A program made the position numbers and the translations under genes. A stretch of DNA of 64,000 nucleotides, taken from the sequence record PZ179882.1; one strand, written 5' to 3'. The notes under the pieces were generated by a model. It saw only the letters and a list, made by a program, of their open reading frames with translations. It ran no database searches and had not been told where the DNA came from. This document shows positions 1 through 64,000 of this stretch, piece after piece (within the stretch, counting starts at the first letter, position 1; each line of letters opens with the position of its first letter). The stretch is from a phage.

Positions 1-795
1 CGACATATCTGGTTTAGAGATGATAGCGATGCAGAAAAGGCTGTTATCTGGGCTACAGATGAGGGTATTTTACATATTCGCAATAATCATGGGGGTTCAT
101 TTAGTCATCACTTCCAGGGTGCAATGATTAAAGCGGGAGAGCGTGTTCCATATAATGGTGAATACGCTCTTATCCGTGGTGATATTTCAGGTGGTGCATG
201 GGTAGACTGGCGAGAGCGTCCGGCTGGATTGTTGGTAGACTGTCAGGACTCACGAAATCAAGCATATAACATTTGGAAAGCTACTCATTGGGGCGAACAG
301 CACCTTGCGGCGATGGGTGTTCATGCTGACGGTGGTAATCCTCGTGTTGTATTGCATGTGGGTGGGAATGATTATGCATTTGCATTTAACGGTGATTTTA
401 CTGCTGGTGCTGCTGTATATTGTAACGACGTTTATATTCGTTCTGACCGTCGTCTGAAAATTAATGTTGAAGACTACGAAGAGAATGCGGTGGATAAGGT
501 AAATAAACTCAAAGTTAAAACCTATGATAAAGTTAAATCTCTTTCTGACCGCGAAGTTATCGGCCATGAGATTGGTATTATCGCACAGGATTTGCAAGAA
601 GTATTACCGGAAGCTGTTAGCACTTCTAGTGTCGGATCTCAGGATAACCCAGAAGAAATTTTAACAATTTCAAACTCTGCTGTGAACGCGCTTTTAATTA
701 AGGCCATTCAGGAAATGAGCGAAGAAATTAAAGAATTGAAAACGCCTCTCTTTACTAAAATTGCTCGCAAAATTAGTAAATATTTTAAATTCTAA
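1..795 (+). CDS. 37: Long tail fibre distal subunit gp37, C-terminal part (5' end outside window)
   Basis: Frame 1 is open from nt 1 to stop at 795 (track ORF 124..795 is an internal Met). Position immediately upstream of gene 38 and t. Contains SDRRLK motif (Ser codon 442-444) typical of autoproteolytic intramolecular-chaperone C-termini of fibre proteins. Confidence 0.7.
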   Translation, partial: RHIWFRDDSDAEKAVIWATDEGILHIRNNHGGSFSHHFQGAMIKAGERVPYNGEYALIRGDISGGAWVDWRERPAGLLVDCQDSRNQAYNIWKATHWGEQHLAAMGVHADGGNPRVVLHVGGNDYAFAFNGDFTAGAAVYCNDVYIRSDRRLKINVEDYEENAVDKVNKLKVKTYDKVKSLSDREVIGHEIGIIAQDLQEVLPEAVSTSSVGSQDNPEEILTISNSAVNALLIKAIQEMSEEIKELKTPLFTKIARKISKYFKF

Positions 796-831
796 CAACA
801 AGGGGGAAATGCCCCCTTTGGAGTATAAATT

Positions 832-1614
832 ATGGCAGTAGTTGGAGTTCCTGGCTGGATTGGAAGTTCAGCCGTAAATGAAACGGGCCAGCGCTGGATG
901 AGTCAAGCGGCTGGTCAATTAAGATTAGGTGTTCCTTGCTGGATGAGTCAATTTGCAGGTCGCTCAAGAGAAATTATTCATACACTTGGAGCAGATCATA
1001 ACTTCAATGGTCAATGGTTCCGAGATAGGTGTTTTGAGGCAGGTAGTACACCTATAGTGTTTAATATCACTGGAGATTTAGTATCATATTCTAAAGATGT
1101 TCCTTTATTCTTCATGTACGGAGATACACCGAATGAATATGTTCAACTGAATATACATGGTGTAACGATGTATGGCCGTGGCGGGAATGGCGGTAGCAAT
1201 AGTCCTGGCTCAGCTGGGGGTCATTGTATTCAAAATGATATTGGTGGGAGACTAAGAATTAATAATGGCGGAGCTATTGCTGGCGGTGGCGGTGGCGGTG
1301 GCGGCGGATATTATTCTCCTTTTTCACAAATGAGATTGACCTTTGGCGGTGGCGGCGGTCGTCCGTTTGGCGCTCCGGGCGGATCTATTGATATGCAATC
1401 AGGAGCAACTGCTGGTACTATTTCTGCGCCTGGCGCAGGGTCTGTGAACGGTATCTACAACGGCGGGTCTGGTGGTGAAGTTGGCTCCGCAGGAGGTAGA
1501 TGTAATATTCGTGGTCAAGGATATGAATACGATGGCGGAGCTGCTGGTTATGCCGTCATAGGGTCTACACCGACATGGCAAAACGTTGGAGCAATATATG
1601 GTCCAAGAGTATAA
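832..1614 (+). CDS. 38: T2-type receptor-recognising adhesin gp38 with glycine-rich motifs
   Basis: 260 aa. N-terminus [37 protein letters not shown] matches remembered conserved gp37-binding domain of T2/K3-type gp38. Poly-Gly islands flank variable segments. ATG at 832 with GGAG Shine-Dalgarno. Confidence 0.8.
1282..1308 (+). repeat. (GGN)9 codon repeat encoding poly-Gly in gp38
   Basis: ggcggtggcggtggcggtggcggcgga; a second shorter GGN run at about 1341-1357. Confidence 0.8.
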
Positions 1615-1644
1615 TGTGAATAAATATCCTTAAAAGGAGGGTCT

Positions 1645-2301
1645 ATGGCAGCACCTAGAATATCATTTTCGCCCTCTGATATTCTGTTTGGTGTTCTAGA
1701 TCGCTTGTTCAAAGATAATGCTACCGGGGAAGTTCTTGCTTCCAGGGTAGCTGTCGTAATTCTTTTGTTTATAATGGCGATTGTTTGGTATAGGGGAGAT
1801 AGTTTCTTTGAGTACTATAAGCAATCAAAGTATGAAACATACAGTGAAATTATTGAAAAGGAAAGAAATGCACGCTTTGAATCTGTCGCCCTGGAACAAC
1901 TCCAGATAGTTCATATATCATCTGAGGCAGACTTTAGTGCGGTGTATTCTTTCCGCCCTAAAAACTTAAACTATTTTGTTGATATTATAGCATATGAAGG
2001 AAAATTACCTTCAACAATAAGTGAAAAAACACTTGGAGGATATCCTGTTGATAAAACTATGGATGAATATGCAGTTCATTTAAATGGACGTCATTATTAT
2101 TCCAACTCAAAATTTGCTTTTTTACCAACTAAAAAGCCTACTCCCGAAATAAACTACATGTACAGTTGTCCATATTTCAATTTGGATAATATCTATGCTG
2201 GAACAATAACCATGTACTGGTATAGAAATGATCATATAAGTAATGACCGCCTTGAATCAATATGTTCTCAGGCGGCCAGAATATTAGGAAGGGCTAAATA
2301 A
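1645..2301 (+). CDS. t: Holin T (lysis inhibition-sensitive holin)
   Basis: 218 aa, one N-proximal TM segment and large C-terminal periplasmic domain; matches remembered T4 holin length and sequence; SD AAGGAGG upstream. Confidence 0.9.
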   Translation: MAAPRISFSPSDILFGVLDRLFKDNATGEVLASRVAVVILLFIMAIVWYRGDSFFEYYKQSKYETYSEIIEKERNARFESVALEQLQIVHISSEADFSAVYSFRPKNLNYFVDIIAYEGKLPSTISEKTLGGYPVDKTMDEYAVHLNGRHYYSNSKFAFLPTKKPTPEINYMYSCPYFNLDNIYAGTITMYWYRNDHISNDRLESICSQAARILGRAK

Positions 2302-2574
2302 TTATTTGTTTGTATACATCTCTAGATATCGATATACACCCTCAAAACCCTCGTTGAATTCGTCGATGAGGGTTTTCTTATCTTCTTGGGTTAATTCAGA
2401 AACAATTTTACGGAATGAATTCTGATTTAACTTTCTACCTTCATGCGTTACTCCAATCTCATTCAGAAATGCAATAAAATTAGCACGATTCTCAACAATA
2501 TCTTCTCTGGAAAATTTAATCAAAATAGACGCAACAGTAATAATTTCACGAACTGTATCAATGTTTTTATTCAT
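2302..2574 (-). CDS. asiA: Anti-sigma70 protein AsiA
   Basis: 90 aa, MNKNIDTVREIITVASILIKFSREDIVENRANFIAFLNEIG matches remembered T4 AsiA; ATG verified at 2572-2574. Confidence 0.9.
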   Translation of the reverse strand: MNKNIDTVREIITVASILIKFSREDIVENRANFIAFLNEIGVTHEGRKLNQNSFRKIVSELTQEDKKTLIDEFNEGFEGVYRYLEMYTNK

Positions 2575-2735
2575 TAACTATACCACTCAATTAGTTGACT
2601 TTATTATAATATCATCAGACGTTTGATTTGTAAACTGGTCTGTATTATTTTCTTCAAAAATTTTTTCTACGAATTCCTTGAACGACTCGCGTTCCTGAGC
2701 TACATTATGCTCGATTACCTTTTCAAGATTATGAC

Positions 2736-3014
2736 TCATTCGAAATAATCTTCAATTTCGTAATCATGGACGTAAAACATTATAGTTTTTAATACATCAT
2801 CAATACTTTTTCCTGGAGCTGGAATTACATAAAAATATCCCGCCTTTGAGTTATCTTTATAAGTTCCAACCAAGAAATCATTATTCTCGAGATGTAGTTC
2901 TTCAACTAATTCATTAACAATTGAGTGGTATAAATTTGGTAGAAGCTTATATAGCTTTTCTAGAATATCAATTTTGATTGTATATTGAACCACAGATTGA
3001 GAATCAATAATCAT
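2736..3014 (-). CDS. arn: Arn-like anti-restriction (McrBC inhibitor) protein
   Basis: 92 aa acidic protein immediately downstream of motA-side cluster and upstream of asiA, same size and position as T4 arn; sequence not independently recalled. Confidence 0.55.
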   Translation of the reverse strand: MIIDSQSVVQYTIKIDILEKLYKLLPNLYHSIVNELVEELHLENNDFLVGTYKDNSKAGYFYVIPAPGKSIDDVLKTIMFYVHDYEIEDYFE

Positions 3015-3119
3015 AGACCTTCCCCTTATGTTTCTGTTTGCGATTAGATTCTTTAAACGCTTTCTTCTTATCCTTATGGACAGAAGCTTTATTAAAATTA
3101 TGTTTTGCGACTAAATTGT

Positions 3120-3317
3120 TCATAGTGCTGAATTACCCTCTCTCAAACATTTGCATGTGAATGAAAACTTTTTAGCTACACCACATTCAAATATATGTTC
3201 TCTTAAATCACGTGTGTCAGTATATCCCATCTCAACAATAAAATGCCGTATTAGATTTTTATCTTTATCATTGAGAGAGTTAAAATAATCAGATTTTGAA
3301 TTAATTTCCCTGGCCAA
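3120..3317 (-). CDS. Hypothetical protein (arn.x/motA.1-like), 65 aa
   Basis: ORF track; tightly packed between arn and motA; contains CxxC-like FTCKC. Confidence 0.4.
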   Translation of the reverse strand: MAREINSKSDYFNSLNDKDKNLIRHFIVEMGYTDTRDLREHIFECGVAKKFSFTCKCLREGNSAL

Positions 3318-3597
3318 ATTGAATCACCTTCAGTTGACGTTTTAGTTCTTTTATCATTTCTTCGTTCATCGCAATATAAAGATCGCGTAAAGCGGGTTTT
3401 AACATTCCATTTACTGGAGAACTAAATGGACATACATAATCTTTTCCTACGAGCTTTTTAGTTAATTCCATGTCACAAAACTGAAATGCTGGTTCATTGG
3501 CATAAATTCCCCAATTAGTTGACATCATTTTATTGGCATATTCCAATGCTTGGATTTGATTAGTAATTCCATCAATTTGAAACTTTTTAATATTCAT
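3301..3597 (-). CDS. Hypothetical protein, 98 aa
   Basis: ORF track; co-oriented, start overlaps stop of upstream gene. Confidence 0.45.
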   Translation of the reverse strand: MNIKKFQIDGITNQIQALEYANKMMSTNWGIYANEPAFQFCDMELTKKLVGKDYVCPFSSPVNGMLKPALRDLYIAMNEEMIKELKRQLKVIQFGQGN

Positions 3598-4058
3598 TAG
3601 TAAAGGTCCTCAGAGTAAAGTTCTTTTTCACTACCACCGCGTTCAATACGTACTTGTCCAGCGTAAGTTGCAATAATCATTGCTTCTTCACGTGTCCAAT
3701 AATTACTATATTGGTCAATAAACCCTTGATCATCATCACAAACTTGCTGAGTAACTAATTGAGGTTTAACTACATCTAAAACTTCTGCCATATCTTTAGA
3801 ATAATGACGAGCACCCGGAATAATAAGAGTTCGTCCATCTTTTAATCTAAAACGGTTGGCTGCGCAAACAATCCGTCGTTGGTACTTTTGGTTTTCATCC
3901 CAGTATGCAGACTGCCAACAGATTTCCGGAACTTCTTTTAAAATATCTTCTTCTGTGCATTTATAACCATGTGCTTTAAATTTTTGAACAAGACTTTCTG
4001 GAGTTTCACGAGATAAAGGAACATTCAGCATTTTTAAACGATTAATAAATGGGTTCAT
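3597..4058 (-). CDS. Hypothetical protein, 153 aa
   Basis: ORF track; ATGA-type stop/start coupling with neighbours. Confidence 0.5.
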
Positions 4059-4384
4059 TTAAACCATCCTTTAATACGCTGCCACAAAGTTTTCTGTTGA
4101 GCTTTGTTAACACCAATTGAGCGAATAACTGGTTGAGATTCCTGGAATTCTTTATAATCAGCAAGGTAAATTTCGTAAGCTGAATCCGTAAAGGAACTTA
4201 TCGCTGCCATGAAATTATTGCGAATACCTACTGGAGCATCTTTACTTTCACGAATAATCATGTATTTGCCAGTCTTAATCTTTACAATAGTTCCAAGATA
4301 AGCCCCATGGTACCAGATGTCCCATCCCTCTTGAGTAGGTTCTGCGCAACGACGAAGTTCATTGACAATTTCTAACTTGTTCAT
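4055..4384 (-). CDS. Hypothetical protein, 109 aa
   Basis: ORF track; co-oriented in arn-motA interval. Confidence 0.5.
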
Positions 4385-4394
4385 TATTTATTCC

Positions 4395-5030
4395 TCACAG
4401 TTCAGATGCTACGGTGATTACAGCTTCAATGTTTTCTGCTGAACGTTTAATGTCAAGATACACATTACCGTTTTTAGCGATTTTACATGACATTCCGATA
4501 TCAGTAAATTTCTGAATATGATGTTCCATCATTTTGTATCCAAAAATTCGCATATTTCCATTATTGTTAATTTCAAAATTACGAATTCCGTGAGTGCGTT
4601 TTTCTAAAATAGCAAGATAGTTACTGCGGTAAGTTTCAACCTTTTTGAGAACAAATCCATTTTCATCTAAAAGTTTTAGCATGTGGTCTTTATCTTCTTC
4701 CATATCGGAAGTAATCTCACGAGCTTTACGAGTTGCTCGTTTTTTCAGCAGTTCAGGAGCGTTTTCCTGTGCGTATAAAGTTGCTGCATTTGAAATAATA
4801 TCCTGAGCTTCACCAGTAATGATTAATCCATCACCAGATTTCTCCACCAGGCCTTTTTTAATCAATACCCCAATATTACTATTAACTACTGCATTACCTA
4901 AATCTGGATGCACCTCACGAACTTCTGCAGCTGTAATGAAATCTTTCTTAGCAATGGTAATTAAAATCGCAGCAGTTTTTTCATTCAGAACATCGTTAGA
5001 AGCTTTGATGATGTAAGTTACTTTAGACAT
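4395..5030 (-). CDS. motA: Middle-transcription activator MotA
   Basis: 211 aa; MSKVTYIIKASNDVLNEKTAAILITIAKKDF matches remembered T4 MotA; ATG verified 5028-5030; early promoter upstream. Confidence 0.9.
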   Translation of the reverse strand: MSKVTYIIKASNDVLNEKTAAILITIAKKDFITAAEVREVHPDLGNAVVNSNIGVLIKKGLVEKSGDGLIITGEAQDIISNAATLYAQENAPELLKKRATRKAREITSDMEEDKDHMLKLLDENGFVLKKVETYRSNYLAILEKRTHGIRNFEINNNGNMRIFGYKMMEHHIQKFTDIGMSCKIAKNGNVYLDIKRSAENIEAVITVASEL

Positions 5031-5067
5031 TTTAATCTCCGTTTCAGTTCATTTATTTGATAGGTCT

Positions 5068-5096
5068 ATAGTATCATGTTTAAAGCAGAAGTAAAC
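5068..5096 (-). promoter_or_regulatory. Early (sigma70-type) promoter upstream of motA
   Basis: Minus strand reads GTTTAC (5096-5091), 17-nt spacer, TGaTACTAT (5076-5068). Confidence 0.55.
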
Positions 5097-5135
5097 ACTT
5101 TTTTGCACTCTTTTTCAAGAGCTCTAATAAAGTAC

Positions 5136-5363
5136 TTACTTAATGTTCAGATTACGAACTTCGATTTCGTCTTCATGGGCAAAATCAAACTGTTTGAATT
5201 CTGTGTCACCTTTAAATTTAAAAATCATTGTGAAGAAAGTCAGAACACCAGGTTTTTCTTCACGAACTCCACAGATATCATATTCAATACCATCTACAAC
5301 CAGTTTGTTAGCAGTCAGAGCATTTTTAGCTTTAACGATTTCGTTTTCGATTTTAAATTTCAT
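5136..5363 (-). CDS. Hypothetical protein, 75 aa
   Basis: ORF track; ATG at 5361-5363; preceded by early promoter (5413-5442) and terminator hairpin. Confidence 0.5.
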   Translation of the reverse strand: MKFKIENEIVKAKNALTANKLVVDGIEYDICGVREEKPGVLTFFTMIFKFKGDTEFKQFDFAHEDEIEVRNLNIK

Positions 5364-5412
5364 TTTTTGTATCTCCGGGTTGTTTGTTTCAGTTCATTTA
5401 TTTGATAGTTGT

Positions 5413-5442
5413 ATAGTACCACAGTATGCTTTGGTTGTAAAC
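5413..5442 (-). promoter_or_regulatory. Early promoter
   Basis: GTTTAC (5442-5437), 18-nt spacer, TGgTACTAT; just downstream of terminator hairpin; near-identical flanks to promoter at 62464-62493. Confidence 0.55.
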
Positions 5443-5463
5443 CGTTTTGTGAAAAAATTTTTG

Positions 5464-5493
5464 AAATAAAAAAGGGAGAGCCGAGGCTCTCCC
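5464..5493 (-). terminator. Rho-independent terminator
   Basis: Hairpin gggagagc-cgag-gctctccc followed on the minus strand by UUUUUUAUUU. Confidence 0.6.
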
Positions 5494-5498
5494 TAAAA

Positions 5499-5648
5499 TT
5501 ACTGCATGACTGTGATAACTGTCATGATAACACGTTGAATTCCGAACGCAAGAAGACCTCCTGCTACGGCAGGAACAACACCTAAACCCGCCAGTAAAAT
5601 TCCACCAGATACTAATGCAGCGCTTGTGATACCAATGAATGGACTCAT
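5499..5648 (-). CDS. Small hydrophobic membrane peptide (49 aa), not in ORF track
   Basis: Hand translation: MSPFIGITSAALVSGGILLAGLGVVPAVAGGLLAFGIQRVIMTVITVMQ; ATG 5646-5648 overlaps gene 52 stop (ATGA); ends just before terminator hairpin. Confidence 0.4.
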   Translation of the reverse strand: MSPFIGITSAALVSGGILLAGLGVVPAVAGGLLAFGIQRVIMTVITVMQ

Positions 5649-6973
5649 TTGATTTCCTCTAAATCTTTGGTGTATTCTGTAACTACATCAGTAGTTTTCC
5701 AATATTCGTTTTCTTCTTTTTTGGCTTTAGCTTCTTCAGCAAGTTTCTTTGCTTCGTCGGAAGTCATATGAAAAATGTTCATTCCAACTAGTTTATCAAC
5801 ATAAGAAGAATACATATCAATTTTAGAAAGTTCTTCGGTCAGTTCTTTGCGAGTTTTACCTTGTACAACAATTTCACCTGAAATTACTTTCTTAATGAAA
5901 TGTGCCTTGGCAAAAGCTAAACGAAATGCTGATTCAGTTTCTTTGATTTTGTTATCAATTCGTTTTTGGACATAAGTTTTACGAACTTCAACGAAGTCTT
6001 TGATTAAATCAACTACATTATCGTAAACTTGCAGCTTTCCTTTCTCATTAATGACGGTAATATTCTGGGAACGACGCTCAATCAACCCGAAGTCTTTCAT
6101 AATTTTTGCATGGCGTTCTTCTTCATTATCGCTCAAAGAGTATTCTTTTCGGAATTTAACTTTGAAGCCAAAGCCATGCTCACCACAAGCATCATCCCAT
6201 GTAATGAAGCCTTTATCTTCAAGCGGGTCTAAGATTTTACTCACATAAGTTTCACGATCATACTTATATGGAATCTCAGTGATATGCATTTGAGTTCGTG
6301 AAGTAAACTTATATGTTCCACGAATTTCATATTGCCCATCAATTTCAACGACTTCACCACGAAATTCTGGGAATTCTACCTTCGGTTTAGTTACTTTCTT
6401 TCCTTGAAGAGCTTGCAGTACAGCTTTCTTGACAGAAGAAACACTATGAGGAAGAATGTAAGTTGCATAACCAGTTGCAATACCGGAAACGCCATTAAGA
6501 AGAACAGTAGGAATAATAGGCAAATAGAAAGCAGGCGGAATGTGTTCTTTATCTTGATGTACTGGAGCATATTCAGTATCTTTATATACGTTATAGAAAT
6601 TTTTACTTACACGAGCAAAAATATAACGACTTGCTGCTGCCTTTTGGACAGTACGAGAACCAAAGTTTCCTTGACCGTCTAACAGAGGAAAGTTATTATT
6701 CCAAGTGTTAGCCATCAAAGCACCTGCGTCTTGCGCAGAGTTTTCACCGTGATGATATCCAAGGTCCGCTACACCGCCTGCGATAGAAGCGAGTTTGTGA
6801 AACTTATCTTTATTTCCTCGTGCCAAATCAAGAGCTCGAGCAATAACAAATCGTTGAACTGGCTTAAATCCGTCAATCATATTTGGAATGGCACGATTTT
6901 CAACCGTGTACATAGCATAAGCCAATGCTTCATTATCAATGATACTTTTTAAATCACGATTATTCAGTTGCAT
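5645..6973 (-). CDS. 52: DNA topoisomerase II medium subunit gp52 (GyrA-like)
   Basis: 442 aa, same length as T4 gp52; type II topoisomerase cleavage-domain motifs; ATG verified 6971-6973. Confidence 0.92.
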   Translation of the reverse strand: MQLNNRDLKSIIDNEALAYAMYTVENRAIPNMIDGFKPVQRFVIARALDLARGNKDKFHKLASIAGGVADLGYHHGENSAQDAGALMANTWNNNFPLLDGQGNFGSRTVQKAAASRYIFARVSKNFYNVYKDTEYAPVHQDKEHIPPAFYLPIIPTVLLNGVSGIATGYATYILPHSVSSVKKAVLQALQGKKVTKPKVEFPEFRGEVVEIDGQYEIRGTYKFTSRTQMHITEIPYKYDRETYVSKILDPLEDKGFITWDDACGEHGFGFKVKFRKEYSLSDNEEERHAKIMKDFGLIERRSQNITVINEKGKLQVYDNVVDLIKDFVEVRKTYVQKRIDNKIKETESAFRLAFAKAHFIKKVISGEIVVQGKTRKELTEELSKIDMYSSYVDKLVGMNIFHMTSDEAKKLAEEAKAKKEENEYWKTTDVVTEYTKDLEEIK

Positions 6974-7110
6974 AAATTTACCATACTAGTGAATGTAGTG
7001 CCATAATAACATCAGAAATGAAAAGCACGACTTGAATTAATCCGAACATTACTCCATAATATAGCGCTACCAATAAAGTAGCAAGGGCTAATGAATAGCC
7101 CAAGATTTTC

Positions 7111-7269
7111 TTAATCATTGGTAGATAACAACACAAATGTTAAATATGCACACATACCCTGGGCTAAAGCTTGTGAAAACACACTGCTAGCATCAATACA
7201 GATAGTTAAAACACATGCTACTATCCAACAAATAAATGAAATAACTCCTAATAGTTTCGCAATATTCAT
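7111..7269 (-). CDS. ac: Small membrane protein, Ac-like (acridine sensitivity)
   Basis: Hand-translated 52-aa hydrophobic ORF MNIAKLLGVISFICWIVACVLTICIDASSVFSQALAQGMCAYLTFVLLSTND between 52 and stp, as T4 ac; call by position, size and hydrophobicity. Confidence 0.55.
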   Translation of the reverse strand: MNIAKLLGVISFICWIVACVLTICIDASSVFSQALAQGMCAYLTFVLLSTND

Positions 7270-7276
7270 ATTTTCC

Positions 7277-7357
7277 TCACTGGCGTCCGAAGACGCCTTT
7301 AGTTTTAAGATTGTTACGATAGAACTGCATTACATGTTCGTTATGGAAATTACTCAT
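7277..7357 (-). CDS. stp: Stp peptide (suppressor of three-prime phosphatase; modulates host EcoprrI/PrrC)
   Basis: Hand-translated 26 codons [26 protein letters not shown], matches remembered T4 Stp; start ATG 7355-7357 overlaps ndd stop; not in ORF track (below size cut-off). Confidence 0.75.
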
Positions 7358-7812
7358 TAATATGCCTGCAAAACAAATTTAAAGTTATCAGCCAACATAC
7401 GATTCATTTCTTCAAGCGTTTGATACTCAGAATGATGATTACGAGTAAACGCTAAAGCTAACTGACCTTTTCCAAATCCCGTCGTCAGAGGTTTCATCTT
7501 AGAAGCAGGTAGATAAAATACCGTGTATGGAACATTGTTATTTGCAATAGTACGCGCAAGCTGAGATCGACGCTGGCGAATATGACTTAGAACTGCACTG
7601 AATCCTTGCTTAGAACGCTGATTACCTACATAAAATCGTGCAGATACACACGGACTATCAAATGGACCACCAAATTTGCTCACTAAAAAGTAAAATCCAG
7701 GTTTAGATAAAATATCTTTATGCGGAGTTCCCAAAAACCACTCACCGCCCTTGATTGTACCAATAACAGTAGCGCCTGCGTTGTTCAGATCAGTAACAGT
7801 CATGTATTTCAT
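7357..7812 (-). CDS. ndd: Nucleoid disruption protein Ndd
   Basis: Track ORF 7357..7866 trimmed to ATG at 7810-7812 ([26 protein letters not shown], 151 aa as T4 Ndd); GAGGA SD upstream. Confidence 0.85.
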
Positions 7813-7870
7813 ATTAATTTCCTCTAAATTATTTTCTACTCCATGGCCGCATGAATACGCGGCCATTAAA

Positions 7871-8086
7871 TTAATCGTCGCAGTCGACGCTCAATTCCCA
7901 AAACTCTTCTACAGTATAAGTTTCAGTATCATTTTCAATACAGAAACGTTCATTACTGTTATTTGCTAAAGTAGCATTAACTGTCGGTTTCTCGTTAGTG
8001 CTCTTAAGAGGTGAAATACGAATTAACTGATCACCGTTATCTAAACAAAAAATTTCACCAACTTTTACATCTTTAAAACTTTTCAT
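7871..8086 (-). CDS. Hypothetical protein (ndd.x-like), 71 aa
   Basis: ORF track; in ndd-denB hyperplastic interval. Confidence 0.5.
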
Positions 8087-8201
8087 AATTCACCTCAAGG
8101 AGTATAAAATCCAAACGCAGTTGTTGACCATCCCATCCAATATGGGAAATTTGCACCAATGTAAAACATAAGAATATAAAACCAAATGCTTAGTAAATTC
8201 A

Positions 8202-8420
8202 TCATTTTACACCATTCCAAATTGTTTCAACCACAGATTTTAAACCATTTTGATGAATATCAATTCCGACTACTGTCATCAAATAGATTCCAACTACAAC
8301 TGAACCTAAGGCAAAAATCAGCATGAAAATGAATAAAGCCGGAAAAATATTATCGAAAAACCACTCAATAAATGTAAAAGCACTGCGTTTACGCTTCATA
8401 TTTTCCTCACATAAATCCAA
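8202..8420 (-). CDS. Hypothetical membrane protein, 72 aa
   Basis: ORF track; strongly hydrophobic central segment. Confidence 0.45.
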   Translation of the reverse strand: MDLCEENMKRKRSAFTFIEWFFDNIFPALFIFMLIFALGSVVVGIYLMTVVGIDIHQNGLKSVVETIWNGVK

Positions 8421-8520
8421 AGTAAACGTTTAATACATCAATCATTAAAACGATTGGGAATATACTCAAAACTATTAGTATTATAACTACATTCCATATA
8501 GCTTTAACAATCTTTTTCAT
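8407..8520 (-). CDS. Small membrane peptide (~37 aa)
   Basis: Track ORF 8407..8655 would run through the promoter at 8549-8578; internal ATG 8518-8520 (MKKIVKAIWNVVIILIVLSIFPIVLMIDVLNVYFGFM) lies just downstream of predicted transcription start. Confidence 0.35.
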   Translation of the reverse strand: MKKIVKAIWNVVIILIVLSIFPIVLMIDVLNVYFGFM

Positions 8521-8523
8521 TTT

Positions 8524-8578
8524 CTGTTCTTCCGTAGTTGATAGTTGTATAGTACCACGGAAGAACAGTCTTGTAAAC
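8524..8578 (-). promoter_or_regulatory. Early promoter with 11-bp inverted repeat straddling the -10
   Basis: GTTTAC 8578-8573, TGgTACTAT 8557-8549; IR arms ctgttcttccg (8524-8534) and cggaagaacag (8558-8568). Confidence 0.55.
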
Positions 8579-8763
8579 AACTTTTTTAAAAATATTCGTA
8601 ATAAATGTGAATACCAACTACTACCGCTGAAACCTGTGCAACCCACCACGCACAAGCAATAAGTACAGAATTCAAAATTTTCATAATAACCTCATCACAA
8701 AAGTAAATGTTAAACAAATTACTGGAATACTAATTAACCAAACAAAACACCACCATAATGAAC

Positions 8764-9027
8764 TCATAGTTCAATCTCAATGATTTCAAGATTATTTTCT
8801 TTAATAGCTTTCTTTAAATCATCGTAAATAAGAACTTCCCAAGAATTGTTTAAATCACCATTCAACAAACGCTCTTGTTGCAATTTATCAGTAAGATATG
8901 GTTGGTCTGATTCATATTTAGACAATCCCAATGAAATAAATGATGTTGCATCGTCAATTTCAGAATATTGTACATGAACAAATTCACCTGTGATTTTATG
9001 TTTAACATAAAAGAATTTAAATTTCAT
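8764..9027 (-). CDS. Hypothetical protein, 87 aa
   Basis: ORF track; ATG 9025-9027 downstream of early promoter 9055-9084. Confidence 0.5.
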   Translation of the reverse strand: MKFKFFYVKHKITGEFVHVQYSEIDDATSFISLGLSKYESDQPYLTDKLQQERLLNGDLNNSWEVLIYDDLKKAIKENNLEIIEIEL

Positions 9028-9054
9028 TTTTGTTCCTCTGTAGTTGATAGTTGT

Positions 9055-9084
9055 ATAGTACCACGGTCCTTGTAGTATGTAAAC
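9055..9084 (-). promoter_or_regulatory. Early promoter
   Basis: GTTTAC 9084-9079, 18-nt spacer, TGgTACTAT 9063-9055. Confidence 0.5.
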
Positions 9085-9100
9085 TAGTTTATGAAATTTT

Positions 9101-9658
9101 TTAGATGGAAAGATACCATCCGTTGTAGTTGCTTTTTCGCACTACCTTACGAAGGTCTTCTCTATCACCAATGAACTTCGGAGTGTACTGGATGACACCT
9201 GGATGAATTTCTTTAGTGTTGAATATAATTATACAGTCCGCGACTTGATGATTCAGAATGGGCCCTAGATTTATTCCAGAACCATATGGATACTCTCCGC
9301 TGCATCCTGTTGTTACCGAAATCCAACGTGAGTCAGTTTGATGGGTTTTGACTTCTACGCGAAGTCCGCAGTATCTTGGGTGCGCCAATACATCCCATGC
9401 ATATGTATACGGGTCATTAACATCCTCTTGGCCTTTGTTAACATACCCGCTCAGCCAATCTGCTACAAAAAACTCTGCATACACAGCGATACGGCATCTT
9501 TCGATGACTTCTGCTTTATCCTGATTAGGATTTTGTTTTAAAGAGTATCTTGCTGTATCAGCAATTTTGACCTTCATTTCACTAGTCAAATCATTGTTCG
9601 ATAGGGTAAATGTCGGAATCTGAAATAGTCTCTGTAAACCTGGATTCGTTTTCTGCAT
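9101..9658 (-). CDS. denB: Endonuclease IV DenB (cytosine-DNA specific)
   Basis: 185 aa, same length and position (adjacent to rIIB) as T4 denB; sequence recognised. Confidence 0.85.
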   Translation of the reverse strand: MQKTNPGLQRLFQIPTFTLSNNDLTSEMKVKIADTARYSLKQNPNQDKAEVIERCRIAVYAEFFVADWLSGYVNKGQEDVNDPYTYAWDVLAHPRYCGLRVEVKTHQTDSRWISVTTGCSGEYPYGSGINLGPILNHQVADCIIIFNTKEIHPGVIQYTPKFIGDREDLRKVVRKSNYNGWYLSI

Positions 9659-9744
9659 TAAACTTTCCTTTTACGTCGGAATCACTGATATTCATATAAT
9701 AAATCATAGTTTCTCTTAAAACAAAAGGGCCGAAGCCCTTTACT

Positions 9745-9939
9745 TTATTTGAATTGTGCAATTCTTTTTTCTAAACAATCTGCATAAGATTTCATTGAGA
9801 TGAACTGTGAAAGCAGTAATTCTTGCTCAACTGCATTAACCGTTGAAAACTTTTCACTTTCTAAAAATTTGCTCAATGCATTAATTTTGAGCATTAATTG
9901 ATCGTATTCTTCTTTTACTCGTGCTTGATAACCTAACAT
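9745..9939 (-). CDS. Hypothetical protein, 64 aa, coiled-coil-like
   Basis: ORF track; between rIIB and denB, flanked by GC hairpins. Confidence 0.5.
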   Translation of the reverse strand: MLGYQARVKEEYDQLMLKINALSKFLESEKFSTVNAVEQELLLSQFISMKSYADCLEKRIAQFK

Positions 9940-9953
9940 AATTTTCCTTAGTT

Positions 9954-9969
9954 AAGGGCCGAAGCCCTT
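9954..9969 (-). other. Intercistronic C(UUCG)G-type hairpin overlapping rIIB stop
   Basis: aagggc-cgaa-gccctt on + strand, i.e. UUCG tetraloop on the mRNA. Confidence 0.5.
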
Positions 9970-10906
9970 ATTTGAATTGTTCAGTAACGTCTTCAACTAC
10001 TTCGTATTGACAGGTACGCATTTTAGCATCGTTGTAATCAATCGGAATTGATACTACATCGCGAGGATGAACTTTAACTTTTACAACTCGGCTGGTTGAA
10101 CTGCCAAAGTGACGAATATAAGATTTAGAACACACATGCAGACCACGAGAACAAGTTTGTGTATCATCGTCATTCACACGAGTGCGTGGCATTTTAACTA
10201 CTTTACCAGGACTGTTATCAAAAGTATTTGAATGACAGTCAAAGTAATTACTGCGAACTACTTTCCAAGCATAGAAGTAACCATCTTCTGTAATTTCAAT
10301 ATCGTTTGCTACCAAGAAATCAAAGAGTCGAGATACCGCTTTTTGGCTCGGGTTTTCCAACAGATTTTCCAAGAACGGAAAATAAAATTCAAAGTTTTCG
10401 CCTTTTTCCATCGAATCGAGAATACGATCAACTAAACCAGACCGCAATTCAATGTTTTGATAGAACAAGCTTCCACCTTCAATTCGAACATCACCCGAAA
10501 TATATTTTTCAACAGCGCGACGAACGTTAATTTTTTGTGCCGCTTCTTCCAATTTATCTGCAACAAGCAGGTTAAGAATTTCCTGGAAGTTTGAATGAGT
10601 ATTAGGAGTTGCGTTATAAGTTACGCCGTCAACAGTAATTGAAATGAATTTTTTAGATGCATTCCAAATAATGTCAGATTTAGCAACTGGAGCAATAACT
10701 ACATCGCTATTAACTTTAACTGTAATATCACCGCTAATAGTAACTTTAGAGCGTTTAGCTTCTTCAGCATTTTTCAAAACACGACGGATTGTGTCAACCG
10801 ATACACCTTGCCAATCAGCCAATTCCTGTTGGGTGTAATTACCACTTGAATACAGCTTAACAATTTCAGCTTGTTCGTTTTTGGTCAGGCATTTAATATT
10901 GTACAT
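9968..10906 (-). CDS. rIIB: rIIB protein
   Basis: 312 aa; MYNIKCLTKNEQAEIVKLYSSGNYTQQELADWQGVS matches remembered T4 rIIB; ATG verified 10904-10906. Confidence 0.92.
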   Translation of the reverse strand: MYNIKCLTKNEQAEIVKLYSSGNYTQQELADWQGVSVDTIRRVLKNAEEAKRSKVTISGDITVKVNSDVVIAPVAKSDIIWNASKKFISITVDGVTYNATPNTHSNFQEILNLLVADKLEEAAQKINVRRAVEKYISGDVRIEGGSLFYQNIELRSGLVDRILDSMEKGENFEFYFPFLENLLENPSQKAVSRLFDFLVANDIEITEDGYFYAWKVVRSNYFDCHSNTFDNSPGKVVKMPRTRVNDDDTQTCSRGLHVCSKSYIRHFGSSTSRVVKVKVHPRDVVSIPIDYNDAKMRTCQYEVVEDVTEQFK

Positions 10907-10917
10907 AATTTTCCTTA

Positions 10918-13095
10918 TTAGGCCGCAAGGGCCTTCATAGTTTTAGCGATTTGAGAAACTTCATCATCACTTAAAGAGTTGCGATAACCGATGAAGTCGG
11001 AAACAATACGGAATTTCTTGGTAAACTCAGCAACCATTTTATCACTGTTTTTTGAAGCATTATTTGATAATACATCAAAAAGATTAGTTACTGTCCAGAT
11101 GTCATGACCGATGGTATCTTTTCCACCATTAAAATATACACCGCGCAATGAACTAACTATATTAGCGAGTCGTGTATATTCTTCAGAAACTTCATCTGTA
11201 CTGAAGTACTTCATCATAAAATCTAGTTCAGGATACTTGATAATTTTATCAATATATCGTTGAGCTGAACTTGAATAACCTACGTACTTATCATAATCTA
11301 CATCATCAAAAGCATCTACATATAAATCACGCAGAGTTTCAAAAATACATTGGCACTGACCGAGTTCTTTTACCTTTTTCTGCAAAAGCGGACGAATAAC
11401 ATAAAATTCATTAATGCCAATAATATTAGCCATACGAGTCAAAATATTCGTAGATGGATGACAAAGCGATGTAGTACCATCCATAGAGAAAATATCAGAA
11501 CGATGCATGTATGCTACATAACCAGTAATTTCATCTGCTTCTGACGTAAGTGTAAACAGTTCCTCTTTTTCCCAACGCCCGTCTTTAATTTCAAACTTAA
11601 ATGCAGTAGCAGTTTTAGGACGAGGAGCTGTACTTTTTACTGCCTTTGGAATATAACTTTTAACTAAAGCTTCAATTTCTGACAAATAATGAATGTTAAC
11701 TTCATCACTTTCAAACATTGCCATAATATCAGGGAGTAAATCAATTTGTGATTCTACTTCCGGATTAATAAACAGAAGGCGTTCGTTGTGATGAATATTC
11801 AAAGTGTTATTAAATTCATTATCATCTAACGCACGTGCTAATCCACGGACAATATTAACACGATTTTTAATATTATCAATAACGATATTAATTTTTGTTG
11901 TATTAATACCAAACAGACGATAACTTGATGCAACGGCTGAAGTTTCATGGCTTTGCTTAATGCGCTTCAGTCGAGGGTCAAGATTTACTTCATACACAAC
12001 TCCTGCATTGCATAACTTACTATCAGGTTCAAACATACTCTGCATCTTCTTATATGACAGATTTTTAGTCGTGAATTTGACTGAATTGCTAATCATATAA
12101 TCTCGAGCAGAATATCCCATCTTCATCAATTCACGGTATGTATGACGAGGAGATGTAGATTCTTTAAATCGTTTTACATCTTCATTAAATGCCTTCTCAC
12201 TGAGCTCTTTAACACGCTCAATAATATTTTTACGAGTACGATCATCTAGTGAAAGAGCCTCGCGAGATGGAGCAATATCAAGTGAACCCATTGGAAACTT
12301 AATGTAATTCACTTCATTGCGAATGCTTAGCCAGTTACGGTCTCTAATAACACCATCGATAGGATAAACAATACCGCCATAGATAGCATATAATCCACCA
12401 CGATCAGGCCAGTATCTTTCTGGATTTACACCGTAATAGTCATCAAAATCCGGAAAATAATCAATTTCGCGGTCAAGACCATTAACGATAGCCAAATCTT
12501 TGAATGGTCGCATGATATAAGAAACTTCATAAGCAAAGTTTCTAAAATCTTTTTCTTCAACTGGAACTACGATTTCAATGCCAGTTTTATCGTCTGGACC
12601 CATTTCTTTTACGAATGTAGGTTTAATCTGTGGACCATCACCATCCATGTAAGCTACATAACCACGAATTTCACCTTTATGATATGAAGTAATACTAAAT
12701 GTATCAGTATAACTAAACGGAGATTTAGAACCTAAACCAAATCCGCCAATGAAATCGTTGGATTCAGCCTTAGATGAACTGAAGTATGAATTATACAACC
12801 CAGGAGAATTATCATCACCCTGAATATCAAAATCACTCATACCTGGACCAAAATCTCGGCAAACAAATCGCGGATCTAAACGCCCAGGAACTTGTATGAT
12901 AAATTTTTCAGGATTTCCATTAAGAGCATGGGCATCAATCATGTTGGTAATCAATTCACGAACCACTGCGCGAATCTTGTTTGTATACAAATCAGATGAC
13001 AGAATTTTAAATACTTTAGGAGACGCTGTGATGCTAAATGCTTTTGATTTAGAACCATTGCCAAGAATTGTTTCTTTTTCAGTGGTGATAATCAT
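10918..13095 (-). CDS. rIIA: rIIA protein
   Basis: 725 aa, identical length to T4 rIIA, ATPase-like N-terminal region; ATG verified 13093-13095. Confidence 0.92.
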
Positions 13096-13105
13096 AATTT
13101 CCTCA

Positions 13106-13309
13106 TTAATTCATATTACGCTTAATAACTTCAGCAACTTCTAGTAATTCATCTTTAGTTGCAGTGTCGGATTGAATTTTATCTCTAATATCTTTAAAGC
13201 GGTTTTTAAATTCTTCGGCTTCTCCCATATCGAAAAAGCGTTGAATGATTCTATATTCTCGATGAACTGCTTTATCAAAAAGTTCTAAATTTACTTTATA
13301 TGATTTCAT
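13106..13309 (-). CDS. Hypothetical protein (rIIA.1-like), 67 aa
   Basis: ORF track; ATG verified 13307-13309; downstream of promoter cassette 13335-13364. Confidence 0.5.
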
Positions 13310-13334
13310 TTCAATATCCTCATTTGCCCAATTA

Positions 13335-13364
13335 ATTATACCACATCCTTGTGGTAAAGTAAAC
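13335..13364 (-). promoter_or_regulatory. Early promoter cassette with spacer hairpin, fused to gene 39 stop codon
   Basis: 30-mer attataccacatccttgtggtaaagtaaac: minus strand TAG-overlapping GTTTAC, hairpin ccacaAGGAtgtgg in spacer, TGgTATAAT. Identical copy at 56871-56900. Confidence 0.6.
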
Positions 13365-15181
13365 TACTGGCTCATCCATTCTTTACGAAGGTCAGCATTA
13401 TCTCCCATGAGCATTTCAAAAAGCTCTTTCCAGTTCTCAGGAAGTTTAACAACATCATATACTGGATTTTGAATCATCTCACGATATTCAGATTTTTCCA
13501 AAGAGCCAAGTCCTTTAATATAACGGATGCTATGTTTAGGTAGAGCATCTTTAGCACTCTCATATTCAGCGACTGTATAAAACCATTCTTGTTTTTTACC
13601 AATCTGTGCGATGATTACAGGAGTTTTGACAAAGCGAATTCGTCCTTGCTCAAACAGTTCTGGCCAATTACTAAAAAATCCAAGCAGAGAAGGATAAATG
13701 CTTCCTAGACCATCATGGTCAGCATCAGTCATAATAGCAATATTATGATAATTCAAGTTTTCAGCTTTTTCACCGAGAACTAATCCAGTGATTGCGCAAA
13801 TATCAAACAGTTCTTTGTTTTTAAGCATGTCAGCATATGACATACCCCAACTGTTGAGAACTTTACCACGTAATGGATAACCACCGTGAAGTTCTTTATC
13901 ACGAACATCAATAAGATATCCGATAGCCGAATCACCCTCAGTCAAGAAAAGAGTAGTATCAGCATCTTTACCACAAAGATTCGCTTTAATATGTTTATGA
14001 ACCTTAGCTTTAGAAGCCTTTTTAGCTGCTTTAGTTTCTGCTGCTTTTTCTGCCGCTAATTTACGAGCCAAAGCAGCTTCAATAATCGGCATTAGAATTG
14101 CTTCATTATTTAGAATAGCACGTGAAATCTTTTTAGCATCAAGTTGAATATGACTACGGATTTCACCAAATGGAGAAGTCAAACGCTCTTTAGTTTGAGA
14201 ATCAAATCGCATGTTTTTCATATCACGGACAAACATAACGATAGTCAAACATTCTTTAACGCGTGCTTTAGTCACATCAATTTTGAACTTACGTTTGATT
14301 TGTGGAATAAGGTCTTCACAAATATCATCCATAACACAGTCAATGTGATGGCCACCATTCTTAGTGTGAATGTTATTCACATAAGTTAATTGACGAAAAC
14401 CATCCGGTGAACGACCAACCGCAATAGAGCAATTTTCTTGTTCTTGAACGATAGCATGCTCATCATATTGGCGTGCATATTTCTTAAAATTGCCCTGAAC
14501 CTTTTTACCATTAAAGGTAAATTGAATATCAGGATAAACTACTGCAAGTGTCTGGAGACGATCTAGTGTAATGTCAAGATAAACTTGGGACAGCTCATTA
14601 GTTTCAAATGACATAAAATCAGGAATGAAAGTAACACGAGTTCCTTTCCATTTTCCTGGAATAGTTTCCCATGATTTATTTTCCATGCCATTTGAACAAC
14701 GAACTACAATATTATTTTGACCATCACCAGTTTCACCGACAAACATCACAGAAAAAATGTTTGTCAAACTAGAACCAACACCATTCATACCGCCAGTGAC
14801 GCGTTCTTTATCATCACCAAAGTTACCACCTGCTTTTGGAATAGTCCATGCAGCAACAGGACCAGGAATTTCTTCACCAGTAGGTGTTTTAACCATCGCC
14901 TGTGGAATACCGCGACCGTTATCTTCAACTGTTACTTGATTGTTTTTAATAGTAACATTAATTTTATTTGCGAATTTAAACTTAGTACGAATACCTTCAT
15001 CTACTGAGTTATCGATAATTTCATCAATAAGCTTAACAAGACCAGGTACATACTGAACACTTTCCCATTTACCAAACAGAAAGCGCTCATGCATTTCATT
15101 AGCGGAAGAGCCAATGTACATGCCGCTACGCTTTTTGATATGTTCAATATCGCTCAGAATTTTAATTTCATTCTTAATCAT
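13364..15181 (-). CDS. 39: DNA topoisomerase II large subunit gp39 (GyrB-like, ATPase plus TOPRIM in one ORF)
   Basis: Track ORF starts at GTG 15182-15184; ATG at 15179-15181 gives MIKNEIKILSDIEHIKKRSGMYIGSS as in T4 gp39. One continuous 605-codon frame including the TOPRIM motif IMTDADHDG that T4 encodes in separate gene 60. Confidence 0.92.
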   Translation of the reverse strand: MIKNEIKILSDIEHIKKRSGMYIGSSANEMHERFLFGKWESVQYVPGLVKLIDEIIDNSVDEGIRTKFKFANKINVTIKNNQVTVEDNGRGIPQAMVKTPTGEEIPGPVAAWTIPKAGGNFGDDKERVTGGMNGVGSSLTNIFSVMFVGETGDGQNNIVVRCSNGMENKSWETIPGKWKGTRVTFIPDFMSFETNELSQVYLDITLDRLQTLAVVYPDIQFTFNGKKVQGNFKKYARQYDEHAIVQEQENCSIAVGRSPDGFRQLTYVNNIHTKNGGHHIDCVMDDICEDLIPQIKRKFKIDVTKARVKECLTIVMFVRDMKNMRFDSQTKERLTSPFGEIRSHIQLDAKKISRAILNNEAILMPIIEAALARKLAAEKAAETKAAKKASKAKVHKHIKANLCGKDADTTLFLTEGDSAIGYLIDVRDKELHGGYPLRGKVLNSWGMSYADMLKNKELFDICAITGLVLGEKAENLNYHNIAIMTDADHDGLGSIYPSLLGFFSNWPELFEQGRIRFVKTPVIIAQIGKKQEWFYTVAEYESAKDALPKHSIRYIKGLGSLEKSEYREMIQNPVYDVVKLPENWKELFEMLMGDNADLRKEWMSQ

Positions 15182-15208
15182 CACTTATCCTCGTTTGGTT
15201 TCGGGAAT

Positions 15209-15233
15209 ATTATACTCCGGTAATCATAAAGCT
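15209..15233 (-). promoter_or_regulatory. Putative MotA-dependent middle promoter upstream of gene 39
   Basis: Minus strand aGCTTTA (MotA-box-like) 12 nt upstream of TATAAT (15214-15209). Confidence 0.35.
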
Positions 15234-15250
15234 AAAGGCCCGAAGGCCTT

Positions 15251-15511
15251 TTATTTAAAACGAATAGTTGAATCCTTAAAGAACAGCCCAGAACATACTG
15301 TTCCTTCTACTTTCTGCCCAGTAGGTCCAATAGCACGAAATCCAGTATGTTGGAAATCATTTTCAGAACAACCGAACCAATTATATCCAGTGATTTCAAT
15401 ATTAGTAAAACCACTTGAAGACAAAACTTTGGTTGCATTATCAGCATCAGTACATCCTACTAAAGACACTGCTAATACTAATGCTGCAATAGAACGATTA
15501 ATATATTTCAT
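15251..15511 (-). CDS. Putative lipoprotein, 86 aa
   Basis: Signal peptide with lipobox LVGC (MKYINRSIAALVLAVSLVGCTD); ATG verified 15509-15511. Confidence 0.5.
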   Translation of the reverse strand: MKYINRSIAALVLAVSLVGCTDADNATKVLSSSGFTNIEITGYNWFGCSENDFQHTGFRAIGPTGQKVEGTVCSGLFFKDSTIRFK

Positions 15512-15513
15512 AA

Positions 15514-15690
15514 TTACCCTTTAAGCAAGTCGTAAAATCCACCATTCACATGCTTAGGGGCAGAGACTAACCGAATAGCAATCCGATGACAATCAGGACA
15601 TACATCAGTATCTCTTTCAGAAATTTTCTTGATTTTTTCGTATTCTTTTGCGCAGTCTTTGGATTGACATTTATAATCATAAAGCGGCAT
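15514..15690 (-). CDS. Zinc-ribbon protein (FmdB-like CxxC...CxxC), 58 aa, not in ORF track
   Basis: Hand translation MPLYDYKCQSKDCAKEYEKIKKISERDTDVCPDCHRIAIRLVSAPKHVNGGFYDLLKG; ATG 15688-15690. Confidence 0.45.
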   Translation of the reverse strand: MPLYDYKCQSKDCAKEYEKIKKISERDTDVCPDCHRIAIRLVSAPKHVNGGFYDLLKG

Positions 15691-15692
15691 AA

Positions 15693-16118
15693 TTATTCCT
15701 TAAAGTGAGCTTTCAACATCTGATACAAGGACCATGCTTGTTCATTATTTTCAATAGTAACTTTCATTACCGGGAATTCTGTGAAATCTTCTATTTGTTC
15801 TTGCTCTTTCTCTTCCTGCTCTTGCTCTTCAGCTGCCTGGTATGGATTTTCAACTTCATCAAAGAATTCAGCTTCGCTAGTAGAAAGCCAAATAAAATCT
15901 TCATCCAAAATATCTTTACCGGAGGATAATGCCAATCTTCCAGTAGATGTCACAATTTTAGTAGGACGACCAAGATAGTCAATATCTATAACTTTAAAAG
16001 GTTCCATACCTAAACGTCGTGCATAAATTCCGTTTTCAGTATGATATTTAATAAATTTTTCTTGAGCTTGTTTATTTTTAAATTGATACCATTTATTAAC
16101 TTCAAATTTAATAGCCAT
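15693..16118 (-). CDS. goF: goF-like protein (141 aa, acidic Glu/Gln-rich segment)
   Basis: Same size and position (downstream of 39) as T4 goF; assignment by synteny only. Confidence 0.45.
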
Positions 16119-16333
16119 TAATAAATTTCCTTCCAGTAAGTTGTGCCGTCTTCAGTAATTTCACGAAATACACCGTAAATTGGCTGTTTATCACCGACTT
16201 TCTCATACACATAAACAGAAGTCAAGTGAGTAAACTTGCTAGTATGTTCCTTTTGAACTACTACCAAATTTGGATCAAATAATACATCTTCAAATTCATC
16301 ATTAGTGCAATTCTGAACAATTTTACGTTTCAT
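16118..16333 (-). CDS. cef: cef-like small protein, 71 aa
   Basis: Position and size as T4 cef; synteny-only assignment. Confidence 0.4.
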
Positions 16334-16432
16334 TACAATTTCCTCATTAATTGAACATTGGAGCGATGCGTTTCAGAAGAGTATCAGCACCTTTAACGAA
16401 TTATCCATTTTATTCTCCAAGTTGTTTTCTGT

Positions 16433-16475
16433 ATCAGTAGTTGATATTGATATAGTACCATAATCAACTACTGAT
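16433..16475 (-). promoter_or_regulatory. Extended -10 promoter-like element inside a 13-bp perfect inverted repeat
   Basis: TGgTACTAT (16460-16452); IR arms atcagtagttgat (16433-16445) / atcaactactgat (16463-16475); no canonical -35. Confidence 0.4.
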
Positions 16476-16504
16476 GTATATAGTTTTATGAAAAATTTTA
16501 AACT

Positions 16505-17002
16505 TTATGCACAGCGAGCTTTGCTATAGTGTTTAATCCAACTTTCAGGAATGACTTTGTATGTTCCTAAAAATACCGCGTTGTACAACTTAACGCCATC
16601 TTCTACCCACTGATCGGTAATGTATGCGCACATAGCACGAGTACGGTGTTTTTGAACAACCCCTTCCTCATCTTCAGTAAATTCGAATTCATAAGGAGCA
16701 ATGAACTTAATAGCTTGACCGAGTTTCCACTTAAAGTCTACACCTACATGCGAAGTATCAATCGTTTCAATTCCTTTAGCAGGAACAGCTTTCAAAAACG
16801 CAGGCTCAAGAAATTTCCATCGAACATAACCAAACTGAGGTTTAGACTTTCCATCTTTAGGAATGATACGCACTTTTACTTCAGAATCTTCATCTTTAAC
16901 GCCGTGTTTAAGCTGAATGCTTACAATTTCGACCAATTTTCCTGCTGCTTTAGAACGGGATTTATCAGATACACGAGCAATTTCACCAATATTAATAATC
17001 AT
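16505..17002 (-). CDS. motB: motB-like protein, 165 aa
   Basis: Position and size similar to T4 motB; shares C-terminal motif TDQW(V/I)EDGV with the next ORF (paralog). Confidence 0.45.
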   Translation of the reverse strand: MIINIGEIARVSDKSRSKAAGKLVEIVSIQLKHGVKDEDSEVKVRIIPKDGKSKPQFGYVRWKFLEPAFLKAVPAKGIETIDTSHVGVDFKWKLGQAIKFIAPYEFEFTEDEEGVVQKHRTRAMCAYITDQWVEDGVKLYNAVFLGTYKVIPESWIKHYSKARCA

Positions 17003-17046
17003 AGTTATCTCTCACTTGTTAAAAAGATTTTATACTCCACGGAACC

Positions 17047-17076
17047 ATTATACTCTGGTCCCAAGAGTTTGTAAAC
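17047..17076 (-). promoter_or_regulatory. Early promoter between motB paralogs
   Basis: GTTTAC 17076-17071, 18-nt spacer, TATAAT 17052-17047. Confidence 0.5.
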
Positions 17077-17078
17077 TA

Positions 17079-17624
17079 TTAATTTAAAATAGCTACCACC
17101 GCACTACGAGGTACTACACTAAAATCTCCTGCATGGACAACGTTCAGAAGCTCAACACCATCTTCAATCCACTGGTCTGTTACCCAACCACAGATAGGAT
17201 TATCAAAAGGACGACGGATAGACACAGCAGCACACAACAGGTCTGTAGGGTCTTGTTCTTCAACTTCTTGGAACAGGATGAACTCATCTTCATAAACCAG
17301 GTTTTTCTTTATTTTGTTATTATCTAACCGGCGACCGTGGATGACGTAAGATTTGTCAAACCACTCACTTTTGGCAAATTCTTCAACAATAAATTCGCCT
17401 TCGCCAAAAACATCAGTCAGAGTTTTATGACCAGAAATCAAGGCATTAGTTTTAATTTTAGGTTCAACCAGTTTGTAGGTTTTGCCGATTTCAATAGCGG
17501 TAGTCATAGTAGGTTCCTTAATTTCCAGTGGTTTAACAGGGCATACATAAGTGCTTACAACATCAAAATCAATCAGTTTAGCTACCGGATTTGGTGTGTA
17601 TTCAGGATTATAATTAAATTTCAT
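17079..17624 (-). CDS. motB paralog, 181 aa
   Basis: C-terminal CGWVTDQWIEDGVELLNVV aligns with CAYITDQWVEDGVKLYNAV of the 165-aa neighbour. Confidence 0.5.
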   Translation of the reverse strand: MKFNYNPEYTPNPVAKLIDFDVVSTYVCPVKPLEIKEPTMTTAIEIGKTYKLVEPKIKTNALISGHKTLTDVFGEGEFIVEEFAKSEWFDKSYVIHGRRLDNNKIKKNLVYEDEFILFQEVEEQDPTDLLCAAVSIRRPFDNPICGWVTDQWIEDGVELLNVVHAGDFSVVPRSAVVAILN

Positions 17625-17626
17625 AA

Positions 17627-18127
17627 TTATCTCATTTCAATAAAATCTACGAGTTCAGCATGCGATTTGCGGAACATTACTTGGTGCCTGCCAATGATAA
17701 CTTGATCATCTGGAACTTCGTATACAGCGAGATAAAATCCTTTAGAAGATAATTCTTCCCGCTCTTCTCGTGTGAACCATCTCATCATATCATATTCACT
17801 AGCGAAAGCAAAATGATAAAGAGCTATAAACCATCCTGGAATATGATATTCTACTCCAACATAATCTTTCTTGAACTTAGTATTAATTACTATATTAGCG
17901 TTTTTAACTAATAGTTTATCTTCGTGTGGTAAAGGAATTCTTTTATTATTATCGCTATGATGCATAAAATTAGGTCTGTCATAACCTACGTGTAATAGCC
18001 ACTCTTCGCTCCATGAATCTATTATACTCCTGTACGGCGTTATTTGAACACAAAGATTTCGACGTATTGTTATAGCATCTTCACAATCAAGAATACTAAA
18101 CGATGATTCAACACGATAAATTTTCAT
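17627..18127 (-). CDS. Hypothetical protein, 166 aa
   Basis: Track ORF 17627..18166 begins at TTG; ATG 18125-18127 with GAGGA SD is downstream of promoter 18155-18184. Confidence 0.5.
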   Translation of the reverse strand: MKIYRVESSFSILDCEDAITIRRNLCVQITPYRSIIDSWSEEWLLHVGYDRPNFMHHSDNNKRIPLPHEDKLLVKNANIVINTKFKKDYVGVEYHIPGWFIALYHFAFASEYDMMRWFTREEREELSSKGFYLAVYEVPDDQVIIGRHQVMFRKSHAELVDFIEMR

Positions 18128-18154
18128 TTTATTATCCTCAGTAGCTATGGTGTT

Positions 18155-18184
18155 ATAATACCACAACTAACCGAGGAAGTAAAT
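18155..18184 (-). promoter_or_regulatory. Early promoter downstream of dexA
   Basis: ATTTAC 18184-18179, 18-nt spacer, TGgTATTAT 18163-18155. Confidence 0.45.
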
Positions 18185-18190
18185 AACTTT

Positions 18191-18874
18191 TTATCGTTTT
18201 GTTGGAAGAGATAGAGGATCGCACTCTTCCTCTGACGGAGCGTCTTCAAGACCCATAGCATATCGCAAAGCATACTTCATCATCAGGATGTCTTTCGCAC
18301 AGTCATGAATAGAATCATGTGCAACGAATCCATCTAAAGTTCCCTTTGGAAGAGGACACGTGGTCATATCACGAACAAGAAGAAGTGCTTCAATTCTGGT
18401 ACGAATATCACGCTGATTCCAGAATTTACATGGTTCTAACTTAAATGTGTCAAGCTCATTCTCAGAAACACCATTAAGACGTTGAATATCGCGAATGAGA
18501 TCGACTAAAATGGGAAAATCAAACGACATTCCACGGCACCAGCCTTGAGATTTCCAAGGATCGATATTATGTGCATTGATGTAATCATTAAATTTTGCAA
18601 TACCATCGATGGTGCTTACATCTTCATCTGATGGTGCAATATTTTTTCGAGCTTCAGGAGACTGATTTTTCCACCATTCGATAGTGCTTTTAGTAAAAAG
18701 ACGATGTCCTTTTTGACTTTTTAAATCAAATTTGATTTTAATGCCGCGTGAAACTAATTCATCAAATGATTCAACTACTTCTGGGTTAGGGTCAAAAGCA
18801 ATTACAGCTAAATCAATAACAGCTGCTTTTTCACCACTTCCCATTGTTTCAAAATCTATAATAAAATCAAACAT
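18191..18874 (-). CDS. dexA: Exonuclease A DexA (DnaQ-like 3'-5' exonuclease)
   Basis: 227 aa; MFDFIIDFETMGSGEKAAVIDLAV exonuclease Exo I motif; matches remembered T4 DexA; ATG verified. Confidence 0.85.
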   Translation of the reverse strand: MFDFIIDFETMGSGEKAAVIDLAVIAFDPNPEVVESFDELVSRGIKIKFDLKSQKGHRLFTKSTIEWWKNQSPEARKNIAPSDEDVSTIDGIAKFNDYINAHNIDPWKSQGWCRGMSFDFPILVDLIRDIQRLNGVSENELDTFKLEPCKFWNQRDIRTRIEALLLVRDMTTCPLPKGTLDGFVAHDSIHDCAKDILMMKYALRYAMGLEDAPSEEECDPLSLPTKR

Positions 18875-19149
18875 TAAATTTTCCTTGCTAAATCGCGAAT
18901 TTGACCTACAGTATAATCTTGGATATAAACTTTATTAATAGGCTCATCAATAAATTTTGCCATAGATTCAATATCTTTTTGTATCTCTTCAAGACTGTAT
19001 ACTATCTTTGAAGCTTTTTCGCGAATAGTAACATTATCAGGTCCTGAATTTTCTTGAATGACAGCTTTAACATTTGCCATAAGAGATTTAAACTGATGCA
19101 AACTTAATTCAATCATTAATAACCGCCTTATAAAGATGGCTAATTTCAC
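18874..19149 (-). CDS. Hypothetical protein, 91 aa
   Basis: ORF track; paralogous to next ORF (SLEEIQKDIESMAKF...YIQDYTVGQIRDL vs QLEEIERDLIALEFF...ISDYILGEISHL). Confidence 0.45.
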   Translation of the reverse strand: MKLAIFIRRLLMIELSLHQFKSLMANVKAVIQENSGPDNVTIREKASKIVYSLEEIQKDIESMAKFIDEPINKVYIQDYTVGQIRDLARKI

Positions 19150-19369
19150 CTAAAATATAATCACTAATTGTAACAGTTTTCACTTCACCGCAAAAGAATT
19201 CTAACGCAATCAAATCTCGTTCAATTTCTTCCAATTGAAGCATTAACTTGCCTGATTCAATTTTTACATTTCTGCGATTTTTACTATAAGCTATTTCATA
19301 TATTTCGCTCACTTTATCTTGGAGCAGATAAAACTGGTCTTTAGTTATTTCCACGAATAGCTTCCTCAA
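19109..19369 (-). CDS. Hypothetical protein, 86 aa (paralog of 18874..19149)
   Basis: ORF track; shared motif with neighbour; immediately downstream of dda. Confidence 0.45.
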   Translation of the reverse strand: MRKLFVEITKDQFYLLQDKVSEIYEIAYSKNRRNVKIESGKLMLQLEEIERDLIALEFFCGEVKTVTISDYILGEISHLYKAVIND

Positions 19370-19375
19370 ATTTAA

Positions 19376-20695
19376 TCATACATAAAACACATCATAACGA
19401 CCACGTGTTACACCAACATAAAGAAGCTGCTGAGCTAGTTCAACATCTGCATAATGAATACAAGGAGTATAAATGAATGCACGGTCTACAGACATACCCT
19501 GAGCTTTGTGGAATGTTGATGCAGGAAGTGCTTTCACTTTACTGAACTGTGATTTAGCATCCCAAAAATCACTCCATGGAGCTTTTCCACCTTTATTCCA
19601 ATTTTTGTACGTTTCTGCCGTTTTACCTAAAAATAGGTTAAACTTATACAGCTCTTCATCAGATGAAATTATTTTAATCTTTTCACGATAATATTCATCA
19701 TCGCCGTAAGTTTCTACTGTTAAATCCCAATGACGAATTAGATATTCTCCAGGAACACCACGAGCTTTAACAAATGTTGATGTATATTCTGCTTCTATAA
19801 TACGAACTAACTGTCCGTTATTAAAAATAATTTCTGACACAGGCTTTCCATCAATTTTATATGTTTTAATTAATGGTTCCTGCATTACAATAATTTCACC
19901 GACAATAAAATCTTTATCAGTTTCAAAAATCTTTTTACGAATAATGCTATTTAACTTATCAACAGATTTATTCGTAAATGCCATTACACGATTTTCAAAC
20001 AAATCATCTAGTGATTTTACGATTGAAAAATAATTTACCATAAAATCGCGTAAAGCGGTATCACCAGTAAATCCACGTACTCCATGTCCGTCAACAATTT
20101 TATCATAAATCCACTTACCGTTGCGAACATCAGTAGCTACATCAATAATAGGAGCATTACTGCGTTTAACTTCAGTGAGTTCACATTGATAAAAATCTTT
20201 GTGCGTAAAGAATGGACTGATATAAGCAGTGTTTTCTCCTGGGTCAACAGGTCTAATTTGCTTATTATCGCCTATTCCAATTATAGTACACCAAGGTGGA
20301 ATAGTTGAAAGCAGAATTTTAAATAGCTTTCTATCATACATTGATACTTCGTCGCAGATTAATACTCTGCATTTAGCTAAATCCGGTACTTCTTTTTGTT
20401 CAAAAAGAACGTTTTCTTCGTATGTTACTGGGTTAATTTTAAGAATACTGTGAATAGTACTCGCTTCTTTCCCTGATAGTTTTGAAAGAATCTTTTTAGC
20501 TGCATGTGTAGGAGCTGCTAAAATAATTCCAGTTTCGCCCGTAGATATTAAAGCTTCAATGATGAACTTAGTAAGAGTAGTCTTACCAGTACCAGCAGGT
20601 CCATTAATAGTTACATGGTGTTTCTTTTCTTTGATAGCCCTCATAACGATGTTAAAGGCATTTTTCTGGCCTTCGGTCAAATCATCAAATGTCAT
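19376..20695 (-). CDS. dda: Dda DNA helicase (SF1B)
   Basis: 439 aa; Walker A GPAGTGKT; MTFDDLTEGQKNAFNIVMRAIKEKKHHVTINGPAGTGKTTL matches remembered T4 Dda; ATG verified 20693-20695. Confidence 0.92.
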   Translation of the reverse strand: MTFDDLTEGQKNAFNIVMRAIKEKKHHVTINGPAGTGKTTLTKFIIEALISTGETGIILAAPTHAAKKILSKLSGKEASTIHSILKINPVTYEENVLFEQKEVPDLAKCRVLICDEVSMYDRKLFKILLSTIPPWCTIIGIGDNKQIRPVDPGENTAYISPFFTHKDFYQCELTEVKRSNAPIIDVATDVRNGKWIYDKIVDGHGVRGFTGDTALRDFMVNYFSIVKSLDDLFENRVMAFTNKSVDKLNSIIRKKIFETDKDFIVGEIIVMQEPLIKTYKIDGKPVSEIIFNNGQLVRIIEAEYTSTFVKARGVPGEYLIRHWDLTVETYGDDEYYREKIKIISSDEELYKFNLFLGKTAETYKNWNKGGKAPWSDFWDAKSQFSKVKALPASTFHKAQGMSVDRAFIYTPCIHYADVELAQQLLYVGVTRGRYDVFYV

Positions 20696-21003
20696 CGTAA
20701 ATTCCCTGCAATTGGTATACTAACAATACGCCCAGTATCTAAAATTCGCCGATATAATCTTTGTGTGTCTACATCAGGCTTAACGCGTTTAACTTCTATT
20801 TTATTAAACCAAAACTTGCGTGGAGTCTCAACTAATCTCGGAATTCCCATACCTAAAGCTAGTTGATACTGCTCTTTAAGAGTTGTAAATACTTTATCAG
20901 CAATCTCCCTTTCAAAAAATACAGCAGGACGATGTTCATCAAGAGGAACAGGCACCGCAAATCCATCTTTATCTCTATATACTATCGCATATACATAAAA
21001 CAT
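20692..21003 (-). CDS. Hypothetical protein, 103 aa
   Basis: ORF track; ATGA overlap with dda start. Confidence 0.5.
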   Translation of the reverse strand: MFYVYAIVYRDKDGFAVPVPLDEHRPAVFFEREIADKVFTTLKEQYQLALGMGIPRLVETPRKFWFNKIEVKRVKPDVDTQRLYRRILDTGRIVSIPIAGNLR

Positions 21004-21004
21004 A

Positions 21005-21751
21005 TTATCCTCGGATAAGTTTAAAAATTGAACAATTTAGCGGGTATCCTCTTTTCAGTTTAAGTTTATCAATAAAAGACAAGTTTTGATACCGCTCTAC
21101 ACCTTGAATAATTTTATCACACATATCATATTGCATTTCTGCTTCTGACAACTTTTTCACGGTTTTCCAATCTGAGCCTTTAAGAAGAACGTTCAATTTA
21201 ACAACTTCAGCGCCTTCTGCTATACGAGAACCATCAATACGAGCTTTAAGTGCTATAATCGTTAGCTTAACGTCAGAAGTTTGTTTTGATTTAGAAAGCT
21301 GAGAAATATGCTCAATTCGGTTTTCACGTTTTTTCTGTATAGCTTTAATTTGATTAAAAGTCTTTTTGATTTTAGCCCATTTCTTTTCATCTAAATTTAG
21401 TTTATGAACTTTTTTCGCAGATGAACGACCAATTCGCAAAGCAAATAAATCACGCTTTTCAATCAACTCTTCTAAAGTATAATCAGAACGAAATGTATTA
21501 TACTTTTTCTTTACTGCAATAACATTCCCTTTAATGTATCCAACGTTATTGTCAAAACGTTCTAATGATAATTTCTCTCCTTCAATACGATTATCAAAAG
21601 GTTCTCCTGAGTAAGCGCAAACTTTCTGATCTAAAATGTTCTTAATGTAATTGAAGTCTAAGTTAAAATCTTTAGAACGTCTTTTAGCTGATGCCTGAGT
21701 GTGCTCTAAACGACGTGTAATTTTACGAATTTGATTTTTAGACAGTTTCAT
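21005..21751 (-). CDS. srd: srd-like basic protein, 248 aa
   Basis: Lys/Arg-rich; position between dda and modA and size as T4 srd; synteny-only. Confidence 0.4.
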   Translation of the reverse strand: MKLSKNQIRKITRRLEHTQASAKRRSKDFNLDFNYIKNILDQKVCAYSGEPFDNRIEGEKLSLERFDNNVGYIKGNVIAVKKKYNTFRSDYTLEELIEKRDLFALRIGRSSAKKVHKLNLDEKKWAKIKKTFNQIKAIQKKRENRIEHISQLSKSKQTSDVKLTIIALKARIDGSRIAEGAEVVKLNVLLKGSDWKTVKKLSEAEMQYDMCDKIIQGVERYQNLSFIDKLKLKRGYPLNCSIFKLIRG

Positions 21752-21781
21752 ATTTTTCTCACGGACGGGTTAACTACTTAT

Positions 21782-21811
21782 ACTATAACATTTTTACTTC
21801 AGCTTGTAAAC
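21782..21811 (-). promoter_or_regulatory. Early promoter upstream of srd-like gene
   Basis: GTTTAC 21811-21806, 18-nt spacer, TGtTATAGT. Confidence 0.5.
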
Positions 21812-21825
21812 AACTTTATGAAAAA

Positions 21826-21850
21826 TGCTTTAAAACTTTCATGGTATAAT
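21826..21850 (+). promoter_or_regulatory. Plus-strand promoter-like element (MotA box plus extended -10), antisense to modA
   Basis: aTGCTTTA at 21825-21832, 12-nt spacer, TGgTATAAT at 21842-21850 on the + strand. Confidence 0.3.
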
Positions 21851-21867
21851 GAATCTAAGTCCTTCCA

Positions 21868-22470
21868 TTATAGATTAAATCCTTCAAAATCAAGAGTATA
21901 GATAGTGTATGTTGAATACTTTTTATACTCGTATCTATCCGCAATTCTAAATACACTTCCAGCTGGTATCATTACTTCTTGTTCATCTGAAACTAATTCC
22001 ATATTACGATAACGATGGCTATCTGGAAACTTAAAACTCGGACTATATTCTTTACAACGTAGAGCTTTTATAGCATACTCCTGGAAATTAAATACCATAG
22101 GAGCTTTGAATTCAAAAATAACTTGTGTGTTGTATTCTAATCCAGAAGCAAAATGTAGAGCTATATTTTTATCATATGAAGCTGATACTACTTTATCAAA
22201 TGTAATAATATCAATTCCTTGATTTAACACTTGCTTAGTCTCAACTGGAACACCTCTCCAAAGAGGTTTATCGTTTGGAACCAAACGAGATTTGATTATT
22301 TCATTTAACCAAGAGTGGTCGTCTGGCTTATTAGTAATACAATGAATTAAAAGTTCAATTTCGGATAAATTAAATCCTTCAGAAAGTAATTCTTCACGAA
22401 TAGAAGCACGCACCGATGCATCCATTGATTTGATTTTAAAATCTTTTAATTGCATTGCTGAATATTTCAT
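21868..22470 (-). CDS. modA: ADP-ribosyltransferase ModA
   Basis: 200 aa, size and position of T4 ModA; paralogous to adjacent ModB; ATG verified 22468-22470. Confidence 0.8.
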   Translation of the reverse strand: MKYSAMQLKDFKIKSMDASVRASIREELLSEGFNLSEIELLIHCITNKPDDHSWLNEIIKSRLVPNDKPLWRGVPVETKQVLNQGIDIITFDKVVSASYDKNIALHFASGLEYNTQVIFEFKAPMVFNFQEYAIKALRCKEYSPSFKFPDSHRYRNMELVSDEQEVMIPAGSVFRIADRYEYKKYSTYTIYTLDFEGFNL

Positions 22471-23090
22471 TCAACTACCTCAATATCATACACTTTAAAT
22501 GTTCCAAATGAATCGTGTAATTTTTCTTTTGAAATAGAAGTTATTTTATACTTTCCAATTGGAATCATCCATTCTTGTTCACGCACAATCATCATTAAGT
22601 TATCAGTACGTTCTGAATCTAATCCATCAGTATCTTCATATGTATACTTAAACTCAGTGTTAGGAGAAGAAAGTATAATATCGCTAATATGGTCAGAATA
22701 ATTAAAAGCTTTATCAGTTTTTAAGCGAAATATTATTTCAGTGAAATACTCAACATAAGAAAAACCGCATGCTGTGTGCAAACTAGTAGTAAATGAATCT
22801 ACTCTGTTCGTTGAAAACACTTCTCCGACTTGTAAATCTTTAATGAGCTCTTTTGTCGATTTTGATATACCACGATATAACTGATAAGGTGATTCAGTTA
22901 AATGCTTTTTAATGATTTTATTCAACTGCCGATGAAGAGCTTCATTCTTTTTGGCTTCCATACATTGCCAAAGAATTGACTGTTCAAAGTCAGTAAATTT
23001 TTCACAGACCTTTTTATACATATCATATTGAAAATCAACGCTTTCAGCTTTTATAGATAACTGTTCAACATCTGCAAGATTAATAATCAT
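22467..23090 (-). CDS. modB: ADP-ribosyltransferase ModB
   Basis: 207 aa, size and position of T4 ModB; stop overlaps modA start (ATGA). Confidence 0.8.
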   Translation of the reverse strand: MIINLADVEQLSIKAESVDFQYDMYKKVCEKFTDFEQSILWQCMEAKKNEALHRQLNKIIKKHLTESPYQLYRGISKSTKELIKDLQVGEVFSTNRVDSFTTSLHTACGFSYVEYFTEIIFRLKTDKAFNYSDHISDIILSSPNTEFKYTYEDTDGLDSERTDNLMMIVREQEWMIPIGKYKITSISKEKLHDSFGTFKVYDIEVVE

Positions 23091-23157
23091 GATAGCCTCC
23101 GTATACTTCAGAAGCTATCATATCATCGTTAGAAAGGAAAGTAAACAACTTTTTGAA

Positions 23158-23340
23158 TTATTTTGCCCAGGGAGCCCAAGGCGGAGGGTCAAGATGGTAT
23201 GAAGCTAGTTCTTCTAGAAGAGCATCTGGGGCTTCAATTCCATAATTCTGTAATACTATACGGTACTCTTTCTTATAATCACTAGAATCATTCTGGTTAT
23301 TCGTAGAATGATTATCTTCTAACATCTCAAATAAATCCAT
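23158..23340 (-). CDS. Hypothetical acidic protein, 60 aa
   Basis: ORF track. Confidence 0.4.
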   Translation of the reverse strand: MDLFEMLEDNHSTNNQNDSSDYKKEYRIVLQNYGIEAPDALLEELASYHLDPPPWAPWAK

Positions 23341-23348
23341 ATTAATTC

Positions 23349-23831
23349 CTAGCGATAAAAACCAAAATAACGATTAGCTTCAATAATTTTTCTTTCTTCT
23401 TCGGACATTCTCCAGCGTAGTCCAACATCAAAATGAGCCCAGACCATCTTAACAAATGCATTTATATCTTTAATATCTTCAATAATGAATGTTTTACTTT
23501 TAGAAGGTTGACCTGCTAAATTAAGTGCTAATTTAACGTTATCATCTTCAAACAGGCTAAAAAGACCATATTCATGAGCTCTTTTATAGCCTTTGATAGT
23601 TAAAGCTTCAGAAGAAGAAAATGGTGAATCAGTATTCTGCAAAATATCTTCAGTATGCTTTATAATTAGAATAACATTTTCTGGATATTTTCTTTCTTTT
23701 ATATCTTTAATTAAAATATCCGGATTTTCTGCTAAAGGAATAATTAATGAGCACTTTTTATCAAGTGTATTTACTGATTTACCTTCTTTAGACATAAATT
23801 CTATTGAATAATGTTTTGCTACTTCAATCAT
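23349..23831 (-). CDS. Hypothetical protein, 160 aa
   Basis: ORF track; modB-soc interval (T4 mrh region). Confidence 0.45.
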
Positions 23832-23984
23832 ATGATTTCCTCTTGCCTACTAATGGACCGTCAGGAATTTTGTTTTCCTGGATATATTTCTCATTTTCTT
23901 CCATCATTTTACTGCCAATTTTAAGAAGCAAATCCAATGCTTCATTTGCTTTAGCCTTAGCCTCTTCTAGCATCATATCTTTGT

Positions 23985-24188
23985 TCATGATTTATCCCCA
24001 TAGATGTCTCTCATCAATTTAAGCGCTGAGCGTTCTAATTTCTTTTCTTTCTCAACGCTAATCATTGATTTCATCCATTCTTCTGATTCGTTCTGCATTT
24101 CTTTATTTGCTTGTTCAACCCAACCATCATCAATGTACATTGAGTTTGGTCTACTGAACCATTCAAACATTTTCTTCAGAACTTTCAT
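23985..24188 (-). CDS. Hypothetical protein, 67 aa
   Basis: ORF track. Confidence 0.4.
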
Positions 24189-24660
24189 TTATTTTACCTA
24201 AAACAACAGTAGGAGCATCATCAAATTTATGAATTTTTAGCAAATTTGGATTTAAATTATTCCATAAAGAGGTAATAAAATATGATAGCGCATTTTTTTC
24301 CGTAATTATAAATTTATTTCCCTTATCTATTTTCCAGTCATATATTGAATCATATGAATATAATGGCAACGGTTTATTGTTATAATATGCTTCAGCAACA
24401 TCAATATAGTTAGATTTAGTAAATGCCTGAATTGACATAAATGGAGAATTTCGTACAGTTTCAATAATTCCGATCTTTTTAAGTTTTATTTCAACATCTT
24501 CTGGAACTGGCATTGAAATAAAATCTTCTACTAGATACATGTTATTATCATATCTTTTATCAATCATTACTGCTACTGTAATTGGAACGTCTTTAGCAAA
24601 CGACATACTATTACTGCTAATATACATTTCAAACAAAATCGCTTCCATAATTTTCCTCAA
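24163..24660 (-). CDS. Hypothetical protein, 165 aa
   Basis: ORF track. Confidence 0.5.
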
Positions 24661-24998
24661 TCACAAGATGTAGATGAACAACTAGAATCACAAGAACTTC
24701 CACATGAATCTCCCGCCCATACATGAACAGGAACATTAGTATCATATGAATCAGAACTAGACTGTGTATTCTGTGTGTTAGATGATGTAGTAGGTGTTGA
24801 CCAGCGCCAAGGATTTTTATAATATTCTTGGGCTTCTTCATAAGTCATAGTAACTGCTTCTACTGTTCCATCTCCCATATAAACATATTCAACTACAGTT
24901 AAAGGGAGGTAGTCATTTGAAATAGGAACTACACCTTCTCCGGGAGTTGTAGAGAAAAAATCCGTAAAGAAACTTTTAAACCAATTAAAGATAAACAT
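24657..24998 (-). CDS. Hypothetical protein with Cys/Ser-rich C-terminal tail, 113 aa
   Basis: ORF track; C-terminus [18 protein letters not shown] (five Cys at 4-residue spacing). Confidence 0.5.
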
Positions 24999-25204
24999 TA
25001 CAAAAAGCCTCTTTTGAATTCAACTTGCTTCTCGCCATAATCATAACGAATCTCTGCATTAAATTCGACAGAACCATCTGCGTACATCATAAATGAATGC
25101 ACAACAACTTCTGTAGACCATGGCTGTAGTTCATATTTCTTCATTACATACCGTGAAATGATAATATCTAAATCTTCATTTGGTTTAATCCAGCGATTTA
25201 ACAT
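24998..25204 (-). CDS. Hypothetical protein, 68 aa
   Basis: ORF track. Confidence 0.45.
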   Translation of the reverse strand: MLNRWIKPNEDLDIIISRYVMKKYELQPWSTEVVVHSFMMYADGSVEFNAEIRYDYGEKQVEFKRGFL

Positions 25205-25269
25205 AGTGCTCTCCTCTATAAGATAATTCTATTATACCATACTCATTGTGGAAAGTAAACCGGTAAAAT

Positions 25270-25294
25270 GAAAAAAGGACTCCCGAAGGAGTCC
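25270..25294 (-). terminator. Rho-independent terminator downstream of soc
   Basis: Hairpin ggactcc-cgaa-ggagtcc; minus-strand U6 tract. Confidence 0.6.
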
Positions 25295-25302
25295 TTTAAT
25301 TA

Positions 25303-25539
25303 TTAACCATCTATTGCTGTAGGTGTGAACATTGCAGCATTCTTAGTTTTCCAATCAGCTGCATCAGAAACTACAGTAGAATATGCTGCCTTTTCTGACG
25401 GAAAGATTTGATAATGAGAATCTGCGATACGATGCTCGTTAGAATAAATTTCAAACGGAACAGAAACTTCCATACCTTTAACTTCTTTGCCTTCACCCGC
25501 TGGATGAGTAAAGGTCTTGATATTAACGAAACCACCCAT
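25303..25539 (-). CDS. soc: Small outer capsid protein Soc
   Basis: 78 aa; VNIKTF...HYQIFPSEKAAYSTV matches remembered T4 Soc core; terminator hairpin downstream. Confidence 0.8.
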   Translation of the reverse strand: MGGFVNIKTFTHPAGEGKEVKGMEVSVPFEIYSNEHRIADSHYQIFPSEKAAYSTVVSDAADWKTKNAAMFTPTAIDG

Positions 25540-25747
25540 AATAAACTCCTTTATTGTTTAATTACAGGTGTATTTATATCAATCTTCAATGAAAACTTGT
25601 GCTAGGAATTCGTGTTCATCATGATTTGTTTATATAAAGCCATTATAGCATTTATATTAGAGCTATCTACTTTAAGTTGATAAGCATACCACTCGTGTAA
25701 ATTAATTAAAGCTTTTTGACGTCTAATAAGTTCTTCTTTGGATATTT

Positions 25748-25951
25748 TCATTTTGAATGCTCTATAATTAATTTTAAGGCTTCTTCACTGACAAAAATTT
25801 CATCAGGACCTTCTTCTACAACCCAATCAACCACACGAAGCTGATTAGATAAGAGCTCACATACGAGCTCTTTGTCATAATTTTTAAATAGCTGGTCAAT
25901 ACGTTTCTTACGGGCTTTCTTAAGCTGGCGTTTATTTAAACGAGTCATCAA
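25748..25951 (-). CDS. Hypothetical basic protein, 67 aa
   Basis: ORF track; start overlaps 56 stop. Confidence 0.45.
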   Translation of the reverse strand: MMTRLNKRQLKKARKKRIDQLFKNYDKELVCELLSNQLRVVDWVVEEGPDEIFVSEEALKLIIEHSK

Positions 25952-26466
25952 TAACCTCGGTCTTGACGAGCGAAGTTTTCAGCATTTTTCAGATAATAAA
26001 GTTTAAAGATTTCTTCAGCCGTAAGACCGAGACCTTGGAACATATTAAGAACGAAATGAAGAATATCAATCATTTCAAATTTAATTTCCAACTGGTCTTG
26101 TGGAGACAAATCAGTAATTAGAGTTTCACGGCGTTCACCGTGTTGAGCTTTCCAAGGCTTCCATACAGCAGATGCATCTTTTTCACCATTGCTCATACCG
26201 CCAAGAGATGTCAGAAGTTCACGGAATTCATCGTCAATATAATCTTTCTGATTACGTAGCCAATCAACAACTTCACCTGCAGTAGCCAAATCATCAGGAT
26301 GACGGTTATATTCAGGTTTATCTTTAGCTAAACGAACCTGTAAAGATTTCTGCATATCAAGCATAACCTGCAGCGGGTCTTTTTCATCACCGAGAATATC
26401 CCAGTATTCGTTTTGAGCTTTATCAGCGCCTTCAATCAGTTGTGAACATTCATTAAAGTAAGCCAT
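25948..26466 (-). CDS. 56: dCTP pyrophosphatase gp56 (MazG-like)
   Basis: Track ORF begins at GTG 26557-26559; ATG at 26464-26466 gives 172 aa starting MAYFNECSQLIEG, close to T4 gp56 length (171). Confidence 0.85.
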   Translation of the reverse strand: MAYFNECSQLIEGADKAQNEYWDILGDEKDPLQVMLDMQKSLQVRLAKDKPEYNRHPDDLATAGEVVDWLRNQKDYIDDEFRELLTSLGGMSNGEKDASAVWKPWKAQHGERRETLITDLSPQDQLEIKFEMIDILHFVLNMFQGLGLTAEEIFKLYYLKNAENFARQDRGY

Positions 26467-26537
26467 TATTTTTCCTTTCAATTCATGGATTAGTAGATTA
26501 ATTATACAATAAATATATAAAGCAATAAGGAGGACAT

Positions 26538-26738
26538 ATGGTACAAAAATTAATGGCACTTGTTAATGCCATCAAAGGTAATAAGAAACGTATAGCTTTT
26601 ACTATTTCTGCTATGGTAGGAATTTTACTCTGGAACTTTATTTTATCACCAATTGCAATTGCGCATGGTGTTAATATTCCAGTAGTTACTCTTGATACAT
26701 TCGTAGATCTAGCATTTGCTTTAGTTGGGTTAATTTAA
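26538..26738 (+). CDS. Hypothetical small membrane protein, 66 aa, on opposite strand
   Basis: ATG 26538 preceded by TAAGGAGG at 26526-26533; two hydrophobic segments; lies in the 56-61 intergenic interval. Confidence 0.4.
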   Translation: MVQKLMALVNAIKGNKKRIAFTISAMVGILLWNFILSPIAIAHGVNIPVVTLDTFVDLAFALVGLI

Positions 26739-27763
26739 ATCTTGGCATATTTAGATAACCGCATTTTAGCCATTAACCCCTGGGCAATATTATTTTTCAT
26801 ATATTCCATAATTTGTTCAGGGGTTGCACCTTCCTTTCTAATCATATCATTAACATCTTTTGATTTCCAGGGAGATTTATCCCAAAACATAACCCTTTCT
26901 CCTGCATCAACTAATTTAGTCATTCGCTTGATAGTGTCAGGGTGACGAGGTTCATTATCTAAAACCCACACTCGTCTATCTTTAAATGGAACAACTTCTA
27001 GGTCTAATTGACCACCCGTAATAGCTATACCATTTTCAATAAAAAGTGAATCTATAGGTCCTTCTAGAACATATACATCGCCATCTTTAACTCGTTCGAC
27101 TCCATATATTTTTGTTGCCTCAGGATAAGCTTTGATGGTGATATATTTTTGAGGAGCATCTTTCTTTAATGCGCGTCCTTGAAAAGACTCAGCTTTTCCA
27201 TTAGCATTATAAATTGGAATAACAAGACGAGGCTCAGGTATTTCCTTTTTATATGTTCCTGGTGCTATGCTATTAACTAATTTAGGCCATTCAGTTGTAA
27301 ACCAAAGATATTTCCATTTATCCTTTGGAATGCAGCGAGCTTTTACGTATTTTATAATTGGATGGTCTTCCGCCAGTTTATCTAATCTAATGCATGACGG
27401 AAGAGATTTAATTATTTTCTTCTCAGGTTGTTTAGGAAGTTCTTTAGGTTTTTCTACTGGACGACTTTTACCTTTTTCTTTTCTTATTTCAAAGATATAC
27501 TCACGATATAAATCAGGTTCAAACTCCTTTAAATATATTCCTATTGGTGCATGATAGTTACAGTTATAACAGTGAATATTTCCTTCATTATTATCACCAT
27601 AATACCATCCACGGGCTTTATTTTGGTCGGTTTTTGAATCTCCACAAACAGGACATCTAAACCGTAATTTAAAAGTTGAACTATTATTTACTTGTGCGAA
27701 TTTAGGTAAATGAGCTAGCGCACGATATGCAAACTCATTATCAATCCAAGGTATTGATGACAT
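26735..27763 (-). CDS. 61: DNA primase gp61
   Basis: 342 aa as T4 gp61; N-terminal zinc finger CPVCGDS...CYNC; ATG verified 27761-27763. Confidence 0.92.
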   Translation of the reverse strand: MSSIPWIDNEFAYRALAHLPKFAQVNNSSTFKLRFRCPVCGDSKTDQNKARGWYYGDNNEGNIHCYNCNYHAPIGIYLKEFEPDLYREYIFEIRKEKGKSRPVEKPKELPKQPEKKIIKSLPSCIRLDKLAEDHPIIKYVKARCIPKDKWKYLWFTTEWPKLVNSIAPGTYKKEIPEPRLVIPIYNANGKAESFQGRALKKDAPQKYITIKAYPEATKIYGVERVKDGDVYVLEGPIDSLFIENGIAITGGQLDLEVVPFKDRRVWVLDNEPRHPDTIKRMTKLVDAGERVMFWDKSPWKSKDVNDMIRKEGATPEQIMEYMKNNIAQGLMAKMRLSKYAKI

Positions 27764-27765
27764 TT

Positions 27766-27930
27766 TTACTCTTCTTTTTCTTTAGATTCCTCTTTTTTCT
27801 TTTTAGGAATCTGTTCAGGACCTTTATTTACTACAGCGCCTGACGTTGTTCCAGTGGAGATATTTTCAGGATTACCACCTGAATCTCCAGCTACCATATC
27901 TTCTTTAATAAATTCTTTATATGTTTTCAT
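27766..27930 (-). CDS. Small hydrophilic protein, 54 aa, not in ORF track
   Basis: Hand translation MKTYKEFIKEDMVAGDSGGNPENISTGTTSGAVVNKGPEQIPKKKKEESKEKEE; ATG 27928-27930 with GAGG SD; stop abuts gene 61 start. Confidence 0.35.
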   Translation of the reverse strand: MKTYKEFIKEDMVAGDSGGNPENISTGTTSGAVVNKGPEQIPKKKKEESKEKEE

Positions 27931-27931
27931 A

Positions 27932-28288
27932 TTAACCTCTATTCATAAAAGCATTAAAAATTTGGTCATCAATCGATGGAATAGCAACCTTTTCGGCATC
28001 ATTTAGCAAATCATTAATTTCATCAGATAGCATAACGCATGTACCTTTATTTCCTGTAATTGTTACTGCGCAATTACGAACGTTTTCTTTATCAAATTTT
28101 AGGTTAATATTTTCGTAGTGAAAATCCTTTAATGCCGAATATATCTTTAAAATGAAATTGTCTTTTACTACAATAAAACCGACTTCACTGTTAAAACGCG
28201 GCTCATGAAAACTGTAATAAACCTTTTCATCTATAAAATCGTATGAAATTTTTTCCATTTTTAAATATGGAAATTCAGAACTATACAT
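27932..28288 (-). CDS. Hypothetical protein (61.1-like), 118 aa
   Basis: ORF track. Confidence 0.5.
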   Translation of the reverse strand: MYSSEFPYLKMEKISYDFIDEKVYYSFHEPRFNSEVGFIVVKDNFILKIYSALKDFHYENINLKFDKENVRNCAVTITGNKGTCVMLSDEINDLLNDAEKVAIPSIDDQIFNAFMNRG

Positions 28289-28300
28289 ATTAACCTCTAA

Positions 28301-28594
28301 TTATTCACCTACCACTTCAGCGATGATATTTTTATTATTGAAGTTTTTATCACAATACAGAACGTAATTATACTGCATTACACCACCAGACTTAAGCTGT
28401 TTTTGTACTTCAGCTTTCATTTCAGGGCGATCACGCTCAACGATATTCATAATATCTGCTTCAATCTGAGTTTCAACCTCAGTCTGATCTGCGGTCATAG
28501 ACCATTCACACAAATCTTTATCATAACCTGCCATAGCAGGCTGAGCAGCACAAGAAGCCAAAGCAAAAATTGCAGCAAAAACAAATTTTTTCAT
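28301..28594 (-). CDS. sp: Spackle periplasmic protein Sp (superinfection exclusion)
   Basis: 97 aa with cleavable signal peptide MKKFVFAAIFALASCAAQPAMA; matches remembered T4 Sp size and sequence. Confidence 0.7.
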   Translation of the reverse strand: MKKFVFAAIFALASCAAQPAMAGYDKDLCEWSMTADQTEVETQIEADIMNIVERDRPEMKAEVQKQLKSGGVMQYNYVLYCDKNFNNKNIIAEVVGE

Positions 28595-28651
28595 GATAAT
28601 CTCCTCAGTAGTTTATGTTTATATAATATCTCAATTTCCAACAAAAGTAAA

Positions 28652-28906
28652 CTATTTTATTTCCTCAAGTTCGTTAATCAATAAAAGTTCTCTGACGCTA
28701 AAAACAAAGAAAAATGTGTTCCCATCAACCAGAGCATGACCGCTAATAGAACACCCTCTGCGGAATTTAGAAACTTCACAATCTAGAACTGTAAAGGGTT
28801 TTAATCCTATGACTTTAGCTGTGCGTCTATTCAGTTCACAACCACTTGCGAATTTTTCCAAATCTTCTTCTGATTTAAACTGATATTCTCTATTAACTAG
28901 CATCAT
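28652..28906 (-). CDS. Hypothetical protein, 84 aa
   Basis: ORF track; downstream of promoter 28938-28967. Confidence 0.5.
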   Translation of the reverse strand: MMLVNREYQFKSEEDLEKFASGCELNRRTAKVIGLKPFTVLDCEVSKFRRGCSISGHALVDGNTFFFVFSVRELLLINELEEIK

Positions 28907-28924
28907 TTTCTTTTCTCCGCGATT

Positions 28925-28967
28925 AGCTGATAGAATTACTATAACACAACTCTATCAGCTTGTAAAC
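28925..28967 (-). promoter_or_regulatory. Early promoter with 10-bp inverted repeat straddling the -10
   Basis: GTTTAC 28967-28962, TATAGT 28943-28938; IR agctgataga (28925-28934) / tctatcagct (28951-28960). Confidence 0.55.
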
Positions 28968-28969
28968 TA

Positions 28970-29212
28970 CTATTTTACTAGCATCAATAACTGTTTCTCT
29001 AACTTGACGATTTTACGAAAGTATCTTTTGCATTGGCGAATCTGTCGCTTCGTAGGGCGCACAGCAAACTTAATAAATTCCACTCGACCAAATGGAGGAC
29101 TTTCTTCTGCTGGAATATCTAACACCAATTCCCACGTATCTGCAACAAGTGCTTTGAATTGAGTATTTTTCCTGACATTATACGGAGTAGGTTTAAATAA
29201 AACAATATGCAT
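28970..29212 (-). CDS. Hypothetical protein, ~80 aa
   Basis: Track ORF 28970..29254 trimmed to ATG 29210-29212 (GAGGA SD) so that it abuts the dmd stop instead of overlapping dmd by 40 nt. Confidence 0.45.
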   Translation of the reverse strand: MHIVLFKPTPYNVRKNTQFKALVADTWELVLDIPAEESPPFGRVEFIKFAVRPTKRQIRQCKRYFRKIVKLEKQLLMLVK

Positions 29213-29213
29213 A

Positions 29214-29396
29214 TTATCCTCGGCAATCCACTTCACATACTTTCTTGTCATCAATGAAAGCTTTAACTAATGCTTTATTAACTTCAGCATATTGAGTAGT
29301 AGCCCATTGAACGTCATCTTTCATCATTGTGATTTCTTTAGTAAACATGCTTTCATTCTTAAACCACCCCATAAAAACTACCTTTACCAATTCCAT
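29214..29396 (-). CDS. dmd: Dmd, antitoxin against host RnlA/LsoA RNases
   Basis: 60 aa, MELVKVVFMGWFKNESMFTKEI matches remembered T4 Dmd (gene 61.5), adjacent to gene 41; own early promoter upstream. Confidence 0.75.
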   Translation of the reverse strand: MELVKVVFMGWFKNESMFTKEITMMKDDVQWATTQYAEVNKALVKAFIDDKKVCEVDCRG

Positions 29397-29416
29397 AACA
29401 ATCTCCTCATTTAACC

Positions 29417-29455
29417 GACAAGACTACTATACCATAGTCTTGTCAGCTTGTAAAC
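29417..29455 (-). promoter_or_regulatory. Early promoter of dmd with 10-bp inverted repeat; -35 fused to gene 41 stop
   Basis: GTTTAC 29455-29450 (C shared with TAG stop of 41), TGgTATAGT 29434-29426; IR gacaagacta (29417-29426) / tagtcttgtc (29435-29444). Confidence 0.55.
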
Positions 29456-30882
29456 TAAAATTTTAATTCATTCGCTAAAGCATCTAACTGGGCTCGGGCT
29501 GATTCGTTTCTTTGATAGCGATTCTGCTCAGCCTGAATCTGCTGTGAACCTGCTACTTCGTTCACTTCAGTTGGAGTAGAATCTTGTTCAATTTCTACCC
29601 ATTTCTGATTTCCTTTTTGAACACCCATCAAAAACTTATTCCATTTATTCTTATCACCATATCGTGATTTGATTTGCTTAATTAGTTGTTGTTCAGCAGT
29701 TGCTAACTCCTCGGTTTCAATGACCGCAAGCATAAAATCGGCTGTTGCTGGAAGACCGGCAGATTCTGCAATATCGCTCATGTTAACATCAGAAGAATCC
29801 CAAGCTTGTTTACCAACCTGTGCTGCGGTCCAAAGAACAGTTTCAGTTTCAACAGCCAGAGCACGCAATTCCTCTGCGATGGCTTTAACAGTTGTGTAAC
29901 TATTTTCTGAATACACTCTGATACGGCAAGATTTACAAATACCAAGATAGTCGACAATAATGATTGTTGGAACAAAATTCTTCTTGAGCTTTAATTCGTT
30001 TAAAAGAGATCGAAATGTATTAGCGTCTGCTCCACCAGTAGGATATTGCTTAACGATTAAACGACCGAGAGTAGATTTCTCACGCCATTTTTCCATTTTT
30101 CCTTTATACTCAGCATAAGAAATATGCCCATCATCAATGTCATCAAGAGAAACATCAAGCATATTAGCGTCAATACGTTTAGCACAGACTTCTTCTGCCA
30201 TTTCCATGGAAATGTAAAGAACATTATGTCCGAGCTGCAAATAATCTGCTGCCAATGAACAAAGTCCTAATGATTTACCAACGTTAACACCAGCCATTAA
30301 AACGTTCAGTGTTCCTGTCTCAGCTCCGCCTTTAGTAATTTTATTTAGAATTTTGAGTTTAAATGGAACCTTACGAGCTTTATTCATATAAGATAGCCAG
30401 CGTGCTTCGTAGTCATCCATCCAATCATGACCAACGTAGTTATCAAATGAAATTGATAATGCTTGGCGCATGATGTCAGGAATAGCACCTACATCTGGCA
30501 TTTTCTTATTTCGTTTTTCCGGAGGAAGCTCAGCATTAGTTTGAATTTCGATTATTTTAGACGTAGCATTAAACATCGCCCTTTGTTGAACATATTTTTC
30601 TGTTTCTTTTACTAACCAACTGTGGTCTTCTGGAGAATCGGCTAGTTTTGAAATAAGTGTTTTTACACCAGAATATTCTGTTTCAGTAAATGAACTATTT
30701 TCTAATGCAACATTTAACGCATTAATAGATGGAACGCTATGGTACTCATTAACATGAGATTTAATTAATTTGAACGTATTTTTAGCTGGACCACTTTCAA
30801 AATATTCTGAATCCATATATGGCCAAACTTTTGAAAAATAAGCTTGATCAAATATGAGATGAGAAAGAATAATTTCTACCAC
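29455..30882 (-). CDS. 41: Replicative DNA helicase gp41 (DnaB-like)
   Basis: 475 aa as T4 gp41; MVEIILSHLIFDQAYFSKVWPYMDSEYF recognised; initiates at GTG 30880-30882 with AAGGAG SD. Confidence 0.92.
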   Translation of the reverse strand: MVEIILSHLIFDQAYFSKVWPYMDSEYFESGPAKNTFKLIKSHVNEYHSVPSINALNVALENSSFTETEYSGVKTLISKLADSPEDHSWLVKETEKYVQQRAMFNATSKIIEIQTNAELPPEKRNKKMPDVGAIPDIMRQALSISFDNYVGHDWMDDYEARWLSYMNKARKVPFKLKILNKITKGGAETGTLNVLMAGVNVGKSLGLCSLAADYLQLGHNVLYISMEMAEEVCAKRIDANMLDVSLDDIDDGHISYAEYKGKMEKWREKSTLGRLIVKQYPTGGADANTFRSLLNELKLKKNFVPTIIIVDYLGICKSCRIRVYSENSYTTVKAIAEELRALAVETETVLWTAAQVGKQAWDSSDVNMSDIAESAGLPATADFMLAVIETEELATAEQQLIKQIKSRYGDKNKWNKFLMGVQKGNQKWVEIEQDSTPTEVNEVAGSQQIQAEQNRYQRNESARAQLDALANELKF

Positions 30883-30891
30883 ACTTACTCC

Positions 30892-31254
30892 TTAAAAGAA
30901 TTTAAATTTTTTCTTTGACCTTTTATTAAATGCATCTTGTAGTTGCATTGTAATACATTTTTCTACATGAGGAGCTAACTCAGCTTTTCTTTCTTGGTCA
31001 AGAACAGCAAAGTCCATTACAACCTTTCCATCAACCCAATCTAATTTTGTCACATACACAATGTGTGTAGAACCATCTTCTAGTTTAATGACAATCTCCT
31101 GGATAACATTTTCCATGGCAGATTTAATTATCTTAAGAGACTCATTAAAAAGACGTTCTTTTCTTTCTTCTTCCCCCTCCGAAGAGGGGGATTCGTCGAT
31201 AATTTCTAGATCTAAATCTAAATCATCTTTATTCATTAAATTCTTCCATATCAC
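30892..31254 (-). CDS. 40: gp40 head-vertex assembly chaperone-like protein
   Basis: Position between 41 and uvsX; 120 aa from GTG (ATG alternative at 31236); acidic N-terminus. Confidence 0.6.
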   Translation of the reverse strand: MIWKNLMNKDDLDLDLEIIDESPSSEGEEERKERLFNESLKIIKSAMENVIQEIVIKLEDGSTHIVYVTKLDWVDGKVVMDFAVLDQERKAELAPHVEKCITMQLQDAFNKRSKKKFKFF

Positions 31255-32410
31255 TTAACTGTTCGAGGTCAGTTTCTAAATCAGCAGCTGATTTACTTTT
31301 ACTTTCTGGAGATTTAAATTTTTCAACCTTTGAGTTAATCAATTCATCAACTTCAGCTTCAACAATTTCATTACTATCAATAGCACCTAACTGATAAGCA
31401 CGTTTAATAGCATCTCGGAATGGTTGATGCTTAAATAAAGGACCCCAGAATGTAGTGCAGTTGGTATCTTTTGCACGCCAAGATTTTTCTTCGCGAATCA
31501 TCTCACCGGTTTCTTCATCAAGAAATTCACGGGCATACCAGCCATTTTTAGGTTTTACTACAAATCCTAATTCTAGAGCCATATCTAACAATCCAGAATA
31601 AGGATCGATACCACCGTCAAATTTAACATCAATAAAGAATTTACTTTTTTCTTTAACGGTACGAGATTTTTCTACATTTAGAACAAATTGATACCCTTGA
31701 AGATCAGAACCATCTTTAATCTGACGTTTACCGATAATGAATACAGTATCAGCCGAATACATTACGCCTGTACCACCTGTCATCACGGTTTTACTAAACA
31801 TTTCAATTGTTTCAATTGTATGGTTAACCGCAACACACGGAATATTTTTAATGCTAAAATAAGGAGTAACGATACGGAATAATGACTTCAGTGATTTAGC
31901 ACGAGTCATATCTGCAACAGATTTTTCATTCAAGGCATCTTCCGTTTCTTTCTTAGAAGCCATATTACCGATTGAGTCGATGAATACAATAACCTTTTCG
32001 CCACGCTCAATAGCTTCAAGCTGATTCACCATATCAATTTTTAGCTGTTCAACTGACTGAATTGGCGTATGAATTACTCGTTCCGGGTCAACTCCCATGG
32101 ATCGCAAATAAGCTGGAGTAATACCAAATTCGCTATCATAGAATAGACAAACCGCGTCAGGATATTTGTTCAAATATGCCGCAACCATAGTCAAAGACAT
32201 ATTTGATTTAAAGTGTTTAGAAGGCCCTGCGAAAATAGTTAAACCAGACTGCATACCGCCATCAATCGCACCAGAAATAGCAATATTAAGCATTGGAATT
32301 TTTGTACGAATTACATCCTTTTCATTAAAGAATTTAGATGTAGTCAGTTCAGCAGTCATTTTAGAAGTGGAAGCTTTAATCAAACGGGATTTTAAATCTG
32401 CAATAGACAT
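31229..32410 (-). CDS. uvsX: UvsX recombinase (RecA-like)
   Basis: 393 aa; LKSRLIKASTSK...IPMLNIAISGA...CLFYDSEFGITPAYLRSMGVDPERVIHTP closely matches remembered T4 UvsX but with substitutions. Confidence 0.92.
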   Translation of the reverse strand: MSIADLKSRLIKASTSKMTAELTTSKFFNEKDVIRTKIPMLNIAISGAIDGGMQSGLTIFAGPSKHFKSNMSLTMVAAYLNKYPDAVCLFYDSEFGITPAYLRSMGVDPERVIHTPIQSVEQLKIDMVNQLEAIERGEKVIVFIDSIGNMASKKETEDALNEKSVADMTRAKSLKSLFRIVTPYFSIKNIPCVAVNHTIETIEMFSKTVMTGGTGVMYSADTVFIIGKRQIKDGSDLQGYQFVLNVEKSRTVKEKSKFFIDVKFDGGIDPYSGLLDMALELGFVVKPKNGWYAREFLDEETGEMIREEKSWRAKDTNCTTFWGPLFKHQPFRDAIKRAYQLGAIDSNEIVEAEVDELINSKVEKFKSPESKSKSAADLETDLEQLSDMEEFNE

Positions 32411-32487
32411 TCATTTTTTCCATAGGCATCATTATATTTTCCTCACTGGTTAAAGATAGAGTAATTATAACACAATAAATTTAGGCA

Positions 32488-33336
32488 TTAATCAACTGCT
32501 ATTGGATGAATAGCATTAAACTTATGAAATGCTTCTGATTTTTCTTTACGCGAAACACACATGCGAAGAACCTTTAATGGCTCGTCTTCTTCACCCAACG
32601 ATTTTCGTTTTTCAATATTCGATGTTTTCCAACGAGCTTGCTCTGGAAACTCTCTATTGATTTGCTCAAGCGCTCTATTATGTTTAGAATTACTACGAAT
32701 TGAACTACACCCGCCAGGAGCTTGTGCTTTTCCAGATACAACTAGATATTTGAACAAGGCCAAATGCGGATAACCTTGATTAATTAAATTGAGAAATGCA
32801 TACATATCTTCGCATAAATCAATTTTTCCATACCCAATTTGTTCTGTCGTAAGTTTTCCGAGGTCATACCATGTATTCGTGAATCCATATGAATTTTCAC
32901 GATAATTACCCCAAGATGAAGTAATTTTAAAAATTGGTAGACGAGCATGACCGTGATAATACCCGCAATCCATGGCATCTTCAACATATTGAATCAATTC
33001 ATAGAACTGTTCACGAGTTAATTGATTAATTTTATCTACGCGCCGTTTATCGTCTCTCTTTCGTATTGAACTCATACGGATAGTAGTATCATCGTCAATC
33101 ATCCAGATTCGTTGACCTGCATACATATCAGTAATTGCTTTACGAGTACCGGCAATTCCGTTTACATCATCAGGAATAGTTATAATTTTAGCTCTAGACC
33201 CATAGGCATCATAATAAGCTTTTTCTTCATGTTCACGCACTACAATATGGGGTTCATAATCAGTCGGAAACATATCAAGGGCAGAAACTGCCCCGACACG
33301 CTGATAACTTGGAATTACGAATTGAATCATTTCCAC
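32488..33336 (-). CDS. Glycosyltransferase (GT-A-like, DxD motif) at the beta-gt locus; candidate hmC-glucosyl transferase of T2/T6 type
   Basis: 282 aa; motif RIWMIDDDT; lies between uvsX and 42 where T4 has beta-gt, but does not resemble remembered T4 beta-gt. Confidence 0.55.
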   Translation of the reverse strand: MEMIQFVIPSYQRVGAVSALDMFPTDYEPHIVVREHEEKAYYDAYGSRAKIITIPDDVNGIAGTRKAITDMYAGQRIWMIDDDTTIRMSSIRKRDDKRRVDKINQLTREQFYELIQYVEDAMDCGYYHGHARLPIFKITSSWGNYRENSYGFTNTWYDLGKLTTEQIGYGKIDLCEDMYAFLNLINQGYPHLALFKYLVVSGKAQAPGGCSSIRSNSKHNRALEQINREFPEQARWKTSNIEKRKSLGEEDEPLKVLRMCVSRKEKSEAFHKFNAIHPIAVD

Positions 33337-34067
33337 TCACCTTTATAGTCTTTTTTCACAATATGAGTTTCGCCAGTATTCCACCAATGATCAACCAAGT
33401 AAAAATGACGAGAATATACATGAAGACTTCCGACATTCCATATAATAGAACCTGCTTTATACTGACGAGTTGAATCGCCTGCATTCAAATCAGATACTAA
33501 TTTATCTAATACGTATTTTTGCCATGCATAATCATTACGGAATCCGAAGACCACGTCATTTGAGCGCATGCTTACTACTGCATTGACTTTCTTATCACGA
33601 ATCAGGTACTGTACTGTATTAGTACACATGAAATCTGACATACCATCTTTATTGTAATCAAATTGCATGGATGGACGAGTATAAATCATGATACCACGTC
33701 GAGAATCAGGATTTTGACCAAGTTCAGCTAAACACATATCATACTGGGCATAGTTATCTTCTGACCAGATGGCCCAACCATAATTCGAGTTAATTTCGCC
33801 TTTAGAAGATGCTACCTGCTGCCAAATCTTTGGTGTTTCACCTGGAATATCTTTAACAAACAAACTCTTAGATTTATACCATTCAAGTTCACGCTGAATG
33901 TATTCATCATTAAGAGCGCCAAAAATAAACGGTTCATCTGCTACAAATGATGCGCCAATAATTTCAATAGTTTTAACACCAGTTTTATCAATTACGAAAT
34001 CTTTTTCCTTTAATGCAGTTCCCAAATAAAAACGGATTTCTTCAACTGTCATAGAGTCACTAATCAT
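33327..34067 (-). CDS. 42: dCMP hydroxymethylase gp42
   Basis: 246 aa; MISDSMTVEEIR and thymidylate-synthase-like fold motifs match remembered T4 gp42. Confidence 0.92.
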   Translation of the reverse strand: MISDSMTVEEIRFYLGTALKEKDFVIDKTGVKTIEIIGASFVADEPFIFGALNDEYIQRELEWYKSKSLFVKDIPGETPKIWQQVASSKGEINSNYGWAIWSEDNYAQYDMCLAELGQNPDSRRGIMIYTRPSMQFDYNKDGMSDFMCTNTVQYLIRDKKVNAVVSMRSNDVVFGFRNDYAWQKYVLDKLVSDLNAGDSTRQYKAGSIIWNVGSLHVYSRHFYLVDHWWNTGETHIVKKDYKGEWK

Positions 34068-34220
34068 TTAAACCTCAATTGATACATTCATATTTAACTT
34101 GTAACAGTAATAAACCCCAACCTAAAATAATAGTTGGAATCATAAGAGGAACCGTTACACTATAGTATATACTTATTATAATCATCAAGATTAAAAGCAA
34201 TGCTGTTATAATTTTGCTTT

Positions 34221-34472
34221 TCATTCCTTCTCTCTGATGATAATTACCTGATTTGGCTGCGCAGACTTTTTAGTTTCACCTGCAATTGACCAAATAAATG
34301 TAATAAACCAACCAATAATTGACCAGTTAAACAGCAAAGATGTGAAAAAGATTCCTACTGTCGATTTTGACCCACGCATCAAAGCAATAAACCATGGAAG
34401 CATGTATATAATAATAGCCAACACACCTGAAACTAAAACCATAAAAATTGAACCTGCTACTAAAGTTTCCAT
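34221..34472 (-). CDS. imm: Immunity protein Imm (superinfection exclusion, inner membrane)
   Basis: 83 aa, two TM segments, position between 42 and 43 as in T4. Confidence 0.75.
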   Translation of the reverse strand: METLVAGSIFMVLVSGVLAIIIYMLPWFIALMRGSKSTVGIFFTSLLFNWSIIGWFITFIWSIAGETKKSAQPNQVIIIREKE

Positions 34473-34479
34473 ATTTTCC

Positions 34480-34860
34480 TCACTTAGTCAAATTTTTTAC
34501 ACATGAATTATAAGAATTCACTACATACTCCATCGGAGCATTTTTACCAGTACGCCATTGGTAATTATTGGCCCAATTAGCCCAAAGCTCGGCGCAGTAG
34601 TTTTCAATTTTTTCTTCGCGTGTAATTACATCCGAATTACGATATGCTTGAGCAGATTCATCTGGACGAATAGCTTCGTCAAAATTCGCCTGCATTTGTT
34701 CGACTGTTTGCTTTGGAGCTTCTTTATAACACTTGACATTAGGATTATAAAATTTGCTTGAACAGTTTACAATTTTTCCTGCATCAGACTGATTTACTAC
34801 CGGTCCTTGAGCTACACAACCAGTAAGACCTAATGCAATAACCAAAATAGCGATTTTCAT
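34480..34860 (-). CDS. Putative lipoprotein, 126 aa
   Basis: Signal peptide plus lipobox LTGC (MKIAILVIALGLTGCVAQG). Confidence 0.5.
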   Translation of the reverse strand: MKIAILVIALGLTGCVAQGPVVNQSDAGKIVNCSSKFYNPNVKCYKEAPKQTVEQMQANFDEAIRPDESAQAYRNSDVITREEKIENYCAELWANWANNYQWRTGKNAPMEYVVNSYNSCVKNLTK

Positions 34861-34870
34861 AATAATTTCC

Positions 34871-35107
34871 TCAAATGCAAGTAGTAATTACTCCAGTAGT
34901 GCTTATGCAGGTATTACCCATTTGCACACCTAAAGATCCATTTGTATTCACATGAAGATTATCATCAATTTTAACTGATATTTTACCATTAGTGTGAATA
35001 ATAGTATTAGATTCAATCACAGGTTGAGTATCATTTTCAACACTAACAAATGGAACTGCTGCTAATGCAACTAAACAAACTGCTAAGCAACCCATAACAA
35101 TTTTCAT
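34871..35107 (-). CDS. Putative secreted/membrane protein, ~78 aa
   Basis: Track ORF starts at TTG; ATG 35105-35107 (MKIVMGCLAVCLVALAAVPF) with GGAG SD, downstream of promoter 35142-35171. Confidence 0.45.
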   Translation of the reverse strand: MKIVMGCLAVCLVALAAVPFVSVENDTQPVIESNTIIHTNGKISVKIDDNLHVNTNGSLGVQMGNTCISTTGVITTCI

Positions 35108-35141
35108 TTTATTCTCCAAATCCGTATTAGTTGATAGTTGT

Positions 35142-35171
35142 ATAGTACCATGGAAGAACAGTCTTGTAAAC
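35142..35171 (-). promoter_or_regulatory. Early promoter downstream of gene 43 terminator
   Basis: GTTTAC 35171-35166, 18-nt spacer, TGgTACTAT 35150-35142. Confidence 0.55.
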
Positions 35172-35251
35172 AGTTTTGTGAAAATTTTTTAGGGAATTCT
35201 AAAGGTCCAGAATCATCTGTTTTTCATAAGTATAGATTTATATTACTTGTA

Positions 35252-35274
35252 TGAAAAAGGGACCCGGAGGTCCC
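35252..35274 (-). terminator. Rho-independent terminator downstream of gene 43
   Basis: Hairpin gggacc-cgga-ggtccc followed on minus strand by UUUUUC. Confidence 0.6.
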
Positions 35275-35287
35275 TAGATTTATTCTA

Positions 35288-37984
35288 TCAGCCAAACAGG
35301 AAGTCTAACGAAGCTTTTTCTTCATAGTCCATGCCAGCCGATTCACACATACCCGCAAGCGGTTTAACAAACGATTTTTGGAACAAAGTTGAGTGGTCAA
35401 TCCAAGATAGCACATCAGAACGAATTTCTTTTGGAAGTTCTGTACCCGATGGCCAAGCAATGCACTTGTCACCAAATGGATTTCCTTCACGTAATGGAAG
35501 AACCATTACTTTATTTCCATCCAAAATTGGAGCTACACCCAGACCACTAACAGCTCGACGATAAGTTAGCACACCGCGAATATGGAACGGGCATTTAAAT
35601 CCTGGCCAACCTTTATCATCATATTTAGCTATATCGTTCGCAGTTTTTACTTCAGCAATAACTTTATAGTCAAGTTGACGATATTCTTTCTCGAAGTTCT
35701 TGTAATATTCTTGGACAGACTCTTCACCTTCCTGAAGAATACGACGAATACTTTCTTCGAGAGCTTCTTGCACTGCTTTTGGTGTTGAACTCTGCTGAGT
35801 TTCCATACCCATGATTTTTAGATGCGGTTCAGCAAATCGTTTATCTTCCATATCATAAACGTTCAGAGCATAACGCTTTTTCGCTTTCCAAAATCCACCA
35901 ACACCCTTTGAACCAAGTGGAGGGCAAGAAATAGCTTCACGGTCCATATGCATCAGATGCTCGCGGTTATTCATATAATCACATAACTCACGATATGCAA
36001 CATCAATCATAGGTTCCATCTTTTTCTTACCGAACTGATTCATGAATTCAACTAAATCGTTCTGCTCTTTGAATCGGTCAAGACCAACTTTTTCAATAAC
36101 TTTATCTACACAAACATATACCGAATCAGTATCACCTGCTGCAATGAAATCTTCGCCATTAGTTCCGCATACTTTATTCAGATATTCATTAATTTTACGA
36201 GCAATCCACTGAATACCAACTTGGCCGAAAATTGTGATAGCAGTAGCATTTCGCAAATCATAGTAACGGAAATGAATATTACCAAGAGCACCATAAAGAC
36301 TGTTAATAAGAATTTTACGGTTCAGCTGATTTGTATTAGCAAGTGTAGCTGCTTTTTCACATTCTTCAATCAAACTATTGAGAACAGATTCAGTATAATT
36401 CGATAGTTCATTTAAGAAATCATCACTGAACTTAACATATCGTTCAACTTCAGGTTTAGTTGAACAAGACCCTGCGCCTTTCATAATAATCTTTTTAATA
36501 GCTTCGGCATTCATTTCTTCAGCGAACATTTTCTTTTTCCAGTCTTTACGCTGGAAAAATACTTTAGCGATTTCCTTTGGAATGATACCTTCTTGATGCT
36601 TATCATACATCCATCCATTCGGAGAACAAGAATATTCATCACTCGGTTTAGGAGCTGTTCCTGCGATATATTCATGAATTGGATGAACTTTAAACTGACC
36701 ACGAATAGTCTCAGGACTAATGTTAACCTGACGAATAATGCTCGGATACAGAGACGTCAAGTCAAAACTCATAATATATCGACGAGCAATTGGTTTAGGT
36801 TCAAATACAAATGCACCTGGAAAACTCTGTTTAACGTGCGAACCTTGTTGAGGAATAACCTTATGTTCACCTTTCAATGAGTTAAAAATAATAGCATCCC
36901 AAGTTTTAATAGGACTCATTACACCGGAAAAAGGCATTTTAGCATAATAAGACATACTTAAAACTAGATCGATAAACCCGCGAATTTTATCAATTGCTTG
37001 AACTGATTCTACGTCAATGATGTTATAACTAATGTATCGTTGATGATTAGTCTCACGAAGTTTATTAATAGGACCGTCGTATGGTAATTTACCTTTTTTG
37101 GTTTCATGTTGAGCAACTGATTCCAAAGAGAATGATGGCAAATTAGTAAATGCGAATTTTTTGTACAAATCTAAATAATCAAGAATAGATACGCCATCAA
37201 TAGAATAAATTTCTTTGCTACCGTACATATTTTGAATTAGTTTAGATTTTACTCGACCGATTGGGGAGAAGCGTTTCATACTACGTTCACCGAGAACCAT
37301 TTTAACACGATTCATGATATACGGAACGTCAAATCCCTCAATATTCCAACCGGTAAAAATAGCAGGTCGTTTCTGTTCCCAGAGATTAATATATTCCATG
37401 AGCATATCACGCTCATTATCAAATGGCATATAAATTACTCGGTCAAGAATTTCTTGAGGAACTTCATCACCACCTTCACAGTCAAGCTTAGCAGCTAACT
37501 TTGCATCCCATTTTGATACTGAACCGTACATTGAATTCAAAAGGTCGAAAACATAAAAACGATCATCAATTGAATCGTAATGAGTGATAGCATCAATTTC
37601 ATATTCAGCTTTCATTGGGTCAGGAAATTTATCACCAGTAACCTCAATGTCACAGTTAGCTACACGAACAAATTTTCGGTCATAAACAATTTCTGAACCA
37701 TACGTATCACTGATATAAGCGAGTTTAAAATCGTTCATACCGAGAGCTTCGAGACCGATGTCTTCCATTCGCTTCATCCAATCTCGAGCATCTTTCATTG
37801 ATGGAAATTTTTGAGGAGCGCAGTTTTTACCGTAGATGTCTTTGTATTTTGACTCTTCCTTACAATGCCTAAACATAGTTGGAAGATATTCTACTTCACG
37901 AGTACGTTCCTTTCCGTTTTCATCAATATAACGTTCAACAATATTATTTCCGACTGTTTCGATAGAGATATAAAATTCTTTCAT
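35288..37984 (-). CDS. 43: DNA polymerase gp43 (family B)
   Basis: 898 aa as T4 gp43; exonuclease and polymerase motifs; ATG verified 37982-37984; terminator downstream. Confidence 0.95.
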   Translation of the reverse strand: MKEFYISIETVGNNIVERYIDENGKERTREVEYLPTMFRHCKEESKYKDIYGKNCAPQKFPSMKDARDWMKRMEDIGLEALGMNDFKLAYISDTYGSEIVYDRKFVRVANCDIEVTGDKFPDPMKAEYEIDAITHYDSIDDRFYVFDLLNSMYGSVSKWDAKLAAKLDCEGGDEVPQEILDRVIYMPFDNERDMLMEYINLWEQKRPAIFTGWNIEGFDVPYIMNRVKMVLGERSMKRFSPIGRVKSKLIQNMYGSKEIYSIDGVSILDYLDLYKKFAFTNLPSFSLESVAQHETKKGKLPYDGPINKLRETNHQRYISYNIIDVESVQAIDKIRGFIDLVLSMSYYAKMPFSGVMSPIKTWDAIIFNSLKGEHKVIPQQGSHVKQSFPGAFVFEPKPIARRYIMSFDLTSLYPSIIRQVNISPETIRGQFKVHPIHEYIAGTAPKPSDEYSCSPNGWMYDKHQEGIIPKEIAKVFFQRKDWKKKMFAEEMNAEAIKKIIMKGAGSCSTKPEVERYVKFSDDFLNELSNYTESVLNSLIEECEKAATLANTNQLNRKILINSLYGALGNIHFRYYDLRNATAITIFGQVGIQWIARKINEYLNKVCGTNGEDFIAAGDTDSVYVCVDKVIEKVGLDRFKEQNDLVEFMNQFGKKKMEPMIDVAYRELCDYMNNREHLMHMDREAISCPPLGSKGVGGFWKAKKRYALNVYDMEDKRFAEPHLKIMGMETQQSSTPKAVQEALEESIRRILQEGEESVQEYYKNFEKEYRQLDYKVIAEVKTANDIAKYDDKGWPGFKCPFHIRGVLTYRRAVSGLGVAPILDGNKVMVLPLREGNPFGDKCIAWPSGTELPKEIRSDVLSWIDHSTLFQKSFVKPLAGMCESAGMDYEEKASLDFLFG

Positions 37985-38025
37985 AGATATTCCTTAGTTT
38001 ATAGCCCGAGTTATTAGGCTCTTGA
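37985..38025 (-). promoter_or_regulatory. Gene 43 translational operator (autoregulatory hairpin plus SD)
   Basis: Minus strand AGAGCCUAAUAACUCGGGCUAUAAACUAAGGAAUAUCUAUG: 5-bp stem/8-nt loop hairpin (38003-38020) next to SD, as remembered for the T4 gp43 operator. Confidence 0.55.
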
Positions 38026-38042
38026 TATATTATACTCCAAAT

Positions 38043-38060
38043 AAGGGGCCGAAGCCCCTT
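38043..38060 (-). other. Intercistronic C(UUCG)G-type hairpin between regA and 43
   Basis: aaggggc-cgaa-gcccctt. Confidence 0.5.
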
Positions 38061-38062
38061 GC

Positions 38063-38431
38063 TTAATTACCAATCGTATATTTGGGAACGAGTTTCCATT
38101 CATGTTTTTGTTTAAAAGAAATAACTCGGAAGTTATTAGTTAAATCTTTCATAAAAGTTCTTTGACCAGGAACGATTTCAATCAGTCCCCAATCTTCTAA
38201 CAGCCATGCAATCGAATCACGACGAACTTCATCTTCTTCTGTCATTTCAACTTGACGGCCATCCATACGAAGCATTTCTTTAAAATGAACGATATAGTAT
38301 AGTCCTTTTTTCTGGAGAATATGACAGGATTGATACAGAACTTTATCTTTATTATTAGCAATTCCCATGCGAGTCAAGGTTTCTTTAACTTTCAGAAAAT
38401 CTTCAGGTTTTTTAAGAGTAATTTCAATCAT
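38063..38431 (-). CDS. regA: Translational repressor RegA
   Basis: 122 aa as T4 RegA; MIEITLKKPEDFLKVKETLTRMGIANNKDK recognised. Confidence 0.88.
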   Translation of the reverse strand: MIEITLKKPEDFLKVKETLTRMGIANNKDKVLYQSCHILQKKGLYYIVHFKEMLRMDGRQVEMTEEDEVRRDSIAWLLEDWGLIEIVPGQRTFMKDLTNNFRVISFKQKHEWKLVPKYTIGN

Positions 38432-38432
38432 T

Positions 38433-38996
38433 TTACCATTCCAATGCTAGTTTTTTGAGTTGTTTCTGTTCTTTTACGTTCTTAGTCACTTCTTTCAAAA
38501 AATCATCCGTGACTAAACCTTTTAGTTCTTTTAATACTAAAGGAAGTTTTCCATTTTTAGTAAGAATTGATTTATAGTTAATTGCATCATTTGTATTAAC
38601 TTGATACCGCTTAGCAAGTAACTTAATAATCAATACTTCAGTAGAATCTTCAACCAGTTTTGCCCATTTACCATATCTTTTACCCCGAGGAACAGCAGCC
38701 ATCAGATAATTAAAATGGGCTTCATCGCTTAAACCTGATCCAATTAAATTCATAGCATATACAGCTGGCATGCACTCAGGAAATTGTGATAATGCATTCT
38801 CAACCATGTATTTTGAATAATCTTTTTGAGCAATAGAGCATTTAGTTTTATTATTAATAGCTCCAATTATTTCAAAAAACTCATTTTCAGCTTTTTCTTT
38901 AAAAGAATCAGCAGCGGATTGGACAGCTGTCCAATCTTTTGAATACCAAGCAACTTGATGCTCGTTTAATTGAATATCATCTTCAAATAAGCTCAT
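38433..38996 (-). CDS. 62: Clamp-loader subunit gp62
   Basis: Track ORF trimmed to ATG 38994-38996 giving 187 aa [22 protein letters not shown] as in T4 gp62. Confidence 0.85.
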
Positions 38997-38997
38997 A

Positions 38998-39957
38998 TCA
39001 CTTCCACTGCATTTCACATGCCAATTGAATGAAAAGATATGCTAAATGTAATTCAGTATTAGCCGCAATTCCATGATACTGGTTATTTTCACCAACAATT
39101 TCATACATACGAATAATACTTTGCGGAGTTACGCGTGTATAGATTTCTTCGGCAAGTTTACCTACGAACCACGAATAATCAGCTGCATATTTTGGTGCTA
39201 AAGCTCTGAGCTGTTTAACATCTTTATTTTTGAGAGACTCAAGAACATCATCAATAGCACCACGATCGTTAGTAACCAGTGATAAAATACCAGCATCCAA
39301 AACACCTTTAGATGAATAACTATCGAGCTCGCCAATAGTTTTACGAAAATCAGGAAAATTCTTTTTAACCAAAGCTGCTACAACTTTCATATCAGCTATA
39401 GCAATTCCTTCACGCTTGCAGATTTCAGTCAATCGACGAATCATCTGCTTCATCATTTCAATTTTATCTTCATCGGTCGGTTGACCGAACGTAATAACTC
39501 GGCAGCGTGACTGAAGCGGTTTAATAATACCATCAATATTGTTAGCAGTAATAATAATACTACAGTTTGAACTATAAGCTTCCATAAAGGAACGAAGATG
39601 TCGCTGAGACTCTGCTAATCCTGAACGGTCAAATTCATCAATGACGATTACTTTTTGACGACCATCAAATGAAGCGGCGCTGGCAAAATTAGTCAAAGGA
39701 CCGCGAACGAAATCAATTTTACAATCTGATCCATTCACAAACATCATATCAGCATTTACATCATGACACAATGCTTTTGCTACAGTTGTTTTACCTGTTC
39801 CTGGAGAAGGAGAATGAAGAATAATATGTGGAATCTTACCTTTACTTGTAATAGATTTAAAGGTTTCTTTATCAAAGGCGGGAAGAATACATTCATCGAT
39901 AGTAGATGGACGATATTTCTGTTCAAGAATGTGTTCTTTTTCATTTACAGTAATCAT
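38998..39957 (-). CDS. 44: Clamp-loader ATPase gp44
   Basis: Track ORF trimmed to ATG 39955-39957 giving 319 aa [22 protein letters not shown] as in T4 gp44; Walker [11 protein letters not shown]. Confidence 0.9.
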
Positions 39958-39991
39958 AATTTCCTCATTCAAGTTTTAGTGTAAATTATAA

Positions 39992-40005
39992 AGGGCCGAA
40001 GCCCT
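39992..40005 (-). other. Intercistronic C(UUCG)G-type hairpin between 45 and 44
   Basis: agggc-cgaa-gccct. Confidence 0.5.
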
Positions 40006-40008
40006 CTA

Positions 40009-40695
40009 TTAAAAGTCGTGGGTAGAATCGGCTTCAAGAGCTACTACATAATTCGCGTGTTCACCTTCAAATTTAGCAGCACCTTGTTTACCTTTTGCCC
40101 AGAGCAGAAGTTTATAATTTCCTGGTTGCATTTTCATATTTGCCATATTGATAATGAAATTAAATGTATTTTCACCATCATAATCACCAAGAGTCAAAGA
40201 ATATTTAACACGGGTCAAAGCAGAATCTTCTACTTTATTAAAACCGTTAATTACGATTTTACCTTCTTTTACTGTGATAGCAATTGTATCAATCTGCAGA
40301 CCACGAGATACACGCAACAGTTGTTGAAGGTCTTCAGCTTTAATTTCAGTAACAACAGATGCTACCGGGAATGGAATTGGTTTATTAGGAGCAACTACTG
40401 TACTCGGATCGGCTGCTGGCCAAAAAATTGTTGAGCGGGCATCAGCAATTTTAATATTTCCATCTTCTGACTGGGAAATTTCTGCATCATCATTAACTAG
40501 AGACAGAATACCGAGAAAACCGTTCAAATCGTAAATTGCTACATCAAAATCAATAACGTCAGAAATATTTGCTTCCGCATAAGTTGTACCATTAACTGCG
40601 CGAGTCATAATAAATTGACCGGATTTAAGCATAATACCAGAGTTAATAGTAGCGAAATTTTTAAGCAGAGCAGTAGTATCTTTAGACAGTTTCAT
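40009..40695 (-). CDS. 45: Sliding clamp gp45
   Basis: 228 aa; MKLSKDTTALLKNFATINSGIMLKSGQFIMTRAVNGTTYAEANISD matches remembered T4 gp45. Confidence 0.92.
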   Translation of the reverse strand: MKLSKDTTALLKNFATINSGIMLKSGQFIMTRAVNGTTYAEANISDVIDFDVAIYDLNGFLGILSLVNDDAEISQSEDGNIKIADARSTIFWPAADPSTVVAPNKPIPFPVASVVTEIKAEDLQQLLRVSRGLQIDTIAITVKEGKIVINGFNKVEDSALTRVKYSLTLGDYDGENTFNFIINMANMKMQPGNYKLLLWAKGKQGAAKFEGEHANYVVALEADSTHDF

Positions 40696-40750
40696 GTAAT
40701 TTCCTTCAATTCAAATGAGATTTAATTTTATAACTAATTTAATAAAGCAA

Positions 40751-41140
40751 TTAACGATTAAAATCAGCTGCGATTGTTTCGGCAACAATTTGAGCGGCAA
40801 CAATCAGACGTTCATCTGCATTGCCACAATATTCATCTTCAAGGCGTTCACCACATGAAGTCATAATAAATTTAGCACCAGCGTTTAGGGATTCTGTAGT
40901 ATGTTTGCGCATTAGTTCAATCCATTTATTACTTACTTCACGATCGATAGCTTCATAATACGCATGACGAGCAGGTGCAGATTTAATTTTATTCTGAATA
41001 ACTTCCATCGCGTTATCAGAAAGAGACAAAACCCATGCTCGACGAATTTTATTTTGGTTTTGCGGATTTGATTCAGAACGCACGTGTTTTGGCTGAATAT
41101 CTTTTACATCAACAGTATAATTCACAGTAATTTTAGTCAT
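40751..41140 (-). CDS. rpbA: RNA polymerase binding protein RpbA
   Basis: 129 aa, position downstream of 46 and upstream of 45 as T4 rpbA. Confidence 0.7.
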
Positions 41141-41149
41141 AATACACCT

Positions 41150-41338
41150 TTAGTCATAATAATCAGTAACAGTCCAAGCTTCATTCCTGTTGGACATTAT
41201 TTTCGTATATTCTGATTTAAATGCATTCTTAAGCATAGATTCAGTAACTATATGCTCTTCATTAGAAAAATTATTTCTCAGAATATATCGTTTTATTTCA
41301 GGAATAGTTAATAGATGCTGTCCAGTTGAATATTCCAT
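41150..41338 (-). CDS. Hypothetical protein, 62 aa
   Basis: ORF track. Confidence 0.45.
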   Translation of the reverse strand: MEYSTGQHLLTIPEIKRYILRNNFSNEEHIVTESMLKNAFKSEYTKIMSNRNEAWTVTDYYD

Positions 41339-41393
41339 GTTTTTCCTCCATAGAGATTATACTCTAATAAATTAAAGCATAATCTCTTATAAA

Positions 41394-43076
41394 TTAAACC
41401 ATTACAGTAAATCGACCGACTTTCTTCATTTGAAGATGCTGACCATATTCTTGCGGGTCATGGTCTTTATGCGAAATTATAAAAACATTAGTATTTTTCA
41501 TTGAATTTATAATATTAGCTACGCCTTTAATACCTTCGGCATCAAATGACCCATCAAATACTTCATCAAGAATTAATGTACTAATACTAACACCAGATAC
41601 GATAGAAGCAATATCACGCCAAGTAAATAAAAGAGCAATATCGATTCGTGCTTTTTCACCTTCACTAAATGAAGCATAACTAAAATCTTCACGACCACGG
41701 GATTTAATCGTCTCATTAAATTCTTCATCTAATGTAAACACATAATCCGCTTCCATTATTTTAAGATAATGGTTAATCTGCTTATTAAATAATGGAATGT
41801 ACTTTTTAATAATAGCGCCTTTAATACCAGAATCTTTGAGCATATCAGTCAAAATTCCTCTATGGTATTTTTCCATTACTAAATTAGTTTTTGTCTTAAC
41901 AATTTTATCAAGTTCTTCTTGAAGCAGTGCTATTTCATCAGCATGGTCAATAAACTCGGATGATGCTTTTTCTATAGCCGCTTTAACTTTTTTAGCTTTA
42001 TCTACCGTCGTAATTAAGGATTGCTTTTTATTGCGAATATCATTTGCTAACGTCTGCTGGGTTTTAATATTATCTCGGTATTCATCAACAAGAACTTTTA
42101 AATTATCACGATGTGTTGAAAGCTGTTCAAACGAATGTGTACATTCAGAAACTTTATCTTTAATTTTAGAAACAACTTTATCACCGGAACTTAATTGTGA
42201 CAAACAGGTTGGACATAATCCACCTTCGTGATACATATTAATGACTTTATTATACGAGTCAATTTTTGATTTAATTAAAAATGCTTCTTGACCGATTTTA
42301 TTAAATGCATCAGTCGGGTCTTCATCCAAAACAATATTAACTAATCTTTCATTAGCTTCTTCTATTTCCGATTTTAGCGTTCTAGCTTCTTTTGCCAAAT
42401 CGTCATACATATTCTGCAGACGAGTAAGGTTTTCACCAGACAATTTTTTCTGGCGTTCAACGTTATCATTATATATTTTAATTTGTTGGATAATACTATC
42501 TTTTTTAACATCAAGCACTTGGTTTTGTGAATTTAATTCACGTATTAGTGCTTTATTAAGCTTATCCATTTCAGCTAATGTTCCTACTTCGAGCAGGTCT
42601 TCGACAAGTTTTCTTCTTGCAGGAGTGGATAGGCCCATAAAAGGGGTATATCCAGCCGTGCCGAGTACGACGATCTGTTTGAAACTGGCGTATGACATTC
42701 CGATAAGCTGTTCAAATTCTGCTTGGAAATCTTTACTGCTGGCAGATTCATTAAGACGTGTACCGTTAACGGTGATTTCGAAAACATTTGGTTTTTGTCC
42801 TCTTTTGATATAGTACTTTTTCTCATCATATTCCATCCACAGTTCAACTAAAAGTTCTTTCTTATTTGTGCTGTTTATTAATTGACCTTTCTTTACATCA
42901 CGAAATGGCTTGCCAAAAAGCCCAAATGTGATGGCTTCTAACATAGTAGACTTACCACCACCATTTCGCCCAGTAATAAGAGTTTTTTGAACCTTATCTA
43001 ATTGAATGTCAATAGGATTTCCACCTACTGACATTATATTTTGATACCTAACTCGGTTTAGTTTAAAATTCTTCAC
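41394..43076 (-). CDS. 46: Recombination endonuclease subunit gp46 (Rad50/SbcC-like ATPase)
   Basis: 560 aa as T4 gp46; Walker A GRNGGGKST, coiled-coil middle, CPTC zinc hook; initiates at GTG. Confidence 0.92.
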   Translation of the reverse strand: MKNFKLNRVRYQNIMSVGGNPIDIQLDKVQKTLITGRNGGGKSTMLEAITFGLFGKPFRDVKKGQLINSTNKKELLVELWMEYDEKKYYIKRGQKPNVFEITVNGTRLNESASSKDFQAEFEQLIGMSYASFKQIVVLGTAGYTPFMGLSTPARRKLVEDLLEVGTLAEMDKLNKALIRELNSQNQVLDVKKDSIIQQIKIYNDNVERQKKLSGENLTRLQNMYDDLAKEARTLKSEIEEANERLVNIVLDEDPTDAFNKIGQEAFLIKSKIDSYNKVINMYHEGGLCPTCLSQLSSGDKVVSKIKDKVSECTHSFEQLSTHRDNLKVLVDEYRDNIKTQQTLANDIRNKKQSLITTVDKAKKVKAAIEKASSEFIDHADEIALLQEELDKIVKTKTNLVMEKYHRGILTDMLKDSGIKGAIIKKYIPLFNKQINHYLKIMEADYVFTLDEEFNETIKSRGREDFSYASFSEGEKARIDIALLFTWRDIASIVSGVSISTLILDEVFDGSFDAEGIKGVANIINSMKNTNVFIISHKDHDPQEYGQHLQMKKVGRFTVMV

Positions 43077-43336
43077 AAAAGATTCCTTTTAATGTATCTT
43101 TTAGACCATTCTATCATATCATCATAATCTAAAAAGTATTCATCAAATTCAGCCATGCAAACAACACCTTGCGCTGCTTTTGATGTGATATAAATTATTC
43201 CAACATATCTAGAATCTTCTTCGGTGTAATCAATATTTGCTATGAATTCATCGTTAATGTCAAATGTCGAAAACTTCACAGTATGCATCCTTAATACAAG
43301 ATACAGCCATATCTTGTAATGATTTAGGTGTGTCAT
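43073..43336 (-). CDS. Hypothetical protein (46.1-like); start uncertain
   Basis: ORF track; overlaps next ORF by 77 nt, internal ATG at 43286-43288 is an alternative start. Confidence 0.4.
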   Translation of the reverse strand: MTHLNHYKIWLYLVLRMHTVKFSTFDINDEFIANIDYTEEDSRYVGIIYITSKAAQGVVCMAEFDEYFLDYDDMIEWSKRYIKRNLL

Positions 43337-43523
43337 TATCTAAAATGTTGAAGTTAAAAGATACAGCCCAGTCAGTGCAGACTGTAACCTTTTTAATACA
43401 ATTATCTTCAACCTCTAGCGGTTCAAACCAATATTCAATAATTTCTTTATGCCCAATATCATCTTTTACTTCGCATTCAAAATGCTGACTCATCATAACA
43501 TTTTTAAATTCATCAAAAGTCAT
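43260..43523 (-). CDS. Hypothetical protein (46.2-like), 87 aa
   Basis: ORF track; ATGA coupling with gene 47. Confidence 0.45.
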   Translation of the reverse strand: MTFDEFKNVMMSQHFECEVKDDIGHKEIIEYWFEPLEVEDNCIKKVTVCTDWAVSFNFNILDNDTPKSLQDMAVSCIKDAYCEVFDI

Positions 43524-44539
43524 TGTGTTGCCTCTACATATAACTGATTTGCATATTGAATAAGTGCTTCACGGTCAGAATCAGTGATGTCTGGAATTGC
43601 ATTAATGTATTCTTCCATCAACGTCTGAAGAGATTGAACTTCAACTTCTTCACTGTCATCTGACTCGACAGAGTTATCAATCTTTGACACAACTCGTAAT
43701 GAATGCACAACTTTTTCTAGTTCAGATTCGAACTTCGTTAGATTTTTGTCTACTTCAGTTACTATAACACGTACTGATAGATTTGTAAAATCTTTATAGT
43801 CAATTTTTCCTTTAAATGGATAATGAATTCTACGATGCCAGGTAGTGTTGTTTGGAATAAATTCCATTCGTTCTGTTTCTGTATCAAACATCCAGAACCC
43901 ACGAGGGTCATTCTCGTCACCTGCAGTTAGTGTCCATGGTGTCCCAATATATCTGACGTTAGCAGCCTCAGAGATAGTATGGAAGTGACCAGACCACACC
44001 TCTTTATAAGTCTTAAGGAAATCAGGTTCAAGACCGTGAGATTTCATTCCTTTATAAAAATAAAATCCATTCAGCTCCCAGTGACCGACACAAAAAGAAG
44101 CAGATGAAGTTTTGATGTGTTCAAGAATTTCACCAGTATTTTCTTCACACATCCAAGGAATTAAATCAATCAAACATCCGTCAAAATCTACTGTAGTAGG
44201 CTTATCATATACTTTAACATTAGGATATTTAGCCAAAAGTTCAGTAGAAGCATTTGGAGTTAAAGTATTTTTAAAGTGCATATCATGGTTTCCTACAACA
44301 GTATGTAGGGTAATACCAGCATCATCAAGCATTTGAACTATTTCACGAGCGAACTCCATAGTTTTATGTGTGATTGCTTTTCGCACATCAAAAATATCGC
44401 CATATTGAATCCATGTAGTAATTCCATTTTTCTTAGAATATTCTATTGCTTGTTTAATTCCATCCAACTGAATGGATTGAACCCACTCATCATCGGCTTT
44501 AACACCTAAATGCCAATCACCTAAATTTAAAATTTTCAT
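43520..44539 (-). CDS. 47: Recombination endonuclease subunit gp47 (Mre11/SbcD-like)
   Basis: 339 aa as T4 gp47; phosphoesterase motifs GDWH, GNHD; ATG verified. Confidence 0.92.
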   Translation of the reverse strand: MKILNLGDWHLGVKADDEWVQSIQLDGIKQAIEYSKKNGITTWIQYGDIFDVRKAITHKTMEFAREIVQMLDDAGITLHTVVGNHDMHFKNTLTPNASTELLAKYPNVKVYDKPTTVDFDGCLIDLIPWMCEENTGEILEHIKTSSASFCVGHWELNGFYFYKGMKSHGLEPDFLKTYKEVWSGHFHTISEAANVRYIGTPWTLTAGDENDPRGFWMFDTETERMEFIPNNTTWHRRIHYPFKGKIDYKDFTNLSVRVIVTEVDKNLTKFESELEKVVHSLRVVSKIDNSVESDDSEEVEVQSLQTLMEEYINAIPDITDSDREALIQYANQLYVEATQ

Positions 44540-44676
44540 ATATCAAGAACCGTCATTGAAATGCAAAATAAAATTATTGAAATAAATCCATCTGGAGTAC
44601 TAAAGAATCCAATCCAACATGCTCTAGTGAATAGATAAAACGCTAGAAAAAGTATCACATATCCAAGAAATATCAT
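44536..44676 (-). CDS. Small hydrophobic membrane peptide (46 aa), not in ORF track
   Basis: Hand translation MIFLGYVILFLAFYLFTRACWIGFFSTPDGFISIILFCISMTVLDI; stop TGA overlaps gene 47 ATG (ATGA). Confidence 0.4.
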   Translation of the reverse strand: MIFLGYVILFLAFYLFTRACWIGFFSTPDGFISIILFCISMTVLDI

Positions 44677-44699
44677 TATATCAAACTCCGTATAAAGCT

Positions 44700-44717
44700 A
44701 AAGGGCCGAAGCCCTTT
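44700..44717 (-). other. C(UUCG)G-type hairpin at alpha-gt stop
   Basis: aaagggc-cgaa-gcccttt. Confidence 0.5.
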
Positions 44718-45918
44718 ATTTTGTAATAATGTCAAACTGTTCTTTAAAGCAGAAGCTTGAATCTTGATGCTGATACAAAAATTCATAAGCTTTTTCGCGT
44801 TCGCGATCATAAAGAGCTCGGTCAGATGACAGTTCTTTAATACGTTCAAATGTTGATTCCATGTCATTTTCATCAAACCAAACGATACCGCTATCGTGTG
44901 AAATTAATGGAGTATTATCAACACGGAATTTTAAATTTTCGCCAGTAGATTTCCAAAATACTGGAATTGTTCCACATGCACCAAGCTCGAGATGAGTGTA
45001 TTCTAAAGAACGCTGTAGATATTTTTTGTCCAACTTACTCAGCTGATAACCAAATCCGGATTTACTCATGCGTTCAAGCATTTCGCTATTTACATAACGG
45101 TCGAGAATTTGCGTTGGCAAATTAGGAGCAATTTTAATTTGGTCTACTTGATGAAGACGATAATACTCGTATGGAATTCCTTTTTCTTTAATAGGAATGA
45201 ATGCTGGAGAACGTTCCAGACCTTCCATAATAGTACTTAGTCCTGCAGGTTTAAGATGTTTTTCATGAAAATCAAACATCTGATAAAAGCCTTTCCATGT
45301 AGTAGTACGACCAATCCAACGGTTGATATTCATGTTAATTTCAGAAACATCTTTCCAGTAGGTTGATCGAACCTTCGCAATATCCATAGGAGGCTGAAAG
45401 TTATATACGGTCGGTGCTTCTTCAATATCATCAAACAGAGAAACAGTTTCCGGATACCATTCTTTCATCAAAACTTTATTAAAGTCACCATTATCAGAAT
45501 GGCTAAAAATAACATCAGCTCGACGAACAGTTTCTTCTAATCCCAAATTTCGACGCAAAGAAAGAGAAGAATGGTCATGCTGATAAACTACAACACGAAC
45601 CGAAGGTTTAATGTTATCAATAATTTTTTTATAGTTATTAATGGTGTCTTCTTCTACTGAAGTAGCAGGAACTGAATTGATAATTAAAATATCGCAATCA
45701 TTTACCAGTTTAAGTGTTTTATCGTATTCTTTTGCCAATAAAACCGGAATTGAAAATGACTTATAATCATGTGCGCAATTACGAGTAAATGATTTATCTT
45801 TAGCATAAACCAAAGTTACTTCATGACCATTTTTAATAAACCAATCACGTTGCTCAAGAGAAAATTTAGTTACACCGCAACCTTCAAGACCTCGAGCCAT
45901 AAAAATACATACTTTCAT
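44716..45918 (-). CDS. agt: DNA alpha-glucosyltransferase
   Basis: 400 aa; ICIFMARGLEGCGVTKFSLEQRDWFIKNGHEVTLVYAKDKSFTR and C-terminus ...SSFCFKEQFDIITK match remembered T4 alpha-gt. Confidence 0.92.
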   Translation of the reverse strand: MKVCIFMARGLEGCGVTKFSLEQRDWFIKNGHEVTLVYAKDKSFTRNCAHDYKSFSIPVLLAKEYDKTLKLVNDCDILIINSVPATSVEEDTINNYKKIIDNIKPSVRVVVYQHDHSSLSLRRNLGLEETVRRADVIFSHSDNGDFNKVLMKEWYPETVSLFDDIEEAPTVYNFQPPMDIAKVRSTYWKDVSEINMNINRWIGRTTTWKGFYQMFDFHEKHLKPAGLSTIMEGLERSPAFIPIKEKGIPYEYYRLHQVDQIKIAPNLPTQILDRYVNSEMLERMSKSGFGYQLSKLDKKYLQRSLEYTHLELGACGTIPVFWKSTGENLKFRVDNTPLISHDSGIVWFDENDMESTFERIKELSSDRALYDREREKAYEFLYQHQDSSFCFKEQFDIITK

Positions 45919-46161
45919 TTAATATCCTCATTGTTTTGGTTTATTTTACCAAAAATTTATAAAGCAATATAGGAGCCGAAGCTCCTATCCGCATAATACG
46001 CCATACAGAGGCTCATTAGAGCTTCTAAATTTTATACGCTTATATGTTATAGTTCCTTCTGCTTTAGCTTTATCATGAGACTCTTTAAAGTGTCTCATCA
46101 TTTCTACTTTAGAGGAACGAATTTTATTATAATCTATTTCAGAAGTCTGGGTGTTCATCTT

Positions 46162-46368
46162 TCACAGTTGCCACCATTTTTTGACTTGATAAGAATCAAC
46201 CCACACTTTCATATTAGGGTCTGCTCTTACAATAGGAGGATTAACTTCTTTGATTGAACTATCATGGTATTCTTTTTCAGAAATTTTCACGCAAAGATGA
46301 CCATTCAAAGATTCAGTAAATCCTGCATTAATTTTAAGACGCTTGAATTTTACGTGTGTAAGCATCAA
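46162..46368 (-). CDS. Hypothetical protein, 68 aa
   Basis: ORF track. Confidence 0.4.
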   Translation of the reverse strand: MMLTHVKFKRLKINAGFTESLNGHLCVKISEKEYHDSSIKEVNPPIVRADPNMKVWVDSYQVKKWWQL

Positions 46369-46651
46369 TCATATCCTCAATCTGCGATCTAGTAGTCTTC
46401 CAAAGAATACTAATGAGTTCATCGTTATATGGCTGTTTTAGAATATCCCGACTTTTCTTGATAGCATATTCGTATTGAGCAAAATTATTGTTTTCAGCTG
46501 CAATCTGAGCGTGTTTATAAAGACGGTTCAGTTCGCGTTTATTTTTAGACAATAACTTATTTGCTTTTCTTTCTGCTTCAAGACGGTTCTTTTCTTCAAT
46601 AGAAGAAATAAGCTTTTCCACTTCATCATTAATTTCGGGTTTATCAGTCAT
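46334..46651 (-). CDS. Hypothetical protein, 105 aa
   Basis: ORF track. Confidence 0.5.
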   Translation of the reverse strand: MTDKPEINDEVEKLISSIEEKNRLEAERKANKLLSKNKRELNRLYKHAQIAAENNNFAQYEYAIKKSRDILKQPYNDELISILWKTTRSQIEDMIDAYTRKIQAS

Positions 46652-46652
46652 A

Positions 46653-46871
46653 TTATTTCTCTAATATAAAATAAAAATCATCATCTGTTAAATGATACCG
46701 ATAGTTTAATTCTACACCATTAGATTTAAAAGCGGTATCATACGGATTTTCTGGATCAATATCAATGTCAAGAGCTAAAACTTCCCTGAGATACATTTTA
46801 AGTAAATAGGGAATAGCTTCAACTTCAGGTATTTCTTCCAAGAATCCGGAGAGGTTAATCGTTAGCCTCAT
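46653..46871 (-). CDS. Hypothetical protein, 72 aa
   Basis: ORF track. Confidence 0.5.
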
Positions 46872-47412
46872 ATAAAAAATCCAAACTAGGAGAATCGTCT
46901 ACAACACTTTTCTTTTCAGCCCCCGGTGTTCTATAGGTTGATTCTTCGTAATGCGTCATTTTATCGTAGATGTCTTGAATAAAAGTTTCATCTACTAACG
47001 CAACCATATCGTCGTCACGACTGTCATAGACATTGTGAACGAAGTAACTGTATTTCTTTGCAACTTCCTTACGTTCTTTTTTAATACGTTGGACGAATGC
47101 ATTAAAACAAGCTTGAGTTATATATGCATGCGGGTTTTTATATTTCGTTTCATCAAAATTATGAAGCCCCTTAATAGAAGCTTCTATACCATCTGCAATC
47201 ATTTCTTGTTTCCAAGACTGGGTGTATCCTGAAAAGTTGAAACGTTTAGATAAGCCTTCTGCAATAAGCATAATGGCTAATCCGATGGTATCATTCTGAC
47301 GAACTACTTTATTTGGGTCTTTATTATTTGCTAATTCTGTTTTCCAATCAATAATAGCTTGTAAAAGCTCTTTATTGTTTACGTAATTATATTTAGGCTT
47401 AGTTTCTGACAT
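46855..47412 (-). CDS. 55: Late-transcription sigma factor gp55
   Basis: Track ORF begins at GTG; ATG 47410-47412 gives 185 aa [23 protein letters not shown] as in T4 gp55. Confidence 0.9.
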
Positions 47413-47490
47413 TTTCACCTCTTAGCTCAATTCATAGATCTATTATATCATAATATTTGAAGATCTATCTTAAAGCATAGAGGATATCAG

Positions 47491-47760
47491 TTATCTAAGT
47501 AAACAGTATGCTTGGAACACTTTCTCCATCATCTTTTTAAATTCATGAATATCTATGTAATGACTAGTTAAATCAGCATGATATAAAAAGTCTAAAAACT
47601 TTTCATGTGTGCTAACATATTCACTTTCATTTAATTCAGAAACATGGCTTTCCCAATATCCAACACCAGTCTTATTTGGGAAAAATGAAATTTTCATATA
47701 TTGGTCAACATAGAAAATTCCATAATTTTCAATAGTAATAGAAATATTAATAAATTTCAT
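47491..47760 (-). CDS. Hypothetical protein, 89 aa
   Basis: ORF track. Confidence 0.5.
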   Translation of the reverse strand: MKFINISITIENYGIFYVDQYMKISFFPNKTGVGYWESHVSELNESEYVSTHEKFLDFLYHADLTSHYIDIHEFKKMMEKVFQAYCLLR

Positions 47761-47972
47761 ACATTCATCAACTTAGCCGCTTCAAGAGCTGCATCTAGTG
47801 AATCAAATTGGTCAACGTATTCAATCAATTCGCCATAATTAGCGTATAACCACCATTGGCTAAATTCATACTCAAGGATGAATCCATTTCCTTCAATTTG
47901 AGTTAAACCAATGCCATTTGTATTTACTTCATATCCAGCAAGACGCAAATCGTTAATAAGAGCTTCGTTCAT
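47757..47972 (-). CDS. Hypothetical protein, 71 aa
   Basis: ORF track; ATGA coupling. Confidence 0.5.
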   Translation of the reverse strand: MNEALINDLRLAGYEVNTNGIGLTQIEGNGFILEYEFSQWWLYANYGELIEYVDQFDSLDAALEAAKLMNV

Positions 47973-47974
47973 AA

Positions 47975-48301
47975 TTATACCTTAGTAATTTTCAGGTCTG
48001 CAAATTTTTTCTTACGTTGATTTTTCATGCGACGAATAGTTTTATCGGAAATTTCATGCTTTTGATAAGCTTTAGATTCTACACCAAAAGCTTTAACATC
48101 AAATTCTGACAAGATATATTGAACCAACAATTCACGGACAGTATTGCGTCCAATCTTCTGATCATTCTGTTTCATCATCTGATGAAGCTCTTTTTCCCAT
48201 TTATCCAAAATTTGAGGAGTTACAATATCGCCTTTTTCTAGCAAAGAAACTACTTTATCATATGCGTAAGAATTGATGGCGTTTTTAATTTGAATAGTCA
48301 T
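47975..48301 (-). CDS. Hypothetical protein, 108 aa
   Basis: ORF track. Confidence 0.5.
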   Translation of the reverse strand: MTIQIKNAINSYAYDKVVSLLEKGDIVTPQILDKWEKELHQMMKQNDQKIGRNTVRELLVQYILSEFDVKAFGVESKAYQKHEISDKTIRRMKNQRKKKFADLKITKV

Positions 48302-48353
48302 ACATTATCCTCAATTACGTTAAAATTTTATTATCCAAAAAGGGCCGAAGCCC

Positions 48354-48554
48354 TTAGCTAAACTTTTTGGCACCCTTCCAGCCTTCGTACATCATTGCGG
48401 CTGATATTAATATTGCCCCTGAACAGCTTGAATATTTGTGATTCCAAAACCAGTTCAGAAAAACTTCGTCATCAATACCTTGGGCTATCATATTTTCAAA
48501 GAACTGACGACGAGCTTCGGCAATTCGTTGTGATAATTTAGATTCAGGATTCAT
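48354..48554 (-). CDS. Hypothetical protein, 66 aa
   Basis: ORF track; preceded by GGGCC hairpin. Confidence 0.5.
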   Translation of the reverse strand: MNPESKLSQRIAEARRQFFENMIAQGIDDEVFLNWFWNHKYSSCSGAILISAAMMYEGWKGAKKFS

Positions 48555-48770
48555 TTAAATTTTCCAGTTACCATTTTCATCAATGAATTTAATCCAGTCA
48601 TTTACTGACCACTTGGTCGTATCGCCTTTTGGAGCAACATTTAAAGTGTATAATCCTTGTTTAAAAAGCATTCGTTTGATATTCATATTTTCCTCAGCTG
48701 TAACGATAGCACTCGTTTGATTTACGCTTAGCAACTCGTTGAGAAGTATTGTAATCAAAATCATCGTCAA
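48555..48770 (-). CDS. Hypothetical protein; start uncertain (internal ATG at 48684-48686 possible)
   Basis: ORF track; overlaps next ORF in another frame. Confidence 0.4.
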   Translation of the reverse strand: MTMILITILLNELLSVNQTSAIVTAEENMNIKRMLFKQGLYTLNVAPKGDTTKWSVNDWIKFIDENGNWKI

Positions 48771-48987
48771 TGTAAACTGATTTTTTCAACTTTCTTACTT
48801 CACCACGTAATTGACGATTTAACTCATCTTTAACTTCTGAATCAATGCCTTTCATTCTACGCCATTTATCAGAGCGAAAAATGTTTTCAACCATATCTTT
48901 ATGACTTACACCATCAGGAGCTTTACGCTTTCCGAAATAGTCATAATCACGTACTTTTAAATCTTTACGACGATACGTTTTACCCAT
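48694..48987 (-). CDS. Hypothetical basic protein, ~97 aa
   Basis: Track ORF 48694..49032 begins at GTG and overlaps the 60-aa ORF; internal ATG 48985-48987. Confidence 0.4.
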   Translation of the reverse strand: MGKTYRRKDLKVRDYDYFGKRKAPDGVSHKDMVENIFRSDKWRRMKGIDSEVKDELNRQLRGEVRKLKKSVYIDDDFDYNTSQRVAKRKSNECYRYS

Positions 48988-49162
48988 GGAGTTTAATTTC
49001 CTTAGCAACTGAACTAAATACAGCACGGTCACAAATCATCTGTTTATGTAACTTAAGTATAAGATAATAAACTTCAAAACCGTTTACATAAGTAACACGA
49101 ACAACATTACCATTAATAAAATAATATTGTCCCTTTTTAATTTCTTTATCAACCACAACCAT
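48980..49162 (-). CDS. Hypothetical protein, 60 aa
   Basis: ORF track; ATG verified 49160-49162 with GAGGA SD. Confidence 0.5.
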   Translation of the reverse strand: MVVVDKEIKKGQYYFINGNVVRVTYVNGFEVYYLILKLHKQMICDRAVFSSVAKEIKLHG

Positions 49163-49320
49163 ATCAAATCCTCAAAGGCAATTCATATGTTAATAATACC
49201 ACAGTTTGAACTTCTTGTAAACAACTTTGTGAAAATTATTTTAGGGAATGATAAGAAGGGAACGATAGCTTAGAATGGTAATATACAGAATGTGAGAAAG
49301 AAGGACCCAGAGGGCCCGTC

Positions 49321-49629
49321 TTAGTCTTCTATGATATCTCTATCATATCCAAGTGAAATGAGAGTTTCTTTGAAATGTTTAATGTTCTTTTGTCTAGAAT
49401 CATTAATGAAAATGACTGGATAACGAATGTTAAGAGATGTGAATCCAGCGCGTTTAGCAAGAGATACAATCAGTGGACGATCATACTCAATCTTACCGTT
49501 ATTTGTAAGAACTTTATAGAAAGTAAAAGGAGCATTGAGCTCCTTTAGAAGTTTTGTAACTGATTGACATCCAGGACAACGACCTACTTCATCTGGAATT
49601 CCATAGACTTCAATCTTATTTTGTTTCAC
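49321..49629 (-). CDS. nrdH: Glutaredoxin-like protein NrdH
   Basis: 102 aa with CPGC redox motif; position upstream of nrdG/nrdD. Confidence 0.8.
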   Translation of the reverse strand: MKQNKIEVYGIPDEVGRCPGCQSVTKLLKELNAPFTFYKVLTNNGKIEYDRPLIVSLAKRAGFTSLNIRYPVIFINDSRQKNIKHFKETLISLGYDRDIIED

Positions 49630-49631
49630 AA

Positions 49632-49844
49632 CTATTCCTTACTGAGAGCAGCATTCAGCTTATTAGTAATTTTATCCAGACGCTCATTGAACTCACTAGA
49701 AGATAGTCCTTTTTCTGGAGAAATCAAACTAATCACGAAAAATATAGCAATAAAAGGAATAAGGAAAATAGCTCCAACTGCCATAAACAAAAAGAATGTT
49801 ACGGTTGTAAGAAAATCAGCTAAACCTTTACGAAATTTATACAT
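49632..49844 (-). CDS. Hypothetical membrane protein, 70 aa
   Basis: ORF track; single long hydrophobic segment. Confidence 0.5.
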   Translation of the reverse strand: MYKFRKGLADFLTTVTFFLFMAVGAIFLIPFIAIFFVISLISPEKGLSSSEFNERLDKITNKLNAALSKE

Positions 49845-49958
49845 ATTTACCCTTAATTGATTAACAAAGCATTGATAAGCACTAAACTATATTGCGAATA
49901 AAATTCTGGACCAAAATGAAAAATCATATCATTTATAGTGTCCATAATATAATTCAAT

Positions 49959-50429
49959 TTAATCATGTTTCCACACCCCATCGGTATTTGACCAAAGTCG
50001 CTGATTATCTGATCCTCGCCACAGCTTTTTGGTCGGAAGATTTTTCTCATACTTCCCATCAATAATAACATCAACATATTTAAGCATTTCTAGTTGTTTA
50101 ATATCTTCAAATTTATATCCTGTCCACAACCAAATGCTTTTATTGGGATAAAGATTTTTTACTGTTTGAACAATGCAATGAACAACATCTCGGTTATCAG
50201 GATAGAGAGGGTCTCCTCCAGTTATAGTTAATCCTTCTATATAATCATTATTCAAACATTCAATTAATTGTTCTAGTGTTTCACCAGTGAATGGAACGCC
50301 ATTTCTAGCGTTCCATGTTGATTTATTATAACACCCTTCACATTTATGCAAACAACCTGTAACGAAAAGAACGACCCTGCATCCAGGGCCATTCACAAAA
50401 TCGCAAGGATAAAATCTATCATAATTCAT
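49959..50429 (-). CDS. nrdG: Anaerobic ribonucleotide reductase activating protein NrdG (radical SAM)
   Basis: 156 aa; CxxxCxxC cluster (CLHKCEGC); ATG verified. Confidence 0.88.
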   Translation of the reverse strand: MNYDRFYPCDFVNGPGCRVVLFVTGCLHKCEGCYNKSTWNARNGVPFTGETLEQLIECLNNDYIEGLTITGGDPLYPDNRDVVHCIVQTVKNLYPNKSIWLWTGYKFEDIKQLEMLKYVDVIIDGKYEKNLPTKKLWRGSDNQRLWSNTDGVWKHD

Positions 50430-52243
50430 TGGTGTTTAACCCTATGCATGATTTCTTTATTTTTTCCAAGATTAAATCCGCGCTCGTTCGGATTTCCCAA
50501 ATAGCCACATGTTCTTCTTATTGTGTTCATCTTTTTAGGATCAGTTTCTCCACAAATAGAACAAACAAATCCGTTTTCAGTAGGAGTCATTTCATGGGTA
50601 CTTCCACACGTAAAACATTTATCTACTGGCATATTAACACCAAAATAATCTAAATGTTGTGCAGCATAATCCCATACAGCCTCAAGACCTTTTAGATTAT
50701 TTTTCATATCAGGAAGTTCAACATAAGAAATGTGACCGCCTGTCGCGATGAAATGATATGGGGCTTCGCGAGAAATCTTTTCAAACGGAGTAATATTTTC
50801 TTCTACTGAAACATGGAAACTGTTAGTGTACCAGCCTTTATCGGTAACATCTTTTACACTTCCATATTTTTCGGTATCAAGTTTACAGAAGCGATAGCAC
50901 AGGTTTTCAGCAGGAGTAGAATACAAGCTAAAAGCAAAACCAGTTCTTTCAGTCCACTGCTTAAGATGAGCATTCATTTTAGTTAAAATTTCTTGTCCAA
51001 TATCACGACCGACAAGAATATTCAATTCGTGAATACCAATGTATCCTAAGGACACTGAACTTCTACCGTTTTTAAATAACTCAATTATATCGTCATCGGG
51101 TTTAAGACGAACCCCGAATGCACCTTCTTGATAAAGAATAGGAGCAACAGTAGCTTTAACTCCTTTTAAGGAACTAATTCTACACATCAATGCTTCAAAA
51201 CATAAATTCATTCGCTCATTGAACAATTCAGTAAATTTCTGTTCATTGAACTGTGTTCCAATATAAGAATCTAACGCAATACGAGGAAGATTCAGTGTTA
51301 CAACACCAAGATTATTACGTCCATCAAGAATTTCATTACCAGTCGAATCTTTCCATACGCCCAAGAAACTACGGCAACCCATTGGAGAAACAGGAATAGA
51401 TGAACCAGTGATAGCTTTATTGTTCTTAGCTGAAATAATATCAGGATACATTCTTTTGCTTGCACACTCTAGAGCAAGCTGCTTAATATCATAGTTCGGA
51501 TCGTCTTTATAAAGATTAACACCCTCTTCAACGAACATAACAAGTTTAGGGAAAATAGGAGTTATCCCATCACGACCGAGACCTTTAATACGATTTTTCA
51601 GAATTGCTTTCTGAATCATTCGTTCAGTCCAGTCAGTTCCAGTACCAAATGTAATTGTTACAAAAGGCGTTTGTCCATTTGAACTAAAGAGAGTATTTAC
51701 TTCATATTCATAAGCTTGGAACGCATCGTATACGTCTTTTTCTGTTTTAGATTGGGCATAATTCAATGCATCAGCGATTTGCCATTTTTCTGCGTCCTCA
51801 ATATGTTTTGCATAGGTGCGTTTAACATAAGGAGAAAGTACTTTGTCTACATTCGCAAAAGTCGTTCCGCCGTATTGATGGGAAGCAACTTGCGCAGTAA
51901 TTTGCGCCATAATTGCAGTAGCAACGCCAATTGATTTAGGAGTTTCAATCTGTGCATTACCAAGCTTAAATCCGTTTTCAAGCATTCCTTTTAAATCTAC
52001 TAAACAGCAATTAGTAAATGGAAGAGCAGGGGAATAATCAATATCGTGGAAATGGATAATTCCGCTTTCATGCGCTTTCATAATAAAAGACGGGACCATA
52101 TTTTTGGCAATGTGTTTAGACACAATACCAGCCATAAGGTCCCGTTGAGTTGGAAAAACACGAGAATCTTTATTAGCATTCTCGTTTAAAAGGTCTTTAT
52201 TAGTTTTATGAATCAATCCTTCAATTTCTTTTTCAATTGTCAT
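50426..52243 (-). CDS. nrdD: Anaerobic ribonucleoside-triphosphate reductase NrdD (uninterrupted)
   Basis: 605 aa in one frame; C-terminal glycyl-radical motif RRTCGYLG and Zn ribbon CFTCGS...CSIC. Confidence 0.92.
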   Translation of the reverse strand: MTIEKEIEGLIHKTNKDLLNENANKDSRVFPTQRDLMAGIVSKHIAKNMVPSFIMKAHESGIIHFHDIDYSPALPFTNCCLVDLKGMLENGFKLGNAQIETPKSIGVATAIMAQITAQVASHQYGGTTFANVDKVLSPYVKRTYAKHIEDAEKWQIADALNYAQSKTEKDVYDAFQAYEYEVNTLFSSNGQTPFVTITFGTGTDWTERMIQKAILKNRIKGLGRDGITPIFPKLVMFVEEGVNLYKDDPNYDIKQLALECASKRMYPDIISAKNNKAITGSSIPVSPMGCRSFLGVWKDSTGNEILDGRNNLGVVTLNLPRIALDSYIGTQFNEQKFTELFNERMNLCFEALMCRISSLKGVKATVAPILYQEGAFGVRLKPDDDIIELFKNGRSSVSLGYIGIHELNILVGRDIGQEILTKMNAHLKQWTERTGFAFSLYSTPAENLCYRFCKLDTEKYGSVKDVTDKGWYTNSFHVSVEENITPFEKISREAPYHFIATGGHISYVELPDMKNNLKGLEAVWDYAAQHLDYFGVNMPVDKCFTCGSTHEMTPTENGFVCSICGETDPKKMNTIRRTCGYLGNPNERGFNLGKNKEIMHRVKHQ

Positions 52244-52713
52244 TTTAAACTCTTTCTAAGCTGCTTCTTAAATGAAGCTATTAACTGTGTTTTAGTATCA
52301 GATTCATTATATTCAAATCCTCTTTGAAGCATCTCGGCCATCATTTCCTCTTTTCCTAAACGAGAAAATTCCTTTGATTTATCTCCAACAAAGTTAGGGT
52401 GAATATTATTTTGGGTGTAATCGGATTTTAAATAAGTAAGTAAATTTTCTAACCATTCAAGATAATCAACACCTTGTCCCTTTAAGCCAGAACGATTAAA
52501 TTTATGCTTCATTTGACCTTCTGCGGCATTGCAGAGATTACAAAGCAATCCACGTATCTTTCCTGCTTTTGGTCCATTTAATTCATGGTCATGATCAAGA
52601 TGATTAGCTTGAACATCAGGATTTAGTTCTCGTTGGCAAATTAAGCATTTACCGTTTTGTGCATTATAAAATTTTTGTTTTTCTTCTTTGTATAATTTGC
52701 CAGTCAATAACAT
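52240..52713 (-). CDS. 49: Endonuclease VII gp49 (Holliday junction resolvase)
   Basis: 157 aa; MLLTGKLYKEEKQKFYNAQNGKCLICQRELNPDVQANHLDHDHELNG matches remembered T4 endo VII. Confidence 0.92.
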   Translation of the reverse strand: MLLTGKLYKEEKQKFYNAQNGKCLICQRELNPDVQANHLDHDHELNGPKAGKIRGLLCNLCNAAEGQMKHKFNRSGLKGQGVDYLEWLENLLTYLKSDYTQNNIHPNFVGDKSKEFSRLGKEEMMAEMLQRGFEYNESDTKTQLIASFKKQLRKSLK

Positions 52714-52755
52714 AATAAAACCCTTACCTTAAATAGATAAGGGTATTTATTATTT

Positions 52756-52932
52756 TTAAGTATTGTAAAACATTCGATGCAATCGTTTATACTGTCGAAT
52801 CATCTTTTTAGTAGGACGAGAATAGGTTCCTACGCAAGTGGTCATATGAGGGTCCGTAGAATGTCCTTTAATAAAAAGTTTCCAAACCTTACCGCCATTT
52901 AACTTTTCAGTATAAACCAATTCGGTTTTCAT
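52756..52932 (-). CDS. Small ORF (58 aa) whose C-terminus duplicates the pin C-terminus; not in ORF track
   Basis: Hand translation MKTELVYTEKLNGGKVWKLFIKGHSTDPHMTTCVGTYSRPTKKMIRQYKRLHRMFYNT; last 16 codons lie in repeat 52758-52801. Confidence 0.35.
   Translation of the reverse strand: MKTELVYTEKLNGGKVWKLFIKGHSTDPHMTTCVGTYSRPTKKMIRQYKRLHRMFYNT
52758..52801. repeat. Repeat R1 (copy of pin 3' coding end)
   Basis: 44 bp, about 5 mismatches versus 52972-53015. Confidence 0.7.
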
Positions 52933-52969
52933 TAAAATGTCCTGTCAGAAAAAGAATTTTGAGTTTTTT

Positions 52970-53455
52970 TCAAGTATTATAAAACATTTGATGCAATCGC
53001 TTATATTGCCGAATCTTTTGGTCAGAAAAAGAAATTTGAGTTTCAAGCCATTCAATGTACTCTGCGGCAGCTTGCATCAGGTTACCTTCATAGCCATCGT
53101 TATTTTCTTGCGCAGCTAATTTAGCTAATGCGTATGAAATACGTTCACCTTGAAAAGAGGCTTCAGGCTTCTGAACATCTTGGCTAGTTCTCTCTACAAC
53201 TTCTTCAATTTCGCCATTTTCGACTGATTCAGTATTCCACAAGCACCAATACGTAATTGGCTTATCGTAGATGTTAATAATCTTTCCGTCGGAAAGTTCA
53301 ATTTCAATAATTCCAGTATCAGGTTCTATATCATCTTCACATTCTTTTGCAAGTTCACGAACTTTAAAGACAGTACCTGCACTAAGTTCCGGCCAGTAAT
53401 TACACAGCCCTATATCAACACGATTAATTCTAAACCACTTATCTACTGTAATCAT
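52970..53455 (-). CDS. pin: Pin (inhibitor of host Lon protease)-like protein
   Basis: Track ORF starts at TTG; ATG 53453-53455 gives 161 aa, the size I recall for T4 PinA; position after gene 49. Confidence 0.6.
   Translation of the reverse strand: MITVDKWFRINRVDIGLCNYWPELSAGTVFKVRELAKECEDDIEPDTGIIEIELSDGKIINIYDKPITYWCLWNTESVENGEIEEVVERTSQDVQKPEASFQGERISYALAKLAAQENNDGYEGNLMQAAAEYIEWLETQISFSDQKIRQYKRLHQMFYNT
52972..53015. repeat. Repeat R2 (pin 3' coding end)
   Basis: 44 bp; adjacent 20-bp element gtcagaaaaagaa(a/t)tttgag also duplicated (52944-52963 and 53021-53040). Confidence 0.7.
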
Positions 53456-53577
53456 GTCCCATCTCCATATCAATTAAGTCATTTATCGTTGGTTCATTAT
53501 ATACTGTTTCTTCATCAGTGTAAACCGGTTCTTCCGGCTCTGGCTCTACAGTTTCCCATCTAGCCGCCCACCAAGGT

Positions 53578-53748
53578 TTAACCCCGAAGCTTATTAAGTT
53601 CTTCATAATCAATCCAGGATTCTAATCCTGATGGCAAATCAGATTCAATTTCCCAAAGAAGCTCTTCAATTTTCTGAAGACGATCTAGTTCTTCGGCTGG
53701 AATAGTAACCATTGACGGAGCTCGTGATACATTAATATCGTAAATCAT
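53578..53748 (-). CDS. Small acidic protein, 56 aa, not in ORF track
   Basis: Hand translation MIYDINVSRAPSMVTIPAEELDRLQKIEELLWEIESDLPSGLESWIDYEELNKLRG; abuts neighbouring genes. Confidence 0.35.
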   Translation of the reverse strand: MIYDINVSRAPSMVTIPAEELDRLQKIEELLWEIESDLPSGLESWIDYEELNKLRG

Positions 53749-53750
53749 AT

Positions 53751-53966
53751 TTACCCCAATTTAACCATACAATCGCCGTATTTCCACTTAGAAATAGACT
53801 TTTCACCATTAGAATAATAAACTTCGAGTTTAGCACGATTATTTTTAATTTGAATAACCTTGGCTGTCATCAAAGTTCCATACCCATAATAAACTGCAAC
53901 TTCATCACCTACATATACCGCGCTTCCGCGGTAATCATGAATATAGTCAGTTCCTTCGAGCATCAT
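53751..53966 (-). CDS. Hypothetical protein, 71 aa
   Basis: ORF track; ATGA coupling with nrdC. Confidence 0.5.
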   Translation of the reverse strand: MMLEGTDYIHDYRGSAVYVGDEVAVYYGYGTLMTAKVIQIKNNRAKLEVYYSNGEKSISKWKYGDCMVKLG

Positions 53967-54226
53967 TTAAAATATTCTCGCAGTTGGTCAAATCCACCAA
54001 TATGACTTCCATCAGGAGCAAATACCTGGGGCATTGTCAAGCCGATTTGAGTATCACGACCTAGTTTAGTCAGAAGCTCAGCAATTTTCTCATCATCAAA
54101 AACACCTTTTTCCGGCATAATGTTGATAAATTCAAACGGCTGTTTCTTCACGGTCAAAAGACGTTTTGCATTATCGCAATACACACATTTATGAATGTTG
54201 CTATCATAACCATATACTTTAAACAT
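53963..54226 (-). CDS. nrdC: Thioredoxin/glutaredoxin NrdC
   Basis: 87 aa; MFKVYGYDSNIHKCVYCDNAKRLL with CVYC redox motif matches remembered T4 NrdC. Confidence 0.88.
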   Translation of the reverse strand: MFKVYGYDSNIHKCVYCDNAKRLLTVKKQPFEFINIMPEKGVFDDEKIAELLTKLGRDTQIGLTMPQVFAPDGSHIGGFDQLREYFK

Positions 54227-54227
54227 A

Positions 54228-54470
54228 TTATTCCTTAATTCCTAGTACTTGTTTAAAAGTCTCGTCGTAATCAAGACTTTGGCCCGTTTGTTCTTTATGT
54301 TTGTATATAATATCACTTACTTCTGATAGCATATTTTTATATGAACGAGTTAAAGCAGATTTAAGCACGCTGTATCTATCAGGAAATTTACCATGTTCAT
54401 TATAATAAGCTATTGCTAATTCACGGACTGCCTTTTCAGCAGCCTCCATATATTCTTTACGCTTGGTCAT
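54228..54470 (-). CDS. Hypothetical protein (nrdC.1-like), 80 aa
   Basis: ORF track. Confidence 0.5.
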
Positions 54471-54472
54471 TT

Positions 54473-54862
54473 TTAATCCAAAATATTATTAGGCATTGGT
54501 TGAACACTCACAAGTTCTTTAAAGAACTCAGTAGAGTCAGGCAATTTAACCATTTCCGGAGCATGCTTACTGAATTTATGTTTACATTGACGGCATTTAT
54601 ATTCAAGCTCTGGTTTACGCCAGTTAATCAATTGAACTTGTTCAGTACCGCATTCAGGGCAATTAGGAACGTTTTTAGAAGCTCTTTCACGTCGTTCAAC
54701 CATAGCCATAATAGCATCCCATGCTGGAGGTTTAAAATCTAAATCGTCGCAGCCGTGAATCTTTCCACGCATTTCTAGATCGTCTTCTTCACCAGCCATA
54801 ATAATTTTAATTAAACTGGAATTACTTGAAGCTGCAATGTCTTCTAATAAACGCTTTTTCAT
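54473..54862 (-). CDS. Zinc-ribbon protein, 129 aa
   Basis: CPECGTEQ...CRQCKHKF four-Cys motif. Confidence 0.5.
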
Positions 54863-55788
54863 TTCAATACCTCAATAGCATTACGTAAACCATTTGCTTT
54901 GGCGGTTAAAGCCTTAAGAACTTTAGTATGATCTTCAATCTGTTTTTCAACTTCAATTAAGCGTGTATTAAGATATTCGCGTTCTTCGCTCAGATTATCA
55001 GCCTTTTCTGCTTTAGGTTCTTTTACAACTGGCTTATACGTATTAGGGTTCTTCAATTTAATTAGAATGCGTGAACTGTATAACATTGAACCATTATCTT
55101 CGGTTTCATCATACATTTCCACTACGTCCATCATCTCCACCATCGTGCAGAGTTTATAAGACAACGAACGAATAGTTTTGTTGTGCTTATTAATTTCTCT
55201 AGCTGTCATGGTGCCGAGATTACGTGAGTAATAATAAGGAACCTGGATATTAATTAATACTGATGAACCACCTGGCTTGTGTGTTACTTCATCAGCAATA
55301 ACCCAGTCCTTAACATGAACTGTATTTGTACGGTCATCGCCCGCGGTAAATAGTTTACGAGCATGCTTAAAAAGCATATTCACTTGGTCATTGAATTGAC
55401 AGGCGAATTTATCAGCAAATTTAGTTTCAGGAATGGTAGATAACCAATCAGCCAAATGGGTCTTTTTAACATCGTTAACAATAGTAAATTCAACCAAATC
55501 GGTTATAGATGTCGCAGATTTAATGAAGCTCGGCTTCATAAAGTTTTTAATGTTATCACTAGCTACAGTAGAAGATAACAGACGAGAACGTTTAAACCAT
55601 TGAAGCAAATTGCCTAACGAATGAGAATAAGCGTTTTGAGTATCTTTACAGATATGATTTTCCTGGCCAACATATTGAAGGAAATCACGAAGAATATTAT
55701 TGATTACTGCTCTGTGCCCGATCTGATAATTACGATGTTTAGTAATAAGACTGTCAAAATAATCAATATAATGTTTACGAGTTTTCAT
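54859..55788 (-). CDS. Member A of four-gene paralog array, C-terminal coiled coil (309 aa)
   Basis: Shares SRLLS and LF+xxRKL/ASRL-type motifs with the three following ORFs; C-terminal heptad-like segment. Confidence 0.55.
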   Translation of the reverse strand: MKTRKHYIDYFDSLITKHRNYQIGHRAVINNILRDFLQYVGQENHICKDTQNAYSHSLGNLLQWFKRSRLLSSTVASDNIKNFMKPSFIKSATSITDLVEFTIVNDVKKTHLADWLSTIPETKFADKFACQFNDQVNMLFKHARKLFTAGDDRTNTVHVKDWVIADEVTHKPGGSSVLINIQVPYYYSRNLGTMTAREINKHNKTIRSLSYKLCTMVEMMDVVEMYDETEDNGSMLYSSRILIKLKNPNTYKPVVKEPKAEKADNLSEEREYLNTRLIEVEKQIEDHTKVLKALTAKANGLRNAIEVLK

Positions 55789-55840
55789 GTTCTTCTCACT
55801 TGGTTAATGATTTATACTCCGAGCCATCCTTGGCTTTAAA

Positions 55841-56842
55841 TTACTTAATTAACTGTAAAGCTTGTTCAAGACGATCCAGGCGATTAACAGATTCTTCCCA
55901 AATCCTTTTAGCCTGCTCATATTCTTTCTGCGCTTTATTAGAAATTTCTAGAGCTTCTTTATAAGCTTTTTCTAGTGCAATAACTTCTGGACGAATTTCT
56001 ACCGGTTCAGGCGAATCATCAAGACATTCCATTAGTTCCTCAAGGGTAGTTTCTTCTTTAGGAGTATTCACAATTTCATCACATTTTTGTTGGTAAATTT
56101 CTTTATCAGTCGGTAAATAAGCACATTTCACTTCACGAAGACTAACTACAATTTTATATCCTTCCCAACCGCATATACTCTTAAAAGGATACGTATGAAT
56201 ATTTTCTACTGTTTCCATACAAAGTAATGCAGTCTCTAATTGACGAGTTATATCACTAGCAATTGAGAAAAATTTATTAATGTTCTTTTGATTAGCTTCT
56301 GGCGTAAAAAATCCATAATTCACAAAAATAGCTGCTTTATTTTTATCAAGTTCATATTCTTTTATGATAATCATATCAGAAGCCCAAGGATGAATTTGAC
56401 GATAATCACCATAGCATAATTTAGAAGCTGATTTTAGAATTTGCTTTTTGAAAAGTCTGAAATTACTAATCCAACGACGAGTAAAAATATTCTCAGGGTC
56501 TTCTTTAATATTAAGATGATAAGAATTAACATCACCGAACCAATTATATCCTACTACATCTTTAGTTCGTTTAATTTCTTTCCCAAATTTACCAAGAATA
56601 TCCTGATTAACTAAATATGAAAGAAGACGAGAACCTTTAAAGGTTTCCTTAATATCACTTTTATCTTCGCGACTAGAAATTTTATGAACTTCATGAATAA
56701 ATTTGCTGGAAGAAACAATGCTTACATCAATATTATTGAGCCATTGATTGATAATGGAAATAACGTTATTCTGACTAGACATAGGTTTAACTTTATCATC
56801 AATAACACTATTGAATGATTTGATATATTCGTTACGAGTCAT
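55841..56842 (-). CDS. Member B of paralog array (333 aa)
   Basis: Track ORF start falls inside promoter -10 at 56871; ATG 56840-56842 with GAGGAG SD; motif FRLFKKQILKSASKL aligns with member C. Confidence 0.55.
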   Translation of the reverse strand: MTRNEYIKSFNSVIDDKVKPMSSQNNVISIINQWLNNIDVSIVSSSKFIHEVHKISSREDKSDIKETFKGSRLLSYLVNQDILGKFGKEIKRTKDVVGYNWFGDVNSYHLNIKEDPENIFTRRWISNFRLFKKQILKSASKLCYGDYRQIHPWASDMIIIKEYELDKNKAAIFVNYGFFTPEANQKNINKFFSIASDITRQLETALLCMETVENIHTYPFKSICGWEGYKIVVSLREVKCAYLPTDKEIYQQKCDEIVNTPKEETTLEELMECLDDSPEPVEIRPEVIALEKAYKEALEISNKAQKEYEQAKRIWEESVNRLDRLEQALQLIK

Positions 56843-56870
56843 ATTAATCTCCTCAGTAGAAAGTAAGAAC

Positions 56871-56900
56871 ATTATACCACATCCTTGTGGTAAAGTAAAC
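56871..56900 (-). promoter_or_regulatory. Early promoter cassette (identical twin of 13335-13364) inside paralog array
   Basis: Same 30-mer; -35 overlaps TAG stop of paralog C; drives paralog B. Confidence 0.6.
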
Positions 56901-57922
56901 TAGTTCAGTGCATTTAGTGCATTGTTCAGTTTAGAACGTTGCTTCGTGAGATTTTTGACTTTTTCTTGAGCTTTTTCTAGCGTCTTTTCAGCTTCTAGCA
57001 CTTCATTAGTTGCTTTAACGAGTTCATCATCTACTGCCTTGATAGACTTCTCAATCGCATCTGCATGCCATTTTTCAACAGGTTTAAGACTCGGATTTTC
57101 AATAGGAAGAAAATTCACTTTATTGAATTTCCATGCATCTTTATTACCTGAACTATACATCCAAAATTTAGGATCGTTTGATGAGTAATTGGATAAATTT
57201 AAGTTATCTTGCACTTCCTGCTTTTTCTCTTGTGTGACTTCGTCCTTTCTCAAAAAATCGTATTTAAATGAAACGATCATATCAAGTTCATATGTTGTTG
57301 TATGTTCCCAATTTCGCTCAAAATGAGGTAAAATCTTAGACTGAACAGCGGCAACAACATCCATATACTTAAATGCTTCTGTCAACTGTGATTTAAGGCA
57401 TTCACAAATTGAAAGAGAATTTTTTGTATTAGGTTTAAAGCTAATTCGTGCAGTTCTATTATTTTCTTTTAATGGTCTTACTTCCATCTGAAGAGTATAA
57501 CCATCAAATTTCAGGTTCTTTAAGTTAATGTCAGAACCTTTTAATCGACTAGCCGTCGACAAAATTTGCTTTAATTGTCTACGGAACAGAGCAATAAATC
57601 TCCATTCAATACGATAATGATTTGGATTGAAAAATCCAGATGATAAATCGACCTTACTTTGACCAACGCCTTGAACAAATAGAGGATTTTTATAATCAAT
57701 AGTTTTACAGAAATCGGTGAGCAGCTCACGAGCCGTCATTTGTGTAATATACCCTGCTTTACTAAAATTACGCACCCATTCACTGCTATTCGTATACTTA
57801 AAGTGATGAATAACACGATTAACTTTATCAGGGTCTAAATTATTTTCACACAAAAATGTCATAACATCACGAGTATAACTGGCATTACGAACTATATCTT
57901 CAATTTGAGAACGAGTTTTCAT
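56900..57922 (-). CDS. Member C of paralog array (340 aa)
   Basis: Motif ALFRRQLKQILSTASRLKG; C-terminal coiled coil; stop codon fused to promoter -35. Confidence 0.55.
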   Translation of the reverse strand: MKTRSQIEDIVRNASYTRDVMTFLCENNLDPDKVNRVIHHFKYTNSSEWVRNFSKAGYITQMTARELLTDFCKTIDYKNPLFVQGVGQSKVDLSSGFFNPNHYRIEWRFIALFRRQLKQILSTASRLKGSDINLKNLKFDGYTLQMEVRPLKENNRTARISFKPNTKNSLSICECLKSQLTEAFKYMDVVAAVQSKILPHFERNWEHTTTYELDMIVSFKYDFLRKDEVTQEKKQEVQDNLNLSNYSSNDPKFWMYSSGNKDAWKFNKVNFLPIENPSLKPVEKWHADAIEKSIKAVDDELVKATNEVLEAEKTLEKAQEKVKNLTKQRSKLNNALNALN

Positions 57923-57930
57923 GGTATTCC

Positions 57931-58818
57931 TTAAGATTTAAGTAAATCAACAATTTTAATTAACTTTTCACGCTCAGATTTAGCTTTACTACTCAATCCA
58001 GATAGTCTGAAAATTTCATCATCATATTGCTGAATAGAAATATTTAGCTCTTCAATCTGCTTATTAAAATAAGCAATTTGTTCAGAATGTTTTTCATTAC
58101 TGCGAACTGGTACAGGTTTTGTAGGTAATTTAGTTGAACTGGATTCATCTGGGCGATAAATTAAAATGCAATTTGAACCAATCGGACATTTAGCACCAGA
58201 CACATATTCTAATGTTCCGGCTTCTTTTAAAACTTCAAAAGCTAAACAGAGATGATGCCCCATATTAACATAATCTGTAGAGCGAGCTCTGATGTAATAA
58301 TCATCTCCACGAGTACTAAATTTAAAGCATTTAAGGTCTTCTGTATTATTGGTCTTAAAAATCATTTGTTTATCTAGACCTTTAGCTAATCGAGCGCCTA
58401 ATGCTAATAATCGTCGTTGATTTTCCCACAAATCCGCAATCATTTGGTCAAATGATAATTTCGGCATTAGTCGACCATAAAGGTCATATCCTTTATTATA
58501 ATTGCGAAGGATTTCACTCGCATTAATACGAGACAACGCTCCAATTTTATTAAGGGCTTTCATGATGCGATTAGATAAACCCATTCCAGATCCGTTTGTT
58601 CGTTGCAAATGTTTATCTAATCCAAACCCAATATCAACTTTAAATTTATCTAAAATTTCAGCATGAACATCTCTGTCAATAACATTCAAATCCAAAGTTG
58701 GGTTAAATCTATGAAAAAATTTATCTGGCTCTCCACGACGAAGTACAGTCCATTCATTTAATTTTTTATTAACTAAAGATTTAATTACTGCATTGACATT
58801 ATTAATTACTACTGACAT
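57931..58818 (-). CDS. Member D of paralog array (~295 aa)
   Basis: Track start is TTG; ATG 58816-58818 with GAGGA SD; motif WENQRRLLALGARLAKG; C-terminal coiled coil. Confidence 0.55.
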   Translation of the reverse strand: MSVVINNVNAVIKSLVNKKLNEWTVLRRGEPDKFFHRFNPTLDLNVIDRDVHAEILDKFKVDIGFGLDKHLQRTNGSGMGLSNRIMKALNKIGALSRINASEILRNYNKGYDLYGRLMPKLSFDQMIADLWENQRRLLALGARLAKGLDKQMIFKTNNTEDLKCFKFSTRGDDYYIRARSTDYVNMGHHLCLAFEVLKEAGTLEYVSGAKCPIGSNCILIYRPDESSSTKLPTKPVPVRSNEKHSEQIAYFNKQIEELNISIQQYDDEIFRLSGLSSKAKSEREKLIKIVDLLKS

Positions 58819-58829
58819 ATTTTCCTCAC

Positions 58830-59234
58830 TCAATTTTCAATTTTACTAAATATACAGAATAAGATGGAACAGACTATATAAGCACCACACACAGATTGAA
58901 CTAATACCATTCCAAAGAACCAAACAATATTATCAAACAATGTCTGTTTTACGTCGAAAGGACGTAAACTTACAGTAATATTATCACCTTTTTCTATTGA
59001 AGAATACATCTCTGGGGAAATATATTCACTAAATCTATAACCGTCTTTGAGTTCATATACGGCAATAAACGATAAACTAGACCCTTTTCCTTGTGTTCCT
59101 GTAATGGTATTAACTACAGTAACATCATAATCTTTATAATGCATATAATCATTAATTGCGTAATAACCATATGCAACTACTATACATAAACAACATATCA
59201 ATAAATTCAATCTTTTAATTATCAACCGTTTCAT
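58830..59234 (-). CDS. Hypothetical membrane protein, 134 aa (N- and C-terminal TM segments)
   Basis: ORF track; ATG verified. Confidence 0.5.
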   Translation of the reverse strand: MKRLIIKRLNLLICCLCIVVAYGYYAINDYMHYKDYDVTVVNTITGTQGKGSSLSFIAVYELKDGYRFSEYISPEMYSSIEKGDNITVSLRPFDVKQTLFDNIVWFFGMVLVQSVCGAYIVCSILFCIFSKIEN

Positions 59235-59289
59235 AATAATCTCAATTAAAAGGGCTTAGAACCATTATACCATCCTTGGTATAAAGCGG

Positions 59290-59817
59290 TTATGCGAGTA
59301 CCGTCTTTAACCGTTCTTCAAACTTCCGAAGAGTATTTTGGCGTTCAGCTCTTTGCTTTTTGTAAGTTTCAATACGCTCTGAAATGAGAGAGTATCGTTC
59401 ATTTACTGATTCTTTCATAAAATCAGGAATTTCACGAGAAGCTTTAATCTCGTCAAATTTATCAATAACAGCTTGCTCTTCAGCAATTAAGTTATCATAC
59501 ATTAAAATATCTTTCTTGATGAACTCAATATCTTCTTGAGTTACACGAGACATTTTAGATGCTTTATCCTTTTTGTACTGTTCGTTAGTATCACGAGACC
59601 AGTGTAATGTACGATTTTTATTCGTATTCTTGTAAATTTCTACAATACCGATCTCATCAATAATAACGATCCAATTCCAACGGGATTTGTAAATTTGTCC
59701 TCCATCAACAGTGATTTCACCTCCGATTGAGATGTCGTTAAAGAACTTGCTTTGCGCTTCAGATTTAAATTTGCCATCGTTGTAATTTACTAAGTTGAAA
59801 ATATCTTTAGCGTTCAT
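59290..59817 (-). CDS. Hypothetical protein, 175 aa
   Basis: ORF track; ATG verified; GGAGG SD lies inside inverted repeat of promoter 59846-59875. Confidence 0.55.
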   Translation of the reverse strand: MNAKDIFNLVNYNDGKFKSEAQSKFFNDISIGGEITVDGGQIYKSRWNWIVIIDEIGIVEIYKNTNKNRTLHWSRDTNEQYKKDKASKMSRVTQEDIEFIKKDILMYDNLIAEEQAVIDKFDEIKASREIPDFMKESVNERYSLISERIETYKKQRAERQNTLRKFEERLKTVLA

Positions 59818-59820
59818 TTT

Positions 59821-59875
59821 CTGTTCCTCCGTAGTTGATAGGGTAATAATACCACAGAGGAACAGTCTTGTAAAC
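59821..59875 (-). promoter_or_regulatory. Early promoter with 9-bp inverted repeat straddling the -10
   Basis: GTTTAC 59875-59870, TGgTATTAT 59854-59846; IR ctgttcctc (59821-59829) / gaggaacag (59857-59865); the transcribed arm contains the GGAGG SD of the 175-aa gene. Confidence 0.55.
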
Positions 59876-59877
59876 CA

Positions 59878-60192
59878 CTAAAAGAAACTTCTTTCACAAT
59901 TTTTTCCACTGAACCATGCACTTACCGCTTTCTTGGTCTCAGGAGCAGTGTTATCCATAAACCATTCAAAGGCAGCCTTTTTATGATTCTGGAGGGCTTC
60001 TCGGGCTTTAATCTGCTCACGGTCTATTAACACTAACATATGAGCCTTTCTTGTCACCATGGACTTCTTATGATTTTTTGAATACTCCCAGTCATTTGTC
60101 CATCGCATTGTCGTTGCGAATTGAAATACTGCTTCTTTAATTTTAGTTTCGTAAATTTCACGAGCCTTTGAGTATAACATCACTACCTCCAT
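59878..60192 (-). CDS. Hypothetical protein, 104 aa
   Basis: ORF track; ATG verified. Confidence 0.5.
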   Translation of the reverse strand: MEVVMLYSKAREIYETKIKEAVFQFATTMRWTNDWEYSKNHKKSMVTRKAHMLVLIDREQIKAREALQNHKKAAFEWFMDNTAPETKKAVSAWFSGKNCERSFF

Positions 60193-60262
60193 TCACCAGT
60201 TTAATTCTAGTCATCTTTTTAATGGCAGTCCATATAATCTATTTCTGAACTGTCTTTTTGTC

Positions 60263-60982
60263 TTAGGATTCTTCTAAATGTCTTTTCTGAAAAGTTGATA
60301 CCATACTACGATACGGTTCATTTGGATACCCGTGTTTTATAGCTTCCTTTGTAAATTTTCTCCATCCATATTTAGTTTCTTTCCAAAGCTCGAATAATTC
60401 ATCTTCATATTGCCATATAGTTAAATGAGAACGCTTTGCAGCTTTAATTCCATTAATATGCTTTTCTTTTACTACAGGATTACTTAGTTTCTTTTTAATA
60501 ATATTACTAACTTTTCTAACAAAAACTGGGTCCTTATATCGTTGCGAAGTTTTTATTGAAGTGTTTAATTTAGCTTCCGGTGTGGATGTGACCTCTTTCA
60601 TCTTTTTCTTCATATGCTGTATATGATTAGGATTTTTCCATAAATTTATAGAATGCTTTTTGCATTTTATCCTAGTTTCATCTGCAACCTTTCCTCCTTC
60701 ACCTCCGTATGACAGGTTAACACAGTTTTTTCCATATTTCAATTTACCTGCCATGATATATAATATTTCAGCTTGTACCATTTTATCATAATTATCAAAA
60801 ACTTCTAAAACCGTTTTTGTTAATATGTGGTCATTTGACACTTTTACACGTTCTATATAATTTCCACTACCAACATACGAATCATTGATGTTATTAGTTA
60901 TATGTCGACCATAATAGTATTTCTTAATACCTGTCTTTAAATTTAATATTTCAGTTTTATAGATAGTAAAATATTTTTTCAT
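60263..60982 (-). CDS. Basic 239-aa protein, possible degenerate GIY-YIG/Seg-like homing endonuclease
   Basis: N-terminus TIYKTEILNLKTGIKKYYYGRH...YVGSG loosely resembles GIY...YIG; C-terminal Lys-rich repeats (KLSNPVVKEKHINGIKAAKRS) resemble NUMOD-type DNA-binding modules. Weak, motif-level only. Confidence 0.45.
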   Translation of the reverse strand: MKKYFTIYKTEILNLKTGIKKYYYGRHITNNINDSYVGSGNYIERVKVSNDHILTKTVLEVFDNYDKMVQAEILYIMAGKLKYGKNCVNLSYGGEGGKVADETRIKCKKHSINLWKNPNHIQHMKKKMKEVTSTPEAKLNTSIKTSQRYKDPVFVRKVSNIIKKKLSNPVVKEKHINGIKAAKRSHLTIWQYEDELFELWKETKYGWRKFTKEAIKHGYPNEPYRSMVSTFQKRHLEES

Positions 60983-61947
60983 TTTAATAATACCGTTTCA
61001 GCAATTTCTTCCCAACCGTTTTTGTCGGTCATAATAAAGTCAGCAAGATAAAGAGCAGTACGCAGTGAAACATTGCGTAAACGATTAACATTAACTTTCA
61101 TCCATGATAATGCTTTATAAGTTTCTTCATCAGAAAGACCGCGCTTTTGCATCATGTCGGTTGAAAGAATAACATCTTCAACCCTGACCATAATTTCTTC
61201 ATTAGTGTGAACACCCAAATCTAAATAAACTGAGCGGGACACTAATGCTTGTAAATGTGGAGCAAGTTTAGTACCACGGTCTAATTCGCGGTCAATATCA
61301 ACGTTTGTGATAAAAACAATCGTTCCTTTAAATTCAAACTCACGCTCAATGCCTTTTTCTTCTAAGTAAGAAGATGCAGTGCTCCAGCAGACTTTACGGG
61401 TCTCTCCAGTGTCCAGAGCAGCTTTTAGAAGATTAAGAATGTCCATATCAGAGAAAACATCCACATCATCAATCAAAAGGACAGAATTCTCTTCACGATT
61501 ATTCCAAAGCTGCTCATAAAGACCAATACCAGAGATTTTACCATTAATGCTTTTATATTCAATGTATCCATTATCATTTGCTTTATTTAAAGCTTTATCT
61601 AAAGAATACGTTTTACCAATACCTGCTGCGCCAGAGATAATTAATGAACGAATATTTCCATTAATAATACCATTCGTCATCATTCCCATAACATTAAATC
61701 TTTTATTAATGCGGGTTTTCATATCTTCATATGATTCTTTAACTTCTTCAACTTTTACACCATCATATGAAATATCTGATTTGTAAACCCAAACACCGCG
61801 ACGTTTACCGTCAATTTCAACAAAAACTTTACCATCTCCTTGTGCATCTACCGGAGCATTATCTGGGAACCATTCGCCTAAGAGCTCAAAAGTTCCAGAG
61901 ATTTCTTTACCGAAGTAGATACCCTTATTGATAGTTACAGTTTTCAT
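60979..61947 (-). CDS. P-loop NTPase (Walker A GAAGIGKT, Walker B LLIDDVD)
   Basis: Track ORF begins at GTG; ATG 61945-61947 with GGAG SD downstream of promoter 61984-62013. Confidence 0.6.
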   Translation of the reverse strand: MKTVTINKGIYFGKEISGTFELLGEWFPDNAPVDAQGDGKVFVEIDGKRRGVWVYKSDISYDGVKVEEVKESYEDMKTRINKRFNVMGMMTNGIINGNIRSLIISGAAGIGKTYSLDKALNKANDNGYIEYKSINGKISGIGLYEQLWNNREENSVLLIDDVDVFSDMDILNLLKAALDTGETRKVCWSTASSYLEEKGIEREFEFKGTIVFITNVDIDRELDRGTKLAPHLQALVSRSVYLDLGVHTNEEIMVRVEDVILSTDMMQKRGLSDEETYKALSWMKVNVNRLRNVSLRTALYLADFIMTDKNGWEEIAETVLLK

Positions 61948-61983
61948 TTTATTCTCCAATTTCACATTTGTTTTGATAGGGTA

Positions 61984-62013
61984 ATAGTATCACACTACTA
62001 CCCTGCTGTAAAC
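61984..62013 (-). promoter_or_regulatory. Early promoter upstream of P-loop NTPase gene
   Basis: GTTTAC 62013-62008, 18-nt spacer, TGaTACTAT 61992-61984. Confidence 0.5.
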
Positions 62014-62016
62014 AAT

Positions 62017-62280
62017 TTATTTTAATGTTTGCCAAATTTTTACTGCTTCGCGACGAGATACTTCTACAGCTCCAAGTTCTACAGCTTTTTGGCGTCGCCG
62101 AGCGTGTAAGTCATAATGTTTAATGCGTTTATCTTGAAACCAAGAACGTTTCATTCCTATTGCTTCTGCCATTTCGTGAAGCTCTTCAATATCTCCATCA
62201 GTGAACATATGACAATTTTTAGTTGGATGACCGCGAAGTTTCCATCCATGATTCATTAAAACATCTACGTAAACTGTCAT
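62017..62280 (-). CDS. DUF4031-like small protein, 87 aa
   Basis: MTVYVDVLMNHGW...GHPTKNCHMFTDGD...HYDLHARRRQKAVELGA pattern as I recall for DUF4031; unverified. Confidence 0.5.
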   Translation of the reverse strand: MTVYVDVLMNHGWKLRGHPTKNCHMFTDGDIEELHEMAEAIGMKRSWFQDKRIKHYDLHARRRQKAVELGAVEVSRREAVKIWQTLK

Positions 62281-62426
62281 TGATTCTTCTCCAAATAAGT
62301 TTCGATAATTTTCTGGGCAAGATAAACCGCGTTATCTTCAGTTGCGTCTTCTAAGAAACTTTCAAAACACTCTGAAATTTCTTCTGTATCAATCAACTTT
62401 TTTACTTCAATTGGTGTAATTTTCAT
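62277..62426 (-). CDS. Hypothetical acidic protein, ~49 aa
   Basis: Track ORF 62277..62495 would run through promoter 62464-62493; internal ATG 62424-62426. Confidence 0.4.
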   Translation of the reverse strand: MKITPIEVKKLIDTEEISECFESFLEDATEDNAVYLAQKIIETYLEKNQ

Positions 62427-62463
62427 TTTGTTTTTCCGTTTAAGTGTTTGTTTTGATAGTTGT

Positions 62464-62493
62464 ATAGTACCATAAAGCTTTATGCTTGTAAAC
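62464..62493 (-). promoter_or_regulatory. Early promoter following terminator
   Basis: GTTTAC 62493-62488, 18-nt spacer, TGgTACTAT 62472-62464. Confidence 0.55.
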
Positions 62494-62513
62494 AATTTTG
62501 TGAAAAATTTTTG

Positions 62514-62541
62514 AAATAAAAAAGGGAGCCCGAAGGCTCCC
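62514..62541 (-). terminator. Rho-independent terminator downstream of nucleotidyltransferase gene
   Basis: Hairpin gggagcc-cgaa-ggctccc plus U-tract. Confidence 0.6.
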
Positions 62542-62543
62542 TA

Positions 62544-63557
62544 TCATTTATAATAACTTCGGTGGTTTTCAAGATAAACCCTCTCAAGGAAGTCATCCCA
62601 AAAACCCATGTCTACTTTTTGCTGCATACCGTTCTTAGAAGCTTCAGTAGATGCTGCTTCTACTTGATCGACCACATCTTCCAAAAACTCTTGAACCGTT
62701 TTAAATGGATGTTTACCCAACTTCACGTCGAGAATAAATGGAGCATCTTGGAGTGGATAAACCAAGTCACCAGTTTTGTAAATTTCCAATAGTTGGAGTC
62801 CACCACGGCAAGCATGACTCAGAGCTTTCCAGTCAATACCTTCATTGGCTTCGGCCTTACGAGCACGTTCACCGTATTCAGCATCTAATTTGTTCAGTGA
62901 CTGCTTAAGCTCAATAAGAGAAAGCGTTGTCTGATATTTACGACCCAACACTGTGTAGAACGTCTGTGGGCCTGTTTTCTCATGATTATGGAACACCCAT
63001 TCACAGAATTCGTTTTCTGGAAGACGATGCTTAATATCTTCAACTTTAGTACGACGCTGCTTAATAGAACCATCTTCTTGGTAATCAACCCATTTCTCAG
63101 GGATTTGATTAACTACTTTCAATACATCACGTAATGCAGCCAAACGAGAACCCTTAACGCCGTATTTAGAAGCTTGCTTACGGACATATCCTAAATAGGA
63201 TTTCATGTTAGTCGTATAAAAACGAGAACGGTTGTCTTGAATAAACTTCCACACATCAGGCAAATCAGATTTAACCACTAACTCAGGTGGAGTGTGAAGC
63301 ATATCTAACGCTACAGTTTCACCATCTGCTGCTAATTTAAAGAAATATTTAAGACTATACAATTCGTGGTCAATATCATCTTTAGTGTTTTTAGATGATG
63401 TGTTGTTAGTGTTTTTACTCATATGCTCTTTAACATTTCCGATAAGAATATCACGAGCAGGAGGAACAAAGATTTCTTTAAAATCTACATCAGATTCTGG
63501 GGTAGAAGTTCCATAAAGATGACTACCAAAATAGCTTTTCATTACTGTTTTCATCAT
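62544..63557 (-). CDS. Predicted nucleotidyltransferase (Pol-beta-like GS...DxD), 337 aa
   Basis: N-terminal GSHLYGTSTPESDVDF; followed by terminator hairpin 62514-62541. Confidence 0.6.
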   Translation of the reverse strand: MMKTVMKSYFGSHLYGTSTPESDVDFKEIFVPPARDILIGNVKEHMSKNTNNTSSKNTKDDIDHELYSLKYFFKLAADGETVALDMLHTPPELVVKSDLPDVWKFIQDNRSRFYTTNMKSYLGYVRKQASKYGVKGSRLAALRDVLKVVNQIPEKWVDYQEDGSIKQRRTKVEDIKHRLPENEFCEWVFHNHEKTGPQTFYTVLGRKYQTTLSLIELKQSLNKLDAEYGERARKAEANEGIDWKALSHACRGGLQLLEIYKTGDLVYPLQDAPFILDVKLGKHPFKTVQEFLEDVVDQVEAASTEASKNGMQQKVDMGFWDDFLERVYLENHRSYYK

Positions 63558-64000
63558 TCAGCCTTATATTCAATAACAGGACATACTTTAGCTTTACGAG
63601 CTTTTAAAAATTCAACGATAACCGATTTCTTGGGTTGAATAGGAGGTAAACCTTTATACGCCCTATCAATATTTTCTACGTGTAAAGCATAATCCTTTTT
63701 CCATTTATAATCTTTATATTTTTCACGCAGTTGTGCAGGAATAACAAATGAACCGATAATAAGTAAAACAACCAAAAGTGCAAGTATAAATGCCGATGGA
63801 AGAAGAGTCCATAAACTACCAAAAATAAGCCATTTCTGTATGATTTCTGCACAGATAATAGTTAGACCTGCGAGTATAGTACATCCGAAAAAAGAAACGA
63901 AAAATGTAGGGATAACAATAGACCAAAAGTATGCACACAGTGTCTTAGGTCGTTTCCATTCGTCGTTAAACAGTTTGAATAATTTATAGTGCCAAGAGTT
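63554..64000 (-). CDS. Multi-TM membrane protein, 3' part (5' end beyond window)
   Basis: Minus-strand frame of track ORF 63554..63775 (TTG start) stays open through nt 64000 with several hydrophobic segments. Confidence 0.45.
   Translation of the reverse strand, partial: NSWHYKLFKLFNDEWKRPKTLCAYFWSIVIPTFFVSFFGCTILAGLTIICAEIIQKWLIFGSLWTLLPSAFILALLVVLLIIGSFVIPAQLREKYKDYKWKKDYALHVENIDRAYKGLPPIQPKKSVIVEFLKARKAKVCPVIEYKAE

Follow-up and report, generated by a model that had tools for sequence, protein, structure and literature searches.

A putative early promoter with a spacer hairpin, repeated at two fixed loci of Tequatrovirus genomes

An identical 30-mer occurs at two distant places in a 64,000-nucleotide stretch of phage DNA (record PZ179882.1, hereafter the window), which raises the question of what the element does and how its two copies came to be the same. 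The initial annotation had read it as a stop-codon, promoter and hairpin cassette of the promoter-early stem-loop (PeSL) type and had ascribed the identity of the copies to recent recombination. We conclude that the two copies, A and B, probably represent a single subfamily of T4-type early promoters of the PeSL class, old and fixed at both loci, in which the hairpin would act on read-through RNA.

Both loci match approximately 500 Tequatrovirus phage genomes, including T4, T2, the RB phages and their relatives, at 90–99% identity by megablast. To judge from its sequence, the window belongs to a Tequatrovirus (T4-like) genome; its early genes are on the minus strand. Gene 39 and rIIA.1 meet at locus A, nrdC.5 and nrdC.4 at locus B (Table 1). 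Gene 39 is unsplit in the window, and the gene 60/60.1/mobA insertion of T4 is absent. Compared with the 42.9–48.1 kb interval of T4, the window also lacks mobC and the I-TevII intron of nrdD, and a different sequence replaces 49.2/49.3 (window positions 50400–52800 and 53579–53962). Copy B had been placed inside a paralog array, a description that finds no support: nrdC.3, nrdC.4, nrdC.5 and nrdC.6 give no BLASTP match to one another (E ≤ 0.01) and have no common Pfam family. Three of these four genes do have their first codons in common, M(K)TR / ATGAAAACTCGT.

The 30-mer is present at exactly the two reported places, 13335–13364 and 56871–56900, with no other match at three or fewer mismatches in the window, and it was absent from all 100 dinucleotide shuffles. 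The identity in fact extends over 32 bp on the minus strand, TAGTTTACTTTACCACAAGGATGTGGTATAAT, and ends sharply on both sides, where the flanks are unrelated. Apart from this pair (family D16), the window has no dispersed repeat of 24 nt or more that is 100% identical. The next-best early-promoter-like site in the window matches the 32-mer at only 22/32 positions, so the resemblance between copies A and B goes well beyond what the general promoter consensus would demand.

At both loci, the anatomy is as first described: a TAG stop codon overlaps GTTTAC, with which it shares its G, and a 17-bp spacer leads to a -10 element of the form TGgTATAAT. Accordingly, a promoter scan returned TTTACT-17-TATAAT at each locus, with 10/12 matches and a TG before the -10. 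The spacer hairpin and its AGGA loop are also present, but the stem is longer than had been stated, 7 bp rather than 5. This 7-bp/4-nt hairpin has a predicted free energy of approximately -8.2 kcal/mol as RNA, a value equalled by none of 200 shuffles. Its 3' arm is formed by the extended -10 together with the two leading bases of the -10 hexamer. An AT-rich UP element is absent upstream of the -35 at A and B because coding sequence, of gene 39 or nrdC.5, abuts the -35; family members in other contexts do have aaaaagtt at this position. Two other readings of the palindrome were set aside. An antisense promoter on the plus strand (TGTGG-TAAAGT) uses bases that are not kept in other family members, and a cruciform or endonuclease VII target was considered unlikely for a 7-bp stem.

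Table 1. Positions in the window of the cassettes, neighbouring genes and related hairpins.
Feature	Position	Strand	Remarks
Gene 39, DNA topoisomerase II large subunit	13364–15184	-	Stop codon fused to -35 of copy A
Cassette copy A	13335–13366	-	Gene 39 TAG 13366–13364; -35 GTTTAC 13364–13359; -10 hexamer 13340–13335
Copy A spacer hairpin	13339–13356	-	TACCACA / AGGA loop / TGTGGTA; predicted fold
rIIA.1	13106–13309	-	First gene downstream of copy A; Pfam T4_RIIA1, E = 1.4e-33; T4 annotation
nrdC.5 (DUF7235)	56900–57922	-	Upstream of copy B
Cassette copy B	56871–56902	-	nrdC.5 TAG 56902–56900; GTTTAC 56900–56895; -10 at 56876–56871
Copy B spacer hairpin	56875–56892	-	Same as copy A's; predicted fold
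nrdC.4	55841–56842	-	Downstream of copy B
Copy C, putative middle promoter PnrdC.7	59264–59288	-	MotA box cGCTTTA 59288–59282; 12-bp spacer; TGgTATAAT, -10 at 59269–59264; predicted start ~59257
Copy C hairpin	59283–59266	-	TATACCA-AGGA-TGGTATA
Copy D, weak promoter-like, nrdC.4/nrdC.3 junction	55811–55840	-	TTTAAA 55840–55835; 18-bp spacer; TATAAA 55816–55811
Copy D hairpin	55835–55822	-	AGCCA-AGGA-TGGCT
Counterparts of the G2540-3 deletion	55777–55795 and 57911–57922
Putative diverged relative of the cassette	9055–9084	-	GTTTACatactaCAAGGAccgtggTACTAT
Early promoters with -10 in the hairpin loop	28914–28977, 29402–29465, 61973–62013, 17047–17076, 18155–18184
Dispersed GGGCCGAAGCCC hairpins (families D4 and D5)	9717–9746, 9954–9981, 15227–15256, 38036–38065, 39983–40012, 44693–44722, 48332–48361		GGGCUUCGGCCC on the minus strand

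Copy A is the putative early promoter of the rIIA.1-rIIA unit, with a predicted start at ~13328, and copy B that of nrdC.4, with a predicted start at ~56864. Each copy begins right at the stop codon that ends the gene upstream and would drive the next small gene; host sigma-70 RNA polymerase uses promoters of this type as soon as infection has begun. The SA20RB and fPS-90 records annotate copy B as an early promoter by similarity. An early promoter upstream of rIIA.1 has reportedly been mapped, and Miller et al. 2003 and Daegelen and Brody 1990 can be expected to list or map these promoters. Sequence and conservation speak strongly for the promoter reading, with which the by-similarity annotations agree, and A and B would probably be active as promoters in this phage.

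T4 early promoters belong to the 'UP/-35/TGn/-10' class (Hinton 2010, PMC2988021). Copies A and B resemble them in having GTTTAC, a 17-bp spacer, a gTGG extended -10 and TATAAT directly upstream of early genes on the early strand; T4 itself has the same sequences, and the consensus given in the SA20RB record matches. They differ in the missing UP element, in the fusion of the -35 to a stop codon and in the spacer hairpin, which most early promoters lack. The assignment to the PeSL class proved right, as the cassette joins a stop codon to a sigma-70-type early promoter whose -35 and -10 enclose a stem-loop, an arrangement that constitutes one of five PeSL subclasses (Arbiol et al. 2010, PMC2839356). 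A later study of the T4/PST pair reported PeSLs with TTTACW-N17-TAYWAT promoters (Comeau et al. 2014, PMC4122927). Like PeSLs, which favour hyperplastic regions and precede small ORFs whose function is unknown, A and B are repeated and lie beside small accessory ORFs or plastic loci, B in the nrdC.x region and A before rIIA.1, and in other genera members of the wider family precede small ORFs after alt, 41, 43 and motB, gene 43 being one such plastic locus. The likeness has its limits: the stem of A and B is AU-rich with a 4-nt loop, whereas the terminator form tested for phi1 is G(n)-loop-C(n), and the PST stem-loops are described just upstream of the promoter (PMC4122927), whereas the A/B hairpin lies between -35 and -10. 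In addition, A and B are 43.5 kb apart and thus cannot form the mini-circles described for PeSLs. The element is already known in kind, sits at loci that T4 itself carries and is largely ordinary.

How the copies came to be identical can be addressed by comparing the two loci across the genus. A 50-bp locus A query matched 499 records by megablast and was covered to at least 80% in 498 of them; an 81-bp locus B query matched 506, with the same coverage in 485. T4 is identical to the window at locus A (T4 positions 2429–2460) and has a single A>G difference at locus B (TTTGCC in T4, TTTACC in the window). Overall, the cassettes are 99–100% identical between the window and T4, against 83–89% for the flanking coding sequence. 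The proposed recent recombination is unsupported as stated, with both loci present in approximately 500 Tequatrovirus records and T4 only one base off. Given an ancient, near-identical pair and a one-base difference from T4, the perfect identity in the window needs only one transition or one very short conversion. Copies A and B are old and fixed throughout the genus, where purifying selection probably keeps them nearly identical; their perfect identity in this phage comes down to the single A/G position, changed by point mutation or very short conversion.

The A/G position nevertheless allows recent recombination or gene conversion between the loci to be weighed as the cause of the identity in this phage, an origin that we regard as rather unlikely. 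At locus A, the variable position is always A. At locus B, A is confined to about a tenth of the records: a second place for the locus A query, which marks a fully identical pair because megablast needs a 28-base word, occurs in at most 54 of 499 records, and 42 exact 81-mers were found. Likewise, G occupies locus B in 5/5 IMG/VR Tequatrovirus contigs and 4/5 metagenome contigs. The locus B A variant stands on at least two flank haplotypes, and the haplotype of the window also occurs with G, SA20RB being identical to the window over 170 bp around locus B but for the A/G position. Such a sharing of both states between flank haplotypes is a four-gamete pattern, which fits repeated short conversion from locus A. 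However, the states differ by one base, so that recurrent transition explains the data equally well, and T4-like phages recombine enough over evolutionary time to shuffle sites 14 bp apart. Any conversion tract could draw on no more than 11 bp and 20 bp of homology at its flanks. Reciprocal exchange between direct repeats 43.5 kb apart would delete essential genes, so the A/B pair is ruled out as a route to viable shuffling. The data are consistent with recurrent mutation as well as with very short conversion from locus A, and recent recombination is not needed. A mosaic boundary at the cassettes was also considered and rejected, since the identity profile of the window against T4 shows the cassettes as conservation peaks, and the sole strongly diverged block (54935–55680) begins within nrdC.3, away from them. 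This block, the central and C-terminal part of nrdC.3, has 50–70% DNA identity to T4; the first 100 nt of the gene and the cassette upstream, copy D, are 94–100% identical.

If the cassettes took part in gene shuffling, gene content might change at them. The initial annotation had allowed that a 30-mer both ubiquitous and unrelated to gene-content breakpoints would speak against its reading, and this holds in half: the element is ubiquitous at loci fixed in the genus and lies off the within-genus breakpoints, but it coincides with gene-content breakpoints between genera. Within Tequatrovirus, no gene-content difference was found at the cassettes themselves. For the two natural deletions examined next to copy B, the junctions fall outside the cassettes. 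Phage G2540-3 (MK327944.1) lacks nrdC.5, copy B, nrdC.4 and copy D, and its junction (9530–9548) falls in the 12-nt ATGAAAACTCGT common to the starts of nrdC.5 and nrdC.3. The metagenome contig UMED01029746.1 (~5180–5260) lacks nrdC.4 and copy D, with a junction in the 8-nt ACTCGTAA at the nrdC.4/nrdC.3 starts; copy B and the first nrdC.4 codons are fused to nrdC.3, so that copy B would drive nrdC.3, apparently a natural promoter swap. Both junctions are thus at gene starts, 30–50 nt downstream of cassettes. Between genera, the cassette is found at the gene-content differences 39|rIIA.1, 41|sp, alt|alt.-3 and 43|ORF. At the first of these, the Tequatrovirus order is gene 39, cassette, rIIA.1. 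In other genera, gene 39 is followed by an unrelated hairpin and two additional small ORFs ahead of rIIA.1 and rIIA, and rIIA.1 has no promoter immediately in front of it. This between-genus pattern fits the modular picture at the level of module boundaries; it does not imply that the cassette is a crossover site.

Two degenerate copies of the cassette had been reported in addition to A and B. Both exist, but copy C, reported at 59264–59290, is by its sequence a MotA-box middle promoter and not a decayed early one. T4 middle promoters carry a MotA box, (a/t)(a/t)(a/t)TGCTTtA, separated by 12 ± 1 bp from a strong -10, and copy C fits this architecture with aacCGCTTTA, 12 bp and then TGgTATAAT. 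PnrdC.7 is listed among the identified T4 middle promoters with a start site at 53325, which is exactly the position 7 nt after the -10 in the T4 ortholog of copy C, and the fPS-90 record labels copy C a 'predicted middle promoter'. Its sequence thus identifies copy C as the ortholog of the mapped T4 PnrdC.7, with a MotA box. Copy C shares its hairpin type with the early promoters A and B; in this respect it differs from the PmSL described for phage nt-1 (Comeau 2014, PMC4122927), which it otherwise resembles in being a middle promoter with a hairpin. Copy D is weakly promoter-like, has only 8 bp in common with copy B and lies in a region 100% conserved with T4. Copies C and D are kept in all Tequatrovirus sequences examined that retain the respective junction.

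The window contains further hairpins associated with early genes. Several other early promoters have long hairpins whose arms flank the -10, leaving the -10 in the loop, with folding z-scores down to -7.1; two of them (28914–28977 and 29402–29465, family D8) are 72% identical over 64 nt. These constitute a PeSL subclass different from copies A and B. On the minus strand, a site at 9055–9084 has CAAGGA in the same position as the cassette, a looser 6-bp stem and a 7-nt loop, and looks like a diverged relative. The dispersed hairpins of families D4 and D5 carry a UUCG-type tetraloop between A/T runs; they resemble the stable CUUCGG hairpins known for decades between T4 cistrons, and look like the real terminators of the early region. 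Rfam returned no family at its gathering score anywhere in the window.

The same hairpin promoter was recovered in several other T4-like genera when IMG/VR and metagenome contigs were scanned with patterns that left part of the element free. One family-bearing contig is 170,523 bp long, with a gp39 78% identical. By comparison of flanking ORFs with the T4 genome (tblastn), family members were assigned to the junctions of alt with alt.-3, of gene 41 with sp (dmd and 61.4 being absent), of motB with cef and of gene 43 with small lipoprotein-like ORFs that have no T4 homolog, and to a position upstream of trna.4; some genomes have two or three copies. A 14-mer hairpin search of IMG/VR gave mostly chance hits among the matches listed, of which only those in promoter context were kept, and most of the 106 IMG/VR matches to GTTTAC-N9-AGGA-N5-TATAAT were unrelated sequences.

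Across the family, the -10 hexamer varies (TATAAT, TACTAT, TATTAT, TATGAT, TACCAT, TATATT), as do the four bases after GTTTAC, and the CCACA/TGTGG arms remain complementary; conservation of the core is partly due to ascertainment, since the searches fixed parts of the sequence. One variant (L281) has a compensated C-G to T-A stem change, giving TCACA/TGTGA. In a set of 13 distinct hairpins, pairing holds in 92% of cells, and changes on both sides are found in three pairs; these figures overstate independence because the set was assembled by hand and the search patterns fixed sequence. Conservation is looser at the outer two stem pairs, with a G.U pair in T4 and a C.A mismatch in fPS-90. When the loop was left free in the search, all members in T4-identifiable contexts (alt, 41, 43, motB, trna.4) had AGGA or CGGA, and a TGGA loop occurred in one further context whose flanks have no T4 homolog; GGGA is also found in the family. 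In three other contexts, one of which precedes a distant homolog of gene 32, the loop reads ATAG, GATA or GTAA. Among 241 distinct GTTTAC-N18-TAnnnT sites in all the sequences analysed, in-register 5-bp spacer hairpins were found only in this family, which thus looks like one cassette lineage and not a general property of early promoters.

What, then, might the hairpin do? It lies upstream of the start of its own promoter and so would be transcribed only in read-through RNA from gene 39 or nrdC.5. In such RNA, it would delimit the upstream message at its 3' end, by acting as a weak attenuator, by stabilising that end or by providing a processing site, and a role as an RNA boundary element in read-through transcripts is the most likely function. 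Like intrinsic terminators and the intercistronic hairpins of T4, it stands a few bases past a stop codon; unlike intrinsic terminators, it has neither a G+C-rich stem nor a U-tract. With a short AU-rich stem containing 3/7 G-C pairs, it is a poor intrinsic terminator. The tails after the hairpins are TAATTAATTG and TAATGTTCTT; a terminator scan left copy A unflagged and gave a marginal result for copy B, which is weakly terminator-like because of its tail TAATGTTCTT.

A comparison with other genera bears on this function. All other T4-like genera examined have a hairpin of unrelated sequence just past the gene 39 stop codon, without a GTTTAC promoter, which suggests that a post-stop RNA hairpin is a conserved requirement. 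In Tequatrovirus, this hairpin would have been merged with a promoter by making its 5' arm, TACCACA, complementary to the extended -10 arm (TGTGG-TA), a complementarity that would since have been kept. The hairpins of the other genera, located in the first 50 nt after the stop, are 7–12 bp long, with lineage-specific sequences in which pairing is kept, and run straight into the Shine-Dalgarno sequence of a small ORF. The spacer hairpin is also independent of promoter type, being present in the MotA-dependent middle promoter PnrdC.7. A more specific proposal holds that selection acts on the 18-nt hairpin UACCACA-NGGA-UGUGGUA itself, as an RNA element encoded together with the extended -10 of early and middle promoters across enterobacterial T4-like phages; in read-through transcripts it would set boundaries, for instance by S1-independent RegB cleavage at GG/AU in the loop or by stabilising 3' ends. 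We advance this proposal only tentatively and think it unlikely.

Other functions for the hairpin, or none, have to be weighed against a boundary role. The loop could be a site for the RegB endoribonuclease, whose cut at GG/AU in read-through early RNA would separate the messages. RegB cleaves GGAG/U within intergenic stretches of early RNAs and can dispense with S1 if GGA is unpaired and the fourth base is constrained (Uzan and Miller 2010, PMC3014915). The GGAU of A and B is intergenic in the early transcript, and in the predicted fold GGA lies in the loop with the next U as the first base of the stem; an NGGA loop is found in every member with a T4-identifiable context, in a search that left the loop free, and the loop is kept in copies C and D as well. 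However, A and B lack the A-rich 3' consensus of strong sites and lie outside a Shine-Dalgarno sequence (PMC3014915); their 3' sequence, GGAUGUGGUAU, does not fit GGAGRAYARAA, and conservation of the loop could reflect mere common descent. Cleavage by RegB is therefore, in our estimate, distinctly improbable. We give about the same low weight to the notion that the hairpin has no function and that its 5' arm is spacer sequence which hitch-hikes when a strong promoter is copied. The 3' arm is indeed dictated by promoter function, and the family, as the sole source of in-register hairpins among the 241 sites, resembles a single lineage. Yet the arms are complementary in genera whose core proteins are only 70–80% identical, while the -10 hexamer varies, and both the compensatory change in L281 and the reuse of the hairpin in a middle promoter count against a passive spacer.

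Recognition as DNA would require a different logic, in which the inverted repeat is an operator for a dimeric protein that turns some of the early promoters off or on. The palindrome ACCACA-N4-TGTGGT is perfect and overlaps the extended -10, and its sequence is conserved across genera. The stems of copies C, D and L281 differ yet stay paired, which favours structure over sequence recognition. T4 cytosines are glucosyl-hydroxymethylated, which limits reading through the major groove and counts against an operator, and no candidate protein is known. Of the readings considered, we find this operator highly improbable, and an RNA boundary element remains our preferred function for the hairpin.

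In T4-type genomes, the repeat is a regulatory feature that has been conserved, and not the relic of a recent rearrangement; nor should it serve as a marker of recombination in this phage. The deep conservation of the hairpin and its reuse in a middle promoter provide a modest lead, testable in T4 genetics. If the hairpin acts on read-through RNA, the cassette would be a compact case of a promoter and a transcript-boundary element sharing bases; and if the more specific proposal of a selected RNA element is true, one short sequence would start the downstream message and end the upstream one.

Follow-up and report, generated by a model that had tools for sequence, protein, structure and literature searches.

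A conserved plus-strand gene for a predicted small membrane protein between genes 56 and 61 of T4-like phages

The analysed stretch of phage DNA, referred to as the window in the following, has a length of 64 kb and represents a T4-like segment (Tequatrovirus) whose 56–61 region shares ~97% identity with, among others, phage L14 and Shigella phage A2. Between the minus-strand genes 56 and 61 it contains an ORF on the plus strand, which a first-pass annotation of the sequence had placed at 26538–26738 with a length of 66 codons; these coordinates were confirmed exactly. The ORF starts with an ATG at 26538, ends with a TAA at 26736–26738 and encodes 66 amino acids. It is convergent with the primase gene, the two stop codons sharing 4 nt, and 68 bp separate its start codon from that of the divergent gene 56. 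The features of the locus, and the plus-strand genes at the start of the window, are as follows:

124–795, plus strand: ORF at the window start, late gene region
832–1614, plus strand: ORF at the window start, late gene region
1645–2301, plus strand: holin t (phrog_860, E 4e-107), with AATAAATA at 1619–1626 and the Shine-Dalgarno sequence AAGGAGG upstream
25948–26469, minus strand: gene 56, NTP pyrophosphohydrolase/dCTPase (phrog_173), left neighbour of the ORF
26501–26527, minus strand: MotA-type middle promoter for gene 56 predicted by pattern scan, TATTGCTTTA - 11 nt - TATAAT, a perfect match
26508–26515, plus strand: candidate late-promoter -10 element AATAAATA, the A(-13) variant of TATAAATA, with a predicted start at ~26521 and a leader of ~17 nt
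26526–26533, plus strand: Shine-Dalgarno sequence TAAGGAGG, 4 nt before the ATG
26538–26738, plus strand: the ORF (phrog_2024; named RB32ORF030w in LR746311), 66 codons, protein-coding
26550–26575, minus strand: terminator-like hairpin followed by TTTTTGT, within codons 5–13 of the ORF
26592–26663, plus strand: predicted transmembrane (TM) helix, codons 19–42, from hydropathy and an AlphaFold2 helix at 16–42 (pLDDT 83–86), with the motif W32-N33-[FY]34 ... P38
26691–26735, plus strand: C-terminal hydrophobic/acidic helix LDTFVDLAFALVGLI, codons 52–66 (AlphaFold2 helix at 52–63), predicted to be periplasmic
26735–27763, minus strand: gene 61, DNA primase (phrog_47), right neighbour of the ORF

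The ORF had been described as preceded by a strong ribosome-binding site at ideal spacing, and this description is borne out by the position of TAAGGAGG at 26526–26533, 4 nt from the ATG, and by the conservation of the Shine-Dalgarno (SD) sequence among the homologues. The occurrence of TAAGGAGG alone is not significant because ~1.25 chance copies are expected in the 64-kb window, where it is found once; the SD sequence is meaningful because of its position and its conservation in homologues, not because of its mere presence. Nearly all diverged homologues carry an SD sequence of the (A)AGGAG(G) type 4–7 nt before the ATG, which has the form GGAGG in Kanagawavirus. Folding of the plus-strand mRNA gave no significant hairpin sequestering the SD sequence or the start codon (z -0.22). 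The ORF had also been called the only convincing plus-strand gene. This holds for positions 2.3–64 kb of the window, where it is the sole free-standing plus-strand ATG ORF of at least 30 amino acids with an SD sequence, and does not hold for the first 2.3 kb, which contain late plus-strand genes including holin t.

The ORF product matched phrog_2024 with an E value of 1.5e-31 over the full length of the profile (residues 2–66 aligned to profile positions 1–65 of 65). It is thus already catalogued and listed as ‘hypothetical protein’ in hundreds of genomes, and the gap concerns the T4 reference annotation only; in one relative's record the ORF is annotated as ‘putative membrane protein’. Substitutions between homologues track the codon frame of the plus strand, and dN/dS values range from 0.07 to 0.43 (Nei-Gojobori, unsaturated pairs). 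Conservation in relatives had been named as a point on which a genuine plus-strand gene for a small membrane protein would stand or fall, and the ORF is indeed kept across genera under purifying selection. Judged by its sequence, it is a genuine conserved gene for a predicted membrane protein of 66 residues.

A tblastn search with the ORF product retrieved homologues in 693 phage records, ~500 of them at 90–100% identity and ~190 at 44–56%; the records inspected from the latter group belong to Mosigvirus (ST0) and Gaprivervirus (DK-13, TH40). Searches with remote members of the family added a remote branch of 183 phage records, which comprises Jiaodavirus, Kanagawavirus and T4-like phages of Klebsiella, Citrobacter, Salmonella, Enterobacter and Edwardsiella. 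The family spans at least seven enterobacterial T4-like genera, and no phages of non-enterobacterial hosts were seen among its records except for two labelled Pseudomonas. An exhaustive HMM profile search of 1.84 billion cluster representatives yielded only eight matches, all of them belonging to the phrog_2024-type family, which is therefore a narrow one; no link to any characterised family emerged from this search. Weak profile matches to the family alignment (E ~1e-4, 22–28% identity) were accepted because they are syntenic, being located on the opposite strand between dCTPase and primase genes on T4-like contigs. One apparent remote homologue, P0076, was discarded, as its sequence equals that of the T4 protein translated with T in place of every C (A>V, T>I, P>L, H>Y, R>C); this entry of the protein collection is probably an artefact of a bisulfite-type sequencing run that contained T4 DNA.

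The slot of the ORF is constant: in Tequatrovirus, Mosigvirus, Gaprivervirus, Jiaodavirus, Kanagawavirus and metagenomic relatives it occupies the interval between genes 56 and 61 and is oriented against both. This position is kept despite changed neighbours, with dam inserted on one side in T4 and OMNI12 and a homing endonuclease gene on the other side in DK-13. The latter gene (2872–3621 of the extracted Gaprivervirus DK-13 locus) splits the ORF from the primase gene and removes the usual convergent overlap of 4 nt.

Two hydrophobic segments had been noted in the product and were recovered by Kyte-Doolittle analysis, the first at residues ~19–42 with 15-mer averages of up to 2.07, and the second at residues ~49–66 with averages of 1.6–1.95 and including D53 and D57. 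Residues 1–18 contain five basic and no acidic residues. The charge amounts to +5 on the N-terminal side of the TM helix and to -2 after it, since the 24-residue tail has two Asp and no basic residue, and on the basis of the positive-inside rule an N-in/C-out topology is predicted. AlphaFold2, run with the family alignment, modelled helices at residues 2–14, 16–42 and 52–63 with a mean pLDDT of 77; with its 15 residues the C-terminal helix would fall short of crossing a bilayer. The product thus looks like an inner-membrane protein that crosses the membrane once in N-in/C-out orientation and exposes a short tail to the periplasm. Family-wide, no exchange occurs at W32, P38 and G44 and hardly any at N33 and P48, and position 53 is acidic (D/E); V56-D57 is conserved in the close branches. 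The tryptic peptide of the product that begins with IAFTISTMVGILLWNF is very hydrophobic. A possible signal-peptidase-like site (P-x-A-x-A followed by HG, with the cut after A42) could release a peptide of 24 amino acids. An uncleaved anchor is favoured, because the residues at -1 and -3 would not allow cleavage in all family members and the ‘signal’ part itself shows high conservation. Pfam and NCBIfam scans of the product gave no match at E values up to 10, and a Foldseek search of the AlphaFold2 model against BFVD returned family members and uncharacterised proteins of T4-like phages, with nothing informative among them.

A late or middle promoter upstream of the ORF had been suggested as a feature to look for, and an invariant late core was found on the ORF strand. 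The heptamer ATAAATA, which equals the T4 late -10 element TATAAATA minus its first base, is present without variation 13–22 nt upstream of the ATG in 16/16 distinct contexts, the flanks of which are unalignable between genera; the chance of its occurrence in the relevant upstream interval is ~0.007 per lineage according to base composition. In the window as a whole TATAAATA was counted once (10 expected), VATAAATA four times (30 expected) and the ATAAATA core five times (~40 expected), the last corresponding to an ~8-fold depletion. A depletion of ~4-fold was found in the first 50 kb of T4 (11 ATAAATA sites, ~43 expected). Such depletion agrees with a selective removal of stray late promoters from early regions. 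Of the other four late-motif copies in the window, three front soc, holin t and the endonuclease VII gene 49 (phrog_423). The fourth, AATAAATA at 4385–4392 on the minus strand, abuts the ATG of a phrog_1594 gene of 109 amino acids (4055–4384, minus strand) and is too close to that ATG to be its promoter. Among the 11 sites in the first 50 kb of T4, four have an ORF of at least 40 amino acids within 45 nt, namely soc, gene 49, the ORF described here and an ORF at the position that RefSeq assigns to I-TevII. I-TevII is expressed late.

In a published list of T4 late promoters 32 of the 50 are perfect and nine carry A(-13), the commonest variant (PMC2988020), and T(-13) is poorly conserved among T4-like phages (PMC1524935). 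On this basis AATAAATA in the window represents the commonest accepted late-promoter variant. The early and middle transcripts of T4 are all of one polarity, and late transcripts may have either (PMC2988020). At the ORF a TATAAATA-type -10 element lies ~6 nt upstream of the predicted start and is accompanied by no -35 element, as in the late promoter class. Late, gp55-dependent transcription of the ORF is thus strongly supported as a prediction. All 16 contexts have A, G or C at -13 and none has the consensus T, which suggests a conserved sub-consensus promoter and selection for modest expression. The candidate promoters of T4 itself and of Gaprivervirus have G or C at -13, a rare late-promoter variant, and in Jiaodavirus and the metagenomic relative L017 the proximal ATAAATA is located 13–14 nt from the ATG, where the predicted start would fall inside the SD sequence. 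The ORF is built like soc, gene 49, I-TevII and holin t, late T4 genes located within early regions: a late -10 element, a short leader, the SD sequence and the ATG follow each other closely, and its A(-13) variant also fronts t and 49 in the window. The ORF differs from these genes in that it alone opposes the direction of the early genes inside the 2.3–64 kb block, in that its -13 base is not T in any lineage, and in that its late status is deduced from sequence.

The putative late -10 element of the ORF sits, on the opposite strand, within the spacer of the predicted middle promoter of gene 56, and Mosigvirus, Gaprivervirus and L017 have comparable middle promoters at this position. The stretch of ~40 bp would be a compact case of two promoters sharing their DNA, a middle one on one strand and a late one on the opposite strand. 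In T4 the junction between 56 and dam retains the same -10 sequence and a MotA-like box, whereas ATAAATA and the SD sequence stay with the ORF beyond dam; this module is therefore attached to the ORF, rather than being a component of the gene 56 promoter. The terminator-like hairpin on the minus strand (26575–26550) folds at -12.4 kcal/mol with a z-score of -3.05. Its place is annotated as ‘terminator’ in phage fPS-65, and it is present in Tequatrovirus and not conserved in Mosigvirus. In Tequatrovirus this hairpin probably ends the transcription unit of gene 61, and the untranslated tail of the primase mRNA would consequently cover the whole ORF in antisense. No plus-strand terminator was found after the ORF in the window (fold z-score 0.26). 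Jiaodavirus (L027, ~2697–2712) and L017 (~4203–4224) possess GC-rich hairpins resembling bidirectional terminators between the stop codons of the ORF and the primase gene; the window has none there.

The best overall explanation, which we hold to be correct with a probability of about 80%, is that the ORF is a bona fide late-class phage gene encoding a small inner-membrane protein. Once replication is under way, host RNA polymerase together with gp55, gp33 and the gp45 clamp would initiate at the variant late promoter AATAAATA. The resulting mRNA would have a short leader and a perfect SD sequence at its 5' end; it would oppose all early and middle transcription, share DNA with the middle promoter of gene 56 and be antisense to the untranslated tail of the primase (61) transcript. 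In the product the basic amphipathic N-terminus would be cytoplasmic, the TM helix at residues ~19–42 would carry the W-N-[FY]...P motif, and the tail of 24 residues would be periplasmic. The protein would most likely act late, by making helix-helix or juxtamembrane contacts to a partner in the membrane. As its likeliest role we tentatively propose, with a confidence well short of an even chance, that it modulates envelope functions or lysis timing via such a partner; this role is put forward because the protein belongs to a class of small, late, weakly expressed membrane proteins confined to phages of enterobacteria. Alternative roles are late superinfection exclusion, membrane-bound assembly and anti-defence. 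The more specific idea of an as yet unrecognised component of late envelope control (a holin or antiholin partner, or a late exclusion factor), locked into the late phase by the sub-consensus promoter and the antisense overlap, is doubtful.

Two known systems offer themselves for comparison. Like the ORF product, the T4 antiholin RI is small and has an N-terminal membrane segment rich in Gly, Ala, Ser and Thr that closes with F-[VI]-L-S-P and leads into a periplasmic C-terminal part; in RI, however, this part is a globular domain of 70 residues, whereas the ORF product has only 24 residues there. A functional analogy with RI is speculative. Homology to the SAR domain of RI (FILSPIAIA versus FVLSPSIEA in RI) was considered and rejected, the comparison with genuine RI giving a BLASTP E value of 0.32 and an hhalign probability of 0.35%. 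With type I toxin-antitoxin-like loci the ORF shares a small hydrophobic membrane peptide and an mRNA fully complementary to another transcript. In contrast to those loci it has no dedicated antisense small RNA; its complementary partner is the untranslated end of the primase mRNA, which precedes it in infection, and the late promoter better explains the timing.

The convergent overlap with gene 61 in nearly all lineages and the location of the late promoter inside the middle-promoter spacer of gene 56, owing to which the two promoters cannot fire together, would also fit a locus whose main function is exerted by RNA. The late plus-strand transcript would then act as antisense to the 61–56 transcripts in their shutdown or processing, or would interfere with the gene 56 middle promoter near oriA, and the peptide would be secondary. 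Several sites of the T4 genome are transcribed from either strand, each at its own time (PMC2988020), and the T4 annotation places oriA just inside gene 56. That RNA is the main function is nonetheless unlikely, as purifying selection at the protein level and the conserved motif indicate that the peptide matters. In addition, the homing endonuclease gene of DK-13 parts the ORF from 61, the GC-rich hairpin between the stop codons in Jiaodavirus and L017 would halt a late transcript before it reaches 61, and dam parts the ORF from the gene 56 promoter in T4. An RNA role alongside the protein role, by antisense pairing with the primase mRNA tail or by occlusion of the gene 56 promoter, is possible; it would not be the whole story because of the constraint on the protein and because hairpins or inserted genes uncouple the ORF from its neighbours in some lineages.

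As a small, membrane-embedded protein with at least one TM domain (hydropathy, AlphaFold2 helix 16–42) and a candidate late promoter that shares its A(-13) variant with the T holin gene in the window, the product might itself be taken for a holin or pinholin that permeabilises the inner membrane. One UniRef record, a variant of 63 amino acids, is even labelled ‘Holin’, and M1 and M6 in Tequatrovirus loosely resemble a dual-start motif. Holins typically possess a highly charged, hydrophilic C-terminal tail, whereas the C-terminus LDTFVDLAFALVGLI is hydrophobic and contains two Asp and no basic residue. Moreover, the canonical T holin is already encoded at 1645–2301 (phrog_860, E 4e-107), no holin family of Pfam, NCBIfam or PHROG was matched (phrog_2024 being listed without assigned function), M6 is missing in most genera, and the holin matches found by Foldseek had E values of at least 7. 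The ‘Holin’ label was rejected, as it stems from a single UniRef record in another cluster and the named members of the 156-sequence cluster of the ORF are all ‘hypothetical’ or ‘uncharacterized’. A holin function is thus very improbable, and we conclude that the ORF product is not itself the holin. It is hardly credible, finally, that the ORF is incidental and unexpressed and the region conserved for minus-strand functions (the 3' tail or terminator of 61, the promoter region of 56 or dam), for although the ORF is situated wholly inside the untranslated minus-strand stretch from 61 to 56, is overlapped at its 5' end and upstream region by the terminator-like hairpin and the middle promoter and was left unannotated by the T4 curators, substitutions follow the plus-strand frame (dN/dS 0.07–0.43), the frame, start codon, SD sequence and W-N-[FY]..P..G..P motif persist down to ~22–28% identity where the DNA is unalignable, the hairpin is not conserved outside Tequatrovirus, and in T4 it is the ORF that ATAAATA and the SD sequence accompany, not the gene 56 promoter.

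The gene is ordinary in kind, and the main value of a predicted late membrane-protein gene at this site is that it fills a hole in the reference annotation of T4, one of the most thoroughly studied phages. Its T4 homologue is located at 17738–17938, is 97% identical and falls within a 309-bp ‘gap’ between dam and 61. The candidate late promoter of T4 is at ~17.71 kb with a predicted start at ~17723, and both this ATAAATA and the start codon lie where the minus strand of T4 is non-coding. It is unannotated in both NC_000866.4 and AF158101.6, and RefSeq lists no plus-strand CDS in the first 50 kb of T4, whereas the records of other T4 isolates list the ORF as ‘hypothetical protein’. Owing to its omission from NC_000866 and AF158101, the ORF is not covered by annotation-based T4 studies such as an RNA-seq and proteomics study (PMC9697503) and a CRISPRi-ART study (PMC11879866), which counted or scored annotated features only. 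No published work on the ORF was found in a literature search by name, T4 Ribo-seq and TSS maps. Three points make the gene of interest: its absence from the T4 reference annotation, its antisense position, which is unique in the early region, and its putative late promoter interleaved with a middle promoter. Once annotated, it would be the sole annotated gene in the first 50 kb of T4 with a direction opposite to that of the early genes, and a conserved membrane microprotein specific to enterobacterial phages would be added to the candidates for unexplained late envelope, lysis and exclusion phenotypes.

The 56–61 neighbourhood is a hotspot of gene gain and loss. The remark in the first-pass annotation that T4 has dam nearby proved correct, as dam sits between 56 and the ORF in T4; in OMNI12 dam and one further ORF occupy this interval. 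Its statement that the window has no methyltransferase-sized ORF here also agrees with our searches: tblastn with T4 Dam reached a best E value of 0.65 in the window, and a DPPY-type check of the whole window found four [DNS]PP[YFW] motifs, all of them in stop-to-stop ORFs of at most 98 amino acids, and no Dam homologue. Compared with T4, segF is missing from the window, and the position of T4 61.2 is occupied by an ORF of 118 amino acids (27932–28288; RB32ORF033c in LR746311) with weak similarity to gp61.2 (E 1e-6).

Follow-up and report, generated by a model that had tools for sequence, protein, structure and literature searches.

The interval 27766-29454 of the phage DNA analysed here (record PZ179882.1; the window, 64,000 nucleotides) is very probably the Tequatrovirus copy of the known T4 hyperplastic region between genes 41 and 61, and its six small genes, judging from sequence similarity, would be early genes acting in the first minutes of infection. 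This interval is exactly the space between gene 41 (29455-30882) and gene 61 (26735-27763), both on the minus strand, whose products are identical to T4 gp41 and gp61 at 471/475 and 337/342 residues, respectively. The sequence-only reading of this DNA had placed an anti-defence/exclusion island between primase 61 and helicase 41, and its coordinates proved exact (41 ends at 29455 and 61 starts at 27763). The island idea is right but already published: Srikant, Guegler & Laub 2022 (eLife 11:e79549; PMC9391042) stated that the T4 region "may be an anti-TA island", in which Dmd acts against RnlA, TifA against ToxN, and AdfA against DarT (PMC9391042). What the window holds is a common variant of this region with one extra gene and one swapped-in gene. 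The features are as follows.

29413-29454, minus strand: early promoter and hairpin of the dmd-tifA operon (promoter scan, inverted repeat, RNA fold)
29214-29396, minus strand: dmd (61.5), 60 aa (T4 identity, PF17587, PDB)
28970-29212, minus strand: tifA (61.4), 80 aa (T4 identity, PF23945, phrog_2375)
28925-28966, minus strand: second PeSL-type element (promoter scan, direct repeat, RNA fold)
28652-28906, minus strand: 84-aa ORF, predicted paralog of the GoF N-terminal domain (BLASTP, phrog_2980, AF2)
28623-28651, minus strand: early promoter upstream of sp, no hairpin (promoter scan, 9/12)
28301-28594, minus strand: sp (61.3), Spackle, 97 aa (T4 identity, PF25676, PDB)
27932-28288, minus strand: T2-type gp61.2, 118 aa, at the adfA position (T2 identity, PF23813, hhalign)
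27766-27930, minus strand: 61.1, 54 aa (T4 identity, phrog_1823)

Compared with dmd-tifA-sp-adfA-61.1 (61.5-61.1) of T4, the genes shared by the two phages have the same position between 41 and 61, the same strand, and the same order; Dmd is identical, while identity is 96-99% for TifA, Spackle, and gp61.1. In contrast to T4, an additional ORF of 84 aa, preceded by a PeSL promoter of its own, separates tifA from sp, the tail of TifA is rewritten, and a 118-aa paralog takes the place of the 208-aa AdfA. The slot had been called hyperplastic, in agreement with its gene content, which varies among T4, T2, P8, NBEco003, PP01, RB69, and SP18. Four further ORFs are indeed present beside dmd and sp, as had been noted, but not all of them are uncharacterised, since TifA is a studied ToxN inhibitor and another is AdfA-related. 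The statement that dmd-proximal ORFs of T4 counter other host toxins was also right, 61.4 being tifA (against ToxN) and 61.2 being adfA (against DarT) (PMC9391042). Homology searches of the small ORFs, the check proposed in that reading, recognised TifA, one AdfA relative, and a T4-absent ORF of the GoF family; alignment supported the identity of dmd, and its neighbours did not all have non-defence functions. PADLOC and NCBIfam gave no match for any of the six proteins, and an Rfam search across the window gave no RNA family match.

The best supported member is dmd, whose earlier assignment to 29214-29396 was borne out: the product is identical to T4 Dmd at 60/60 residues, matches PF17587 (E 1.6e-46, 156.9 bits against a cut-off of 27), and finds 'Antitoxin Dmd' (5HY3_B, E 1.8e-37) as well as 5I8J in the PDB. 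From this complete identity, it would be a direct protein inhibitor that binds and blocks the RnlA/LsoA endoribonuclease toxins. In T4, dmd is conditionally essential, being needed for growth on RnlAB+ hosts (PMC9391042). The gene directly follows gene 41 and has an early promoter of its own (29454-29426), a layout as in T4, in which Srikant et al. 2022 located the early promoter of the operon upstream of dmd (PMC9391042) and the dmd/tifA gap is the same 1 nt. This promoter, which had been proposed at 29417-29455, was found as TTTACA-17-TGnTATAGT, with its -35 box TTTACA at 29454-29449 and a TG-extended -10 box TATAGT at 29431-29426 (10/12, the joint best score of the region). Given the near-identity to T4, an early promoter of the sigma-70 type, just downstream of gene 41, would drive dmd and tifA together, the tifA ATG lying 1 nt past the dmd stop and the two genes being co-operonic.

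As in T4, tifA starts with the ATG at 29212 and not with an upstream TTG. Residues 1-74 of the product match T4 TifA at 73/74 positions, and profile matches were obtained with PF23945 DUF7279 (E 5e-20, 71.5 bits against a cut-off of 24.5) and phrog_2375 (E 3.5e-38), while a PDB sequence search found nothing. The protein departs from T4 TifA in its last six residues (75-80) and falls 5 aa short of its length (80 versus 85 aa), because a cassette junction, seen in the alignment with T4, falls in the tifA 3' end. CE1 and P8 have a TifA variant of 73 aa. The features important for the TifA mechanism, namely the Pro-Thr cap, the basic RNA-binding helix, and the loop with residue 41 (PMC10853763), are kept here as P53-T54, the basic C-terminal helix KRQIRQCKRYFRK, and F41, respectively. 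These data identify the protein, by its similarity to T4 TifA, as a predicted ToxN inhibitor and RNA-binding protein. The T2 and T6 homologs, which are >96% identical to T4 TifA, are active against ToxN (PMC10853763); F41 is the weaker TifA allele found in T4, which overcame plasmid-borne toxIN only after tifA amplification (PMC9391042, PMC10853763).

The dmd promoter sits in a hairpin of 15 bp (29413-29448), its -10 box being enclosed, and the corresponding RNA fold (-21.7 kcal/mol, z -6.55) was matched in stability by none of 200 shuffles. A second promoter of the same form, TTTACA-17-TGnTATAGT (28966-28938; 10/12 with TG), is accompanied by a 14-bp hairpin at 28925-28960 (RNA fold -18.0 kcal/mol, z -4.23). 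The two elements form a 64-nt direct repeat (72% identity) whose stems have different sequences yet keep their pairing. Elements 29413-29454 and 28925-28966 are PeSL-type promoter/stem-loop elements, according to the definition of Comeau et al. 2014 (PMC4122927), who gave TTTACW-N17-TAYWAT as the PST/T4 pair promoter consensus. Like the PeSL cassettes described by Arbiol et al. 2010 and Comeau et al. 2014, they combine a consensus promoter with a stable stem-loop whose stem varies between copies, and they flank an indel that separates close relatives within a hyperplastic region. Unlike those cassettes, the hairpins here enclose the -10 box, with no T-run after either stem and 0 terminator-like sites in a terminator scan, and the sp-proximal boundary promoter (TTTACT-17-TATTAT, 28623-28651; 9/12) has no stable hairpin (z 0.18). 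The element at 28925-28966, which is absent from T4, bounds the inserted cassette on its 5' side; the 3' boundary is the GTTTAC box of the sp promoter, where T4 identity resumes exactly at GTTTACTTTTG. In PP01, which has a further cassette of 65 aa, the same GTTTAC box bounds a second cassette. These boundaries suggest that the gene content of the slot may be shuffled via recombination at repeated early-promoter boxes, the PeSL mechanism.

The inserted cassette carries an 84-aa ORF (28652-28906) that is absent from both T4 and T2. Its product resembles GoF (BLASTP E 2e-8), with 29-32% identity across the whole GoF N-terminal domain, and matches phrog_2980 (E 3e-20). The AF2 model was confident (pLDDT 88) and showed an SH3/LSm-like barrel containing the five-stranded bent antiparallel beta-barrel that is the N-terminal fold of the GoF family. 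The fold neighbours of the model included MotB.1 as well as FeoA and IdeR, the latter two being the PDB neighbours reported for the GoF N-terminal domain (Kim et al. 2025, PMC12152347). The 84-aa ORF thus shares with the GoF/MotB.1/Frd.2 family (PMC12152347) the span of the N-terminal domain, the barrel, and the PDB neighbours, but it ends at residue 84, the end of this domain, without the linker and C-terminal domain of GoF; furthermore, GoF D25 corresponds to Gly22. [quoted passage not shown] These data indicate that the 84-aa ORF encodes what is predicted to be a free-standing paralog of the SH3/LSm-like N-terminal domain of GoF. The cassette was found in ~71 phages and in a second genus.

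It is extremely improbable that the ORF is not a real gene and that the inserted segment is only a regulatory promoter/hairpin cassette. The product has no match in Pfam, NCBIfam, or PADLOC, nor in a PDB sequence search; the ORF is left unannotated in some deposited records, and its stop falls slightly earlier in P8. Against this, homologs at 77-81% and 55-57% identity keep a length of 82-84 aa, the PHROG and GoF similarities are significant, the confident model has the expected SH3-like fold, and the ORF is equipped with a promoter of its own as well as a GGAG Shine-Dalgarno sequence. The 84-aa protein probably came in as a self-contained promoter-hairpin-ORF cassette. The LSm-like GoF/MotB.1/Frd.2 family has been tied to RNA metabolism and so far not to defence (PMC12152347), and neither a function nor a defence link has been demonstrated for wild-type GoF; the new protein would most likely act on RNA or on an RNA-handling protein.

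At the position of adfA, the window encodes a 118-aa protein that is 94% identical to T2 gp61.2. It matches PF23813 AdfA with 34.4 bits (cut-off 27) over profile positions 115-211 of 211, and database relatives of the short protein are precomputed as PF23813. When it was compared with long AdfA by hhalign, residues 109-208 of AdfA were aligned with a probability of 98.1% (E 1e-13), covering the DarT1-specificity segment (PF23813; LeRoux et al. 2022). The last 14 aa are identical to the T4 AdfA tail (shared ending SIDDQIFNAFMNRG), whereas the rest is only about 35-36% identical to the AdfA C-terminal half, and the N-terminal ~105 AdfA residues are missing from what is in AdfA an architecture of ~208-212 aa. 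An exhaustive phmmer search with the protein against 1.84 billion representatives found three real clusters only and did not reach full-length AdfA at E 1e-3, the link to AdfA being one made by profile methods only. Single-sequence word-index homolog searches gave 5 near-identical clusters each. The PDB sequence search found nothing for the 118-aa protein, and its AF2 model, built from only 6 eligible homologs, had a pLDDT of 54, too poor for a fold search, and therefore no fold claim is made. Overall, profile comparison identifies this protein as a T2-type paralog of the AdfA C-terminal half. It is a paralog rather than an allele, since NBEco003 carries the short protein and long AdfA in tandem.

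The same evidence bears on whether the gene is a decaying adfA remnant, that is, an N-terminally truncated pseudogene without a function of its own. The match to the C-terminal half only, the identical 14-aa C-terminus, and the 12-nt spacer upstream of the gene, TTAGAGGTTAAT, which resembles the adfA 3' end, would fit such a remnant, as would the scoring of T2 as without adfA by LeRoux and colleagues and the DarTG1 sensitivity of T2 lacking adfN. This explanation is nevertheless very unlikely: the low identity to the AdfA C-terminal half apart from the tail argues against a recent truncation, and the gene has its own N-terminal ~20-30 residues, Shine-Dalgarno sequence, and ATG. Moreover, the intact short gene occurs at >=90% identity in about 295 phage records, the family is conserved at 118-125 aa with 40-50%-identical relatives of 119-125 aa, and the short protein is found alongside full-length AdfA in NBEco003, with a homolog also in SP18. 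Two other origins were considered and rejected. An internal duplication in AdfA, with the short protein representing one repeat, was dropped as unsupported, the hhalign probability being 13% (not significant) for the short protein against the AdfA N-terminal half and 1.7% for the N-terminal against the C-terminal half; the two halves have a common F-V-x-V-K-D/N-N-x-I motif and a BLASTP E of 0.008. A simple microhomology deletion of adfA from an ancestor with adfA and the short gene in tandem was rejected as well, the junction being unlike a clean TGAATA-mediated deletion.

As an intact paralog, the 118-aa protein would be a single-domain relative of the AdfA half that carries the DarT-specificity residue. 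The RB69 R164H substitution marks the AdfA residue enabling DarT1 binding/specificity (LeRoux et al. 2022), a position that is His in T4, Arg in RB69, and Asn in NBEco003. In contrast to the His or Arg of AdfA, the equivalent residue here is Cys73, invariant in the short family, the register being probable in an alignment of ~36% identity. Because T2 without adfN is DarTG1-sensitive despite its 94%-identical short gp61.2, the short protein fails to neutralise that DarT1 when expressed natively in T2, and an anti-DarT activity is somewhat doubtful. Most likely, the protein would bind a host toxin or enzyme stoichiometrically, the target being something else than the E. coli DarT1 examined to date.

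The assignment of Spackle to 28301-28594 also stood. This protein is identical to T4 Spackle at 94/97 residues over its full length, including the N-terminal signal sequence, and matches PF25676 (E 4.8e-45, 152.5 bits) and the PDB entries 6X6O (E 6e-61), 6XC0/6XC1, and 7CN6/7CN7. Spackle inhibits the gp5 tail-lysozyme and targets other phages, not host immunity (PMC7677548). With such near-identity to T4, a further early promoter would drive sp, and Spackle would be exported to the periplasm, where it probably inhibits the gp5 lysozyme of superinfecting T-even phages, resulting in superinfection exclusion. The last gene, 61.1, begins 1 nt after the 61.2 stop, just upstream of gene 61, and encodes a hydrophilic protein (52/54 identical to T4; phrog_1823, E 7e-34) for which Pfam, NCBIfam, and PADLOC gave no match and a literature search found nothing. 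Its 40-aa core is invariant across three genera, making it far more conserved than the other members, and this conservation appears to suit a housekeeping function more than one in an arms race.

This functional mixture raises the question of whether "island" over-reads a recombination-prone dumping ground of unrelated early accessory genes, clustered by a PeSL/promoter hot spot. Spackle acting on other phages, an 84-aa ORF from an RNA-metabolism-linked family seated elsewhere in the genome, a highly conserved gp61.1 beside the primase gene, and cassette boundaries that coincide with promoter boxes are all consistent with this explanation, as is RB69, which also keeps imm and imm.1 in the 41-61 slot. 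We regard it as rather unlikely, however, since T4 has three independent inhibitors of three TA toxins (Dmd, TifA, and AdfA) within a 1.7-kb slot, which is unlikely to be an accident, and dmd and tifA share an operon.

Taking the region as a copy of the T4 island, it is tentatively possible that one or both of the non-T4 genes encode an uncharacterised counter-defence factor, in which case the specificities of the anti-TA island would exceed the three known. The 118-aa protein with its invariant Cys could be a single-domain inhibitor of a different DarT, another ADP-ribosyltransferase, or another toxin, while the 84-aa GoF-type barrel could, by analogy with TifA, bind RNA and inhibit an RNase-type defence. 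This locus, a textbook example of clustered counter-defence genes, has been explored by experiment before in T4, T2, T6, and RB69, and the window brings no new kind of system. Both the short paralog of the AdfA C-terminal half, carried by phages that the literature scores as having no adfA, and the GoF-type cassette are cheap candidates for anti-defence screens, and the promoter-box boundaries illustrate how such genes may be swapped between T-even phages.

Both non-T4 variants recur in many sequenced phages. T2 (LC348380) has the short gp61.2 in place of AdfA together with dmd, 61.4, sp, and 61.1, but lacks the 84-aa cassette; its short gene is annotated with Met11 as the start, owing to a difference in the region of the first ATG. 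In vB_EcoM_CE1 (ON229909), vB_vPM_PD112, SH7, and ZCEC14, the 1.8-kb interval aligned gap-free at 96.6-97.6% identity, with point differences only. The six genes recur in unchanged order in the CE1 annotation, and the genes are mostly annotated as hypothetical proteins in these four records.

The island at 27766-29454 (-) lies between genes 41 and 61, and every gene in this part of the window is carried on the minus strand. Of the two flanking genes, 41 (helicase, 29455-30882) encodes a product matching that of T4 at 471 of 475 residues and 61 (primase, 26735-27763) one matching at 337 of 342, and about 500 sequenced Tequatroviruses match the 1.8-kb interval at 90-99% nucleotide identity, indicating that the window comes from a T4-like coliphage rather than T4 itself. 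The interval contains the following six ORFs:

29214-29396 (-), dmd, 60 aa, 60/60 identical to T4
28970-29212 (-), 61.4/tifA, 80 aa, 73/74 identical to T4 over the first 74 residues
28652-28906 (-), extra ORF, 84 aa, absent from T4
28301-28594 (-), sp (Spackle), 97 aa, 94/97 identical to T4
27932-28288 (-), gene at the 61.2 position, 118 aa, T4 counterpart 208 aa
27766-27930 (-), 61.1, 54 aa, 52/54 identical to T4

As in T4, the true start of 61.4 lies 1 nt past the dmd stop, at the ATG at 29212; the upstream TTG chosen by the ORF finder is not used. No intrinsic terminators were predicted in a scan of the interval; thus, read-through from gene 41 across the island into gene 61 is possible.

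The sequence-only reading had named Dmd and Spackle, placed a promoter at 29417-29455 and noted that dmd-proximal ORFs of T4 include factors reported to act against further host toxin systems. Both protein identities were borne out, as Dmd matched Pfam PF17587 (E 1.6e-46) and chain 5HY3_B of the solved LsoA-Dmd complex, while Spackle matched PF25676 (E 4.8e-45) and PDB entries 6X6O, 6XC0, 6XC1, 7CN6 and 7CN7. The promoter was recovered as TTTACA-17-TGnTATAGT at 29454-29426 (10/12, extended -10), one of the two top-scoring sites in the region. The interpretation was also correct, and the same idea is already in print (Srikant, Guegler and Laub, eLife 2022, PMC9391042): 61.4 was renamed tifA, its product inhibits the type III toxin ToxN, dmd-tifA forms a single early operon, and, with the anti-DarT gene adfA (61.2; LeRoux et al.) counted in, the region was suggested as a possible 'anti-TA island'. 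According to Guegler et al., TifA needs a Pro-Thr-capped basic helix and its strength is tuned by residue 41; F41, P53-T54 and the basic helix are all retained in the window TifA. Spackle acts on a superinfecting phage by inhibiting its gp5 tail lysozyme (PMC7677548), and transposon sequencing recently reconfirmed that dmd is conditionally essential on RnlAB hosts. In phages vB_EcoM_P8 (locus L002, 1746-2006) and CE1 (locus L003, 1785-2006), tifA stops earlier than in the window and encodes 73 aa, owing in P8 to a CAG-to-TAG change; TifA tails of 73, 80 and 85 aa therefore exist. The P8 record annotates tifA in the wrong frame as 'DNA polymerase'.

The island is thus a published system in a configuration common to other sequenced phages. 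The CE1 annotation holds the same six genes, and CE1, PD112, SH7 and ZCEC14 each align with the interval from end to end as one block. Its remaining value probably lies in two recurrent occupants, a short AdfA-C paralog and a GoF-NTD-like ORF.

The first of these, the 118-aa protein (short gp61.2), shows 94% identity to T2 gp61.2, and its alignment to T4 AdfA is confined to residues 109-208 (~35% identity), the last 14 residues (SIDDQIFNAFMNRG) being identical. Its match to the Pfam AdfA profile, limited to positions 115-211, scores 34.4 bits against a gathering cut-off of 27, and when the short family was compared profile to profile with long AdfAs, the probability was 98.1% (E 1e-13). The position deciding DarT1 neutralisation by AdfA (R164H in RB69; His in T4) aligns with Cys73 of the short protein, which is invariant across the short family. 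In phage NBEco003 (locus L007, 2501-3491), a 210-aa AdfA with Asn at this position and a 118-aa gene occur in tandem, and the SP18 (Gaprivervirus) island encodes a 119-aa relative; the short gene is thus more than an adfA allele. The NBEco003 tandem is a natural test case for whether AdfA and its short paralog have distinct targets. The short gene was found at >=90% identity in ~295 phage records and long AdfA in 487, and beyond these phages the short family was represented by three clusters among 1.84 billion representatives. The LeRoux laboratory described T2 as 'naturally lacking an adfA homolog' and found that adfN deletion makes T2 DarTG1-sensitive, so the short protein at native expression fails to neutralise that DarT1. 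Since T4 AdfA in T4 likewise fails at native expression, a DarT-family target is still compatible with these data. Structure prediction for the 118-aa protein gave a poor model (pLDDT 54).

The second occupant, the 84-aa ORF, is a real gene, as judged by sequence comparison and structural modelling. Among its relatives, those with 77-81% and those with 55-57% identity are all 82-84 aa long, it is carried by ~71 records, and AF2 with a 23-sequence alignment gave a pLDDT of 88.1. The ORF matches phrog_2980 ('goF', E 3e-20) and T4 GoF (E 2e-8), and its alignment covers the N-terminal domain of GoF in full (29-32% identity). [quoted passage not shown] 2025, PMC12152347); the 84-aa ORF falls into exactly such a group, with the same neighbours. 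A full-length goF is also present in the window (15696-16118), so the island ORF is an additional paralog lacking the C-terminal domain.

This ORF was brought by an inserted cassette. In the alignment, the last 11 tifA codons of T4 and a short spacer are replaced by ~330 bp, starting inside the tifA 3' end and ending precisely at the sp promoter's -35 box (GTTTAC). The cassette also brings a second early promoter (28966-28938; 10/12, extended -10), which shares a 64-nt direct repeat with the dmd promoter (72% identity). Each copy has its -10 box enclosed by a long hairpin, whose stem measures 15 bp at the dmd promoter (-21.7 kcal/mol, z -6.6) and 14 bp at the second promoter (-18.0 kcal/mol, z -4.2); the stems are unlike in sequence, with pairing kept. 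This promoter, hairpin and ORF layout has the same anatomy as the PeSL (promoter-early stem-loop) cassettes, which Arbiol, Comeau and Krisch proposed to mediate the shuffling of modules within T4-type hyperplastic regions, and the consensus reported for the PST/T4 pair, TTTACW-N17-TAYWAT, is present in the window elements. PP01 (locus L009, 1145-1500) has a further cassette between the GoF-NTD-like ORF and sp; its 65-aa ORF has a poly-Gly/Glu tail at the end, with GTTTACTTTT promoter boxes on both flanks. The contents of T4, the window and PP01 thus indicate that the tifA-sp junction takes 0, 1 or 2 cassettes. A third PeSL-type box, TTGTTTACAAGCTGA, occurs at 21799-21813 (-) between modA-like and srd-like ORFs, with 1 mismatch to the two island copies. 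As for other genera, RB69 (locus L006, 255-3836) has four extra ORFs as well as the superinfection immunity genes imm and imm.1, which stand between tifA and sp, and SP18 (locus L008, 1569-4519) has five extra hypothetical ORFs, with a GoF-NTD-like gene directly after gene 41.

Given the near-identity to studied proteins, early sigma-70 transcription would yield Dmd, blocking RnlA/LsoA, and TifA, blocking ToxN as an RNA-protein complex, while a separate early promoter would yield Spackle, which would be exported to block the gp5 lysozyme of incoming T-even phages. The short AdfA-C paralog may be a stoichiometric binder whose target, a toxin or enzyme, differs from the tested DarT1; the GoF-NTD barrel may act on RNA or an RNA-handling protein, and gene content may turn over via recombination at the repeated promoter boxes.

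The last island product, gp61.1, encoded directly upstream of gene 61, had no family annotation in Pfam, PHROG, NCBIfam and PADLOC beyond PHROGs of unknown function. Despite the hyperplastic region, it is far more conserved than its neighbours, with a 40-residue core (EDMVAGDxGGxP...GTTxGxVVNKGPEQIPxKK) that is invariant in three Tevenvirinae genera, namely Tequatrovirus, Gaprivervirus and Mosigvirus. In several GenBank records gp61.1 is wrongly labelled 'major capsid protein'.

Beyond gene 61, T4 and T2 carry dam (DNA adenine methyltransferase) between genes 56 and 61; no dam homolog was found by tblastn across the whole 64-kb window, where gene 56 (25951-26466), only 74% identical to T4, adjoins gene 61 with only a 66-aa ORF (26538-26738, +) between them. 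This very hydrophobic ORF (GRAVY 1.25) is convergent with gene 61, overlaps its stop, and is preceded by a strong AAGGAGG Shine-Dalgarno and a AATAAATA late-promoter-like box. Conservation is 97% in T4 (17738-17935, a stretch without a CDS in the RefSeq record) and 54% in RB69 (ORF029w) and SP18. Elsewhere, identity to T4 Soc reaches only 45% in a soc-like ORF (25315-25533), and identity to T4 SegA/SegF is 25-26% in a GIY-YIG seg-like ORF (60287-60964); uvsX is only 90.5% identical to T4 beside a 100% identical gene 40, which indicates mosaicism.

Follow-up and report, generated by a model that had tools for sequence, protein, structure and literature searches.

Identity of the glycosyltransferase at the T4 beta-gt locus

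We asked which enzyme the phage of record PZ179882.1 carries at the position where T4 encodes its beta-glucosyltransferase (beta-gt), and which sugars its DNA would consequently be expected to bear. The stretch analyzed, hereafter the window, comprises 64,000 nucleotides. The gene in question lies on the minus strand between uvsX (31229-32410, minus strand; PF21134 and PF00154), which forms its downstream flank, and gene 42 (33327-34067, minus strand). A first-pass annotation had placed a glycosyltransferase other than T4 beta-gt in this interval, and both the ORF map and a BLASTP comparison with T4 beta-gt (best E value, 4.1) bore this out. Base composition was even over the region, with no foreign-insert signature seen, and the 24-kb neighborhood displayed about 97% nucleotide identity to many Tequatrovirus genomes.

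The encoded protein matched the Pfam family PF20691 (TET-associated glycosyltransferase [TAGT]) with an E value of 3e-10 and a score of 40.7 bits, above the curated cutoff of 27.5 bits. The match covered residues 5 to 209 of the protein and positions 2 to 205 of the 205-position profile. In addition, the protein matched PHROG 842 (phrog_842, "beta-glucosyl-HMC-alpha-glucosyltransferase") at an E value of 5e-89. Comparison with the T2/T6 beta-alpha-glucosyltransferases revealed 98% identity, free of gaps, to the T2 protein (AP018813, 22282-23124) and 97% identity to the T6 protein (MH550421, ggt; AP018814, 22134-22973). The length differences between the T6 records and the window gene are due solely to lesions in those records. 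As in the window, the gene is located between uvsX and gene 42 in the maps of T2 and T6. These T2 and T6 genes were reportedly described in a cloning paper of 1993.

Conversely, no similarity to T4 beta-gt was found by BLASTP, and PF09198, the Pfam family of T4 beta-gt, gave no match in the protein even at E values up to 1. An alignment with T4 beta-gt, which the first-pass annotation had named as one of two observations that would speak against its proposal, was thus looked for and not found. Orthology with T4 beta-gt was ruled out on these two grounds. From gene identity, synteny, a conserved motif, the fold class, and the presence of partner genes, we consider it highly probable (roughly 0.93) that the gene encodes a T2/T6-type beta-glucosyl-HMC-alpha-glucosyltransferase (ba-gt, also known as ggt or TAGT), a GT-A-fold enzyme of the DxD type. 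We infer its donor, linkage, and product from the biochemistry and genetics of the T2 and T6 enzymes.

Start codon and integrity of the gene

The longest mechanical ORF is uninterrupted, spans 32488-33336 on the minus strand, and would encode 282 amino acids from a GTG at 33336. The 282-residue enzyme proposed initially therefore corresponds to a real ORF, although its length probably needs a 6-nt correction at the start: translation most likely begins at the ATG at 33330, for a coding sequence at 32488-33330 (minus strand) and a protein of 280 residues. This ATG overlaps the TGA stop codon of gene 42 in an ATGA arrangement (33330-33327). It is preceded, at a spacing of 5 nt, by the Shine-Dalgarno-like sequence AAGGTGAG (33336-33343, minus strand), which lies within the 3' end of gene 42 and is identical in T2 and T6. 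In the T2 record, the gene is annotated from the equivalent ATG (843 nt, 280 amino acids), and full-length homologues begin at the equivalent methionine, the majority of them with MIQFVIPSY. We preferred the ATG over the GTG on account of its overlap with gene 42, the position of the Shine-Dalgarno-like sequence, the annotation of T2, and the N termini of the homologues.

In each of the two public T6 records, the gene has a lesion of its own. In MH550421, a CAG-to-TAG change creates an amber codon at position 10 (excerpt L001, 4951-4980, minus strand), and the gene is annotated from an internal methionine as 261 amino acids. In AP018814 (excerpt L004, 2135-2974), one GAT is lost, which reduces an invariant DDD motif to DD and the protein to 279 residues. 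MH550421 has a perfect (GAT)3 run at this motif; the window (33088-33096) and T2 read GAC GAT GAT and are intact. Three origins are conceivable for the T6 lesions: laboratory stocks may have lost the gene, the triplet run may have slipped, or the sequences may contain errors.

We considered whether ba-gt might be inactive or barely active, so that the DNA would carry essentially alpha-monoglucosylated and unglucosylated hmC, in a pattern like that of T2 or more extreme. The T2 gene is intact and 98% identical to that of the window, and yet only about 5% gentiobiosyl-hmC is formed in T2; moreover, the lesions in both T6 records indicate that loss in culture is evidently possible. However, the window ORF is intact and retains the ATGA-overlap start, the Shine-Dalgarno-like sequence, and all invariant residues, and about 40% gentiobiosyl-hmC is found in environmental relatives of the genus Tequatrovirus that share this gene set (PMC13390438). 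We therefore regard an inactive enzyme as very unlikely.

Two further ORFs were observed upstream of gene 42. One, at 34075-34224 (minus strand), encodes a strongly hydrophobic 49-residue protein between gene 42 and imm, overlaps imm by 4 nt, and matches phrog_3610 (unknown function) at an E value of 6e-26. Its T4 counterpart (excerpt L003, 7228-7377) differs by two substitutions only and is unannotated in NC_000866. The other, at 34871-35119 (minus strand), lies between imm.1 and gene 43 and encodes an 82-residue protein with a signal-peptide-like N terminus that belongs to phrog_4189 (unknown function). At this position, T2 has an annotated coding sequence mislabeled "tail tape measure protein," while T4 and T6 have a gap of only about 180 nt.

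Conserved motif, fold, and private substitutions

The first-pass annotation had described a GT-A-like enzyme with a DxD motif in the sequence RIWMIDDDT. This sequence is present in the protein, and its DDD (D79 to D81 in 280-residue numbering) is encoded by GAC GAT GAT at 33096-33088 (feature 33088-33096, minus strand). A word-indexed search returned only 11 homologues, down to 28% identity by BLASTP (32% in the alignment). All 10 aligned homologues, the most distant at 32% identity, retained the DDD, and an N-terminal PSY.R, D175, and a GG.S..R motif were likewise invariant. The DDD presumably binds the metal and the UDP-sugar, as the DxD motif of a GT-A enzyme.

AlphaFold2, run on the homologue alignment, gave a model of medium confidence (pLDDT, 72.8; pTM, 0.76), with good prediction of the N-terminal alpha/beta core and with pLDDT values below 50 in two loops, residues 127 to 141 and 197 to 210. 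In the model, the DDD follows strand E74-79 of a Rossmann-like core. The protein thus appears as a single-domain GT-A-type structure with a conserved DxD motif, and the model did not match the two-domain GT-B fold of T4 beta-gt. A search of the PDB with the protein sequence yielded chance matches only (E > 1), indicating that no homologue has been solved.

These results bear on the idea that the gene is a diverged T4 beta-gt orthologue that would attach beta-linked glucose directly to hmC. Its map position, in the same slot as T4 beta-gt, is the one observation in favor of this idea. Since the two proteins share no sequence similarity, belong to different Pfam families, and are assigned to GT-A here (by the model) and to GT-B for T4 beta-gt (PMC13216743), we consider this reading already refuted at the levels of sequence and fold, and its probability negligible.

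The T2/T6-type enzyme of the window differs from both the T2 and the T6 protein by four private substitutions, M89I, R95K, C97R, and V101I (280-residue numbering), clustered at residues 89 to 101 just past the DDD. This segment is also variable among close homologues. The window protein has neither the T6-specific changes Y40N, D55G, and R106H nor the T2-specific changes R11H and P251S. There is a slight chance that the substitutions at residues 89 to 101 alter activity or processivity, producing a ratio of mono- to diglucosylated hmC unlike that of T2 or T6. If so, the altered ratio would give the phage a distinct sensitivity profile to glycosylase-type defenses, and the patch would bear on why gentiobiosyl-hmC amounts to 5% in T2 but 72% in T6 although the two enzymes are nearly identical.

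The same substitutions could be taken to suggest a TAGT-family enzyme with a specificity unlike that of T2 and T6, using another sugar donor, acceptor, or linkage. TAGT is a broad family and not uniform in function, as many members are found in the absence of alpha-gt or beta-gt (PMC13216743). On the other hand, the protein is 97 to 98% identical to the genetically defined T2/T6 enzyme and keeps every family-invariant residue, its partner alpha-gt and its locus are unchanged relative to T2 and T6, and the substituted patch falls in a segment where close homologues vary too. We judge a different specificity to be even less probable than an inactive enzyme.

Partner genes and the expected DNA modification

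The enzymes that would make the acceptor of a T2/T6-type ba-gt are encoded in the same window. Gene 42 (PF00303), for the dCMP hydroxymethylase that supplies the hm-dCMP precursor, is 96% identical to T4 gp42, and alpha-gt (44716-45918, minus strand), for a 400-residue DNA alpha-glucosyltransferase, matched PF11440 (E value, 2e-236) and PHROG 2888. The presence of both genes was correctly noted in the first-pass annotation. The alpha-gt protein is 91% identical to both T4 and T6 alpha-gt. A further ORF at 25948-26559 (minus strand) encodes a gp56-like NTP pyrophosphohydrolase (PHROG 173, E value of 2e-46; PF08761 match), presumed from its family and map position to be the gp56 dCTPase. These coordinates are those of the longest ORF; the family match does not set in until residue 32, so translation probably begins farther inside the ORF.

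In the pathway that we propose, gp42 would produce hm-dCMP, and the phage polymerase would incorporate hmC into DNA. Alpha-gt would then attach glucose to hmC in the alpha linkage, and ba-gt would extend some of the alpha-glucosyl-hmC by a second, beta-1,6-linked glucose from UDP-glucose, yielding gentiobiosyl-hmC. This order of addition is that described for T2 and T6 (PMC6024577; PMC13216743). The predicted reaction (UDP-glucose plus alpha-glucosyl-hmC DNA to beta-1,6-glucosyl-alpha-glucosyl-hmC) rests on T2/T6 biochemistry and on a T6 ba-gt deletion, which left only alpha-glucosyl-hmC and rendered T6 more susceptible to the glycosylase Brig1 (PMC11078745). Since the phage has no T4-type beta-gt, its DNA should carry hmC, alpha-glucosyl-hmC, and gentiobiosyl-hmC and be devoid of beta-glucosyl-hmC. 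The T2/T6-like sugar pattern suggested at the outset is thus supported, as far as sequence comparison can indicate, by the 98% and 97% identities, the PHROG 842 match, the locus, and the partner genes. Gentiobiosyl-hmC accounts for 5% in T2 versus 72% in T6 (PMC13390438; PMC11078745), and because phages whose enzymes are 97 to 98% identical to that of the window differ to this extent, the diglucosylated proportion is not readable from the sequence. In environmental Tequatroviruses that carry alpha-gt and TAGT without beta-gt, hmC, alpha-glucosyl-hmC, and gentiobiosyl-hmC were found by HPLC/MS at a ratio of about 1:2:2 (PMC13390438).

For an annotator, ba-gt indicates this expected chemistry, which bears on how strongly this phage would be affected by Brig1-type glycosylases, BapA/Brig3, and type IV enzymes, as well as on which restriction enzymes can cut its DNA. 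Wild-type T6 DNA was resistant to Brig1 in vitro (PMC11078745), and gentiobiosyl-hmC was not acted on by the glucosidase BapA (bioRxiv 10.64898/2026.02.25.707755). Gentiobiosyl-hmC has also been reported as a target of GmrSD (PMC13216743).

Distribution of ba-gt and beta-gt

In the phage collection, ba-gt was found at 90% nucleotide identity or more in 475 records, all full length. T4 beta-gt was found in only 29 records, representing T4 and its closest relatives. By these counts, T4 is unusual, and the phage of the window is not. This agrees with published work, in which almost every glucosylating phage combines a TAGT with alpha-gt or beta-gt, and alpha-gt occurs together with beta-gt in only 6 of 753 genomes (PMC13216743). 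TAGT has been described as syntenic with T4 beta-gt (PMC13390438). Most of the genus Tequatrovirus carries an enzyme of the ba-gt type between uvsX and gene 42; the gene, locus, fold, and product have all been published, and nothing here is biologically new.

In RB55 (KM607002) and RB59 (KM607003), a gene 100% identical to T4 beta-gt (24364-25419) is labeled "beta-glucosyl-HMC-alpha-glucosyl-transferase." This label is an annotation error and could mislead name-based surveys.

Comparison with known systems

The closest counterparts are the ba-gt genes of T2 and T6, which share with the window gene the 280-residue length, the uvsX/gene 42 locus, the ATGA overlap, the DDD, and the partner genes; a handful of substitutions is the only difference.

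T4 beta-gt (PF09198) resembles ba-gt in its equivalent map position beside gene 42 and in glucosylating a modified cytosine in DNA with UDP-glucose, as known from T-even biochemistry (PMC6024577). The two differ in fold, which is GT-B for T4 beta-gt (PMC13216743) and predicted to be GT-A for the window enzyme, and in acceptor, which is bare hmC for T4 beta-gt and would be alpha-glucosyl-hmC for ba-gt. The loci also differ, as T4 has the homing endonuclease gene segA between uvsX and beta-gt. In the window, segA is clearly absent, since only 77 nt (32411-32487) separate ba-gt from uvsX. The T6 annotation lists neither segA at this locus nor mobB, which lies beside alpha-gt in T4; mobB appears absent from 45919-46333 of the window, upstream of alpha-gt, judging from ORF spacing alone.

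Cellular GT-A enzymes of the GT2 family, such as TarP (6h1j), TarS (5tze), and BcsA (4p00), display just 6 to 15% sequence identity to ba-gt. Their acceptor is a polysaccharide or teichoic acid, whereas that of ba-gt is a sugar on DNA.
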